A stretch of DNA of 32,000 nucleotides. It comes from Microcystis aeruginosa NIES-2549 (GTDB lineage: Bacteria > Cyanobacteriota > Cyanobacteriia > Cyanobacteriales > Microcystaceae). Below the pieces are notes generated by a model. It worked only from the letters and a program-made list of their open reading frames with translations, searched no databases and was not told where the DNA came from. The translations under genes and the position numbers were made by a program. The stretch is taken from the NCBI RefSeq assembly GCF_000981785.2, contig NZ_CP011304.1, positions 2,700,001 through 2,732,000 of the forward strand, in the 5' to 3' direction. Of this stretch, positions 1 to 32,000 are shown piece by piece. The stretch's first letter is position 1. Each line of letters opens with the position of its first letter.

Positions 1-2
1 TC

Positions 3-872
3 GTTAAAATCGGCGTAACCTCTGGATTACAGCAACTCCTTGAACACGGCTTTTTCCACGCTGATCCCCATCCGGGTAATCTTTTCGCCACCTTTGATGG
101 TCGCATGGCCTATATCGATTTTGGCATGATGGATCAGTTAGAGGAGGAAACTAAAGAAACCCTCGCTAGTTGCGTCGTCGATTTAATTAACAAAGACTAC
201 GAAAACCTAGCCAGCAACTTTGTCAAACTGGGATTTTTAACCCCAGAAACCGATATAAAACCAATTATTCCGGCTCTAGAACGAGTTTTAGGCAATGCCA
301 TCGGTCAAAGAGTCGGTGACTTCAATTTCCGCACCATTACCGATGATTTCTCCGAATTGATGTACGAGTATCCCTTCCGGATTCCCGCCAAATTCGCCCT
401 GATTATTCGTTCCCTCGTCACCCAAGAAGGGGCAGCCCTCACCCTCGATCCTAACTTCAAAATCGTCCAAGTGGCCTATCCCTACGTCGCTAAACGTCTC
501 CTGACCGGGGAATCGCCCCAACTGCGCCGACGTTTATTGGATGTACTGTTCAAAGACGGTAAATTTCAGTGGCAACGCCTAGAAAACATGATTACAATGG
601 CTCGATCGGAAAGTAACTTCGATTTACTGCCCACAGCGCAATTAGGCATCACTTTTCTTCTCTCGGAAGAAGGTCGTTATCTGCGTCGTCAATTGCTATT
701 AGCTTTGACGGAAGATGACCGTCTCCACACGGCCGAAGTGCAACGTCTCTGGGGTTTAATTCAAGGAGAATTGCAACCGCGACGACTCTTGGATGTGGCC
801 ATGAGCGCTTTTCGGGAATTATCGGCCCAAGGTGTGGCCGCTGTCCTTCCGGGAGAAACCAGTTCGCGTTAA
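3..872 (+). CDS. ABC1/UbiB-family atypical protein kinase, C-terminal part (5' end outside the window)
   Basis: The frame of ORF 105..872 stays open back to nt 3. Nt 48-86 translate to GFFHADPHPGNLF, the ABC1/ADCK catalytic-loop signature, followed by AYIDFGMM (DFG-like). Confidence 0.85.
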   Translation, partial: VKIGVTSGLQQLLEHGFFHADPHPGNLFATFDGRMAYIDFGMMDQLEEETKETLASCVVDLINKDYENLASNFVKLGFLTPETDIKPIIPALERVLGNAIGQRVGDFNFRTITDDFSELMYEYPFRIPAKFALIIRSLVTQEGAALTLDPNFKIVQVAYPYVAKRLLTGESPQLRRRLLDVLFKDGKFQWQRLENMITMARSESNFDLLPTAQLGITFLLSEEGRYLRRQLLLALTEDDRLHTAEVQRLWGLIQGELQPRRLLDVAMSAFRELSAQGVAAVLPGETSSR

Positions 873-908
873 AGTGTTTAAGGTCAACATCGGTTAATCA
901 CTTTTTCT

Positions 909-1286
909 ATGGATTATTATTTTCTGCCCCAACCGCCCTATTTTCTGGTTGTTGCCGGTTTGTTTATCGGTATTACCTGCGGGGCCGCTTTTGAAGCTAG
1001 TCTCAAGCAAGTGGTTAACAATTGGTATAAAAACAAGGGTTCAGACGATCAAAATCTTTTAAAATCCAGTTCCTTACAAATTCCTTTTATTGGTATTTGT
1101 GTAGGAATCTGTCTTTTCCTTGCCTCGGGATTAGATATATTTATTCTCAATGGTTGGGTTGCCTACGCTATCTCTCTCCCGATGACTATCTTTATCGGTG
1201 GTTTGGTTTGGAGTCAGTTAGGGGAATTATTAGGCCAATTACAGCGCGGCGGTTCTAAAGAAATTGACCTCGATTATCGGGGATAA
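909..1286 (+). CDS. Hypothetical small membrane protein (about 3 hydrophobic helices)
   Basis: 125-aa ORF with hydrophobic segments (YFLVVAGLFIGITCGAAF, IPFIGICVGICLFLASGL, AISLPMTIFIGGLVW). No recognisable family. Confidence 0.5.
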   Translation: MDYYFLPQPPYFLVVAGLFIGITCGAAFEASLKQVVNNWYKNKGSDDQNLLKSSSLQIPFIGICVGICLFLASGLDIFILNGWVAYAISLPMTIFIGGLVWSQLGELLGQLQRGGSKEIDLDYRG

Positions 1287-1413
1287 TTGGGAGGCAGCAA
1301 ATATTTAGGACTAAGATCATCGGTGTTAGCAGATAGGAAAGAGCAACTTCCCCACAACTAACACCAAAACCCTAGTTATACCCAATTTACCAGCTATTTT
1401 GGCCCGCAATTAG

Positions 1414-2751
1414 ATGCAAAAACCTTTAGCATGGCATTGGCGATCGCTACCCCTGCATCAGCGCACCGGTTCCGAGGTTTTTGCCTGCTTATTCGCCCAA
1501 GATGCGATCGCTACCTTACTAGAAAGTCCCTATCCGGGTAATTCCCTCTCCCGTTACTCTCTTTGTGCTGGTTCCCCGCGTCAGCTTTGGACCCCCGCAC
1601 TGGGCGAAATTTTGCCCTTTTTAAGCAGTTTACTCCCCCAAACTCGATCGGATGTGCTTCCCGATCATCTTCCCTTCCATGGCGGTTGGTTGGGGTGGTT
1701 AGGCTACGATTTAGCTTGGGAAATAGAAAAATTACCCGACAGGAAAGCTGATACTCTCCCTTTTCCCGTCGCTTATTGGTATGAACCAGATAGTTTTGCC
1801 CTTCTCGATCACCAAGCACAAATTCTCTGGTTAGCTGCCACTAAACCCGAAGATTTAGATAAATACGAACAATCTTTAACCACTAACCCCGATTTTGAGT
1901 TCATCGATCCTCATCCCTCTCCCTTAATCTTTTATACTTCTCAACTCGACTACGAAAAAGCTGTTAAAAAAGCCTTAGATTATATCAGAAAAGGCGATAT
2001 TTTTCAAGCAAATTTATCCCTAAGATTTCAAAGCACAACTAAGGCAAAAGGATGGCAAATTTACCGCAGTTTACAACAGATAAACCCTTCTCCTTTTGCC
2101 AGTTATTGGCGCACACCTTGGGGCGAAATGATTAGTTGTTCTCCCGAAAGATTGGTAAAATTAGAAAGAGGAATAGCCAGCACTAGACCAATCGCTGGAA
2201 CCCGTCCCCGGGGTAAAACCGAGGCACTCGATCGACAATTGGCCGAGGAACTATTAACTAATAAAAAAGAGCGGGCCGAGCATATTATGCTAGTGGATCT
2301 AGAACGTAATGATCTAGGTAGAGTTTGTGAATGGGGATCGGTTTATGTTGATGAATTACTGACGATCGAGCGTTATAGTCACGTTATGCACTTGGTCAGT
2401 AATGTTCAAGGAAAATTAGATAAAAAGTATCATGCTATTGATTTAATTAAGGCTCTTTTCCCTGGGGGAACAATTACCGGTTGTCCGAAAGTTCGCTGTC
2501 TAGAAATTATCGAAGAATTGGAACCAGTGCGACGCAATTTATTCTATGGTTCCTGTGGCTATATTGACCTACGGGGTCATTTAGATTTAAATATTCTCAT
2601 CCGTACCCTATTAATGACTACTCAAGGGAATTTAAACACCGTTTGGGGACAGGTGGGAGCGGGAATAGTTGCCGATAGCGATCCCGAAAAAGAATGGTTA
2701 GAATCCCTTCATAAAGCTGAGGCACAATTAATCGCTTTACGTTCTTTTTAA
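1414..2751 (+). CDS. pabB: Chorismate-binding enzyme, aminodeoxychorismate synthase component I-like (PabB/TrpE family)
   Basis: Family motifs are present: SPERLV, PIAGTRPRG, ERAEHIMLVDLERNDLGRVC, FPGGTITGCPKVRCLEIIEELE, YGSCGYID. At 445 aa it lacks the long TrpE N-terminal regulatory region, which favours PabB. Confidence 0.7.
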   Translation: MQKPLAWHWRSLPLHQRTGSEVFACLFAQDAIATLLESPYPGNSLSRYSLCAGSPRQLWTPALGEILPFLSSLLPQTRSDVLPDHLPFHGGWLGWLGYDLAWEIEKLPDRKADTLPFPVAYWYEPDSFALLDHQAQILWLAATKPEDLDKYEQSLTTNPDFEFIDPHPSPLIFYTSQLDYEKAVKKALDYIRKGDIFQANLSLRFQSTTKAKGWQIYRSLQQINPSPFASYWRTPWGEMISCSPERLVKLERGIASTRPIAGTRPRGKTEALDRQLAEELLTNKKERAEHIMLVDLERNDLGRVCEWGSVYVDELLTIERYSHVMHLVSNVQGKLDKKYHAIDLIKALFPGGTITGCPKVRCLEIIEELEPVRRNLFYGSCGYIDLRGHLDLNILIRTLLMTTQGNLNTVWGQVGAGIVADSDPEKEWLESLHKAEAQLIALRSF

Positions 2752-2796
2752 TTTTTGATTTCAACAAACTAACCTATTGTTGCATCTTGCATGAGT

Positions 2797-2827
2797 GCCT
2801 TTTGCCTTTTGCCTTTTGCCTTTTGCC
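2797..2827. repeat. Heptamer tandem repeat (GCCTTTT)x4
   Basis: gccttttgccttttgccttttgccttttgcc is read directly downstream of the pabB-like stop. Confidence 0.9.
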
Positions 2828-2918
2828 TATCCTAACCAAGAAATTAATTTGGCACGACTACTTACTTTTTACCTTATCTGCTATTTTGTAGGATAGCTTC
2901 CGATCTTGAACCCTATTC

Positions 2919-3884
2919 ATGAATCAAATTTCTATCGCTGTTACTTTTTTTCTTAGTTTAGTCTTGACCTCGCTTCCCTTATTACTTTTGGGGACAGCCG
3001 TTTCCAGTTTTTTGCTAGTTTTCGTCAATAAACAGCGATTAGTGGCGATATTTCCCCGCAATCGACTGTTAGGAGCGATCGTTGGCAGTGCCATCGGATT
3101 AATCTTACCCGTCGGACAATACGGCACGATTCCCGTCGCTAGAAGATTTTTATTAGAGGGAGTACCCCCAGGGGTGGTGTTTAGCTTTCTCACCGCTGCA
3201 CCTACCCTAAATATCGTCACTCTTTGGCTAACTTGGCAGACTTTCACCTATTCTAGTATTTTCTTCTATCGATCGCTTTCGGTCTGGTTAATGGCAATTT
3301 TTATCGGCACTCTCTTTAGTTTCTACCGGGAAAAACCCCGCACCGATAGCGAAATTCCCCTGGAATCGAGTTTAGTTCTTTCCGGGAGTTTTTTACCGGA
3401 GGAAGCAGCCAGTCAACCCCTGCAAAGAGTCGGCAGTCTTGTTTATGAGTATAAAACTAGAGATAGGCAAGCTTGGCCGATTTCTGTGCAGTTATTTCTC
3501 GATAACTTTATCGATGAAGCACTGGAATTAGGGGGATTATTAATTATAGGCTGTGCAATCGCTAGTGTCTTTCAGCTATTATTACCTCAGAGTCAATTAA
3601 TTGCCTGGGGGAATACTCCCGTTACTCAAATTCTCGTGCAGTTGTTCTTTGGTTTCACCCTCGCTGTTAATGCCAGTCTTAGCACTTTTGTCCCCGGTTC
3701 TTTAATTACTAATCTGTCCGTGGGTTCCACTCTAGCTTTTTTACTGATCGCTTCCCTCATTGATATTAAAGCTTTTATCCTCCTCCTATCAGCTTTCCGT
3801 GCTAAAATCGTCCTTTATTTCGGAATTTTATGGCTGTTAATGACTTTTTTAGTGGCTCTGATCCTCGGTTTTTATCTAGGTTGA
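2919..3884 (+). CDS. Polytopic membrane permease (COG0701/DUF318-like predicted permease)
   Basis: 321 aa with about 8 hydrophobic helices in two halves joined by a hydrophilic linker. This resembles the two-repeat 'predicted permease' family. The family assignment is by recollection only. Confidence 0.6.
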   Translation: MNQISIAVTFFLSLVLTSLPLLLLGTAVSSFLLVFVNKQRLVAIFPRNRLLGAIVGSAIGLILPVGQYGTIPVARRFLLEGVPPGVVFSFLTAAPTLNIVTLWLTWQTFTYSSIFFYRSLSVWLMAIFIGTLFSFYREKPRTDSEIPLESSLVLSGSFLPEEAASQPLQRVGSLVYEYKTRDRQAWPISVQLFLDNFIDEALELGGLLIIGCAIASVFQLLLPQSQLIAWGNTPVTQILVQLFFGFTLAVNASLSTFVPGSLITNLSVGSTLAFLLIASLIDIKAFILLLSAFRAKIVLYFGILWLLMTFLVALILGFYLG

Positions 3885-3896
3885 ATTCCTTCCGGG

Positions 3897-4060
3897 TCAG
3901 AAAATTTTTCTCTTGACAAAAGCCCCTTGACATGATATTATATTCATAATGGAAAATCCGTGCGCCTACAAGCCCTATTTTCCCAAGCATTTAAACTCTA
4001 ACTCATCTTGATTCTGCTTGCCCGAGTTGCCGGAACATAGTTTTATAGTTCTCACTCCAC
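3897..4060 (+). repeat. Copy 1 of a ~140-160-bp direct repeat carrying a consensus sigma70-type promoter (TTGACA-17-TATTAT)
   Basis: Near-identical to 5884-6035. The -35 TTGACA is at 3913-3918, the spacer is 17 nt, and the -10 TATTAT is at 3936-3941. Confidence 0.85.
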
Positions 4061-4076
4061 CCACCTACTGAGAGGT

Positions 4077-4325
4077 TCAATAAGCATCTTTTCGATGAAT
4101 ACTACTCAATATGATAATCAGCATTTCTTGATCTTGAATTTTGTAAATGATGCGATAATCTCCTATTCTAATTCGGTAGGTTTCATCATATCCTTTGAGT
4201 TTCTTGACTCCGCTAGGACGAGGTGTATCGGTAAGTAGTCTAATGGCAGTAATTAAGCGTTCGCGTTGTTGTTTGGGTAAGTTGTTTAGTTGTTTTTGAA
4301 CTGGTTTCGGAATAGACCTCTCCAT
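4077..4325 (-). CDS. RelE/ParE-family toxin, 5' end replaced by an IS insertion (chimeric start codon lies inside the IS terminal repeat)
   Basis: KPVQKQLNNLPKQQRERLITAIRLL...PRPSGVKKLKGYDETYRIRIGDYRIIYKI...IHRKDAY is a typical RelE/ParE layout. Codons 1-4 (ATG GAG AGG TCT) lie within the IS terminal repeat 4314-4324. Confidence 0.8.
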   Translation of the reverse strand: MERSIPKPVQKQLNNLPKQQRERLITAIRLLTDTPRPSGVKKLKGYDETYRIRIGDYRIIYKIQDQEMLIIILSSIHRKDAY

Positions 4326-5459
4326 AATTTAATTAAATCACAATATATAGGATATAATAAAACAAATAGTAACTCAAAAAAGCCATGAAAAACTACACTT
4401 GGGAATACATTCAAAAATATCCGAAACAAACTAAAAGACTATTAGGAATTGACTACCAACAACTAGAACAACTGATGGCACTTGGAAAACTTATACATCG
4501 GAAAAACCAATCAGAAATCGAAAAAACCAAAATTAGGATTAATCAACCAGGAAGCGGAACACCTCCTAAATTATCAGAAGAGGAACAAATTGTTCTAATG
4601 TTGGTTTATTTAAGACATCATCTAAGCTTTCAAATCTTAGGACTAATATTTCAAGTGAGTGAATCAACGGCTCATAATATCTTTACCTATTGGCAAAAAC
4701 TTTTTGAAGGAGAGTTACCGCCAAGTTTGTTAGAACAAATAAAGAAGTGCCAAGAAGAGGAAATAATAATTGAACAATTAAGGGATTATGAGTTGATTGT
4801 CGATAGCGCAGAACAGCCCGTGGAGAGGCCGACCGATTATCAAGAACAAAAAATATATTATTCGGGAAAGCAAAAAAGACATACTTTAAAAAGTCAATTT
4901 ATTGTCTTGCCAAAAGCTGAAGATATTGTTGATGTAGTTATTGGTCAACCTGGTCCGACGAGCGACATAAAAATCTGTCGGCAAACTTTAAGCAAATTCG
5001 ATTCTCAACAAACTTTTATTGGAGATAAAGCTTACCTAGGAGAAAATCAAATCAGAACTCCTGATAAAAAACCTAAGAATGGAGAATTAACCGAGAATCA
5101 AATTAAAGAAAATAAAGTTTTATCATCTCGGCGAATTTTTGTTGAGCATTTAATTCGAGTTGTCAAAGTATTTAAAGTAGTTCAAGAAAGATTTAGATTA
5201 AATAAAAGTCGATATAAATCGGTTTTACTGACCGTTTGTGGCTTAGTAAGGTTGAGAATTAGTGCGCTAATTTTAGAAGTAATAGAAGGGGAGCAATCAG
5301 GGGAAGTAATTGACGTTATAATTAGCCATAGTTTTCCGTCAAAATTGGATTTTGTCTCTTCAAACCCTGATTAATCGGTTTTGAGAGCTAATTTTGACTC
5401 TTGGTCTAATCTGCCTCTCTTCCTTGCTGTGACTGACTTATAAATTTTTGGAGAGGTCT
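4314..5459 (+). mobile_element. IS element, 1146 bp, IS5-superfamily/PIF-Harbinger-like (DDE_Tnp_4-type) with a 3-bp AAT target-site duplication
   Basis: An 11-bp perfect terminal inverted repeat (AGACCTCTCCA at 4314-4324; TGGAGAGGTCT at 5449-5459) extends into imperfect AT-rich matches. AAT is at 4311-4313 and 5460-5462. There is a single transposase ORF inside. Confidence 0.85.
4385..5374 (+). CDS. DDE transposase (N-terminal HTH plus DDE_Tnp_4-like catalytic domain)
   Basis: Candidate catalytic residues lie in LIVDSAEQP, FIGDKAY and FVEHLI. YYSGKQKRHTLK is typical of PIF/Harbinger-like IS5-superfamily transposases. Confidence 0.8.
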   Translation: MKNYTWEYIQKYPKQTKRLLGIDYQQLEQLMALGKLIHRKNQSEIEKTKIRINQPGSGTPPKLSEEEQIVLMLVYLRHHLSFQILGLIFQVSESTAHNIFTYWQKLFEGELPPSLLEQIKKCQEEEIIIEQLRDYELIVDSAEQPVERPTDYQEQKIYYSGKQKRHTLKSQFIVLPKAEDIVDVVIGQPGPTSDIKICRQTLSKFDSQQTFIGDKAYLGENQIRTPDKKPKNGELTENQIKENKVLSSRRIFVEHLIRVVKVFKVVQERFRLNKSRYKSVLLTVCGLVRLRISALILEVIEGEQSGEVIDVIISHSFPSKLDFVSSNPD

Positions 5460-5476
5460 AATAATAACTCTGTAGT

Positions 5477-5686
5477 TCACGCTTGAGTTGCCTCATATTC
5501 TTCGAGGGTTAGATAGTCTCCTGCTTGATAAGCTGATTCAGAAGCGATTATGTTAGCTTGCTCTTCTTCTGTAATTTCTATTTCAGTATGTCTTTCTTTG
5601 ATAAAGAGCAAAAAGTCAAGTAATTCAGTCAAAAGGGTGTCAGGTGTCTGCTCGATTTCTTTAATTAGTTGTTCTTTGAGTGTCAT
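5477..5686 (-). CDS. Small acidic antitoxin-like protein, ancestral partner of the RelE/ParE toxin now 1.15 kb away
   Basis: 69 aa, Glu-rich. Its TGA stop (5479-5477) overlaps a GTG (5480-5478) that opens the reconstructed toxin reading frame (GTGA coupling). Confidence 0.65.
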   Translation of the reverse strand: MTLKEQLIKEIEQTPDTLLTELLDFLLFIKERHTEIEITEEEQANIIASESAYQAGDYLTLEEYEATQA

Positions 5687-5820
5687 AGCTTTATCAGTAA
5701 TCAGTTATCAGTTATCAGTTATCAGTGAGCAGTAATCAGTTATCAGCGATTAATTCAATCATAGTCCATCATTCAATCATTCCAATCATAGTCGATGATT
5801 GGTGGTGGGTTACTGGACTA

Positions 5821-5861
5821 GGTAATAGGTGTAGGGGTAATTCATGAATTACCCCTACAAT
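5821..5861. repeat. Palindromic repeat GGTAATAGGTGTAGGGGTAATTCATGAATTACCCCTACAAT
   Basis: Contains a perfect 28-bp palindrome, gtaggggtaattcatgaattacccctac. A second copy lies at 11786-11826. Confidence 0.9.
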
Positions 5862-5883
5862 CGGCTAGGTTTTTCTGGATTTT

Positions 5884-6035
5884 GTCAAATTTTCTCTTGA
5901 CAAAAGCCCCTTGACATGATATTATATTCATAATGGAAAATCCGTGCGCCTGCGAACCCTATTTTCCCAAGCATTTAAACTCTATCTTGATTCTGCTTGC
6001 CGGAGTTGCCAGAATATACTCCTATAATTCTCCAT
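5884..6035 (+). repeat. Copy 2 of the promoter-bearing direct repeat
   Basis: -35 TTGACA is at 5897-5902 and -10 TATTAT at 5920-5925. It differs from copy 1 by a few substitutions (tacaag vs tgcgaa) and a 5-bp indel. Confidence 0.85.
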
Positions 6036-6195
6036 AAGGTTGACCTGGAATAGTCTTCTGATAATATATCCAAAAGTCCCTATAATATCAAATCCGTCGC
6101 TTTTTATTGAAGTTATCTAAAGCGGGAAAAATCCCTTTTATGTAGTCTATGATACTGTTTTTTGGATTGAGATCGTCTAAGGTCAAGGAAATTGC

Positions 6196-6320
6196 TTCTA
6201 GGGTTCCGATTTAAACTTCTTTAAATGTCAGGTCCGAGAGGAGCAAGCTAGTCTTAAATGAGCGGATCAAACATTTTTTCCGTCTAAGCTGGCTACACGG
6301 CGGGATAAAAGCCCGGGAGA
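6196..6320 (+). promoter_or_regulatory. Guanidine-I riboswitch aptamer (ykkC-yxkD class)
   Basis: All three conserved blocks are present in the right order: CTAGGGTTCCG (6198-6208), GGTCCGAGAG (6231-6240) and ACACGGCGGGATAAAAGCCCGGGAGA (6295-6320). Confidence 0.9.
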
Positions 6321-6378
6321 CTTTAAGGATAACTGTTTTGAGGCAGTGTCTTTGAAGACTCCCGGGTTATTGTATTTT
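6312..6378 (+). terminator. Riboswitch expression platform: intrinsic terminator whose 5' arm overlaps the aptamer 3' end
   Basis: CCCGGGAG (6312-6319) pairs with CTCCCGGG (6359-6366). The stem extends to about 18 bp with one mismatch and is followed by TTATTGTATTTT (6367-6378). Confidence 0.75.
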
Positions 6379-6386
6379 GAGGTAAA

Positions 6387-7568
6387 ATGATGTCCGAGGA
6401 ATCTACTTTTCAACCCCCGCATTCAACCGAAGCTGAACAGGCCCTAGAAAAAGAACGCCATTTGCCCCTAACCGGTTGGCAACAGGAAGTTTCCCAGGGG
6501 TTAACCTACGGTTTAGAGGCGGCCGATAGTATTCGCGATCGCAGTATTCCCACCTTTTCCAGGGGTGAGTTACCCCACTATGCGGGAATTAACACCTTTA
6601 TGAAGGCCCCCTATTTGGAAGATGTGCGGAATGTGGGCAATTATGACGTGGCAATCGTCGGTGTTCCCCATGATTCGGGGACAACTTACCGACCCGGAAC
6701 TCGTTTTGGTCCCCAGGGAATTCGGCGGATTTCGGCCCTTTATACGCCCTACAATTTTGAATTAGGAGTAGATCTGCGGGAACAAATTACTCTCTGTGAT
6801 CTGGGGGATATTTTCACCATTCCTGCTAATAACGAAAAGTCCTTTGATCAAATCTCTAAGGGGGTTGCCCATGTCTTTAGTTCCGGCGCCTTGCCGATTA
6901 TTTTAGGGGGTGATCATTCCATTGGTTTTCCGACAGTGCGGGGTATTTGTCGGCATTTAGGGGATAAAAAAGTCGGTATTATTCACTTTGATCGCCATGT
7001 GGATACCCAGGAAACAGATTTAGATGAACGGATGCACACTTGCCCCTGGTTTCATGCCACCAATATGAAAAATGCTCCTGCTAAAAATCTCGTCCAATTA
7101 GGGATTGGCGGTTGGCAAGTTCCCCGTCAAGGTGTTAAAGTTTGCCGCGAGCGGGCCACTAATATTTTGACCGTCACCGACATTGTAGAACGAGGCATTG
7201 ATGCGGCCGCCGAATTTGCCTTAGAACGAGCTTTAGATGGCACGGATTGCGTTTGGATTAGTTTCGATATTGATTGCATTGATGCCGGTTTTGTCCCCGG
7301 TACAGGTTGGCCAGAACCTGGCGGTTTATTACCCCGTGAAGCCTTAGCTTTATTAGGTAAAATTATCCAAAAAGCTCCCATTTGTGGTATGGAAGTGGTG
7401 GAAGTTTCCCCTCCCTACGATATTAGTGATATGACCTCTTTGATGGCTACCCGTGTTATTTGTGATGCCATGGCCCATCTGGTTATTTCAGGTCAATTAC
7501 CGCGTAAAGAAAAGCCCTATTATATTCATCCTGAAGCCAATCTGGCCGTTGACGAACCTTGGCAGTAA
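6387..7568 (+). CDS. gdmH: Agmatinase/ureohydrolase-family enzyme, probable Ni-dependent guanidine hydrolase (GdmH-like)
   Basis: Ureohydrolase metal-ligand motifs are present: GGDHSIGFP, HFDRHVDT, SFDIDCIDAGFVPG. It sits directly behind a guanidine-I riboswitch and ahead of hypA/hypB-type genes. Confidence 0.8.
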   Translation: MMSEESTFQPPHSTEAEQALEKERHLPLTGWQQEVSQGLTYGLEAADSIRDRSIPTFSRGELPHYAGINTFMKAPYLEDVRNVGNYDVAIVGVPHDSGTTYRPGTRFGPQGIRRISALYTPYNFELGVDLREQITLCDLGDIFTIPANNEKSFDQISKGVAHVFSSGALPIILGGDHSIGFPTVRGICRHLGDKKVGIIHFDRHVDTQETDLDERMHTCPWFHATNMKNAPAKNLVQLGIGGWQVPRQGVKVCRERATNILTVTDIVERGIDAAAEFALERALDGTDCVWISFDIDCIDAGFVPGTGWPEPGGLLPREALALLGKIIQKAPICGMEVVEVSPPYDISDMTSLMATRVICDAMAHLVISGQLPRKEKPYYIHPEANLAVDEPWQ

Positions 7569-7574
7569 TTTCCT

Positions 7575-7931
7575 ATGCACGAAACTGATATGACCAAGGC
7601 GTTAATTATGACAGTTCGAGATTGGTATGATAGCCAACCTGAAAAGCTCAAAATTGAAAAAATTCATCTCATGGTTGGTGAATTTACCTGTGTCGAACCG
7701 GTCAGTTTACAATTTGCCTTTGAAGTTCAAACTGATAATACTTTTCTTGCTGGTGTGGAATTAGCGATTAAAAATATTCCCCTAATTGCTTATTGTCATT
7801 GCTGCCAAAAGGATTATAAACCCCAAATTGGCCAGCAATATTCCTGCCCAACTTGTCGATCACCGATGGAGGATATTCGTTCAGGTCGAGAGTTAAAAAT
7901 TGATCACATTGAATATTCTTTAGATTCTTAA
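7575..7931 (+). CDS. hypA: HypA-type nickel metallochaperone (GhaA-like accessory protein)
   Basis: Starts MHE, the HypA nickel-binding N-terminus. It has a zinc-ribbon pair, CHCC...CPTC. 118 aa. Confidence 0.85.
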
Positions 7932-7962
7932 ACAAAGTTGGGCGATCGCTTCTACAAGTTCG

Positions 7963-8679
7963 ATGATCAATTATTCATTCTCAACTAAAATGCACCAAAC
8001 TTTTGACGCAGCCCTAGAAATTAATCTACTTCATGCCAATCAAACAGGAGCCGATCACAACCGGGAACATTTTGACGAGTGGGGCATTACCTGTTTAAAC
8101 CTGATGAGTAGTCCTGGTGCGGGTAAAACTGTATTATTGGAAAAAACCCTCGCAGCCTTAAAAGATCAATTAAAAATGGCTGTTATTGAAGGAGATATGA
8201 CTACAGAACTAGATGCAGAGCGCCTGAGACAATATGGAGTTCCCGTGATTGCCATTAATACGGGTCGCTCCTGTCACTTAGATTCCAAAATGGTAGCTGG
8301 GGGAATTCATCGTTTCAAAGAAGATTATAACCCCAAAGAGTTTGATTTATTGTTGGTGGAAAATGTGGGAAATTTAGTTTGTCCCGCCGAATTTGAGGTA
8401 GGGGAACACGCCAAAGTTGCTCTATTAAGTATTACTGAAGGAGAAGATAAACCCCTCAAATATCCAATTATGTTTCAAGAAGCGGATTGTCTGATTATTA
8501 CCAAATTAGATCTGGCTCCTTATTTAGAGATTGATTTAAAACGTTTAGAGGCAAATGTTCGTTCTATGAATCCTGATGTAAAGATTATCGCTCTTTCTGC
8601 TCAAACAGGAGAAGGTTTAGAAGAGTGGTTAAATTGGCTAAAAAGCCAAGTCAATATTCCGAGGTTTTTGAATTGTTAA
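7963..8679 (+). CDS. hypB: HypB-type nickel-binding GTPase (GhaB-like accessory protein)
   Basis: P-loop [23 protein letters not shown] (NKxD-like). The true start may be the internal ATG of MHQTFD. Confidence 0.85.
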
Positions 8680-8746
8680 TCAGTAACAGTTTTTGAGATT
8701 GATTTCTGTTTTAATTAGGCAGGTGTTAAAAATTCTCAGATTCCTT

Positions 8747-8782
8747 CCTTATCAAGGGGGGATCAGCACCCCCTTATTAAGG
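8747..8782. repeat. Imperfect inverted repeat (hairpin) of a dispersed cyanobacterial type
   Basis: ccttatcaagggggg / atcagca / cccccttattaagg: a 14-bp stem with one mismatch. Confidence 0.6.
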
Positions 8783-8896
8783 GGGACAGGGGAGATCAAA
8801 GGCAAAATCTATCTTCTATTTAATTAGAACCACTTACTTGCTAATTTATTAGTAAGCTAGAGATATTATCATCGCAAAGACCGACCCGACACTGAT

Positions 8897-9391
8897 ATGA
8901 AACTTTATTTTGTGCGTCATGGATTAGCAGGGCAATCTGGGGATTATCCCAACGATAGGGAACGTCCTTTAACCGAGGAAGGTAAGGCAAAAACTGCTAA
9001 AGTTGCCCAAAGATTAGGACAGTTGGGGGTGAAATTTGACCTAATTTTGACCTCTCCCCTGGTGCGTGCGGTGCAAACCGCCGAAATTCTCCAAAAAGCG
9101 GGTTTAAGCCGTAAAATTGAGCAATTTAATCCCCTATCTCCCAACGGCAATATTCAAGATTGGGTGCAGTGGTGGCAAAAGTCGGACTATCAGCGAGAGG
9201 AAAACGCGATCGCACTGGTAGGCCACGAACCGGATTTAGGCTATTGGACGGAAATGCTAGTTTGGGGCAAGTTTCAAGGAAAATTATCGCTCAAAAAAGC
9301 GGGAATAATTGGTCTAGAGGTTCCCAATCAACAAAATCCCCTAGGCAAGTGTCAGTTATTCTGGTTGACAGCCCCAAAATTACTCCTCTAG
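8897..9391 (+). CDS. sixA: Phosphohistidine phosphatase SixA
   Basis: N-terminal LYFVRHG (RHG catalytic motif), ILTSPLVRAVQTAE, LVGHEP. 164 aa, typical SixA size. Confidence 0.8.
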   Translation: MKLYFVRHGLAGQSGDYPNDRERPLTEEGKAKTAKVAQRLGQLGVKFDLILTSPLVRAVQTAEILQKAGLSRKIEQFNPLSPNGNIQDWVQWWQKSDYQREENAIALVGHEPDLGYWTEMLVWGKFQGKLSLKKAGIIGLEVPNQQNPLGKCQLFWLTAPKLLL

Positions 9392-9483
9392 GAATTAACC
9401 TAGGTGTATCTATCCTTTTTGGGGACTAAGTACAGCCTTTCTCATAAAGATGAAGTATAACCTAATTTGGTATTGACGACCGG

Positions 9484-9531
9484 CTCCCCAAAAGGAAAAC
9501 TTCCTATCTCACCATTAAGATAAATGCTGTA
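9484..9531 (+). repeat. 48-bp direct repeat, left copy, flanking the vapBC-like cassette
   Basis: ctccccaaaaggaaaacttcctatctcaccattaagataaatgctgta. It matches 10720-10767 with one mismatch. Confidence 0.9.
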
Positions 9532-9757
9532 AATAAACCATGCCAAGAGAAAATATCTGGTATGTTGATAAGGCTATATTTTGAGCAACTTTTGTCAATT
9601 TAGCCAGATAATCAAGTTATTTTTTTGATTAGTTAGGGTAAGAACATTACTACAGCCTTGTCATCGGAGTCAGCGATGGGAATTTGGCCGCTATTGTTTT
9701 CCTAATGGCGGGTTATACTAGAAGTCAAATCCTTTCCGTTATTTATTCGTTAAAAAA

Positions 9758-10195
9758 ATGACACGAGATACTCTACATATAAGCACTCAGGTTTTACCCG
9801 GTAATAAAATTGAAATTGCCACCCCTGAATTAAATGTGGGTGAGGTGGTTGAAGTTTTGATACTTGCCAAAACTCCTCAAAATAATCAAGATAAAAATCA
9901 ATCTGATCCCTTAATAGGTTTATTTAAAAGTTACCCCGATTTAGCAACTCAATCTGAAGAAAGTGTACAAGGTTATCCAGTTTATCTAGAGCAGACGGAG
10001 GGAGATTTAGCTAAGAATGGAAAAAATATTGAGCAACTTAATAATAATTCCAATATCGGTCAAACACAGTTGGGTTTTGGAGAATTTATTCAAAAATTTC
10101 GCCAAGAACATAATCTAGAACAAAATGGTATTGAATCAGAAGAACTTTTGGAGGGAGTGCGCGATTTATCCTCGGGAAGCGAGATAATTTGGTGA
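9758..10195 (+). CDS. Antitoxin-like protein, unusually long (145 aa), upstream partner of the PIN toxin
   Basis: Its stop TGA (10193-10195) overlaps the GTG (10192-10194) of the PIN-domain ORF. The middle and C-terminal regions are acidic and low-complexity. Confidence 0.55.
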   Translation: MTRDTLHISTQVLPGNKIEIATPELNVGEVVEVLILAKTPQNNQDKNQSDPLIGLFKSYPDLATQSEESVQGYPVYLEQTEGDLAKNGKNIEQLNNNSNIGQTQLGFGEFIQKFRQEHNLEQNGIESEELLEGVRDLSSGSEIIW

Positions 10196-10608
10196 ATTTA
10201 CGTTTTTTACTCGATAGTAATATCTTATCAGAGCCTTTACGACCTCAACCGAATACAAAGGTTATGGAAAAACTACTTGAACATCAGCAAGAAATCGCTA
10301 CAGCGACAGTTGTTTTGCATGAGCTTCTATTTGGCTGTTATCGTCTTCCTGATTCAACAAAACGAAAAAATATTGAGGAATATCTCAAAGAAACTGAATT
10401 AATATTACCTTTATTATCTTATGATCACAAGGCTGCCATCTGGCACGCACAAGAAAGATCACGTCTTGTTAAATTGGGCAAAACACCGCCTTTTGCTGAT
10501 GGTCAAATTGCAGCAGTTGCCTACGTTAATCAACTTATTTTAGTCACTAATAATATCTCAGATTATCGAGAATTTCAGGGACTTAAAATAGAAAATTGGC
10601 ATTATTAA
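10192..10608 (+). CDS. vapC: PIN-domain ribonuclease toxin (VapC/FitB-like)
   Basis: FLLDSNILSE (first acidic PIN residue), VLHELLFG, LVTNNISDY (C-terminal acidic motif). The GTGA overlap with the upstream ORF favours the GTG at 10192 over the TTG at 10189. Confidence 0.8.
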   Translation: MNLRFLLDSNILSEPLRPQPNTKVMEKLLEHQQEIATATVVLHELLFGCYRLPDSTKRKNIEEYLKETELILPLLSYDHKAAIWHAQERSRLVKLGKTPPFADGQIAAVAYVNQLILVTNNISDYREFQGLKIENWHY

Positions 10609-10719
10609 TTCAGGGAACGTAAACCTGATAACTTCCGTCCCCTTCAAAATTTGTTAATCCTCTGTATTGTCCTCTTAATTGCACTTTTTAGACAGCAATG
10701 CACCTAAACCTATCGGAGT

Positions 10720-10767
10720 CTCCCCAAAAGGAAAACTTCCTATCTCACCATTCAGATAAATGCTGTA
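10720..10767 (+). repeat. 48-bp direct repeat, right copy
   Basis: ctccccaaaaggaaaacttcctatctcaccattcagataaatgctgta. Confidence 0.9.
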
Positions 10768-10920
10768 TCCAGTTTTCTTACCCGGTGTCCGTCAACCGGG
10801 AGGAATGCCGATAGCTGGTTAAAACCAGTAAGACAGGGCGGAGAGAGTAACTAAAGACCATTTTTTTGGTAAGATCAAAGCTAAACTAACCATCACGCCC
10901 TCTTGAGGAAAGATTTATTT

Positions 10921-11208
10921 ATGAGCGATATAGGGTTTATTTTGACGATAATCAACAATTTCCTGCAAATTTACTCGGTAATCCTAATTGTTAGGGTTTT
11001 ACTGACTTGGTTCCAAAATGCCGGTTGGGCCTATCAGATTATGTCTTTTCTCAGTCCGATTACCGATCCCTATTTAAACCTCTTTCGCTCGATTATCCCA
11101 CCCCTAGGCGGGATGGACTTGTCCCCGATTCTCGCATTCCTGCTGCTCAACGTCGTTCAGAGTGTCGTAGCCACAGGGGCCAGCAGTCTGGTCAGCAGCA
11201 GTTTCTAA
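10921..11208 (+). CDS. YggT-family (Ycf19-like) membrane protein
   Basis: IYSVILIVRVLLTWF...ITDPYLNLFRSIIPPLGGMDLSPILAFLLL is the YggT repeat signature. The ATG at 10921 is preferred over the TTG at 10903. Confidence 0.8.
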   Translation: MSDIGFILTIINNFLQIYSVILIVRVLLTWFQNAGWAYQIMSFLSPITDPYLNLFRSIIPPLGGMDLSPILAFLLLNVVQSVVATGASSLVSSSF

Positions 11209-11645
11209 ATACGCGGATCCACACTACTGGTAAAACCGGAAGCTTTGAATTTTTCCAGTCGCAAGGGGGTTGGTTGATTGGTAGAAACAGAAATTCTGAT
11301 CTCGAAATCACTAATCCCCGGTGGCACTTCGGGAATTGCCCCGACTCGGCTACGATTTTGTAAAGCCGGTTCCCCGTTAGCATCGTAAATCCGACCAAAA
11401 ACATCGGCATCATAGACGGTTTTTCCAGAATTATTTTTAGCCTTGCCGGTGATTAAAAAACAATTAGCAGGAAAACTGGTTCCCCCACTGGTGACACTCC
11501 CCTCGGCTAATTCGGGGGGACAGTCTTTATAAGATACATCTAATAGTTGAATTGGGGTCAAAGCTTGAGCAGTAGGGATGATAAGCCAGCTAGACAGCCA
11601 GAAGAGAGCAGAAAGGAGCAAAACAGTGAGCGAGCGTGGTGTCAT
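11205..11645 (-). CDS. Hypothetical secreted protein with signal peptide
   Basis: N-terminal RSLTVLLLSALFWLSSWLIIPTAQA looks like a cleavable signal peptide. Convergent 4-nt overlap with the yggT-like stop. Confidence 0.6.
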   Translation of the reverse strand: MTPRSLTVLLLSALFWLSSWLIIPTAQALTPIQLLDVSYKDCPPELAEGSVTSGGTSFPANCFLITGKAKNNSGKTVYDADVFGRIYDANGEPALQNRSRVGAIPEVPPGISDFEIRISVSTNQPTPLRLEKFKASGFTSSVDPRI

Positions 11646-11785
11646 AGAAGAGTGATTTTACGGTATGATTTCCCCAATACTTAGATTATCGTGGATCGTC
11701 ACCCTTTGAAATCAGCTTTTTTAGGACTCTCATGGGAATGGATTCCCACAGACGCTCCCGATAGTTGCGACGGGTTTACCTGTGA

Positions 11786-11826
11786 GGTAATAGGTGTAGG
11801 GCTAATTCATGAATTAGCCCTACAAT
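11786..11826. repeat. Second copy of the GTAGGG(G/C)TAATTCATGAATTA(C/G)CCCTAC palindrome
   Basis: ggtaataggtgtagggctaattcatgaattagccctacaat. It differs from the 5821 copy by a compensatory G/C swap in both arms. Confidence 0.9.
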
Positions 11827-12116
11827 GGGCGTTGTCAAATTGAAAGATGCTCCGAATCAGCACCGGAACTGAAATTACTTTGATAGCAAGGATTGCATTG
11901 CATCTTTACCTATTCTGATCTGACAACGCCGTAAATGAAAGTGAGGATGATTCCCCCCCTGTTAGTTGCCGTATTCGCTTTCAAAACGGTGAAGAATGGG
12001 AAATACAAGGAATATATCAGTGGAATCGCCCTAATTGGCGTTTTCTGACCTGAAGGAAGATCACTGCTCGGTTATCGGCTAAAATTTAAGATATGTAAAG
12101 AAGGGAGATAAATTTT

Positions 12117-12377
12117 ATGGCCGCTAATGTTGAGATCTATACTTGGAGTTCCTGTCCTTTCTGTATCCGCGCCAAGGCATTACTCAAGAAAAAAGGAGTC
12201 GAGTTTACCGAATATTGTATCGATGGCGATGAAAGAGCGCGAGCCAAAATGTCCGATCGAGCCAATGGTCGTACAAGTGTACCACAAATTTTTATAAACG
12301 ATCAACACATCGGGGGCTGCGATGACATCTATGCTTTAGATAGAAGTGGTGGTTTAGCTCCCCTGTTGCAGAATTAA
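12117..12377 (+). CDS. grxC: Glutaredoxin 3 (CPFC active site)
   Basis: VEIYTWSSCPFCIRAK, TSVPQIFINDQHIGGCDD. 86 aa. Confidence 0.9.
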   Translation: MAANVEIYTWSSCPFCIRAKALLKKKGVEFTEYCIDGDERARAKMSDRANGRTSVPQIFINDQHIGGCDDIYALDRSGGLAPLLQN

Positions 12378-12392
12378 GGATAAAAACTATTA

Positions 12393-13373
12393 ATGAAACT
12401 AGCCTTTATTATCGATCCGATCGAATATCTAGATCCGGGCCATGATACCAGTGTAGCTATCATGGAAGCAGCCCAACTATTAGGTCATGAAATCTGGATA
12501 ACTTCCATCACGGCTCTCAGTGCAATTGCGGGAAAAGCTTGGGCAAAACTAACCAGAATTGAACTGGTTCCTGTGGAGTTAAAAGATAATCATTGGGTGG
12601 CTGTATCTCAATGGTATCAAAGACAAGAGACAGTTTTTACCTGCCTAGAAAACTTCGATTTTGTCTGGATGCGAAAAGACCCACCCGTGACAATTGCCTA
12701 TCTTTATGCCACCTATTTATTAGACCTGATCGACCCACAAAAAACCCAAGTAATTAACTCAACTAGGGGTTTACGCCATGCCAATGAAAAGTTATATACT
12801 ATTCACTTTGCTCAGGTAATGCCCGCCACAATTGTTTCCCAAGATAAAGCAACGATTAGGGAATTTGTCAACCAAAAAGGGGCGGCAGTTATGAAACCTT
12901 TAGGGGGCAAAGCAGGGGAGGGAATTTTATTTCTTAGTCCCGAAGATCGCAATCTCAATTCAATGATTGAAATTAGCACAAAATGGGGACAAGAACCGGT
13001 AATGATTCAAGATTATTTACCAGCTGCCCAAGAAGGAGATAAACGCATTATTGTTCTCAATGGTGAACCCATCGGGGCAGTTAATCGCATTCCCACCGGT
13101 TCGGAATTTCGCGGTAATATGGCGGTGGGTGGACGGGTGGCAAAAACAGAAATCAGCGATCAAGAATTAGAAATCTGTGCCACTTTAGCCCCAAAATTAC
13201 GAGAAGATGGCCTATATTTTGTCGGATTAGATGTGATTGGTGGCTACCTCACGGAAGTTAATGTCACCAGTCCCACCGGCATTCGCGAGATCGATCGATT
13301 AAACAATGTTAGTTTAGGTCAACAGGTGATTAAATGGCTAGAAAGTTTTGCTGGTGCCAAGGAGCTGCCTTGA
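12393..13373 (+). CDS. gshB: Glutathione synthetase (ATP-grasp)
   Basis: MKLAFIIDPIE..DTS, VWMRKDPP, NEKLY, KPLGGKAGEGI, GDKRIIVLNGEP, EVNVTSPTG. Adjacent to grxC. Confidence 0.9.
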   Translation: MKLAFIIDPIEYLDPGHDTSVAIMEAAQLLGHEIWITSITALSAIAGKAWAKLTRIELVPVELKDNHWVAVSQWYQRQETVFTCLENFDFVWMRKDPPVTIAYLYATYLLDLIDPQKTQVINSTRGLRHANEKLYTIHFAQVMPATIVSQDKATIREFVNQKGAAVMKPLGGKAGEGILFLSPEDRNLNSMIEISTKWGQEPVMIQDYLPAAQEGDKRIIVLNGEPIGAVNRIPTGSEFRGNMAVGGRVAKTEISDQELEICATLAPKLREDGLYFVGLDVIGGYLTEVNVTSPTGIREIDRLNNVSLGQQVIKWLESFAGAKELP

Positions 13374-13523
13374 CACACAATATTTAAGGCTCTTAAAATA
13401 TCCTTCAGGTAGAACAGGGGAACGAGATAAGAGAGTAGGAAACTTCTATTTAATACTGCTCACTTAAAACTCAAATCTGATAACTGATAACTTACCCACT
13501 GATAACTGATAACTGTAAAAAAA

Positions 13524-13835
13524 ATGAATGCTTTATCAATACCGACGTGGATAGTTCATGTATCGAGTGTCGTAGAATGGATAGCGGCAATCTGGTTAGT
13601 CTGGACCTATGGCGATATCAGTAGCGATCGATCGTGGCGAATGTTATCTTGGGGAATGTTACCCGCTTTAATAGGGGCAATGTGTGCCTGTACATGGCAT
13701 TTTTTTGATAATATCAGTGCCTTATCCTGGTTAGTCACCCTACAGGCAGCCATGACTGTCTTAGGAAATTTTACCCTCTGTGCTGCCGGTTGGTGGCTGT
13801 GGCGTTCCAGTAAAATTAGCGTTAACAATGAATAA
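13524..13835 (+). CDS. Ycf49-like small membrane protein (DUF2499-type)
   Basis: SIPTWIVHVSSVVEWIAAIWLVW resembles the conserved N-terminus of the cyanobacterial/plastid Ycf49-like family. Three hydrophobic helices. Confidence 0.6.
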   Translation: MNALSIPTWIVHVSSVVEWIAAIWLVWTYGDISSDRSWRMLSWGMLPALIGAMCACTWHFFDNISALSWLVTLQAAMTVLGNFTLCAAGWWLWRSSKISVNNE

Positions 13836-14133
13836 AGAGAGTTTATTTGCCATTTCCCTGTTTCCCTATCTGGGGTTTCTTTGGTTGGTCACTCGTTCGG
13901 GAAAAATGCCACTTTTAGCCTTAATTGGCTTTTATGTGCTGTTAATCTTCGTTTTTATCACCATTCCTGCCGGTATCTACGCCAAAATTCACTATGGTCA
14001 AGAATTAGCCAACGTCGATTGGTTACACGGCAGCGCCGAATTTTTCCTCACCCTCTCCAATATTCTCGTCGTCCTAGGTTTTCGTCAGGCAATTTTAGCC
14101 AAAAAGCAAACAGAGAAAGGGGAACAGGGATAA
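13828..14133 (+). CDS. Small membrane protein (DUF3593-like), start overlaps the previous gene by 8 nt
   Basis: The ATG at 13828 gives MNKESLFAISLFPYLGFLWLV. The longer ORF from 13780 would lie inside the preceding gene. Confidence 0.6.
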   Translation: MNKESLFAISLFPYLGFLWLVTRSGKMPLLALIGFYVLLIFVFITIPAGIYAKIHYGQELANVDWLHGSAEFFLTLSNILVVLGFRQAILAKKQTEKGEQG

Positions 14134-14354
14134 GGGGTGTGGGGTGTGGGGTGTAGGGTGTGGGGTGTGGGGTGTAGGGTGTAGGGTGTAGGGTGTGGGA
14201 AGTGGGGAAGTGGGGAAGTGGGAAGTGGGGGGTATTTTCAGGGAACAGTGGACAGTGAACAGTAAACAGTAAACAGTAATCAGTGAACTGATGACTGATA
14301 ACTGATAACTGATAACTGATAACTGATGACTGATAACTGATAACTGATAACTGA
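14134..14354. repeat. Compound microsatellite: (GGGTGTR)~10, (GGGAAGTG)~4, (RACAGT)n, (ACTGATAA)~8
   Basis: Read directly. It starts at the first base after the stop codon at 14131-14133 and ends about 45 nt before the ATG at 14398. Confidence 0.95.
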
Positions 14355-14397
14355 ATTGTGATACAATCGCCCCAAAAGGCCCCTGCGTCAGTCAACT

Positions 14398-15417
14398 ATG
14401 TACCCGATTACACCGTCCATCAGTGTCAATGAACCAAACCCGCAGGCTGCTATCCAGACTTTATCGGTAGTGGTTCCCATTTATAACGAAGTGGACAGTA
14501 TACCCCATCTCGTCGAGAGTATCGCCACGATTTTGCGTTCTTATCAAATTAACTACGAGATTATCTGTGTTGACGACGGTTCTAAGGACGGTTCCACCGA
14601 GGTTTTAACTAATTTAGCCAAAAATCGCGATGATCTCAAGGCGGTGATATTGCGACGCAACTACGGACAAACCCCCGCCATGGCTGCCGGATTTAATTAT
14701 GCCACGGGACAGGTCATCGTTACCCTCGACGGCGATTTACAGAATGATCCCAATGATATACCCCTATTATTGGCCAAATTGGAGGAAGGTTATGACCTCG
14801 TGAGTGGCTGGCGCAAAAATCGCCAAGATGACCGGGTAAAACGGCTGTTACCCTCAAAAATAGCTAATTGGCTAATAGCAAAGGTAACAGGGGTCAAATT
14901 ACACGACTACGGTTGTTCTTTGAAAGCCTATCGAGCCGAATTAGTGGCCGATATGAATCTCTACGGGGAATTACATCGCTTTTTACCCGCGTTAGCTTTT
15001 ATTGAAGGGGCAAAAATCACCGAAATTCCCGTTAATCACCACGCTAGACGGTTCGGACAGAGTAAATATGGTTTAGGTCGCACAATTCGCGTGATTATGG
15101 ACTTATTTACTGTCTTTTTTATGAAAAAGTTCCTCACCCGTCCGATGCACATTTTTGGACTCTACGGACTGTTATCGATGGTAGTGGGGATTATTTTAGG
15201 CACTTATCTGACTATTCTCAAACTCGGTTTCGGACAAGAAATCGGCGATCGACCTTTGTTAATCCTGGCCGTGTTATTCTTTTTAACTGGGGTACAATTA
15301 CTCTGTTTTGGTCTTTTGGCAGAAATTTTGATGCGAACTTACCATGAATCCCAAAAACGTCCTATCTACCGCGTTCGTACTGTTGTCGGGGATAGGGGAT
15401 TTTTCAGTGAGCAGTAA
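14398..15417 (+). CDS. GT2-family polyprenyl-phosphate glycosyltransferase (GtrB/ArnC-like, two C-terminal TM helices)
   Basis: LSVVVPIYNE, ICVDDGSKDGS, TLDGDLQNDP (DxD), followed by two C-terminal hydrophobic helices. Confidence 0.8.
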   Translation: MYPITPSISVNEPNPQAAIQTLSVVVPIYNEVDSIPHLVESIATILRSYQINYEIICVDDGSKDGSTEVLTNLAKNRDDLKAVILRRNYGQTPAMAAGFNYATGQVIVTLDGDLQNDPNDIPLLLAKLEEGYDLVSGWRKNRQDDRVKRLLPSKIANWLIAKVTGVKLHDYGCSLKAYRAELVADMNLYGELHRFLPALAFIEGAKITEIPVNHHARRFGQSKYGLGRTIRVIMDLFTVFFMKKFLTRPMHIFGLYGLLSMVVGIILGTYLTILKLGFGQEIGDRPLLILAVLFFLTGVQLLCFGLLAEILMRTYHESQKRPIYRVRTVVGDRGFFSEQ

Positions 15418-15541
15418 ACAGTAAACAGTGAGCAGTAATCAGTGAAAAGAAATCTCGGAACTTGCCACTTAATATTGTTCACTTAAAACTCAAATCTGAT
15501 AACTGATAACTGATAACTGATAACTGATAACTGAAAAAAAT

Positions 15542-16417
15542 ATGACTATTTGGGAACTTGATTTTTATTCGCGGCCGGTGCTGGATGAAAATAATAAAAA
15601 AAGATGGGAATTATTAATCTGTGAAACTCCGGCAACAATCGATCGCTCCTCCGATACAATATTTAAATATGCCAGTTATTGTCCTAATACGATGGTTAAT
15701 TCCCAATGGTTAGGAGAGGCAGTTACTGCAGCTATCAAGGCAGCGGGAGTAACTCCCAAAAAAATTCGCTTTTTCCGTCGTCAGATGAATAACATGATTA
15801 GCAAAGCTTGCGAGGATATCGGTATTCCCGCTTCCCCTAGTCGTCGCACTCATGCTCTCACTAGATGGATAGAAGAAAGAATGGCCAATTTCTACCCTCA
15901 AGAAGTTGGTTATGATCAAAATTTAACTAAAACTGCTTCCGTGAATTATCCTCCTTTAAACGCTGTTCCCCTTCCCGATGCTGTCCGGGGAGATAAGGCA
16001 GATAAATGGGCCTTTGTCACGCTAGAATTGTCTTCTTTTAATGATTTAAAAGATTGGGATATTAGCTTCGGAGAAAATTTGCCCATACTGGGAATGGGAT
16101 TAGATGAGAATCTAAAAATCCCCGGTTTAGTTATTTTTTCCCCCCGTGCTTTACCCCTAGCTGGTTGGATGTCAGGGTTAGAAATGGCCTATTTAAAGTT
16201 AGAAACCAGTTCTCGTCCTCTGCTACGTTTAGAAACGGGTGCTAGTGATAGTTGGATTCTCGTCAATGTCACTAATGCCGAGACTTTAAACGAAGCCAAA
16301 AACTTTGAAGAAGCTAAACAAAAAGCCAATAATCTGCATTTTTTAGCCATTCAATCTAACCCTGAATCGGAATCCTTCGCCGGTTTTTGGCTACTACAAG
16401 AAGGCTCTCAAGAGTAA
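15542..16417 (+). CDS. Tab2-family RNA-binding protein (DUF1092)
   Basis: The N-terminus MTIWELDFYSRPVLDENNKKRWELLICE is the hallmark start of cyanobacterial Tab2/ATAB2 homologues. Confidence 0.75.
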   Translation: MTIWELDFYSRPVLDENNKKRWELLICETPATIDRSSDTIFKYASYCPNTMVNSQWLGEAVTAAIKAAGVTPKKIRFFRRQMNNMISKACEDIGIPASPSRRTHALTRWIEERMANFYPQEVGYDQNLTKTASVNYPPLNAVPLPDAVRGDKADKWAFVTLELSSFNDLKDWDISFGENLPILGMGLDENLKIPGLVIFSPRALPLAGWMSGLEMAYLKLETSSRPLLRLETGASDSWILVNVTNAETLNEAKNFEEAKQKANNLHFLAIQSNPESESFAGFWLLQEGSQE

Positions 16418-16427
16418 AGTTTAGTCA

Positions 16428-16448
16428 GGGTGGGTTTTCAATCCACCC
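16428..16448. terminator. Possible bidirectional hairpin between convergent genes
   Basis: GGGTGG (16428-16433) pairs with CCACCC (16443-16448) across a 9-nt loop. The stem is short and there is no clear U-tract. Confidence 0.3.
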
Positions 16449-16461
16449 CTAGGGAATTAAC

Positions 16462-17931
16462 TTAAAAACATTGTCCAGTCCAACTACCGTGTAACCCGTA
16501 GGGAATATGATGTTTAAGATGGATAACCACTAGGGAATTAGTGATATCTTTAGCATCTAAGATTACCACATTCGATCGATGATTGGCTGCATCGTAAGTA
16601 ACTACCAATAACCAACCATCATCTTCAGCGATTCCATCGGGTTTAGGCACAAAAATTGGCTCACCTGCGAATCCCCGGGGAGCAAAAGAATGTAATTGTT
16701 TTTCTCCCGTTAATAGGTCCAGTTTTAAGATTGCTTGCAAAGGAGCATTACCAGTGGCATGATGAGCGGCAGCGATGTATAAATAACGGTAATCTCGACC
16801 AACTTTTGCCGGATTGATGCTGGGAAATTCACAACAATGCTCTAGAATACATTCTCTTGTAACCGTATTTTCTGATAAATTTAGTGTAAATCGCCACAGA
16901 TGTCCGGGTGCTAAACTATCAAAATTTACCGATTGAAAACTGCTATTTGAATCCAGTTGTGGTAAGGATTGATAACAAATAGAATCAATATAAATTTTCT
17001 CCCCTTGTTCAAAAGCATTGCTATGGTGGAAGACAAAACCCGATGGAGTTTCTAAAACTTTCACTTCTCTTTTGTTAGGATCCCGGGAGATAATAATAAT
17101 CTTAGTTAACTTGTCCGGTTGATTGATGACGCATTCTCCCGCACCTTTTAACCCAAAAAGAAAGGGAAAAGGATTATAACCAACCGGGTTTTGGAAAAAG
17201 ATAGCGTAGTGGGGAGTAATAACAAAATCGTGGATAAAACAGAAGCCCGGTACACTGTGGGTATGACGACGTAATAACTTACCCGTGGGACTAATTTCGT
17301 AGAGAGTAATTGAACTAGACAAACCCGTTTTGATGGCAAAATTTACCAGACAAGGTTGATGATTATCGAAAATACAAGCGGGATCGATGCGAGGATGAGC
17401 GGCAAAAGAATCGCCTTTTTCTAAGATACCATCGAGATAGTCTAAACCAATAGTATCAAGGGTTTTAGCATCGAGGCGATGGGGTTCGGCCGCTTCCCAA
17501 AGTGCCAGTAATTTATCACCCCAGTAGATAACATTAGTATTAGCAATATTTTTCAGACGCAAATCAAAAGCATTGCCGAAAATTCCCCCCGGTTTTTTCG
17601 TGCCGAAAACACCGCGATAAAGGGGTTTTCCCGCTTTCTGTTCCTGGAGATAACCCTCGGTTTTCACAAAACGATTACGATAATGTACGCGGCCATGGTT
17701 GAAGCTAATCGCGCTGATCATACCATCCCCATCAAAGGGATGAGCGATCGCAGTGCCAGCGATATCCAGTAAACCGGGGCCGTTTTTAAAGACTGTACCC
17801 TGTAAATCGGGGGGAATTTGCCCCTCAATGTCCTCTACCTCGTAATCGTACTCGTTAGGTTGGGATTGATAGCCTTTTTGCCAATCCTGACGATTATAGG
17901 ATTTTTCGCCAATTGTCGGAGTTAGTACCAT
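16462..17931 (-). CDS. Carotenoid cleavage oxygenase (apocarotenoid-15,15'-oxygenase-like)
   Basis: Family-typical segments: GPGLLDIAG..HPFDGDGMI, VHYRNRFV, FAAHP, FIHDF, FHHSNAFE, GEPIFVP. The ATG at 17931 (MVLTPT) is preferred over the upstream TTG at 18006. Confidence 0.85.
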   Translation of the reverse strand: MVLTPTIGEKSYNRQDWQKGYQSQPNEYDYEVEDIEGQIPPDLQGTVFKNGPGLLDIAGTAIAHPFDGDGMISAISFNHGRVHYRNRFVKTEGYLQEQKAGKPLYRGVFGTKKPGGIFGNAFDLRLKNIANTNVIYWGDKLLALWEAAEPHRLDAKTLDTIGLDYLDGILEKGDSFAAHPRIDPACIFDNHQPCLVNFAIKTGLSSSITLYEISPTGKLLRRHTHSVPGFCFIHDFVITPHYAIFFQNPVGYNPFPFLFGLKGAGECVINQPDKLTKIIIISRDPNKREVKVLETPSGFVFHHSNAFEQGEKIYIDSICYQSLPQLDSNSSFQSVNFDSLAPGHLWRFTLNLSENTVTRECILEHCCEFPSINPAKVGRDYRYLYIAAAHHATGNAPLQAILKLDLLTGEKQLHSFAPRGFAGEPIFVPKPDGIAEDDGWLLVVTYDAANHRSNVVILDAKDITNSLVVIHLKHHIPYGLHGSWTGQCF

Positions 17932-18045
17932 AGTAGTTTTAGATTTATATTTACTTTTCTTAACATAACTTAAAACTACCAGAGCTAAAAAGAAGGGGGT
18001 GGCCAATCATTTTTTCAGCCTATTTACCCCCTCCTTGTCGTCTTG

Positions 18046-20217
18046 TTATTTAACAAACAACATTTCTTGATAGGTAGGTAGGGGCCAGAAATTGTCGGCC
18101 ACTTCTCCTTCCAGCGTGTCAGCATATTCGCGCACCTTATCCATCAAGGGACGGATTGTTTGAGCGGAATACTGCATATGTTCCTCGATCGAGTCAAAAT
18201 CGTCTTTAGCCATGGCCTCACTCAGTTTGCCAACGCTATCCATCAGTAATTTAATTAAATTCGAGACGGTTTGGGCCCTTTCCTTATCCATCTCGATGCC
18301 GATCGCCGCAGCATTAGCGATCGCCAAAGACAATTCCGACAAGTAGCGAACGGCAGCGGGATAAATAATCGTTTTAGCCATACTTACCACCAGTTCCGCC
18401 TCCACCTCGATGGCCAGCAAATACTGTTCCGCATAGACATCAAAACGACTTTCCAGTTCAACGGGGGTAAACACACCCATGCGGGCAAACAGTTCTTCGA
18501 TATAATCAGCTTTCAGCACGGGTAAAGCATCGGCAGTGGTGCGGAGATTAGCCAAACCGCGCTCTTCTACCGCCATTTTGTGCCATTCTGGGGAATATCC
18601 GTTACCTCCGAAGATCACATTTCTGTGTTTGTCCATGATCTCCTTGAGAACACCCTCGGCGGCAGTATTGAGGTCTTCCCCGGCTTTCATCCGGCTTTCT
18701 AGGTTATCCGCCACCCAAGTCAGGGAATCGGCTAGAATCGTGTTCATCGCCACCAGCGGCCCGGAAACTGACTGATTAGAACCCACAGCGCGGAATTCAA
18801 AGCGATTGCCCGTAAAAGCAAAAGGAGAGGTACGATTGCGATCGCCAGGATCCTTGGGGAATACCGGCAGGGTATCGACACCGAGATCCATCAACCCCGG
18901 AGCATCAGAACCCTCAATTCGGCCTTGGCTAATTTGGTCGAATACCTTTTCTAACTGGCTGCCCAAATATACCGAAATAATCGCGGGAGGAGCTTCATTT
19001 GCCCCCAAACGGTGATCATTGCTGGCGGTAGCCACCACTGCGCGTAAAAGCGGCCCGTACTTGTGAACACCACGAATCACCGCCCCACAGAATAACAAAA
19101 ACTGCATATTAGCGTGGGGAGTATCGCCCGGATCCAACAGATTGCCCTGGGTGGCGTTGCCGACGGACCAGTTAACGTGTTTTCCCGAACCGTTAATTCC
19201 TGCAAAGGGTTTTTCATGCAGTAGGCAGACAAAACCGTGTTTTTTAGCCGTACTTTTCAGCAAAGTCATAATTAACTGCTGATGGTCACTGGCCACGTTA
19301 GCAGCCTCGAAAAAGGGCGCAATCTCGAACTGTCCGGGAGCGACTTCGTTATGGCGGGTTTTGGCCGGAATGCCGAGGCGATACATTCTTTCCTCCACTT
19401 CCTGCATAAACACCTGAACCCGTTCGGGAATCGCGCCAAAATAATGATCGTCGAACTGTTGACCCTTAGCGGCGGGTTTACCAAATAGGGTGCGACCGGT
19501 GAGCAATAAATCGGGGCGACTATGGGCAAAATGAGCATCTACGAGGAAATATTCCTGTTCAGCACCGCAGCTGGAGTTAACGGGGGCGACTTCCGTATGT
19601 CCTAAGAGCTTCAGCACCCTGGTGGCGGCTTTACTCATCGATGAAATCGAGCGTAAAAGCGGCGTTTTTTTGTCGAGGGCCTCTCCTGTCCAAGAGATGA
19701 AAACCGTGGGGATACACAGGGTGACACCATTATCCGTCTCCATGACGTAGGCGGGACTGGTGACATCCCAAGCGGTGTAACCCCGAGCTTCAAAGGTGGA
19801 GCGAAGTCCGCCGTTAGGAAAGGAAGACCCGTCCGGTTCTCCCTGTACTAAGACTTTGCCCGTAAATTCTGTGATCACCGAACCGTCGCTCTGCACGGAG
19901 ATAAAACCATCGTGTTTTTCGGCGGTGGCGTTGGTCATCGGATAGAAGACGTGAGCATAGTACAGCGCCCCTTTGGACGTAGCCCAATCCTTCATCGCTG
20001 CCGCTACCGTGCCGGCGATGGAAACGTCTAATTTTCCCCCGGTTAAAATCGTGTTTTTGACTGATTTGAATACGTCTTTGGGGAGACTGGCCTGCATTTT
20101 GCTCAGGGTAAAGACATCGGTTGCCCACAGAGCCTCTAAACGTTGAGGAATTTTGCTAGGTAGGGGTTTACGGTCTGTGACTTGAGAGATAGCTTGAACA
20201 CGGGTTCCATAACTCAT
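18046..20217 (-). CDS. glnN: Glutamine synthetase type III
   Basis: The 723-aa length is diagnostic for GSIII. RHNEVAPGQFEIAPFFE, HEKPFAGINGSGKHVNWS, NDHRLGANEAPPAIIS. Confidence 0.9.
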   Translation of the reverse strand: MSYGTRVQAISQVTDRKPLPSKIPQRLEALWATDVFTLSKMQASLPKDVFKSVKNTILTGGKLDVSIAGTVAAAMKDWATSKGALYYAHVFYPMTNATAEKHDGFISVQSDGSVITEFTGKVLVQGEPDGSSFPNGGLRSTFEARGYTAWDVTSPAYVMETDNGVTLCIPTVFISWTGEALDKKTPLLRSISSMSKAATRVLKLLGHTEVAPVNSSCGAEQEYFLVDAHFAHSRPDLLLTGRTLFGKPAAKGQQFDDHYFGAIPERVQVFMQEVEERMYRLGIPAKTRHNEVAPGQFEIAPFFEAANVASDHQQLIMTLLKSTAKKHGFVCLLHEKPFAGINGSGKHVNWSVGNATQGNLLDPGDTPHANMQFLLFCGAVIRGVHKYGPLLRAVVATASNDHRLGANEAPPAIISVYLGSQLEKVFDQISQGRIEGSDAPGLMDLGVDTLPVFPKDPGDRNRTSPFAFTGNRFEFRAVGSNQSVSGPLVAMNTILADSLTWVADNLESRMKAGEDLNTAAEGVLKEIMDKHRNVIFGGNGYSPEWHKMAVEERGLANLRTTADALPVLKADYIEELFARMGVFTPVELESRFDVYAEQYLLAIEVEAELVVSMAKTIIYPAAVRYLSELSLAIANAAAIGIEMDKERAQTVSNLIKLLMDSVGKLSEAMAKDDFDSIEEHMQYSAQTIRPLMDKVREYADTLEGEVADNFWPLPTYQEMLFVK

Positions 20218-20447
20218 AAGTATTTTTCCTATTGTGTTGTGTCGTGGATAAGGGGTTACTTTAACTTAGGCGATGACAAGTTTCCTACTGATTTTGATGT
20301 TGAATTCTGGTCAGAGGCTATTCTCCGCTTAATAATTTTGATCCCACGGCACAAGCTTCTCTGCGGTTTTTATCTGCTTGCGCCGGCCTCTTTTCCGATC
20401 AATTAGCAACACCAGCCTTAATCTTAAGAACAGATGATCGAGAGATT

Positions 20448-20463
20448 TGTATCAAAGATTACA
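20448..20463 (-). promoter_or_regulatory. NtcA-type binding site TGTA-N8-TACA with a -10-like TAAGAT 22 nt downstream on the minus strand (glnN promoter)
   Basis: tGTAtcaaagatTACa is at 20448-20463. On the minus strand, 22 nt further on, lies TAAGAT (fits TAN3T). Confidence 0.6.
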
Positions 20464-20489
20464 AATATCCTAAACCCGATCTTCCACAA

Positions 20490-20620
20490 GCGATCGCTCC
20501 TCACTCCCCCTCAACCCAGAAGATTTGACGAAAAACAGAGATAAAACCCTATAAAATCGATGAAAATAGCGATATTTGACAAAATCGGGGGGGGTGATAA
20601 GCTTTTTCACATAATTTACC
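20490..20620 (+). repeat. ~130-bp repeat A (upstream region and false 5' extension of the PEP-CTERM gene)
   Basis: Aligns with 22231-22359 (gcgatcg.tc.tcactcc...ttgacgaaaaaca..gataaaaccctata.aatcg...gcgata.ttgacaaaatcggggggg...aatttacc). Confidence 0.85.
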
Positions 20621-20631
20621 CGAATAAACCG

Positions 20632-21528
20632 ATGGCTACTCAAAAAAGCTCATTCTTAAGCCGCTCCTGTTCCTTAAAGCCTTTCTCAGATTTTCTCGGG
20701 ACAACAATCGGCATGGCCACTGCTGTCACCCTCGGAACGGTAGTTAGCTTGCCCGCACAGGCAACTACTCTATTTAGCCAGACAAATATCGTCACCAACC
20801 CAGGTGCAGGATTCAACGGCTCAGATGTCAGTCAAGCCTCTGCTACTGTGGATAGAGCGGGGCAGACTGCAACCGGTAATTTACGCTTGGCACAAAGCTT
20901 TACCATTTCTGATGCAGGACTGTGGGCGATCGATACGGTATCGGTGATGGCTTACATGACATCAACCGGTTATGGGTTTCCCCCCACTTCACCTTTTACT
21001 GGCATCTCAGTTAATATTTGGGACAATGCCCCCGGTCTTGCCGGAAGTAATATTCTCGGTTCGTCCACAACTCTACTATCTACTAACTGGACTGGCGTTT
21101 ACCGCACTTTCAATGGCGTGTTAGACAATGCCCAACGCCCGGTGATGAACATTGCCGCCAATTTCAGTGGTTCTGGTCTTACTCTCGCGCCAGGCACTTA
21201 CTGGGCAGACTACCAACTAACGGGGCTGTCACCCACAGGAGGTACAACTGCTTTTACTCCTTTTCTAATGACAACTTCAGGGGGAAATCCCGTAACTCTA
21301 ACTGGAAATGCACGGCAGTTTAACACCTCGGCTGCCCCAGGTGATTGGATTACCATCAGCGAGGGTAATCCGGCTCAAGGGCTTTCTCTTCCCTTAACCG
21401 TAACAGGACAGAACGTTCAAGTACAGCAAGTTCCCGAACCTAGTACCGTTCTAGGATTGGGACTGTTAGGCTTGGGTGCATTGGTTAAACGCCAGTTAAA
21501 GCCAAAGCAAGGCAGTGATAAAGCTTAA
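20632..21528 (+). CDS. PEP-CTERM-anchored secreted protein
   Basis: C-terminal VPEPSTVLGLGLLGLGALVKRQLKPK (PEP motif, TM helix, basic tail). The N-terminal signal ends ...SLPAQA. The start is set at ATG 20632 because 20560-20620 belongs to repeat A. Confidence 0.8.
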   Translation: MATQKSSFLSRSCSLKPFSDFLGTTIGMATAVTLGTVVSLPAQATTLFSQTNIVTNPGAGFNGSDVSQASATVDRAGQTATGNLRLAQSFTISDAGLWAIDTVSVMAYMTSTGYGFPPTSPFTGISVNIWDNAPGLAGSNILGSSTTLLSTNWTGVYRTFNGVLDNAQRPVMNIAANFSGSGLTLAPGTYWADYQLTGLSPTGGTTAFTPFLMTTSGGNPVTLTGNARQFNTSAAPGDWITISEGNPAQGLSLPLTVTGQNVQVQQVPEPSTVLGLGLLGLGALVKRQLKPKQGSDKA

Positions 21529-21535
21529 TTGCCAT

Positions 21536-21568
21536 AGAAAACGGGTTTCTTTGAGAAACCCGTTTTCT
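21536..21568. repeat. 33-bp palindromic element H1 (C/G variant)
   Basis: agaaaacgggtttc tttga gaaacccgttttct, embedded in gccatagaaaa...ctggaata. Confidence 0.95.
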
Positions 21569-21584
21569 GGAATACATAAGCTGT

Positions 21585-21857
21585 TTAAGTATAGTGATAT
21601 CGTGCTGCTAAAAACTCAATGCGGTCATCTTTGACTCGATAGACTAGACGGTGTTCTGTGGTAATTCGGCGTGACCAAGTATTAGCTTCAAGATACTTTA
21701 TGGGTTCTGGTTTGCCTATCCCAGTAAAGGGATCGGCGGTGACAGATTCTACGAGATCGAGTAGGCGAAAGGCGATTTTTTTATCTGTTTTGTACCACCA
21801 TCTTAAATCTTCTCGAAATTGGTGATCAAAGACAATTGCCCTACTCTTGGCGTTCAA
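21585..21857 (-). CDS. yoeB: YoeB/Txe-family toxin
   Basis: FREDLRWWYKTDKKIAFRLLDLVESV..DPFTGIGKPEPIKY...WSRRITTEHRLVYRV...IEFLAARYHY. The start is a TTG that overlaps the yefM end, so it is uncertain. Confidence 0.85.
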   Translation of the reverse strand: MNAKSRAIVFDHQFREDLRWWYKTDKKIAFRLLDLVESVTADPFTGIGKPEPIKYLEANTWSRRITTEHRLVYRVKDDRIEFLAARYHYT

Positions 21858-22140
21858 TTCCTAACTCCTGACAAAGTTCTGTAACTGTCTGTCCCGGTAT
21901 TGTTTGAACGTCCCTCTCCATTGAACGTTCCAGTGCTGCCAATAACTTTCGAGCATTCGCAGGCGATCGCAAAAGATAAACGGTTTCTAATAAGCCAGTT
22001 AATTCCTCTGCGCTTAATAGTGCCATATCTTTATGACCAGGGCGAGTAATAATCGCCATACTATTCTCGCTTTCCAGTCGATCCAGAAGGCTCGCTAAAT
22101 TTTCTTGAGCTTGAGTGTAGGTAGTTTGGATAGAAAACAT
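21841..22140 (-). CDS. yefM: Phd/YefM-family antitoxin
   Basis: YTQAQENLASLLDRLESENSMAIITRPGHKDMALLSAEELTGLLETVYLLRSPANARKLL. Confidence 0.85.
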   Translation of the reverse strand: MFSIQTTYTQAQENLASLLDRLESENSMAIITRPGHKDMALLSAEELTGLLETVYLLRSPANARKLLAALERSMERDVQTIPGQTVTELCQELGIERQE

Positions 22141-22187
22141 AAGGCGAGGGCAACGAGTTGATTCGATTTTAGCTTATTTCATCAACT

Positions 22188-22224
22188 GAGAAAACGGGTT
22201 TTTTAAAGAAACCCGTTTTCTGGA
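22188..22224. repeat. Palindromic element H2 (C/G variant, altered loop)
   Basis: gagaaaacgggttttttaaagaaacccgttttctgga. Confidence 0.9.
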
Positions 22225-22230
22225 CTTAGG

Positions 22231-22359
22231 GCGATCGATCTTCACTCCTACCTCATCCCAGAATAATTGACGAAAAACATCGATAAAACCCTATATAATC
22301 GCTTAAAACAGCGATACTTGACAAAATCGGGGGGGATAGGCTTTTGGATAGAATTTACC
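22231..22359 (+). repeat. Repeat A' (second copy of repeat A, with no ORF behind it)
   Basis: See 20490-20620. It is followed after about 30 nt by palindrome H3 instead of a coding region. Confidence 0.85.
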
Positions 22360-22393
22360 AAAAGACAGGACTTGGTTCCCTAATCCGTGCCAT

Positions 22394-22426
22394 AGAAAAG
22401 GGGTTTCTTTGAGAAACCCCTTTTCT
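22394..22426. repeat. Palindromic element H3 (G/C variant)
   Basis: agaaaaggggtttc tttga gaaaccccttttct, with the same gccatag / ggaata flanks as H1. Confidence 0.95.
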
Positions 22427-22517
22427 GGAATAAGCCGCGATCGCTAGGAGTTGCTAACTCGCGCTAGACTGGATTCAAATAATTAACTTCCAATCAATTC
22501 AAAGCAAGGACAAACCC

Positions 22518-22730
22518 ATGAAATATCGCGTCTTAATTGAGCAAGATGAAGATGGCATTTATGTGGCTGAAGTTCCCTCCCTACCCGGCTGTATTTCTCA
22601 AGGCAATACCCGGGAAGAGTTACTCGCCAACATTCAGGAAGCAATTGCTTTATATCTAGAAAGCCTAGAAGCGCACAATGAACCGATTCCACCACCAATT
22701 TCTGAGGAACTGGTAGAGGTTAAATTATGA
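22518..22730 (+). CDS. hicB: HicB-family antitoxin (UPF0150-type, single domain)
   Basis: YRVLIEQDEDGIYVAEVPSLPGCISQGNTREELLANIQEAIALYLE. Confidence 0.85.
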   Translation: MKYRVLIEQDEDGIYVAEVPSLPGCISQGNTREELLANIQEAIALYLESLEAHNEPIPPPISEELVEVKL

Positions 22731-22951
22731 GTGAACTCCCTCCTATCGCTGGTCGCCAAGTCGTTAAAGCACTAGGCAAGATTGGCTACGAATTAGATCG
22801 GCAGCGAGGAAGTCATATCATACTCAGACAAAAAGCCTATCCCTATCGACGCATCACCATCCCTGACCATCGAGAAGTGGCTAAGGGAGCACTGAGATCT
22901 ATCATTCGTCAAGCGGGATTGACAGTGGCAGAGTTTAAAACTCTCCTTTAG
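22727..22951 (+). CDS. hicA: HicA-family mRNA interferase toxin
   Basis: ATGA overlap with hicB. VVKALGKIGYELDRQRGSHIILRQ...ITIPDH.EVAKGALRSIIRQAGLTVAEF. Confidence 0.85.
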   Translation: MSELPPIAGRQVVKALGKIGYELDRQRGSHIILRQKAYPYRRITIPDHREVAKGALRSIIRQAGLTVAEFKTLL

Positions 22952-23028
22952 CTTGAGTCACCAGAGTCGAAACAACCGCTCATAAATCGCCAATTCAAAA
23001 ATAGACTATTAAACAATGTAAACGCTAT

Positions 23029-23301
23029 ATGAGTCAATCTGCTACTGCAATCAATACTAAACTAATTGATTCCCTTGCTCAAATTATCCTTTCCTTAACT
23101 GACGAAGAACAACAGCTTCTGCTACAAAAAATTCAGCATCCAGCCTTATCTGATGTCGATTTTCATCAAGGTTTTCCCTTTGATGTTCAAATTCCTAATA
23201 CAGAAACGCTCGCCGCCATTGAAGAAGTAGAAAAACATCCTGAGCGTCTTAAGCGTTATACTAGCGTTGGGCAGATGTTCGAGGATTGGAACAGTGATTA
23301 A
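23029..23301 (+). CDS. Orphan antitoxin-like small protein (C-terminal IPNTETLAAIEE...ERLKRYTSVGQMFEDW resembles RelB/DinJ-type tails)
   Basis: 90-aa ORF in the TA island with no intact toxin ORF behind it. Confidence 0.45.
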   Translation: MSQSATAINTKLIDSLAQIILSLTDEEQQLLLQKIQHPALSDVDFHQGFPFDVQIPNTETLAAIEEVEKHPERLKRYTSVGQMFEDWNSD

Positions 23302-23540
23302 GACAACCCAAGTGCCGATTCCTGCCTTGATGCGTAGTGTCGAAGAAATTAAACTTGAATGGAGTTAAATATGGATTTTGTTCCTCAGCTTCCCCGGGAT
23401 TCTGATCAACTTAAGCAAACTTTGGCAAAAGCACACCGCAATTGTCAAGAGATGGAATTAGTTGGATTACAATGAGAAGAAGCGATTAGTCGCTTAGAAG
23501 CGGAAAATCGTCAAAGACGAAGACAGCAGTTAGAAAACCT

Positions 23541-23573
23541 AGAAAACGGGTTTCTTTGAGAAACCCGTTTTCT
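23541..23573. repeat. Palindromic element H4 (C/G variant)
   Basis: agaaaacgggtttctttgagaaacccgttttct. Confidence 0.95.
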
Positions 23574-23664
23574 GGAGAAACAGGGCAAAATTATCGCCAA
23601 GTTCAAAACAACTGATAATCACATCGACAATCTTCGAGACAATCACCGAGCTTTATTCCTGTCA

Positions 23665-23910
23665 ATGATGCTAACAAAATATCTAAAACAAGCAATGGAA
23701 CTGGCAACCTATGAAGTTCTAGAAGACGGTACTTTTTATGGAGAAATTCCGGGATTTGAGGGAGTATATGCTAATGAAACAACCCTCGAAGCTACTAAGG
23801 AACAGTTACAGGAAGTTTTGGAAGGCTGGGTTATTTTAGGACTACGCTTACAGCATCAGTTACCGATTGTTGACGGTATCAATCTAACCCCTCAACAAAA
23901 AATCGCCTGA
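23665..23910 (+). CDS. hicB: HicB-family antitoxin (second pair)
   Basis: YEVLEDGTFYGEIPGFEGVYANETTLEATKEQLQEVLEGWVILGL. Confidence 0.8.
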   Translation: MMLTKYLKQAMELATYEVLEDGTFYGEIPGFEGVYANETTLEATKEQLQEVLEGWVILGLRLQHQLPIVDGINLTPQQKIA

Positions 23911-24131
23911 TGCCACCTTTTGCCCCCATCAAAAGGAAAGAGTTAATTCGCCAGTTGAGAAAGCTGGGATTTTCTGGTCCTCTGGTAGGAGGAAATCATC
24001 AATATATGGTGCAGGGAAAATTAAAAATCTGGATTCCTAATCCACACCAAGGAGATATCAGTAAAAGCTTGCTGGCTAAAATTTTACAACAAGCAAATAT
24101 TAGTAGAGAAGAATGGGAAAAATTACGTTAA
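23910..24131 (+). CDS. hicA: HicA-family toxin (second pair)
   Basis: TGATG stop/start overlap. ELIRQLRKLGFSGPLVGGNHQYMV...IPNPHQGDISKSLLAKILQQANISREEW. Confidence 0.8.
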   Translation: MPPFAPIKRKELIRQLRKLGFSGPLVGGNHQYMVQGKLKIWIPNPHQGDISKSLLAKILQQANISREEWEKLR

Positions 24132-24188
24132 ACAATTCTGTCTTGGAAAAGTTAAAAACTGTTATCAATTAAGCAAGATGAATGCCAT

Positions 24189-24221
24189 AGAAAAGGGGTT
24201 TCTTTGAGAAACCCCTTTTCT
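24189..24221. repeat. Palindromic element H5 (G/C variant)
   Basis: agaaaaggggtttctttgagaaaccccttttct. It ends 7 nt before the stop of the convergent transporter gene. Confidence 0.95.
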
Positions 24222-24227
24222 GGACTG

Positions 24228-25664
24228 TCAATCTCTTGTCTCGATTAATTCGGGGACAAGTTCGGGAATAAAACCGGGTTCAGCTAAAGAACCGGTAACA
24301 TGATGTTCAAAGACTTCTGCGGGGGGAAAAGTTTTCTTGACTTCCTGAGATTGCGGATCCGTAGAAGGTAGCCATTTAATTAGGGGTAAAGGTAGGAGAG
24401 TAGAGAGATTAGTAATCACCACCAATAACCAAAGGTTATCAAAATTAGTTTCGGTGACTCCCAACCAATGGGTTAATAAAGCGCCGATTTCTTGGGAAAC
24501 TAATCCCGACATATTCCAGATAGACATTAATAAAGCGAATAGAGATGCTTCAATGCCCACGGGACAAAGACGCGCTGATAAAATTAAGACGGGTAAAAAG
24601 GCAATTTGTCCCATGACGGTGAGGATGAGACTATCCCCCAAACTAAACCAATGATCGTCAATACCGAGCGCTCGATTAGTATGGGTAACTAAGAGTAGGG
24701 TAGTCATGCCTAAAAGCGCAGAAATCACCGTACTCCAACCCAAAATTAAACGAAAGGAAATCGCTTTTAAAAACCGTTGATATACCCAGATGCCCAGGAT
24801 CGAGGCTAAACTGGTGACTAAGCGCACTCGTCCTAAAAATTCCGGTTCAAATCCTAACTCGTTGGTGGTGAAGTAAAAAAAGGCAGAATCGGCGCTAGGA
24901 GTAGCCTGCCAGAGAAAAATAAAGGCAGTGGGTAATAAAATTGATTTTTGTCTAATTGCTGACCATAATTGCCCTATTTGCTCCTTGACTTTGGGCGTGG
25001 ATTGTGCATCATCATTATTCTTGACTTTTTCCTCTGTAATTAAAAACGCCATGGCTGAGGCAATCAGGGGAAAAATAGCCGTGAGAGCGAAGACGGGACG
25101 AGTGCCGAGGTGTGCGAGTAACCAACCACCGAGATAAGCTGTAATTAAGCCGCCTAGGGCCGATATTCCCCAAGTTAAGGACTGTAGAGAGCCGGATTGA
25201 GTGAAGGACTCTCTGCGGGCCCTTTCTACTACCAAAGAATCGACGATGACATCACTAATGGTGACAGAAAGGGAACCAAGCAGGATCGCCGCCGTCGCTT
25301 GCCAAGCATTCTCCACCACAGTGGCTAGGGCCAACCACGCTAAAACACCGAGAATTCCTGATAAAATGAGGTAAGGCCGACGACGATAGCCGAAAATAGG
25401 CAAACCATCCGAAAGAAAGCCAAAAGCTGGTTTAATCACCCAAGGAATCGCCGCCACTCCGATTAATGCCCCCATCTGGGAGGGACTCAAGGCCAAATCG
25501 TCTTTTAAAAAGAAGCTAACCGCTAATCGGGAGAGTCCGAGAATGCCTTGCACGAAATAAACCCCTAAAATGCCGATTAATTCGGGATTAGGGTCATTTC
25601 CGAACAAGATAGTCTCTTTAAGGAATTTTTTCCCGCGATCGATGCCAAGGCGATTAATAAGCAT
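24228..25664 (-). CDS. Folate-biopterin transporter family (BT1, MFS-like) membrane protein
   Basis: 478 aa with about 12 TM helices. YFVQG...LAVSFFLKDDL.LSPSQ......IPWVIKP.FGFLSD..PIFGYRRRPYL is typical of BT1. Confidence 0.75.
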   Translation of the reverse strand: MLINRLGIDRGKKFLKETILFGNDPNPELIGILGVYFVQGILGLSRLAVSFFLKDDLALSPSQMGALIGVAAIPWVIKPAFGFLSDGLPIFGYRRRPYLILSGILGVLAWLALATVVENAWQATAAILLGSLSVTISDVIVDSLVVERARRESFTQSGSLQSLTWGISALGGLITAYLGGWLLAHLGTRPVFALTAIFPLIASAMAFLITEEKVKNNDDAQSTPKVKEQIGQLWSAIRQKSILLPTAFIFLWQATPSADSAFFYFTTNELGFEPEFLGRVRLVTSLASILGIWVYQRFLKAISFRLILGWSTVISALLGMTTLLLVTHTNRALGIDDHWFSLGDSLILTVMGQIAFLPVLILSARLCPVGIEASLFALLMSIWNMSGLVSQEIGALLTHWLGVTETNFDNLWLLVVITNLSTLLPLPLIKWLPSTDPQSQEVKKTFPPAEVFEHHVTGSLAEPGFIPELVPELIETRD

Positions 25665-25967
25665 GAAGTTTCATAAATATTTGTTACTGTCTCTATAATA
25701 ATGATTGAGCGCTCGATCGGTGCGTTAGCTGTTAGGGTTTAACTGTTGAGCTTTAGGTTTTGGCGGTTGGGTATTGGGTTTTAGGGTTTTAGTTGAATTT
25801 CCCCTGCTCCCCACTTCCCCATCCCCAATCGGCATAAAAGGCTTATTTTGATGTTATGTGGAAATTTTCTGGCGATCGCTCTATCTGAAAGTAATATACA
25901 GAAAGATTTTAAAAAAAATGTGTATTTGGTGTGATATACAGAAAGTTTCCGTATAATATGGTCAGGC

Positions 25968-26180
25968 GTGCAACTAAAAAAGGGGTTTCAAGCTAACCTG
26001 GGAATAGTTGAGACAGTTATAGCGGGCATTATCGTTGCAGCAATTTTGGGTATTACAAAGTTTGTCGTCAAGTCAAATGGTATTTCTCAATTGCCATCTC
26101 AAATAGTCTCTAATTCCTTATTAGTAGATAATCAAGATGAACTATATAGAAAATTAATAAAGCACAGAGAAATATTATGA
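25968..26180 (+). CDS. Hypothetical 70-aa single-TM protein (GTG start), convergent with the Toprim-like gene
   Basis: One hydrophobic helix (IVETVIAGIIVAAILGI). It is preceded by TATAAT (25952-25957) and two ATATACAGAAAG repeats. It may not be a real gene. Confidence 0.3.
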   Translation: MQLKKGFQANLGIVETVIAGIIVAAILGITKFVVKSNGISQLPSQIVSNSLLVDNQDELYRKLIKHREIL

Positions 26181-26212
26181 GGCTGTCATTCCCATCTGGA
26201 GCCATAGTTCTC

Positions 26213-26857
26213 TCAAATCTCGTATAACTCCTGTAACCATCTCAAAAAAATTGCCGATTGGGGATGGGAGCAATTAAGTATTTTTTGTTTTACTGCATCG
26301 TGAAGTTGTTTCCCCGGCGGATCTTGCCAAGCTAAATAGGTATGAATATTAGCCTTATCTAGATGATAATCTCTATAGGTTGCCCCTTGTTGTTTTGCCT
26401 CTATCACCTTGTTTTGTGTATATTGCCAAAGATTATTATCGGGAACTAAATAGGCTAAAAAAGTCTCTAACATCCCTCTAGATTGATTGTCAGGCATCAT
26501 CCACACACCGAATTTTATACCCGATTCTAGAGTTATAATTAATCCCTCTGCTGGTAAATTTTGAGGGAAGTTAGGTATATTTGGTAAACAGGCATTATAT
26601 AAACTTTTCCAACGATTATCAGGTTCTTGGTCTGCATCCATAATAATTCCTAAATGAGTTAGTCCACTATCATTGATTTCGTTGTAAATATTATCGCTAT
26701 CGAGTAAACTCTCAATGCTACCAGCGGGTTTAATATAGATAATAGCTGTGTCCTTTGTCTCTCCCCAAGAGATGCCATGGGCTTCTGCTAATTCGGGAAT
26801 CACTCTCATGTCTTCTCTTCCCTCTACCAAAAGTTTTTTAGGATGTATTCTGGGCAT
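26213..26857 (-). CDS. Small Toprim-like protein (214 aa), downstream partner of the ATPase
   Basis: LLVEGREDMRV (conserved Glu12, VEGxxD pattern) and GIIMDADQEPD (D74-x-D76) resemble the Toprim Glu plus DxD. The ATG lies 2 nt after the ATPase stop. Confidence 0.6.
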   Translation of the reverse strand: MPRIHPKKLLVEGREDMRVIPELAEAHGISWGETKDTAIIYIKPAGSIESLLDSDNIYNEINDSGLTHLGIIMDADQEPDNRWKSLYNACLPNIPNFPQNLPAEGLIITLESGIKFGVWMMPDNQSRGMLETFLAYLVPDNNLWQYTQNKVIEAKQQGATYRDYHLDKANIHTYLAWQDPPGKQLHDAVKQKILNCSHPQSAIFLRWLQELYEI

Positions 26858-26859
26858 TT

Positions 26860-28008
26860 TTAGCGAACCTCAATATCTCTTTCAGAAGCGAGGTAAATTT
26901 GTCTAGCATTGAAGGAAACTGCTTTTTCTTTGTCCCTATCTATCCTTTGAATAGTAATCTCGTTATCGGTAATTTTTTCTTCGGTAATTAATTCGGCTAA
27001 ACTTTGCCAACAATCCCGGCTGTGAGTGGTGGCGAATACCTGAATATTGAGTTTTTTAGCGGTTTCCCAGACGACTTTCCACATATCAGTCATGACAGTA
27101 AAGTGCAATCCGCTATCAATTTCATCAACTAATAAAATTCCATTTTCAAGATTAACCATCGCTAAAACTAATCCTAACATTCGCCAAAATCCATCGCCTA
27201 AACTGCCAATAGGTATAGGTTGATCATGATTTTTAATTTTGATTAAAAACCCACCTCTAACACCTAGGTTATTTGCAGTTGAATACTTGCCAGAACCAAT
27301 ACTGGCTATTCTTTCAATTTTTGGCTCAATAATTTTCAAAGATTCAATAATTAAATCTTCTAAAGGAGAGAGAACAATGTTGTCAAAAAGTGCCGCCATA
27401 TCAGAACTTGTTAGAGAAAATGGTGTTAAGAACCTCAATTCAATTTTATTATCAATACCTATTTTATGGGAAATTCTGCTTAAACTAGCCATTCTTCTGG
27501 AATCTCTGGCAAGAGTACCGTTGGCAAGAAGTTCCAGTTCAATAGGTTTTTGTGATTGACTCCATCTAATACTTAAAAGAAGTTTATTCCATTCCTCATC
27601 GTCGAAAATATTATCATTATTTAAATCATCATTTTTGTCTGAAAATAGAGATAGTTGTATAGGAATACTTTTAACAGAAATAGTAACACTTTCCTGATGT
27701 GATTCCCTAGATCCAATGATAATAATTTCCTTACTTGGGATGATTTCATGCCCAGGAAATAAATGACAAATTTCAAAAACTTTAGTGCGACCAGCTAACT
27801 TATTTTCCAACCAAGCGAACTCACCTCTATAGCTAATAGTTTCAAGAAATATATCTATATTATTCTGAGCATACAAAAACTGAATCGCTTCTAAAATAGA
27901 AGTTTTACCGCTATTATTTTTACCTACTAAGAGATTAATTCGACCAAGATTGGCCATCTCAAAATTTTGAAAACCGCGAAAGCCTTCAATTTTTAGGGAT
28001 TCTAACAT
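26860..28008 (-). CDS. ABC-type/AAA15-AAA21-like ATPase (RecF/OLD/AriA-like)
   Basis: N-terminal KIEGFRGF plus Walker A GKNNSGKT (K35). Signature-like SLGDGFWRML, Walker B ILLVDEIDSGLH, H-loop FATTHS. Confidence 0.8.
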   Translation of the reverse strand: MLESLKIEGFRGFQNFEMANLGRINLLVGKNNSGKTSILEAIQFLYAQNNIDIFLETISYRGEFAWLENKLAGRTKVFEICHLFPGHEIIPSKEIIIIGSRESHQESVTISVKSIPIQLSLFSDKNDDLNNDNIFDDEEWNKLLLSIRWSQSQKPIELELLANGTLARDSRRMASLSRISHKIGIDNKIELRFLTPFSLTSSDMAALFDNIVLSPLEDLIIESLKIIEPKIERIASIGSGKYSTANNLGVRGGFLIKIKNHDQPIPIGSLGDGFWRMLGLVLAMVNLENGILLVDEIDSGLHFTVMTDMWKVVWETAKKLNIQVFATTHSRDCWQSLAELITEEKITDNEITIQRIDRDKEKAVSFNARQIYLASERDIEVR

Positions 28009-28072
28009 GAGTAATTACCCCGGATTTTCCGTTATTAAATCTAGTTTATCTCAACCTCAGAAAACACCTCAA

Positions 28073-28528
28073 TTAACGACAGAGCAGCACCATGGCGATA
28101 CCGATACCTAAACTTAAACCGACCAGCACTTGAAAAGGAGTATGACCAATTAATTCCTTTAAACGTTCCTCGTTAAATTCCTTGCCCTCCTGGAACATTT
28201 CATCGATAATTTGATTGAGAATCCGGGCCTGTTTTCCTGCTGCCTGACGCACTCCAGCCGCATCATACATAACAATAACCGCAAAAAGTGCGGCGATGGC
28301 AAATTCGGAACTAGACCAACCCACCTGTAATCCTACTCCAGTAGCCAAGGCCCCCACCAGCGCCGAGTGAGCGCTAGGCATTCCCCCCGACGAGACTAAA
28401 TAGCGCAGACTCACCTTACCATCGCGGATTAACTCAATCAGCGCTTTTAGTCCTTGGGCAGTGAAACAAGCTAAAAGAGAGATTAGCAGTATTTGATTGT
28501 GTAACACCTGCTGGAAGTCCTGCATCAT
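28073..28528 (-). CDS. Divergent PAP2 / DUF212-family membrane protein (acid phosphatase/vanadium haloperoxidase-related)
   Basis: GGMPSAHSALVGALA, VMYDAAGVRQAAGKQA, ELIGHTP. Confidence 0.75.
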   Translation of the reverse strand: MMQDFQQVLHNQILLISLLACFTAQGLKALIELIRDGKVSLRYLVSSGGMPSAHSALVGALATGVGLQVGWSSSEFAIAALFAVIVMYDAAGVRQAAGKQARILNQIIDEMFQEGKEFNEERLKELIGHTPFQVLVGLSLGIGIAMVLLCR

Positions 28529-28542
28529 CTCACTCGTTTAAT

Positions 28543-29472
28543 TTAATTTTTACGATTAACAATATACTCGGCGATGGCCCGTAAAGGTTCAGCGGCCTCA
28601 TCGTAGCTACTCAATTCACCGATGGCACTATCTATTAACTGTTGAGCTTGCTGGCGGGACCCTTCTATCCCCCAGAGACTAGGATAGGTGGCTTTTTGTG
28701 CCTGTAGATCCTTACCGGCGGTTTTGCCTAATTCCTCCTTTGTCGCCGTGATATCGAGAACATCATCGATAATTTGGAAAGCCAAGCCAATATTTTGGGC
28801 ATAACGGGCTAATTTAGCTATATCTTCCCCTTTTGCCCCCGCTAAAACTGCCCCCGACACCACAGAAGTCTCCAAGAGGGCCCCGGTTTTCTGAGTATGG
28901 ATAAAACCGAGAGTTTCCGCCGAAATATCGGGTTTTCCTTCGGATTCCAAGTCTAAAACCTGACCCCCTACCAAACCCGCTGCCCCGACCGTGCGACCTA
29001 AACGAGCAATTACCTCTAAAATCTGTACGGGATGCACATTACGAGTCTGGGTAGCCACATACTCGAAAGCGTAGGCCAGGAGACCATCCCCGGCTAAAAT
29101 AGCGATATCTTCCCCAAAAACCTTATGGTTGGTTAATTTCCCGCGTCGGTAATCATCGTTATCCATGGCGGGTAAATCGTCATGAATTAATGACATAGTG
29201 TGAATCATTTCTAGGGCGCAAGCGGTGGGTAAAGCCATCTCTAGGGAACCCCCCATCAGTTCACAGGTAGCCAGACATAAAATCGGTCGCAGACGTTTGC
29301 CCCCAGCAAGGAGAGAATAGCGCATCGCCTCGTAGATTTTGGCAGGATTGCCGATAACTAAAGAGCTATCTAAAGCTGACTCGACAATCAACCGCTTTTC
29401 CTCCAGATAGGAAGCCAGAGAAAAGTTCTCGTTTTTCCTCACTTCTACCCCTTGTTCGCCCCTAGTAACCAT
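28543..29472 (-). CDS. crtE: Geranylgeranyl diphosphate synthase (type II polyprenyl synthase)
   Basis: First Asp-rich motif [17 protein letters not shown] and second motif [14 protein letters not shown]. The ATG at 29472 is preferred over the upstream GTG at 29523. Confidence 0.85.
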
Positions 29473-29939
29473 GTCTTTTTGTCTTGAACCGACTGCTTTT
29501 AAAACTATATCAGGAAACTCCACCTCGATGGGAATTAAACTGACTGCTCCCTTGTACCCTAAGCTGTTGAGTATCTAAATTACCCCTTCAGACTGCATGG
29601 CAGCTCCGCAGTTGACAGCCTGAGCATTTGTACTAAGATTTTCTAGACGGAGAGAGGTCTATTGGCTCTCTTATTCTTTGTGTAACCAGTTTAACTTATA
29701 GAGGAGCGCTTAATCTTTGTGTTCTTTGTGTCTTTGTGGTTCGTTCCACTCGCTCGCCAGCAGCAATGTATCTTAGAATACATTTTACCCACCAAACCCA
29801 GAAGATCCGTCAATTTTCTTTTCTGATGCCTATTTTCTCTTTTAACCTGAAAAAATACCTCCCTCAGCCTAGTAGAGGGATTGCGGTTGGGAAATTTCTC
29901 GATTAGCCTATAATTAGGGTTATCCTAGTAATATATTGT

Positions 29940-31337
29940 ATGCTGCCAGGGCAAATTTTAGGCGATCGATACCAAATTCAAAGTCAGTTAGGTAAACAAA
30001 CCGGAAGACGCACTTTTCTCGCCCAAGATCTAAAAACGGGCGCTACTGTTGTTGTCAAATTATTAATCTTTAGTACCGATTTTGAATGGACAGATTTAAA
30101 ACTTTTTGAACGGGAGGCCGAAACTCTTAAACATCTAGATTGTCGCTCGATTCCCGAATATATCGACTATTTTGAAGTTCGCACCGATACCTACCAAGGT
30201 TTTGCCCTTGTTCAGAGTTATATCGAGGCTAAATCTCTCAAGGAACAGATAGAAACTGGTCGCAAATTTAGTGAAGCAGACCTACAAGAATTAGCTAAAT
30301 CTATTCTAGGTATTTTAATTTATCTCCATGGACTTAACCCGCCAATTATCCATCGAGATTTGAAACCTAGTAATATTTTACTAAAAGATCGATCGGGTCA
30401 TAGTATCGGTAATGTTTATTTAATTGATTTTGGTTCTGTCCAGACTGTTGCTCAACAGGAACAGGCCACTTTAACTATTGTCGGAACCTACGGTTATATG
30501 CCACCGGAACAATTTGGTGGTCGCACCGTTGCCGCTTCTGATTTATACAGTTTAGGAGCCACTTTAATCTATCTAGCTACAGGCATTCATCCCGCCGATT
30601 TACCCCAAAAAGATGGCAAAATTCAATTAAATAATTTAGCCAATTTAAGCCCTGCTTTTGTTCATTGGTTAGGGCAGTTAATCGAACCTAGTCTCGAAAA
30701 AAGGTTTGTTTCAGCACAGGCAGCAAATCAAGCTTTAAATACTCTCCACGAAATGCAATTAACTTCCTCGAACCTTGAAAAACCCGCCGGGAGTCGGGTA
30801 CAGTTGCAAAAAAATGAGGAGAAAATTAAAATATCTTTACCTCCCGAAGGTTTTACCCCTAAATTAATTTTTCTTGGAGCTTTTGCCATCGCTTGGAACG
30901 CTTTTTTATTAGTATGGACAGGAGGAGCCGTTTCTATTCCTCTGTGGATGAGTTGGTTTTTTCTGCTCTTTTCTTTGCCTTTTTGGTTTGTGGGTTTAGG
31001 AATGCTTGGCGGGATTATTTATTGTCTCAAAGGGGAGGAAATTATCACTATTGATAGTCAAGAAATTGTGGCCATTCAGCGAATTTTTGGTTTGACACTT
31101 CCGGGCAAAAAGAAAATGGCACGAGAACATATTAATAAACTGGTGAAAGCTGATAGTTATCATACCAAAGATGGTGATGGCGATCGAGTTTATGTGCCGA
31201 TGGCTTTAACTATTTGGGCGGGGACTAAAGAATATACTATTAGCAGTAAGACAAAAGAATATCTGAGTCAACCCGAAATTGAATGGTTAGCAGCGGAATT
31301 GAGCCAATGGTTAGGAATACCAATTACTAATAAGTAG
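29940..31337 (+). CDS. Ser/Thr protein kinase with a C-terminal two-helix membrane domain and an extra C-terminal module
   Basis: VVVKLL (Lys), HRDLKPSNILL, DFG, GTYGYMPPE. Two hydrophobic helices at about residues 305-360. Confidence 0.85.
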   Translation: MLPGQILGDRYQIQSQLGKQTGRRTFLAQDLKTGATVVVKLLIFSTDFEWTDLKLFEREAETLKHLDCRSIPEYIDYFEVRTDTYQGFALVQSYIEAKSLKEQIETGRKFSEADLQELAKSILGILIYLHGLNPPIIHRDLKPSNILLKDRSGHSIGNVYLIDFGSVQTVAQQEQATLTIVGTYGYMPPEQFGGRTVAASDLYSLGATLIYLATGIHPADLPQKDGKIQLNNLANLSPAFVHWLGQLIEPSLEKRFVSAQAANQALNTLHEMQLTSSNLEKPAGSRVQLQKNEEKIKISLPPEGFTPKLIFLGAFAIAWNAFLLVWTGGAVSIPLWMSWFFLLFSLPFWFVGLGMLGGIIYCLKGEEIITIDSQEIVAIQRIFGLTLPGKKKMAREHINKLVKADSYHTKDGDGDRVYVPMALTIWAGTKEYTISSKTKEYLSQPEIEWLAAELSQWLGIPITNK

Positions 31338-31346
31338 CTGGTTAAA

Positions 31347-31440
31347 ATCAGCTTTTTTCTCCCCTCTCCCCACTCCCCCACTGATTACTGCTTACTGATA
31401 ACTGAAAAATCTCCCCACTTCCCACTTCCCATCCCCTGAT
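31347..31440. repeat. C-rich/ACTGATAA-type short repeats (reverse-complement relatives of the 14134-14354 tract)
   Basis: ctcccctctccccactcccccactgattactgcttactgataactga...ctccccacttcccacttcccatcccc. Confidence 0.8.
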
Positions 31441-31570
31441 ATGGACGAACTGTGTGTGATCAGTGTAAAATTTTATGAAGAGTCTGGGCTTTTTTCTCCC
31501 TTTTCCAGAGAAATGCCCCAGAGCCAGTGACTAAGATCAACATTGTGTAATCCCATCGATAATTAAGTTT

Positions 31571-32000
31571 ATGAGCGCCACTATTACCGTAGAAAAACGC
31601 AAATTAGAAAAACCCCCTTTAGAACTGCATTATCTCGGCGATCGAGTCCTGCGTCAACCGGCCAAGCGGATTGCTAAAGTCGATGACAGCATTCGCCAAT
31701 TAGCCAAAGAAATGCTACAAACTATGTATAGTGCCAATGGTATCGGGTTAGCGGCTCCGCAAGTGGCAGTCAATAAACAATTGATTGTCATCGATTGTGA
31801 ACCCGATAAACCAGAAAATCCGCCCCTAATTCTGATTAATCCCCAAATTATCGGTTATGGTCGGGAATTGTGCAAAGCGGAAGAGGGTTGTTTGAGTATT
31901 CCCGATGTGTTTTTAGATGTCATCCGTCCCCAAGCGATCGAAGTGAGTTATAAAGATGAACAGGGGAAACCGCGAAAACTGCAAGCTAACGGTTTACTAG
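31571..32000 (+). CDS. def: Peptide deformylase, N-terminal part (3' end outside the window)
   Basis: GIGLAAPQV (motif 1) and EGCLSIP (motif 2). Confidence 0.9.
   Translation, partial: MSATITVEKRKLEKPPLELHYLGDRVLRQPAKRIAKVDDSIRQLAKEMLQTMYSANGIGLAAPQVAVNKQLIVIDCEPDKPENPPLILINPQIIGYGRELCKAEEGCLSIPDVFLDVIRPQAIEVSYKDEQGKPRKLQANGLL

What the first reader, a model, noticed from the sequence alone, without database searches (positions are those of the whole stretch)
4077..5686. IS insertion splits a RelE/ParE toxin-antitoxin operon and donates a new in-frame start codon to the toxin
What the sequence shows:
- Removing 4314-5459 plus one copy of the AAT duplication joins 5480-5463 to 4313 and downstream.
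- The restored minus-strand reading is GTG AAC TAC AGA GTT ATT ATT CCG AAA CCA..., i.e. MNYRVIIPKPVQKQLNNLP. This is a canonical RelE/ParE N-terminus.
- Its GTG overlaps the antitoxin stop (GTGA).
- In the present state the toxin ORF instead begins ATG GAG AGG TCT inside the IS terminal repeat, giving MERSIPKP.... It lacks the first beta-strand residues.
- It is now 1.15 kb from its antitoxin and from the operon promoter.

Inference: the toxin is either silenced or inactivated, or it is expressed from an outward-reading signal in the AT-rich IS end. In the second case it would be uncoupled from its antitoxin, and the N-terminal change may have detoxified it.
Basis: seen in the sequence. Interest (0 to 1): 0.65.

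Follow-up and report, generated by a model that had tools for sequence, protein, structure and literature searches.

The report
Transposon insertion breaks a toxin gene
A 1,146-base jumping gene has landed just inside the toxin gene of a Microcystis RelBE toxin-antitoxin pair, cutting off the toxin's start; this is an ordinary, recent gene-killing event in a genome full of such elements.

Summary

- **The element.** Window 4314-5459 is a 1,146-bp insertion sequence (IS) with a DDE_Tnp_4/HTH_Tnp_4 transposase. Its terminal inverted repeats are AGACCTCTCCA, and it is flanked by a 3-bp AAT target duplication.
- **The restored gene.** Removing the IS restores an 84-aa RelE-type toxin (MNYRVIIPKP...). 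Its GTG overlaps the antitoxin stop codon (GTGA).
- **Empty sites.** Nine Microcystis loci, several with the same neighbouring genes, carry the uninterrupted site ...GTGAACTACAGAGTTATTATTCCGAAACC...
- **Other IS copies.** Seven copies elsewhere are 100% identical to this one. Each has its own 3-bp duplication.
- **The "donated" ATG.** It sits in the inverted repeat of every copy. At another insertion it again opens a MERS... ORF, this time on a sigma-factor fragment. It is a by-product with a one-in-three chance of falling in frame.
- **Expression.** I found no outward-facing promoter or ribosome-binding site.
- **Damage to the toxin.** The chimera loses the conserved Y3 and I6 and the first beta-strand.

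Most likely this is a recent pseudogenisation of the toxin that leaves an intact orphan antitoxin. That is the usual first step of toxin-antitoxin decay. Interest is low.

Side note: the RelBE cassette is always bracketed by direct repeats that carry a near-consensus promoter.

The parts
4314..5459 (+). Complete 1,146-bp insertion sequence (IS5-superfamily, DDE_Tnp_4 type).
   Evidence: The boundaries are set by the empty-site alignment: L001 960-2412 matches window 4314-2862, and L001 346-963 matches window 6037-5460. Seven other copies are 1,146 bp long and 100% identical.
4314..4333 (+). Left terminal inverted repeat. The perfect core is AGACCTCTCCA at 4314-4324. Its reverse complement carries the outward-facing ATG at 4325-4323.
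   Evidence: (pair I2).
5440..5459 (+). Right terminal inverted repeat. The perfect core is TGGAGAGGTCT at 5449-5459.
4311..4313 (.). Left copy of the AAT target-site duplication. On the minus strand it is codon 7 (ATT, Ile) of the toxin.
   Evidence: The empty site holds a single copy.
5460..5462 (.). Right copy of the AAT target-site duplication.
   Evidence: Other copies have AAT (5), ATT (1) or GTT (1).
4385..5374 (+). Transposase gene, 329 aa, apparently intact.
   Evidence: Pfam DDE_Tnp_4 at 102.6 bits and HTH_Tnp_4 at 67.8 bits. Full-length relatives at 75-82% identity occur in other cyanobacteria. The identical protein is encoded at 7 other sites.
4077..4313 (-). The 3' 93% of the relE toxin gene (codons 7-84 plus the stop). 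It now heads the chimeric ORF 4077-4325 (MERS + IPKP...).
   Evidence: It differs by only 2-8 nt from intact orthologues and has no frameshift or stop.
5463..5480 (-). Orphaned 5' end of relE: the GTG start plus codons 2-6 (NYRVI). The GTG overlaps the antitoxin stop as GTGA.
5477..5686 (-). Intact antitoxin gene, 69 aa.
   Evidence: The identical protein is encoded in at least 23 public contigs, next to an intact 84-aa toxin in 7 of the 8 places shown. Its only family match is a weak one to DUF2281, below the cut-off.
5758..5785 (-). Candidate relBE operon promoter, TTGGAA-16-TATGAT. This is a consensus match only.
3903..4053 (+). Toxin-side copy of the direct repeat that brackets the RelBE cassette. 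It carries TTGACA-17-TATTAT at 3913-3941, pointing antisense into relE and then in the sense direction into the IS transposase gene.
   Evidence: (families D1, D4).
5887..6032 (+). Antitoxin-side copy of the same direct repeat. Its promoter-like site at 5897-5925 points towards the Guanidine-I riboswitch.

Best explanation
A currently active 1,146-bp insertion sequence (IS) with a DDE_Tnp_4 transposase transposed into a chromosomal Microcystis relBE toxin-antitoxin operon. The IS belongs to the IS5 superfamily and inserts at A(A/T)T sites with a 3-bp duplication.

**What the insertion did (shown).** It landed after the sixth codon of relE and duplicated codon 7 (ATT). The toxin's GTG start, its translational coupling to the antitoxin (the GTGA overlap) and codons 2-6 stayed with the antitoxin gene. 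The other 78 codons are now 1.15 kb downstream.

**The 82-aa ORF (shown).** MERSIPKP... exists only because the inverted repeat of this IS contains ATGGAGAGGTCT reading outward, and this insertion happens to be in frame. That is a one-in-three accident, and it recurs at another insertion.

**Functional consequences (inferred).**
- relE is functionally a pseudogene. It has lost its ribosome-binding context.
- It could be transcribed only by read-through from the relB promoter across the IS in antisense.
- Any product would lack the conserved Y3 and I6 and the beta1 strand that closes the RelE sheet.
- The antitoxin gene and its promoter region are untouched, so the locus now behaves as an orphan antitoxin.

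**Timing (inferred).** The event is recent. The IS is identical to copies elsewhere, the toxin remnant has no further lesions, and neither junction was found in any other assembly searched.
For: **Anatomy and restoration.**

**Empty sites.**
- Nine Microcystis loci, several with the same flanking genes (ArsP_1 permease and chorismate-binding enzyme on one side; arginase-family and HypA genes on the other), read GTGAACTACAGAGTTATTATTCCGAAACC without interruption.
- 334 homologues are nearly all 84 aa and begin M(N/S/T)Y(R/K)(V/I)IIPKP.
- Y3 and I6 are at least 90% conserved.

**The toxin is RelE-type.**
- PF05016 scores 41.5 bits.
- Sequence hits include the archaeal RelE 1wmi, with an N-terminus alignment of MTYRVKIHKQV to MNYRVIIPKPV.
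- The AlphaFold2 model of the 98%-identical orthologue has pLDDT 87.6 with beta1 at residues 4-6.
- Foldseek top hits are all RelE (2khe, 1wmi, 9g12, 3g5o, 4fxe), with TM 0.77-0.85 normalised to the query.
- The chimera model has no N-terminal strand, a lower pLDDT (80.8), and a C-terminus (residues 79-82, which hold the invariant H-R...Y) below 50.

**The IS is real and active.**
- Seven copies at different sites are 100% identical and each has a perfect 3-bp duplication.
- Diverged copies in Crocosphaera and Trichodesmium share the same ends and A[A/T]T flanks.

**The start codon is generic.** In L041 the same inverted-repeat ATG opens MERSNDEDN... on a split sigma-70 gene.

**No expression signals.**
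- No promoter-like site faces out of the IS left end.
- The ATG is preceded by UUUAAUUAAAUU with no purine-rich stretch, and by an in-frame TAA.

**Recency.**
- There are only 2 nt differences from the L033 toxin.
- Both junctions are absent from JGI metagenome contigs.
- The chimeric product is not on record.

**Literature.**
- Toxin-first pseudogenisation is the usual route of chromosomal toxin-antitoxin decay (PMC13617665).
- About 10% of a Microcystis genome is IS (PMC2779907).
Against: Nothing contradicts the insertion itself. The functional part (dead toxin) is inferred, not shown.

- The remnant ORF is intact.
- No terminator-like site lies on the minus strand within the IS, so read-through transcription from the relB promoter is possible.
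- Many cyanobacterial genes are translated without a Shine-Dalgarno sequence, and an AU-rich leader can support initiation (general knowledge).
- The AlphaFold2 confidence differences between the intact and chimeric proteins are modest and do not measure stability.
Confidence: 0.85

Rival explanations
1. The chimeric ORF MERSIPKP... is expressed, either by read-through from the relB promoter across the IS or from a weak signal in the AT-rich IS end. It would yield an attenuated or non-toxic RelE variant that still matters biologically, for example by titrating antitoxin or acting as a low-level toxin uncoupled from operon autoregulation.
For: - The ORF is intact, in frame and 78/84 residues native.
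- No terminator-like site lies on the minus strand across the IS.
- The AU-rich leader shows no significant structure (z = 0.15).
- All invariant putative active-site residues (K44, R53, H79, R80, Y84) are retained.
Against: - No promoter-like site faces outward at the threshold of 9 of 12 matches.
- There is no Shine-Dalgarno sequence, and translational coupling is lost.
- Y3, I6 and the beta1 strand are lost.
- The in-frame ATG is a generic feature of the inverted repeat, seen at an unrelated insertion too.
- The insertion is not seen in any other assembly, so there is no sign it has been retained by selection.
Confidence: 0.1
2. The toxin was inactivated under selection. On this view the locus is kept as an orphan antitoxin (an anti-addiction or anti-defence module), and toxin loss here is one of several independent, favoured events.
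For: - The antitoxin is intact and identical in protein sequence to that of many strains.
- An independent toxin deletion with the antitoxin retained occurs in L029.
- A 10-aa internal deletion variant exists (P0101).
- Antitoxin-retaining decay and anti-addiction roles are discussed in the literature (PMC13617665).
Against: - Seven of the 8 places shown that carry the identical antitoxin keep an intact toxin, so loss is the exception.
- Toxin-first loss is also what neutral decay predicts, because antitoxin-first loss is lethal.
- There is no test of selection here.
Confidence: 0.1
3. MERSIPKP... is the native N-terminus, or the IS at this position is an assembly artefact.
For: Only that neither junction was found in other data.
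Against: - Nine empty sites and 334 homologues show the MNYRVIIPKP N-terminus.
- The 5' fragment of relE, the perfect 3-bp duplication and both junctions lie on one contiguous sequence. Repeat-induced misassembly does not create target duplications.
- All other copies of the IS show the same duplication.
Confidence: 0.02

Closest known systems
IS-mediated pseudogenisation of chromosomal type II toxin-antitoxin toxins (toxin-first decay, orphan antitoxins), as surveyed in Photorhabdus (PMC13617665)
   Same: The toxin is disabled while the antitoxin stays intact. The locus lies in a variable, toxin-antitoxin-rich chromosomal region, and intact orthologues exist in sister strains.
   Different: Here the lesion is a clean, datable IS insertion 18 nt into the coding sequence, not a truncation or point mutation. 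It leaves a complete in-frame chimeric ORF.
RelE mRNA-interferase toxins (P. horikoshii aRelE 1WMI, T. thermophilus RelE 2KHE, E. coli RelE 4FXE/4V7J)
   Same: - Pfam PF05016 match.
- The predicted fold matches RelE structures at TM 0.77-0.85.
- The N-terminal beta1 aligns residue for residue with aRelE.
- A conserved C-terminal H-R-x-x-x-Y is present.
- The antitoxin gene lies upstream with a 4-nt overlap.
   Different: - Sequence identity to any solved RelE is only 21-39%.
- The NCBIfam RelE_StbE score is just below its cut-off (25.7 against 27.9).
- The antitoxin belongs to no curated family.
- No activity was tested.
IS5-family insertion sequences with DDE_Tnp_4 (PIF/Harbinger-like) transposases and 3-bp target duplications
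   Same: - A single ORF with HTH_Tnp_4 and DDE_Tnp_4 domains.
- Short terminal inverted repeats.
- A 3-bp duplication at A(A/T)T-type targets.
- Many identical copies per genome.
   Different: - It scores far below the NCBIfam IS5 equivalog cut-offs (65.8 against 140).
- Its length matches none of the IS5-family ISMae elements tabulated for NIES-843 (1223, 1686 and 519 bp; PMC2779907).
- The ISfinder name and subgroup could not be checked.
IS ends that create hybrid promoters or fusion ORFs on neighbouring genes (for example IS10 pOUT, IS1/IS2 hybrid promoters, ISAba1; cited from general knowledge)
   Same: A sequence in the terminal repeat, here an ATG, is placed in front of a truncated host gene.
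   Different: Only a start codon is supplied. No outward -35/-10 match and no ribosome-binding site were found, so activation is not indicated.

Membership tests
RelE/ParE toxin superfamily (Pfam PF05016) | Significant match to the family profile above the curated cut-off. | tested here: met
   The restored protein scores 41.5 bits and the chimera 41.1 bits, against a cut-off of 23.
RelE subfamily (ribosome-dependent mRNA endonuclease) | RelE fold: beta1, two helices and a three-stranded sheet. | tested here: met
   The AlphaFold2 model of the 98%-identical orthologue has pLDDT 87.6. The Foldseek top 9 hits are all RelE, with probability 1.00 and query-normalised TM 0.75-0.85.
RelE subfamily (ribosome-dependent mRNA endonuclease) | Match to the curated RelE/StbE model TIGR02385 above its cut-off. 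| tested here: not met
   25.7 bits against a cut-off of 27.9. This is a near miss. Fold and Pfam evidence still place it in the RelE branch.
RelE subfamily (ribosome-dependent mRNA endonuclease) | Toxicity by mRNA cleavage at the ribosomal A site. | not testable with these tools
   This needs kill-rescue and cleavage assays. Only conservation of the basic and aromatic residues K44, R53, H79, R80 and Y84 was seen.
Type II toxin-antitoxin operon | A small antitoxin gene immediately upstream of the toxin, co-oriented and overlapping or abutting it. | tested here: met
   In the restored sequence and in 8 intact orthologous loci, the 69-aa ORF stop overlaps the toxin GTG as GTGA.
Type II toxin-antitoxin operon | The antitoxin belongs to a recognised antitoxin family and neutralises the toxin. 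| tested here: inconclusive
   There is only a weak DUF2281 match (20.2 bits against a cut-off of 26.5) and no NCBIfam hit. Neutralisation is not testable here.
Insertion sequence, IS5 superfamily (DDE_Tnp_4 type) | A DDE transposase of the family. | tested here: met
   PF13359 at 102.6 bits and PF13613 at 67.8 bits, both above their cut-offs.
Insertion sequence, IS5 superfamily (DDE_Tnp_4 type) | Terminal inverted repeats at both ends. | tested here: met
   An 11-nt perfect repeat, about 21 nt imperfect. It is conserved in 26 related loci.
Insertion sequence, IS5 superfamily (DDE_Tnp_4 type) | A target-site duplication of fixed length at independent insertions. | tested here: met
   A 3-bp duplication is present here and at 7 of 7 identical copies. 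Four of 6 diverged full copies have a perfect duplication.
Insertion sequence, IS5 superfamily (DDE_Tnp_4 type) | Multiple copies at different genomic sites (mobility). | tested here: met
   Six sites in GCA_001704955.2 (chromosome and plasmid), one in an ENA metagenome, and many contig-end copies in NIES-4325 and M015S2.
Insertion sequence, IS5 superfamily (DDE_Tnp_4 type) | NCBIfam IS5-family equivalog score. | tested here: not met
   NF033581 scores 65.8 bits against a cut-off of 140. The element is therefore filed at superfamily level only, and the ISfinder subgroup was not tested.

The most novel reading that the evidence does not exclude
The inverted repeat of this IS acts as a portable outward-facing translation start (AU-rich leader plus ATG GAG AGG TCT). 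Here it would produce an N-terminally remodelled, detoxified RelE that is still made from read-through transcripts. Such a protein might retain antitoxin binding and so rewire the autoregulation of the relB promoter, or of paralogous RelBE systems.
Probability: 0.06. Interest if true: 0.45.

Novelty: new member of a known kind. Interest (0 to 1): 0.15.

Why it matters
It matters little beyond annotation.

- The 82-aa ORF should be annotated as an IS-disrupted relE pseudogene, and the 69-aa gene as an orphan antitoxin.
- It is a clean, datable example of toxin-first decay of a chromosomal toxin-antitoxin system in a genus whose genomes are about 10% IS.
- It shows that this particular IS is currently active: identical copies sit at many sites, including inside a sigma-factor gene.
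- It would become interesting only if the chimeric toxin were shown to be made and to have an activity.

Tried and rejected
1. **Same insertion elsewhere.** An exact look-up of the chimeric 82-aa product and exact scans of JGI metagenome contigs for the left junction and the right junction all returned nothing. I therefore cannot say whether the allele is shared by other strains.
2. **Outward promoter in the IS end.** The consensus scan found none. By eye only 8-of-12 matches exist (TTGAGT-17-TATCCT). I rejected this as evidence.
3. **RNA structure around the chimeric ATG.** It is no different from shuffled sequence (z = 0.15).
4. **Rfam at a permissive threshold over 3850-6400,** to explain the flanking repeats. 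The only hit was the Guanidine-I riboswitch.
5. **The stem-loop in the flanking repeat.** It is weak: z = -2.2 in one copy and not significant in two others. I did not pursue it as an RNA gene.
6. **An attC-like (integron) reading of the flanking repeats.** I considered this by eye. A GTTAAAT core is present in some copies but not in the window's toxin-side copy, and there is no inverse core. Rejected.
7. **Naming the IS.** The NIES-843 table lists no IS5-family element of 1,146 bp (PMC2779907), and ISfinder is not available. The element is left unnamed.
8. **PMC11448079** (the Microcystis mobilome paper). It contains nothing on toxin-antitoxin disruption by this IS.
Full report
**1. Checking the observation**

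- AGACCTCTCCA lies at 4314-4324, and its reverse complement ends at 5459.
- The repeat finder extends the arms to about 21 nt at 86% complementarity (pair I2).
- AAT flanks both ends (4311-4313 and 5460-5462).
- Between the ends lies one long ORF, 4385-5374 (+), 329 aa. It matches Pfam DDE_Tnp_4 (102.6 bits), HTH_Tnp_4 (67.8 bits) and DDE_Tnp_1.
- On the minus strand the ORF 4077-4325 begins ATG GAG AGG TCT ATT CCG... (MERSIPKP...). That ATG is the reverse complement of bases 10-12 of the left inverted repeat. An in-frame TAA lies 6 nt upstream of it.
- The antitoxin-like ORF 5477-5686 (-) is complete.
- Deleting 4314-5459 plus one AAT gives GTG AAC TAC AGA GTT ATT ATT CCG AAA CCA..., an 84-codon ORF. 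Its GTG (5480-5478) overlaps the upstream stop (5479-5477).

**2. Is the restored gene real?**

- The restored protein hits ParE_toxin PF05016 at 41.5 bits against a cut-off of 23.
- A search of the 5.8-billion-protein collection returned 334 homologues, almost all exactly 84 aa. The best is 98% identical and named as a RelE/ParE toxin of Microcystis aeruginosa.
- Their N-termini read MNYRVIIPKP, MSYKVIIPKP or MTYRIIIPKL.
- In a 76-sequence alignment, Y3 and I6 are at least 90% conserved and P8 is invariant.

**3. Empty sites**

- The contig encoding the best hit (L001, SFBK01000285.1) has the same gene order as the window on the toxin side: ArsP_1 permease, chorismate-binding enzyme, then a 125-aa ORF.
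- It reads ...gcGTGAACTACAGAGTTATTATTCCGAAACCAGTT... without interruption.
- BLAST places L001 960-2412 on window 4314-2862 (97.4% identity) and L001 346-963 on window 6037-5460. The two alignments abut exactly at the proposed IS ends.
- A look-up of the window's exact antitoxin protein returned eight more Microcystis loci. Some share the window's gene order on both sides, with the arginase-family and HypA genes on one side and ArsP_1 on the other (L028, L030, L031, L034).
- All nine loci carry the uninterrupted junction.

**4. The insertion sequence**

- A scan of one genome per species found 26 related loci.
  - Full-length copies at 78-82% DNA identity occur in Crocosphaera chwakensis CCY0110, Trichodesmium erythraeum IMS101 and others.
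  - Many near-identical fragments lie at contig ends in Microcystis NIES-4325 and M015S2. That pattern is typical of a multicopy repeat.
- All share the ends AGAC(A/C)TCTCCATAATT... and ...TTGGAGA(T/G)GTCT, with flanks of the form A(A/T)T.
- A look-up of the exact transposase returned seven further sites. Six are in assembly GCA_001704955.2 (chromosome CP012375.1 and the 147.5-kb record CP025929.1). I believe this is M. aeruginosa NIES-2481, but that is from memory. The seventh is in an ENA metagenome.
- At every one the element is 1,146 bp, 100% identical to window 4314-5459, and flanked by a perfect 3-bp duplication: AAT five times, ATT once, GTT once.
- The element is therefore real, its boundaries are right, and it has been moving recently.
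- NCBIfam places the transposase nearest the IS5-family models, but far below their equivalog cut-offs (65.8 against 140).
- The NIES-843 IS table lists no IS5-family element of this length (PMC2779907). I therefore file it at superfamily level and leave it unnamed.

**5. What the toxin is, and what the insertion removed**

- Sequence search of solved structures gives P. horikoshii aRelE (1wmi, E = 3.9e-8; MTYRVKIHKQV aligned to MNYRVIIPKPV). It also gives T. thermophilus RelE (2khe), M. jannaschii RelE3 and E. coli RelE.
- An AlphaFold2 model of the 98%-identical orthologue is confident (pLDDT 87.6). It has a strand at residues 4-6, two helices and a three-stranded sheet.
- Its Foldseek matches are led by RelE structures, with query-normalised TM 0.77-0.85 for the top five. 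This is a RelE-type mRNA interferase rather than a gyrase-poisoning ParE. No activity was tested.
- The chimera replaces MNYRVI with MERS.
  - Its model lacks the N-terminal strand.
  - Its overall confidence is lower (80.8).
  - Residues 79-82, which hold the invariant H-R and Y, fall below pLDDT 50.
- This is suggestive of destabilisation, not proof.

**6. Expression signals**

- The consensus scan of 3800-6400 finds no promoter-like site reading out of the IS left end, and no terminator-like site on the minus strand inside the IS. It finds a modest candidate for the operon promoter at 5785-5758 (-).
- The 15 nt before the chimeric ATG are UUUAAUUAAAUU with no purine-rich stretch. The native GTG is preceded by GAGG and is coupled to the antitoxin stop.
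- Predicted RNA structure around the ATG is no different from shuffled sequence.
- Transcription of the remnant by read-through is therefore possible. Efficient translation is not indicated.

**7. Is the 'donated start codon' special?**

No. The ATG is part of the inverted repeat in nearly all copies. Whether it is in frame with the target is a one-in-three matter. In L041 the same IS splits a sigma-70 gene, and the public gene call for the downstream fragment starts at the same ATG: MERSNDEDN....

**8. Age and spread**

- The remnant differs from the intact L033 toxin by 2 nt. It has one private conservative change, D50E, at a variable column.
- The chimeric product is not on record.
- Neither junction occurs in JGI metagenome contigs.
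- Together with the 100% identity of the IS to other copies, this points to a recent, strain-limited event.

**9. Interpretation**

This is an ordinary IS-mediated pseudogenisation of a toxin that leaves an orphan antitoxin.

- A recent survey of Photorhabdus found the same order of events, with toxin inactivation preceding antitoxin loss, as the dominant decay route (PMC13617665).
- IS elements make up about 10% of a Microcystis genome (PMC2779907).
- The alternative, that the chimera is made and matters, cannot be excluded without transcript and protein data. It has no positive support.

**10. Beyond the finding**

- **Flanking direct repeats.**
  - In the window and in every related locus, the RelBE cassette is bracketed by direct repeats. 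In the window they are 3903-4053 and 5887-6032.
  - The repeats have an 80-nt, nearly invariant core with a near-consensus TTGACA-17-TATTAT promoter-like site (11 of 12 matches, TG-extended).
  - The toxin-side copy points antisense into relE and, in this strain, onward in the sense direction into the IS transposase gene.
  - The antitoxin-side copy points towards a Guanidine-I riboswitch at 6187-6321 (84 bits). Behind the riboswitch lies an operon of arginase-family, HypA and HypB/CobW genes.
  - The cassette with its repeats occurs in at least three genomic contexts. This would fit integration by recombination at that sequence, but I did not test the idea.
- **An independent toxin loss.** In L029 the toxin is lost by a deletion between CAACT(C) microhomologies in relE and the flanking repeat. 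The antitoxin is identical and intact.
- **A toxin-antitoxin-rich window.** It also holds a YefM/YoeB pair and two HicB/HicA pairs at 21585-24131, and a PIN-domain gene at 10189-10608.

Noticed in passing
window 3903-4053 and 5887-6032 (+); L001 351-502 and 1221-1371; also L028-L035: The RelBE cassette is bracketed by direct repeats in every Microcystis locus fetched, across at least three genomic contexts. The repeats share a nearly invariant 80-nt core with a near-consensus promoter-like site (TTGACA-17-TATTAT, TG-extended; 3913-3941 and 5897-5925). The longer version includes the 3' end of an NB-ARC/TPR gene. This could be a recombination landing pad for cassettes or a source of convergent antisense transcription; the RNA structure is weak.
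   Followed up: partly
L029 3206-3260 (GCA_020245605.1, JADBUP010000006.1): An independent toxin loss at the same locus. relE is deleted after about codon 17, by a junction at CAACT(C) microhomology with the flanking repeat. The antitoxin protein is identical and intact.
   Followed up: yes
window 6187-8679 (+): A Guanidine-I riboswitch (RF00442, 84 bits) lies upstream of an arginase-family gene (6387-7568), a HypA-like gene (7575-7931) and a HypB/CobW-like gene (7963-8679). From memory, this resembles the Ni-dependent guanidine hydrolase operon described in Synechocystis.
   Followed up: partly
L041 57-341 (-) (CP012375.1, about 1095166-1096955): An identical copy of the IS splits a sigma-70 family gene (region 2 on one side, region 4 on the other). 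The public gene call for the region-4 fragment starts at the same inverted-repeat ATG: MERSNDEDN...
   Followed up: yes
window 6007-6114, compared with L028/L030/L034 1369-2703: Related strains carry about 1.3 kb, with a 201-aa ORF that has no Pfam hit, between the riboswitch operon and the RelBE cassette. The window has only about 107 nt there.
   Followed up: no
window 5691-5746; also 2796-2828, 14134-14354 and 15487-15537: Heptanucleotide tandem arrays. The TTATCAG/AACTGAT type lies directly upstream of the antitoxin start. It is expanded to about 18 units in L001 (613-735), so the spacing of the relBE promoter region varies between strains.
   Followed up: no
window 5830-5859: A perfect 30-bp palindrome, TGTAGGGGTAATTCA|TGAATTACCCCTACA, lies between the flanking repeat and the relBE promoter region. 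The same palindrome appears next to the repeat in L032.
   Followed up: no
window 21585-24131: A toxin-antitoxin islet: YefM/YoeB (21585-22140, -), HicB/HicA (22518-22951, +), an unassigned 90-aa ORF (23029-23301), and UPF0150(HicB-like)/HicA (23665-24131, +). It lacks the promoter-bearing repeat seen around RelBE.
   Followed up: partly
window 9758-10608 (+): A PIN-domain ORF (10189-10608) overlaps the end of a 145-aa ORF that has no family match. This is a possible VapBC-like pair with an unusually long upstream partner.
   Followed up: no
window 26213-28008 (-): An AAA_15/AAA_21 ATPase (382 aa) is followed by a DUF3226 protein (214 aa). This two-gene arrangement is reminiscent of defence systems.
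   Followed up: no
L012 1430-3030 (M. aeruginosa LEGE 91341) and L002 (1.6-kb contig in a Saprospiraceae MAG): L012 is a copy of the IS enlarged to about 1.6 kb by internal insertions, with a diverged left end but an intact ATT duplication. L002 is an 81%-identical copy that fills a 1.6-kb contig binned to a non-cyanobacterial MAG; this is probably mis-binning, but possibly transfer.
   Followed up: no

Follow-up and report, generated by a model that had tools for sequence, protein, structure and literature searches.

Systems that combine an ABC ATPase with a Toprim/OLD nuclease are widespread. OLD nucleases of class 1 (P2 Old, Ts OLD) and class 2 (GajA, Bp and Xcc OLD) fuse the ATPase and the Toprim domain in one polypeptide, and those of class 2 require the GajB helicase as a partner. 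[quoted passage not shown] PARIS is triggered by anti-restriction proteins, its effector cleaves tRNA-Lys, and the N-terminal 53 residues of AriB, next to the catalytic Glu, contact the ATPase (PMC11464382). [quoted passage not shown] HEC-01 (Hma-embedded), also made up of two genes, pairs an ABC ATPase with a TOPRIM protein and has an OLD-like metal site; it gave no protection against the phages tried in E. coli (Payne et al. 2024). Finally, PDC-M38 is a purely computational candidate (Payne et al. 2024, bioRxiv 10.1101/2024.01.29.577857) that was nominated on the grounds that members lie within BREX, DISARM or type I RM loci; the "M" in PDC-M stands for multi-gene, and the 145 PDC systems were described by their authors as untested (Payne et al. 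2024).

Here we describe a pair of this kind from Microcystis aeruginosa NIES-2549, located within a 32,000-nt stretch of DNA (the window), and refer to the ATPase gene as A and to its partner as B. By its profile matches, the pair is a member of PDC-M38, and B belongs to Pfam DUF3226; A and B match the PDC-M38 profiles over their full length, gene order and co-orientation are as in PDC-M38, and nothing separates the locus from that candidate. The initial annotation of this DNA had compared the pair with PARIS and AbiL, and the architecture bears this out, as the ABC ATPase and the Toprim protein are encoded by separate genes. It had also suggested a distinct, undescribed family for B. The B family does differ from AriB/DUF4435, but it already has a name, DUF3226 or PDC-M38. 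Neither name was mentioned in the literature searched, and searches that combined Microcystis with PADLOC returned nothing relevant. The literature searched likewise contained nothing on the polymorphic cassettes, the fold of OLD type or the map of catalytic residues that we report here. New as well are the constant A-B pairing with its tight junction, the accessory status with a remnant of A, the recombining V1 and V2 segments and the plasmid carriage of distant relatives. We consider it fairly probable (about 0.6) that the locus is a self-contained, two-gene OLD-like conflict module that acts by an abortive mechanism, with A as sensor or regulator and B as effector nuclease.

Anatomy of the gene pair and its junction

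Genes A and B had been described as co-directional ORFs 2 nt apart, and this proved correct, both being on the minus strand (Table 1). In all 82 loci a homologue of A was found immediately 5' of B; the gap ranges from -4 to +9 nt in 80 of these loci and is exactly 2 nt, the mode, in 45. Given this conserved tight junction and profile matches that span both ORFs in full (E 2e-64 to 3e-88), the two ORFs are not the product of chance. As read from the junction sequence, translation of A and B is probably coupled.

Table 1. Features of the A-B locus, numbered from the first letter of the window.
Feature	Position	Strand	Detail
Gene A	26860..28008	-	382-aa ABC ATPase (AAA_15/AAA_21; PADLOC PDC-M38A); ORF list
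A, Walker A G29-T36	27901-27924	-	motif GKNNSGKT, aa 29-36
A, Walker B L292-D298	27115-27135	-	within LLVDEIDSGLH, aa 292-302
Cassette V1	27228..27868	-	~A residues 47-260, beta-rich insert between Walker A and signature motif
Cassette V2	26633..26928	-	last ~20 A residues plus B residues 1-75 (N-terminal Toprim half)
Gene B	26213..26857	-	214-aa DUF3226 protein (PADLOC PDC-M38B); ORF list
B, domains		-	predicted structure: OLD-type Toprim ~aa 1-125, helical domain ~aa 128-214
B, candidate catalytic E12	26822-26824	-	
B, candidate catalytic D16		-	
B, candidate catalytic D74-A-D76	26630-26638	-	
B, candidate catalytic E131	26465-26467	-	
B, candidate catalytic K168	26354-26356	-	
A-B junction, TAA-AA-ATG	26855..26871	-	2-nt gap; A stop 26860-26862, B start 26855-26857
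GAGG, Shine-Dalgarno-like motif	26868-26871	-	10 nt 5' of B ATG
Spacer, DUF212 stop to A start	28009..28072	-	64 nt
5' end of A	27943..28008	-	40-66 nt; remnant in pair-less Microcystis contigs, left deletion breakpoint
3' of B stop	26154..26212	-	59 nt; right edge of DNA common to Microcystis haplotypes

The pair is flanked by DUF212-crtE upstream and by orf70 and the BT1 transporter gene downstream. The neighbours named in the initial annotation were recovered, BT1 by Pfam (3e-145) and the DUF212 and polyprenyl synthase genes by way of the 98%-identical locus L002, and the gap of 64 nt to the DUF212 gene is as it had stated. No sigma-70-like promoter was found in this spacer, which is conserved even in strains that do not carry the pair. 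The AT-richness noted earlier is also real, as the pair has a GC content of 0.351 versus a mean of 0.424 for the window; only 2.3% of segments of the same size have a GC content as low as this, and the lowest of them lie in a transposase region. Protein A has the same sequence as MYAER_2756 of M. aeruginosa NIES-2549 (100% identity), and exact-sequence look-ups gave no record for B or for the DUF212 protein.

Protein A is an ABC ATPase related to AbiLi

The ABC motif set that had been read from the ORF (GKNNSGKT; SLGDGFWRML, residues 269-278; LLVDEIDSGLH; FATTHS, residues 325-330) is present in A, and among 51 sequences G29-T36, S269-G273, D295-E296-x-D298 and H329 were invariant or nearly so. 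In Pfam, A matched AAA_15 (5.6e-25) and AAA_21 (4e-18). It matched the PADLOC profile PDC-M38A (PDLC04611) at 2.6e-88, with residues 1-382 on positions 1-383 of 383, and the AbiLi profile (PDLC02336) at 9e-54, again over its full length (residues 1-382 on positions 1-340 of 340). Matches to AriA profiles (1.4e-34 and 2.2e-25) were far weaker than those to PDC-M38A and AbiLi, and matches to HEC-01A profiles were weak (~1e-13).

The predicted model of A had a pLDDT of 79.7, with every low-confidence segment falling within V1, and its fold matches included PtuA, GajA and the heads of Rad50 and SMC (~1e-12). AriA structures were absent among the 50 fold matches listed for A, which lends no support to the idea that A is AriA-like by structure. 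A is also ~90-100 aa shorter than AriA and has a beta-rich insert, in contrast to the coiled-coil legs of AriA. No NCBIfam model scored above its cut-off (recF, 43 bits vs 172). Identity as RecF or SMC was rejected, because the matches of A to RecF, Rad50, PtuA and MAD3 cover only the N-terminal P-loop.

Protein B has an OLD-type Toprim fold and a candidate active site

Protein B matched Pfam DUF3226 (PF11536) at 2.3e-64 (217.4 bits vs a cut-off of 27; positions 1-208 of 208) and PDC-M38B (PDLC04624) at 3.8e-69 (residues 4-213 on positions 11-219 of 220). In PADLOC, PDC-M38B profiles were the only matches of B at E<=1, with none to AriB, AbiLii, mad4 or HEC-01B, and Pfam gave none to DUF4435, which agrees with the earlier view that B is set apart from AriB. 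B differs from the PARIS effector in size as well, being ~90 aa shorter, and in its Foldseek comparison with AriB chain 8v46_D (E 0.15, probability 0.23, TM 0.28). With respect to AbiL, the differences lie in the missing AbiLii match just mentioned and in the host phylum. The family to which B belongs comprises 3,067 clusters at 50% identity, and species-representative genomes contain at least 589 stretches that match it. Cyanobacteria, cable bacteria and Planctomycetota often carry the family; the representatives listed are stand-alone proteins, mostly of 200-240 aa.

The AF2 model of B was of high confidence (pLDDT 93.7, pTM 0.89). Its best Foldseek matches were the C-terminal regions of class 2 OLD proteins, namely 6njx, 6njv and 6njw (E 3e-4 to 8e-4, probability 1.00, modest TM of 0.45-0.52) and 6nk8 (E 2e-3), in alignments of ~225 columns on targets of 204-208 residues. 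Thus, the description of the pair as an ABC ATPase with a separate Toprim-type protein is upheld, and the whole modelled chain of B matches the Toprim-plus-helical C-terminal region of class 2 OLD. The best match reported for AbiLii, 6NJV, is among the three Xcc OLD entries at the top of the list for B. Searches of the PDB with B by sequence and by profile gave only noise; it is the fold match alone that links B to OLD. The Pfam model OLD-like_TOPRIM (PF20469) stayed below its cut-off (12.6 bits vs 23.2; E 0.21) and covered only residues 9-48 of B, RecR was a weak fold match, and the BFVD viral fold library contained no significant match.

Furthermore, residue conservation was assessed in 134 diverse relatives with 29-48% identity. 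The motifs LLVEGRED (aa 9-16) and MDADQEPD (aa 73-80) had been pointed out before; both are present, and the acidic residues within them are conserved, with E12 in 132, D74 in all 134 and D/N/E76 in all 134 relatives. Also conserved were D/E16 (119/134), E131 (134/134) and K168 (127/134). In the secondary-structure order of the AF2 model, the conserved Glu follows strand 1 and the DxD follows strand 3. The active site of Bp OLD consists of E400, E404, D455, D457, E508 and K562 (PMC6755086), and E12, D16, D74, D76, E131 and K168 of B are their respective putative counterparts in a mapping that is based on order, spacing and the whole-chain fold match. These six residues of B are named as candidates for mutation.

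The pair is accessory and is carried by small plasmids in distant relatives

The pair is accessory rather than core, as a defence role would have it in the initial annotation. It was found at the DUF212-crtE/BT1 junction in 7 of 11 Microcystis contigs and at none of the 69 DUF212 loci of other cyanobacteria. The four Microcystis contigs that are without it retain a 5' remnant of A, homology to the window ending at 27969 in L085 and at 27943 in L088, L089 and L093. On the other side, L001, L003 and L004 cease to be homologous at 26154-26155, and the downstream contexts differ between haplotypes.

The setting in a defence island that the initial annotation had anticipated is not the usual one, since most neighbours of the pair elsewhere are housekeeping genes; a classical defence-island context was therefore rejected as a general feature. 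Its recurrent non-housekeeping neighbours are Uma2, PD-(D/E)xK and RM genes. Distant relatives form the near-sole cargo of a 6.4-kb ColE10/MOBQ plasmid and of small Acinetobacter plasmids, and these small plasmids are mobilizable. Unlike PARIS, which is often phage- or satellite-borne, the pair is rarely carried by phages, as a search of 50,697 phage genomes gave no relatives and IMG/VR yielded just one, which is distant.

Two variable cassettes recombine at a fixed locus

Comparison of Microcystis alleles showed that V1 and V2 (Table 1) are sharply bounded cassettes which recombine freely at a fixed locus. The two classes of A, A-I and A-II, share 28-50% nucleotide identity within V1, whereas the adjoining DNA is >=92-100% identical, and the proteins are 53-61% identical. 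The dN/dS ratio was 0.50 for V1 versus 0.15 for the ATPase head at equal dS, and did not exceed 1 in V1. V2 has sharp edges and a nucleotide identity of 47-67% between its types, and E12, D/E16, D74 and D76 are kept in both. Tail type 1 of A was always accompanied by B-I (7 of 7 loci) and tail type 2 by B-II (7 of 7), whatever the class of V1; both tail types are common, being present in 50 and ~68 of 119 Microcystis A representatives, respectively. All four combinations of V1 and V2 were seen, with flanks that are 95-99% identical. The idea that the A-II V1 cassette was imported recently from another of the genera sampled found no support, the best match having 27% identity.

We propose that V1 is a trigger-sensing or oligomerisation region, a parallel to PARIS, in which the trigger-binding parts of AriA are poorly conserved. 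We also propose that V2 is a module of the A-B interface, although the co-segregation of its two parts could instead reflect physical linkage of adjacent DNA. A more tentative suggestion, which we regard as possible but doubtful, is that bloom-forming cyanobacteria use the pair as a functioning immune system in which V1 would provide swappable trigger recognition and V2 co-adapted docking, both being reshuffled at a fixed site. Reshuffling of V1 and V2 in Microcystis populations would then be made possible by the conserved DNA between the cassettes. If true, this would amount to a population-level "cassette immunity" of a kind not described for PARIS, AbiL or OLD, and the substrate or trigger might differ too.

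Discussion

Most likely, the pair is a module of the PARIS/AbiL kind for abortive defence, or a toxin-antitoxin module of that kind; this function is inferred. In the proposed mechanism, A would be an ATP-dependent sensor or regulator whose conserved ABC head dimerises around ATP and whose hypervariable, beta-rich V1 recognises a trigger from a phage or mobile element. B would be a metal-dependent nuclease of the OLD Toprim type, in which E12, D16, D74, D76 and E131 make up a two-metal site and K168 assists. On the model of PARIS and AbiL, contact between the C-terminal tail of A and the N-terminal Toprim half of B (V2) may hold B inactive until a trigger is sensed, whereupon A would release or activate B, and B would cut nucleic acid (tRNA or DNA) of the host or the invader, aborting the infection.

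We take the full-length family matches, the fold of B, the catalytic residues, the obligate pairing, the accessory status and the polymorphism as support for the conflict-module reading. Also counted in its favour are the homology of A to AbiLi and AriA, the fold of A, the low GC content, the parallel to the PARIS contact, plasmid mobility, the PDC-M38 nomination and the Uma2, PD-(D/E)xK and RM neighbours. Counted against it are the failure of HEC-01 to protect, the mostly housekeeping neighbours, the near-absence from phage genomes, the modest TM-scores with OLD, the dN/dS of 0.50 in V1 and the absence of AriA among the 50 fold matches listed for A.

The best structural matches of B are C-terminal regions of class 2 OLD (the GajA family) and not AriB, GajA is among the best fold matches of A, and K168 is conserved where K562 of OLD serves processive DNA cleavage (PMC6755086). 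These results would suit a direct nuclease of the Gabija/OLD kind, in which B degrades DNA and A gates it by nucleotide state, e.g. upon ATP depletion, with no release by a phage protein. We nevertheless consider this unlikely, as no GajB or UvrD/PcrA-like helicase adjoins the pair here or recurs among its neighbours, the ATPase and the nuclease are separate polypeptides here as in all 82 loci, and a hypervariable insert with balanced alleles in A suits diverse protein triggers better than nucleotide sensing. A 382-aa ATPase with such an insert and a balanced polymorphism would also be superfluous in a simple addiction module, in which B as toxin and A as antitoxin would stabilise plasmids or chromosomal segments, with no dedicated immunity. 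Addiction gains from the near-sole-cargo plasmids and from the usual solo position of the pair among housekeeping genes, as well as from the toxin-antitoxin genes (HicA, YefM/YoeB, PIN) that abound in the window, and PARIS itself behaves as a type II toxin-antitoxin system (PMC10802264). However, strains have deleted the pair without obvious penalty, and we judge a purely selfish role to be quite improbable; moreover, toxin-antitoxin behaviour and defence are not mutually exclusive.

Finally, a housekeeping function in nucleic-acid maintenance, i.e., RecF/RecR-like or SbcCD-like repair, or RNase M5-like RNA processing with an ATPase, seems very unlikely to us. The N-terminus of A weakly matches RecF, Rad50 and SMC models, public records label homologues of A "recombination protein F" or "SMC", and RecR, the weak fold match, and RNase M5 are Toprim proteins as well. 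With no promoter found in the 64-nt spacer, the gene might also share a transcript with crtE-DUF212. However, the NCBIfam repair models all scored far below their cut-offs, as given above for recF, and four of the 11 Microcystis contigs lack the pair, as do 69 other cyanobacteria at this junction; core repair genes would not be expected to show its deep allelic cassettes, low GC content and plasmid carriage.

On the conflict-module reading, the natural alleles of Microcystis offer a means of study, as V1 swaps would probe trigger specificity and V2 mismatches A-B docking. Because interactions between Microcystis and cyanophages affect harmful blooms, a polymorphic defence locus would help to interpret phage resistance at the strain level. 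If the pair is not defensive, a PADLOC candidate that is widely scored in genome surveys would be a false positive, which would also be useful to know.

Two minor observations concern the window. It is rich in toxin-antitoxin genes, with HicA, YefM/YoeB and PIN represented. An antisense ORF of 106 aa (27239-27559, plus strand) lies inside A and was treated as spurious, because the other strand bears the strongly conserved gene A.

The ATPase gene and its partner in the window

The initial annotation placed an ATPase ORF (A) and a Toprim-like ORF (B) 2 nt apart, and inspection of the window confirmed that both are real, minus-strand ORFs joined by TAA-AA-ATG, with a GAGG motif 10 nt 5' of B's ATG; the motifs quoted for the two proteins were all found in their places. 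Protein A shares 100% identity with MYAER_2756, a protein of Microcystis aeruginosa NIES-2549. The pair is indeed AT-richer than its surroundings, with a GC content of 0.351 (mean of the window, 0.424), and an equally low value occurs in 2.3% of same-size windows. The lowest-GC stretches of that size are in the transposase region, where a DDE_Tnp_4 transposase (2e-29) lies in DNA of about 0.33-0.35 GC. The housekeeping character of the neighbours also held, i.e., BT1 (Pfam match, 3e-145) and the DUF212 and polyprenyl synthase genes, the latter two annotated on a contig 98% identical to the window, and the spacer between the DUF212 gene and the pair measured 64 nt, as reported. Genes flanking the pair are 95-100% identical to their counterparts in Microcystis reference loci, and these identities assign the window to Microcystis.

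Coordinates of the pair, its variable cassettes and associated features (window positions unless a relative's locus, L, is named)
Feature	Position	Strand	Remarks
Gene A	26860-28008	-	ORF, 382 aa
Gene B	26213-26857	-	ORF, 214 aa
V1 cassette	27228-27868	-	about A residues 47-260; nucleotide identity 28-50% between classes
V2 cassette	26633-26928	-	last ~20 A residues and B residues 1-75; nucleotide identity 47-67% between classes
DDE_Tnp_4 transposase	4385-5374	+	
Other TA genes	21585-22140 (-), 23910-24131 (+), 9758-10608 (+)		small overlapping ORF 5' of PIN gene
Putative 70-aa ORF	25968-26180	+	convergent with B
Segment missing in L003	25958-26153		
34-36-nt sequences	23541-23576, 22394-22429; L005 at 13120, 14995, 15100, 15944		exact
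PD-(D/E)xK gene	L010:8176-8781, L040:8221-8856, L041:8221-8856		5' of A
Uma2 gene at -1 or +1	L011, L018, L023, L031, L051, L054, L058, L061, L062, L065, L073, L076		

Family and predicted fold of the two proteins

Protein B matched Pfam DUF3226 over its entire length (2.3e-64) and also PDC-M38B (3.8e-69), and searches of Pfam and PADLOC gave no AriB/DUF4435, AbiLii, mad4 or HEC-01B match at E<=1; the OLD-like_TOPRIM profile scored under threshold. The partner had been proposed as possibly distinct from AriB, which was correct, and as an unrecognised family, which was not, as B is a DUF3226 protein and the pair is the catalogued candidate PDC-M38. No solved structure similar to B was detected by sequence or profile search. 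Modelled from a 42-sequence alignment (pLDDT 93.7, pTM 0.89), B found its best PDB fold matches in the C-terminal regions (Toprim plus helical domain) of class 2 OLD nucleases: 6njx, 6njv and 6njw (E 3e-4 to 8e-4, probability 1.00, TM 0.45-0.52, over about 225 aligned columns for targets of 204-208 residues) and 6nk8 (E 2e-3). Retron Eco2, class 1 OLD, AriB (E 0.15) and GajA ranked lower. The model thus supports a Toprim/OLD fold for B.

The class 2 OLD active site consists of E400, E404, D455, D457, T506/E508 and K562, of which T506/E508 and K562 come from the helical domain (Schiltz et al., PMC6755086). Protein B has conserved residues in matching order and with similar spacing, and from this order and spacing we infer the residue-to-residue mapping tabulated below. 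The fold match and the conservation of E12 and D74 bear out the expectation of a Toprim-like protein with conserved acidic residues.

Conservation of the proposed catalytic residues of B among 134 family representatives, each just 29-48% identical to B
B residue	Proposed OLD counterpart	Kept in
E12	E400	132/134
D16 (D or E)	E404	119/134
D74	D455	134/134
D76 (D, N or E)	D457	134/134
E131	E508	134/134
K168	K562	127/134

Protein A is an ABC ATPase (Pfam AAA_15, 5.6e-25; AAA_21, 4e-18) whose top PADLOC match is PDC-M38A over its full length (2.6e-88), followed by AbiLi, likewise at full length (9e-54), and by AriA (1.4e-34). Its AlphaFold model (pLDDT 79.7) has a conserved ABC head, and a beta-rich insert at about residues 47-260 holds every low-confidence segment. 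PtuA, GajA, Rad50 and SMC heads match the fold about equally (E about 1e-12, TM 0.41-0.48), and AriA is absent among the 50 fold matches listed. An ATPase and a separate Toprim protein give the pair the proposed PARIS/AbiL-like architecture. Identification of A as a repair or SMC protein was rejected, as the NCBIfam models cover the P-loop region only, with scores far under cut-offs. The names given to some A homologues (P0275, P0287, P0347, P0385, P0395, P0410, P0413), 'recombination protein F' or 'chromosome segregation protein SMC', seem to be over-annotations prompted by the ABC head that these families share, since the score with the NCBIfam recF model is 43 bits and its cut-off 172.

PDC systems are 145 'phage defence candidates', nominated because some of their members sit inside loci of BREX, DISARM or type I RM systems, among which PDC-M38 is listed for two-gene cassettes (supplementary table, Payne et al. 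2024, bioRxiv 10.1101/2024.01.29.577857); HEC-01, a related ATPase and TOPRIM system, gave no protection in the assays of that study. Our literature search found no mention of DUF3226 or PDC-M38. The PARIS phylogeny of AAA15/21 defence ATPases annotates DUF4435, RloB, DUF4276 and Toprim-Old, and not DUF3226 (PMC11464382). Three ATPase and Toprim/OLD systems are described as differing from PARIS in structure, with their function unproven: AbiL, RloAB, and 'an unnamed two-gene system in Nostoc sp. (Makarova 2011)' (Deep et al., PMC10802264; 2026 review, PMC13064643). Membership of the Nostoc system in the DUF3226/PDC-M38 family is a lead.

Distribution, pairing and neighbours

The B family comprises 3,067 clusters at 50% identity (E<=1e-3), whose members, among those listed, stand alone and measure about 215 aa. 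At least 589 stretches of species-representative genomes encode a relative, mostly in cyanobacteria and also in cable bacteria and Planctomycetota. In 82/82 loci the gene next to B on its upstream side encodes an A homologue, with a gap of -4 to +9 nt in 80 of them and of exactly 2 nt in 45, and the two genes thus form an obligate, probably translationally coupled unit. In one locus (L077:324-3382) B is directly followed by a further A-like ATPase (2336-3382, 36% identity), which may represent tandem systems or a three-gene variant.

No relative was found in 50,697 phage genomes, and IMG/VR yielded one distant pair (L083, UViG_2571042644_000001, 1-10197), with B at 33% identity and 3 nt between the genes, located where an inovirus-like element with a Zot-like protein (phrog_1041, 2e-185) ends. 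On small plasmids, distant relatives at 22-32% identity have an ATPase gene beside them. The pair, its genes overlapping by 4 nt, is almost the sole cargo of a ColE10/MOBQ Citrobacter plasmid (L164, NZ_CP055541.1, 6449 bp), and an ATPase and DUF3226 pair is almost the sole non-backbone cargo of an Acinetobacter plasmid (L165, NZ_CP060815.1). This carriage indicates that the module is autonomous and mobile.

A defence island is not the usual setting: in 75 loci from outside Microcystis, most genes that recur beside the pair have housekeeping functions (metH, alaS, U32 peptidase, topoisomerase I), and the pair usually stands alone. The commonest directly adjacent gene (18/132) encodes a Uma2-family putative restriction endonuclease (PF05685; PADLOC PDC-S03). 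With a purpose-built HMM, Uma2 was found at 8/69 of the -1 and 5/72 of the +1 positions versus 3/801 (about 0.4%) elsewhere, although many loci come from related Nostocales and the events are partly non-independent. Adjacent Uma2 genes are all co-oriented with the pair, upstream or downstream, and Uma2 may act as a third component or belong to a separate candidate system that co-localises with the pair. Microcystis contig L085, which lacks the pair, has a Uma2 gene (7883-8506) close to its empty site. At a few loci PD-(D/E)xK, type I or type IIG RM, or DpdF genes adjoin the pair; in Crocosphaera and Coleofasciculus a ~200-aa PD-(D/E)xK protein (PADLOC 'PD_DExK, CAS-associated', 8.5e-53) is encoded immediately upstream of A.

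Loss and cassette polymorphism in Microcystis

A metagenome search anchored on the DUF212 neighbour showed the pair at this junction in 7/11 Microcystis contigs and in 0/69 contigs of other cyanobacteria. It is accessory in Microcystis and not a syntenic core feature. Window homology in the four pair-less contigs spans the 64-nt spacer and the first 40-66 nt of A, a remnant which shows that the pair was deleted in these strains rather than lacking originally. In two pair-less strains (L089:8337-10228, L093:8652-9999) several small ORFs lie past a dapB-like gene; read by eye alone, they may be nucleotidyltransferase/HEPN-like, MNT-HEPN-type TA pairs.

We compared 14 Microcystis loci, at most 13 of them independent (L003 is the L091 contig, and the A alleles of L086 and L087 are identical). 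Flanking genes are 95-99% identical, except in L007, where the upstream flank is truncated. The A alleles fall into two classes 53-61% identical to one another and the B alleles into two classes 77-83% identical, and all four combinations were seen. Sliding nucleotide comparison confined the divergence to V1 and V2, with sharp borders; outside them, ATPase motifs and B residues 76-214 included, identity is >=92-100%. The A-tail type matches the B N-terminus type in 14/14 loci regardless of V1 class, the catalytic residues are kept in both V2 types, and both A-tail types are common (50 versus about 68 of the 119 A representatives from Microcystis). Synonymous sites of class A-I diverge uniformly (dS about 0.08-0.10), and dN/dS is 0.50 in V1, compared with 0.15 for the ATPase head and 0.11-0.15 for crtE and DUF212. 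V1 evolves faster at the protein level, which falls short of proof of positive selection.

Proposed function

The most economical reading is that the pair would be a split OLD-like conflict module working along PARIS/AbiL lines. Protein A would be an ATP-dependent sensor and inhibitor whose variable insert, V1, recognises triggers, and B a two-metal Toprim nuclease; V1 is the natural candidate for the sensor and V2 for the A-B interface. In PARIS, AriA sequesters AriB via the N-terminal 53 residues of AriB beside the catalytic Glu, a phage protein leads to ATP-dependent AriB release and tRNA-Lys cleavage, and the parts of AriA that bind the trigger show poor conservation (PMC11464382). V2 would thus resemble the AriB contact and V1 the trigger-binding parts. 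The defence role, substrate and cassette assignments are proposals, and V2 co-segregation could be plain linkage of adjacent DNA. The main mechanistic rival is a Gabija/OLD-like mechanism targeting DNA, because B resembles the OLD enzymes, which cut DNA, more closely in fold than it resembles AriB. Next in rank is a function as a purely selfish addiction module, and housekeeping work in repair or RNA processing is unlikely. New here are the OLD-type fold and catalytic map of B, the obligate pairing, the accessory status with a deletion remnant and the two-cassette Microcystis population structure; this recombining polymorphism opens the sensor and interface hypotheses to direct testing.

Other features of the window

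The TA genes of the window encode, in the order tabulated, YefM/YoeB (1.6e-14 / 5e-31), a toxin of the HicA type (4e-9) and a protein with a PIN domain (1e-10). The putative 70-aa ORF has one hydrophobic stretch and no Pfam match, and is 95.7-97% conserved in the relatives' loci L005 and L084, as is the surrounding DNA. The 34-36-nt sequences, which recur at several points of the Microcystis ichthyoblabe locus (L005), may represent a short MITE- or REP-like repeat of the dispersed type.
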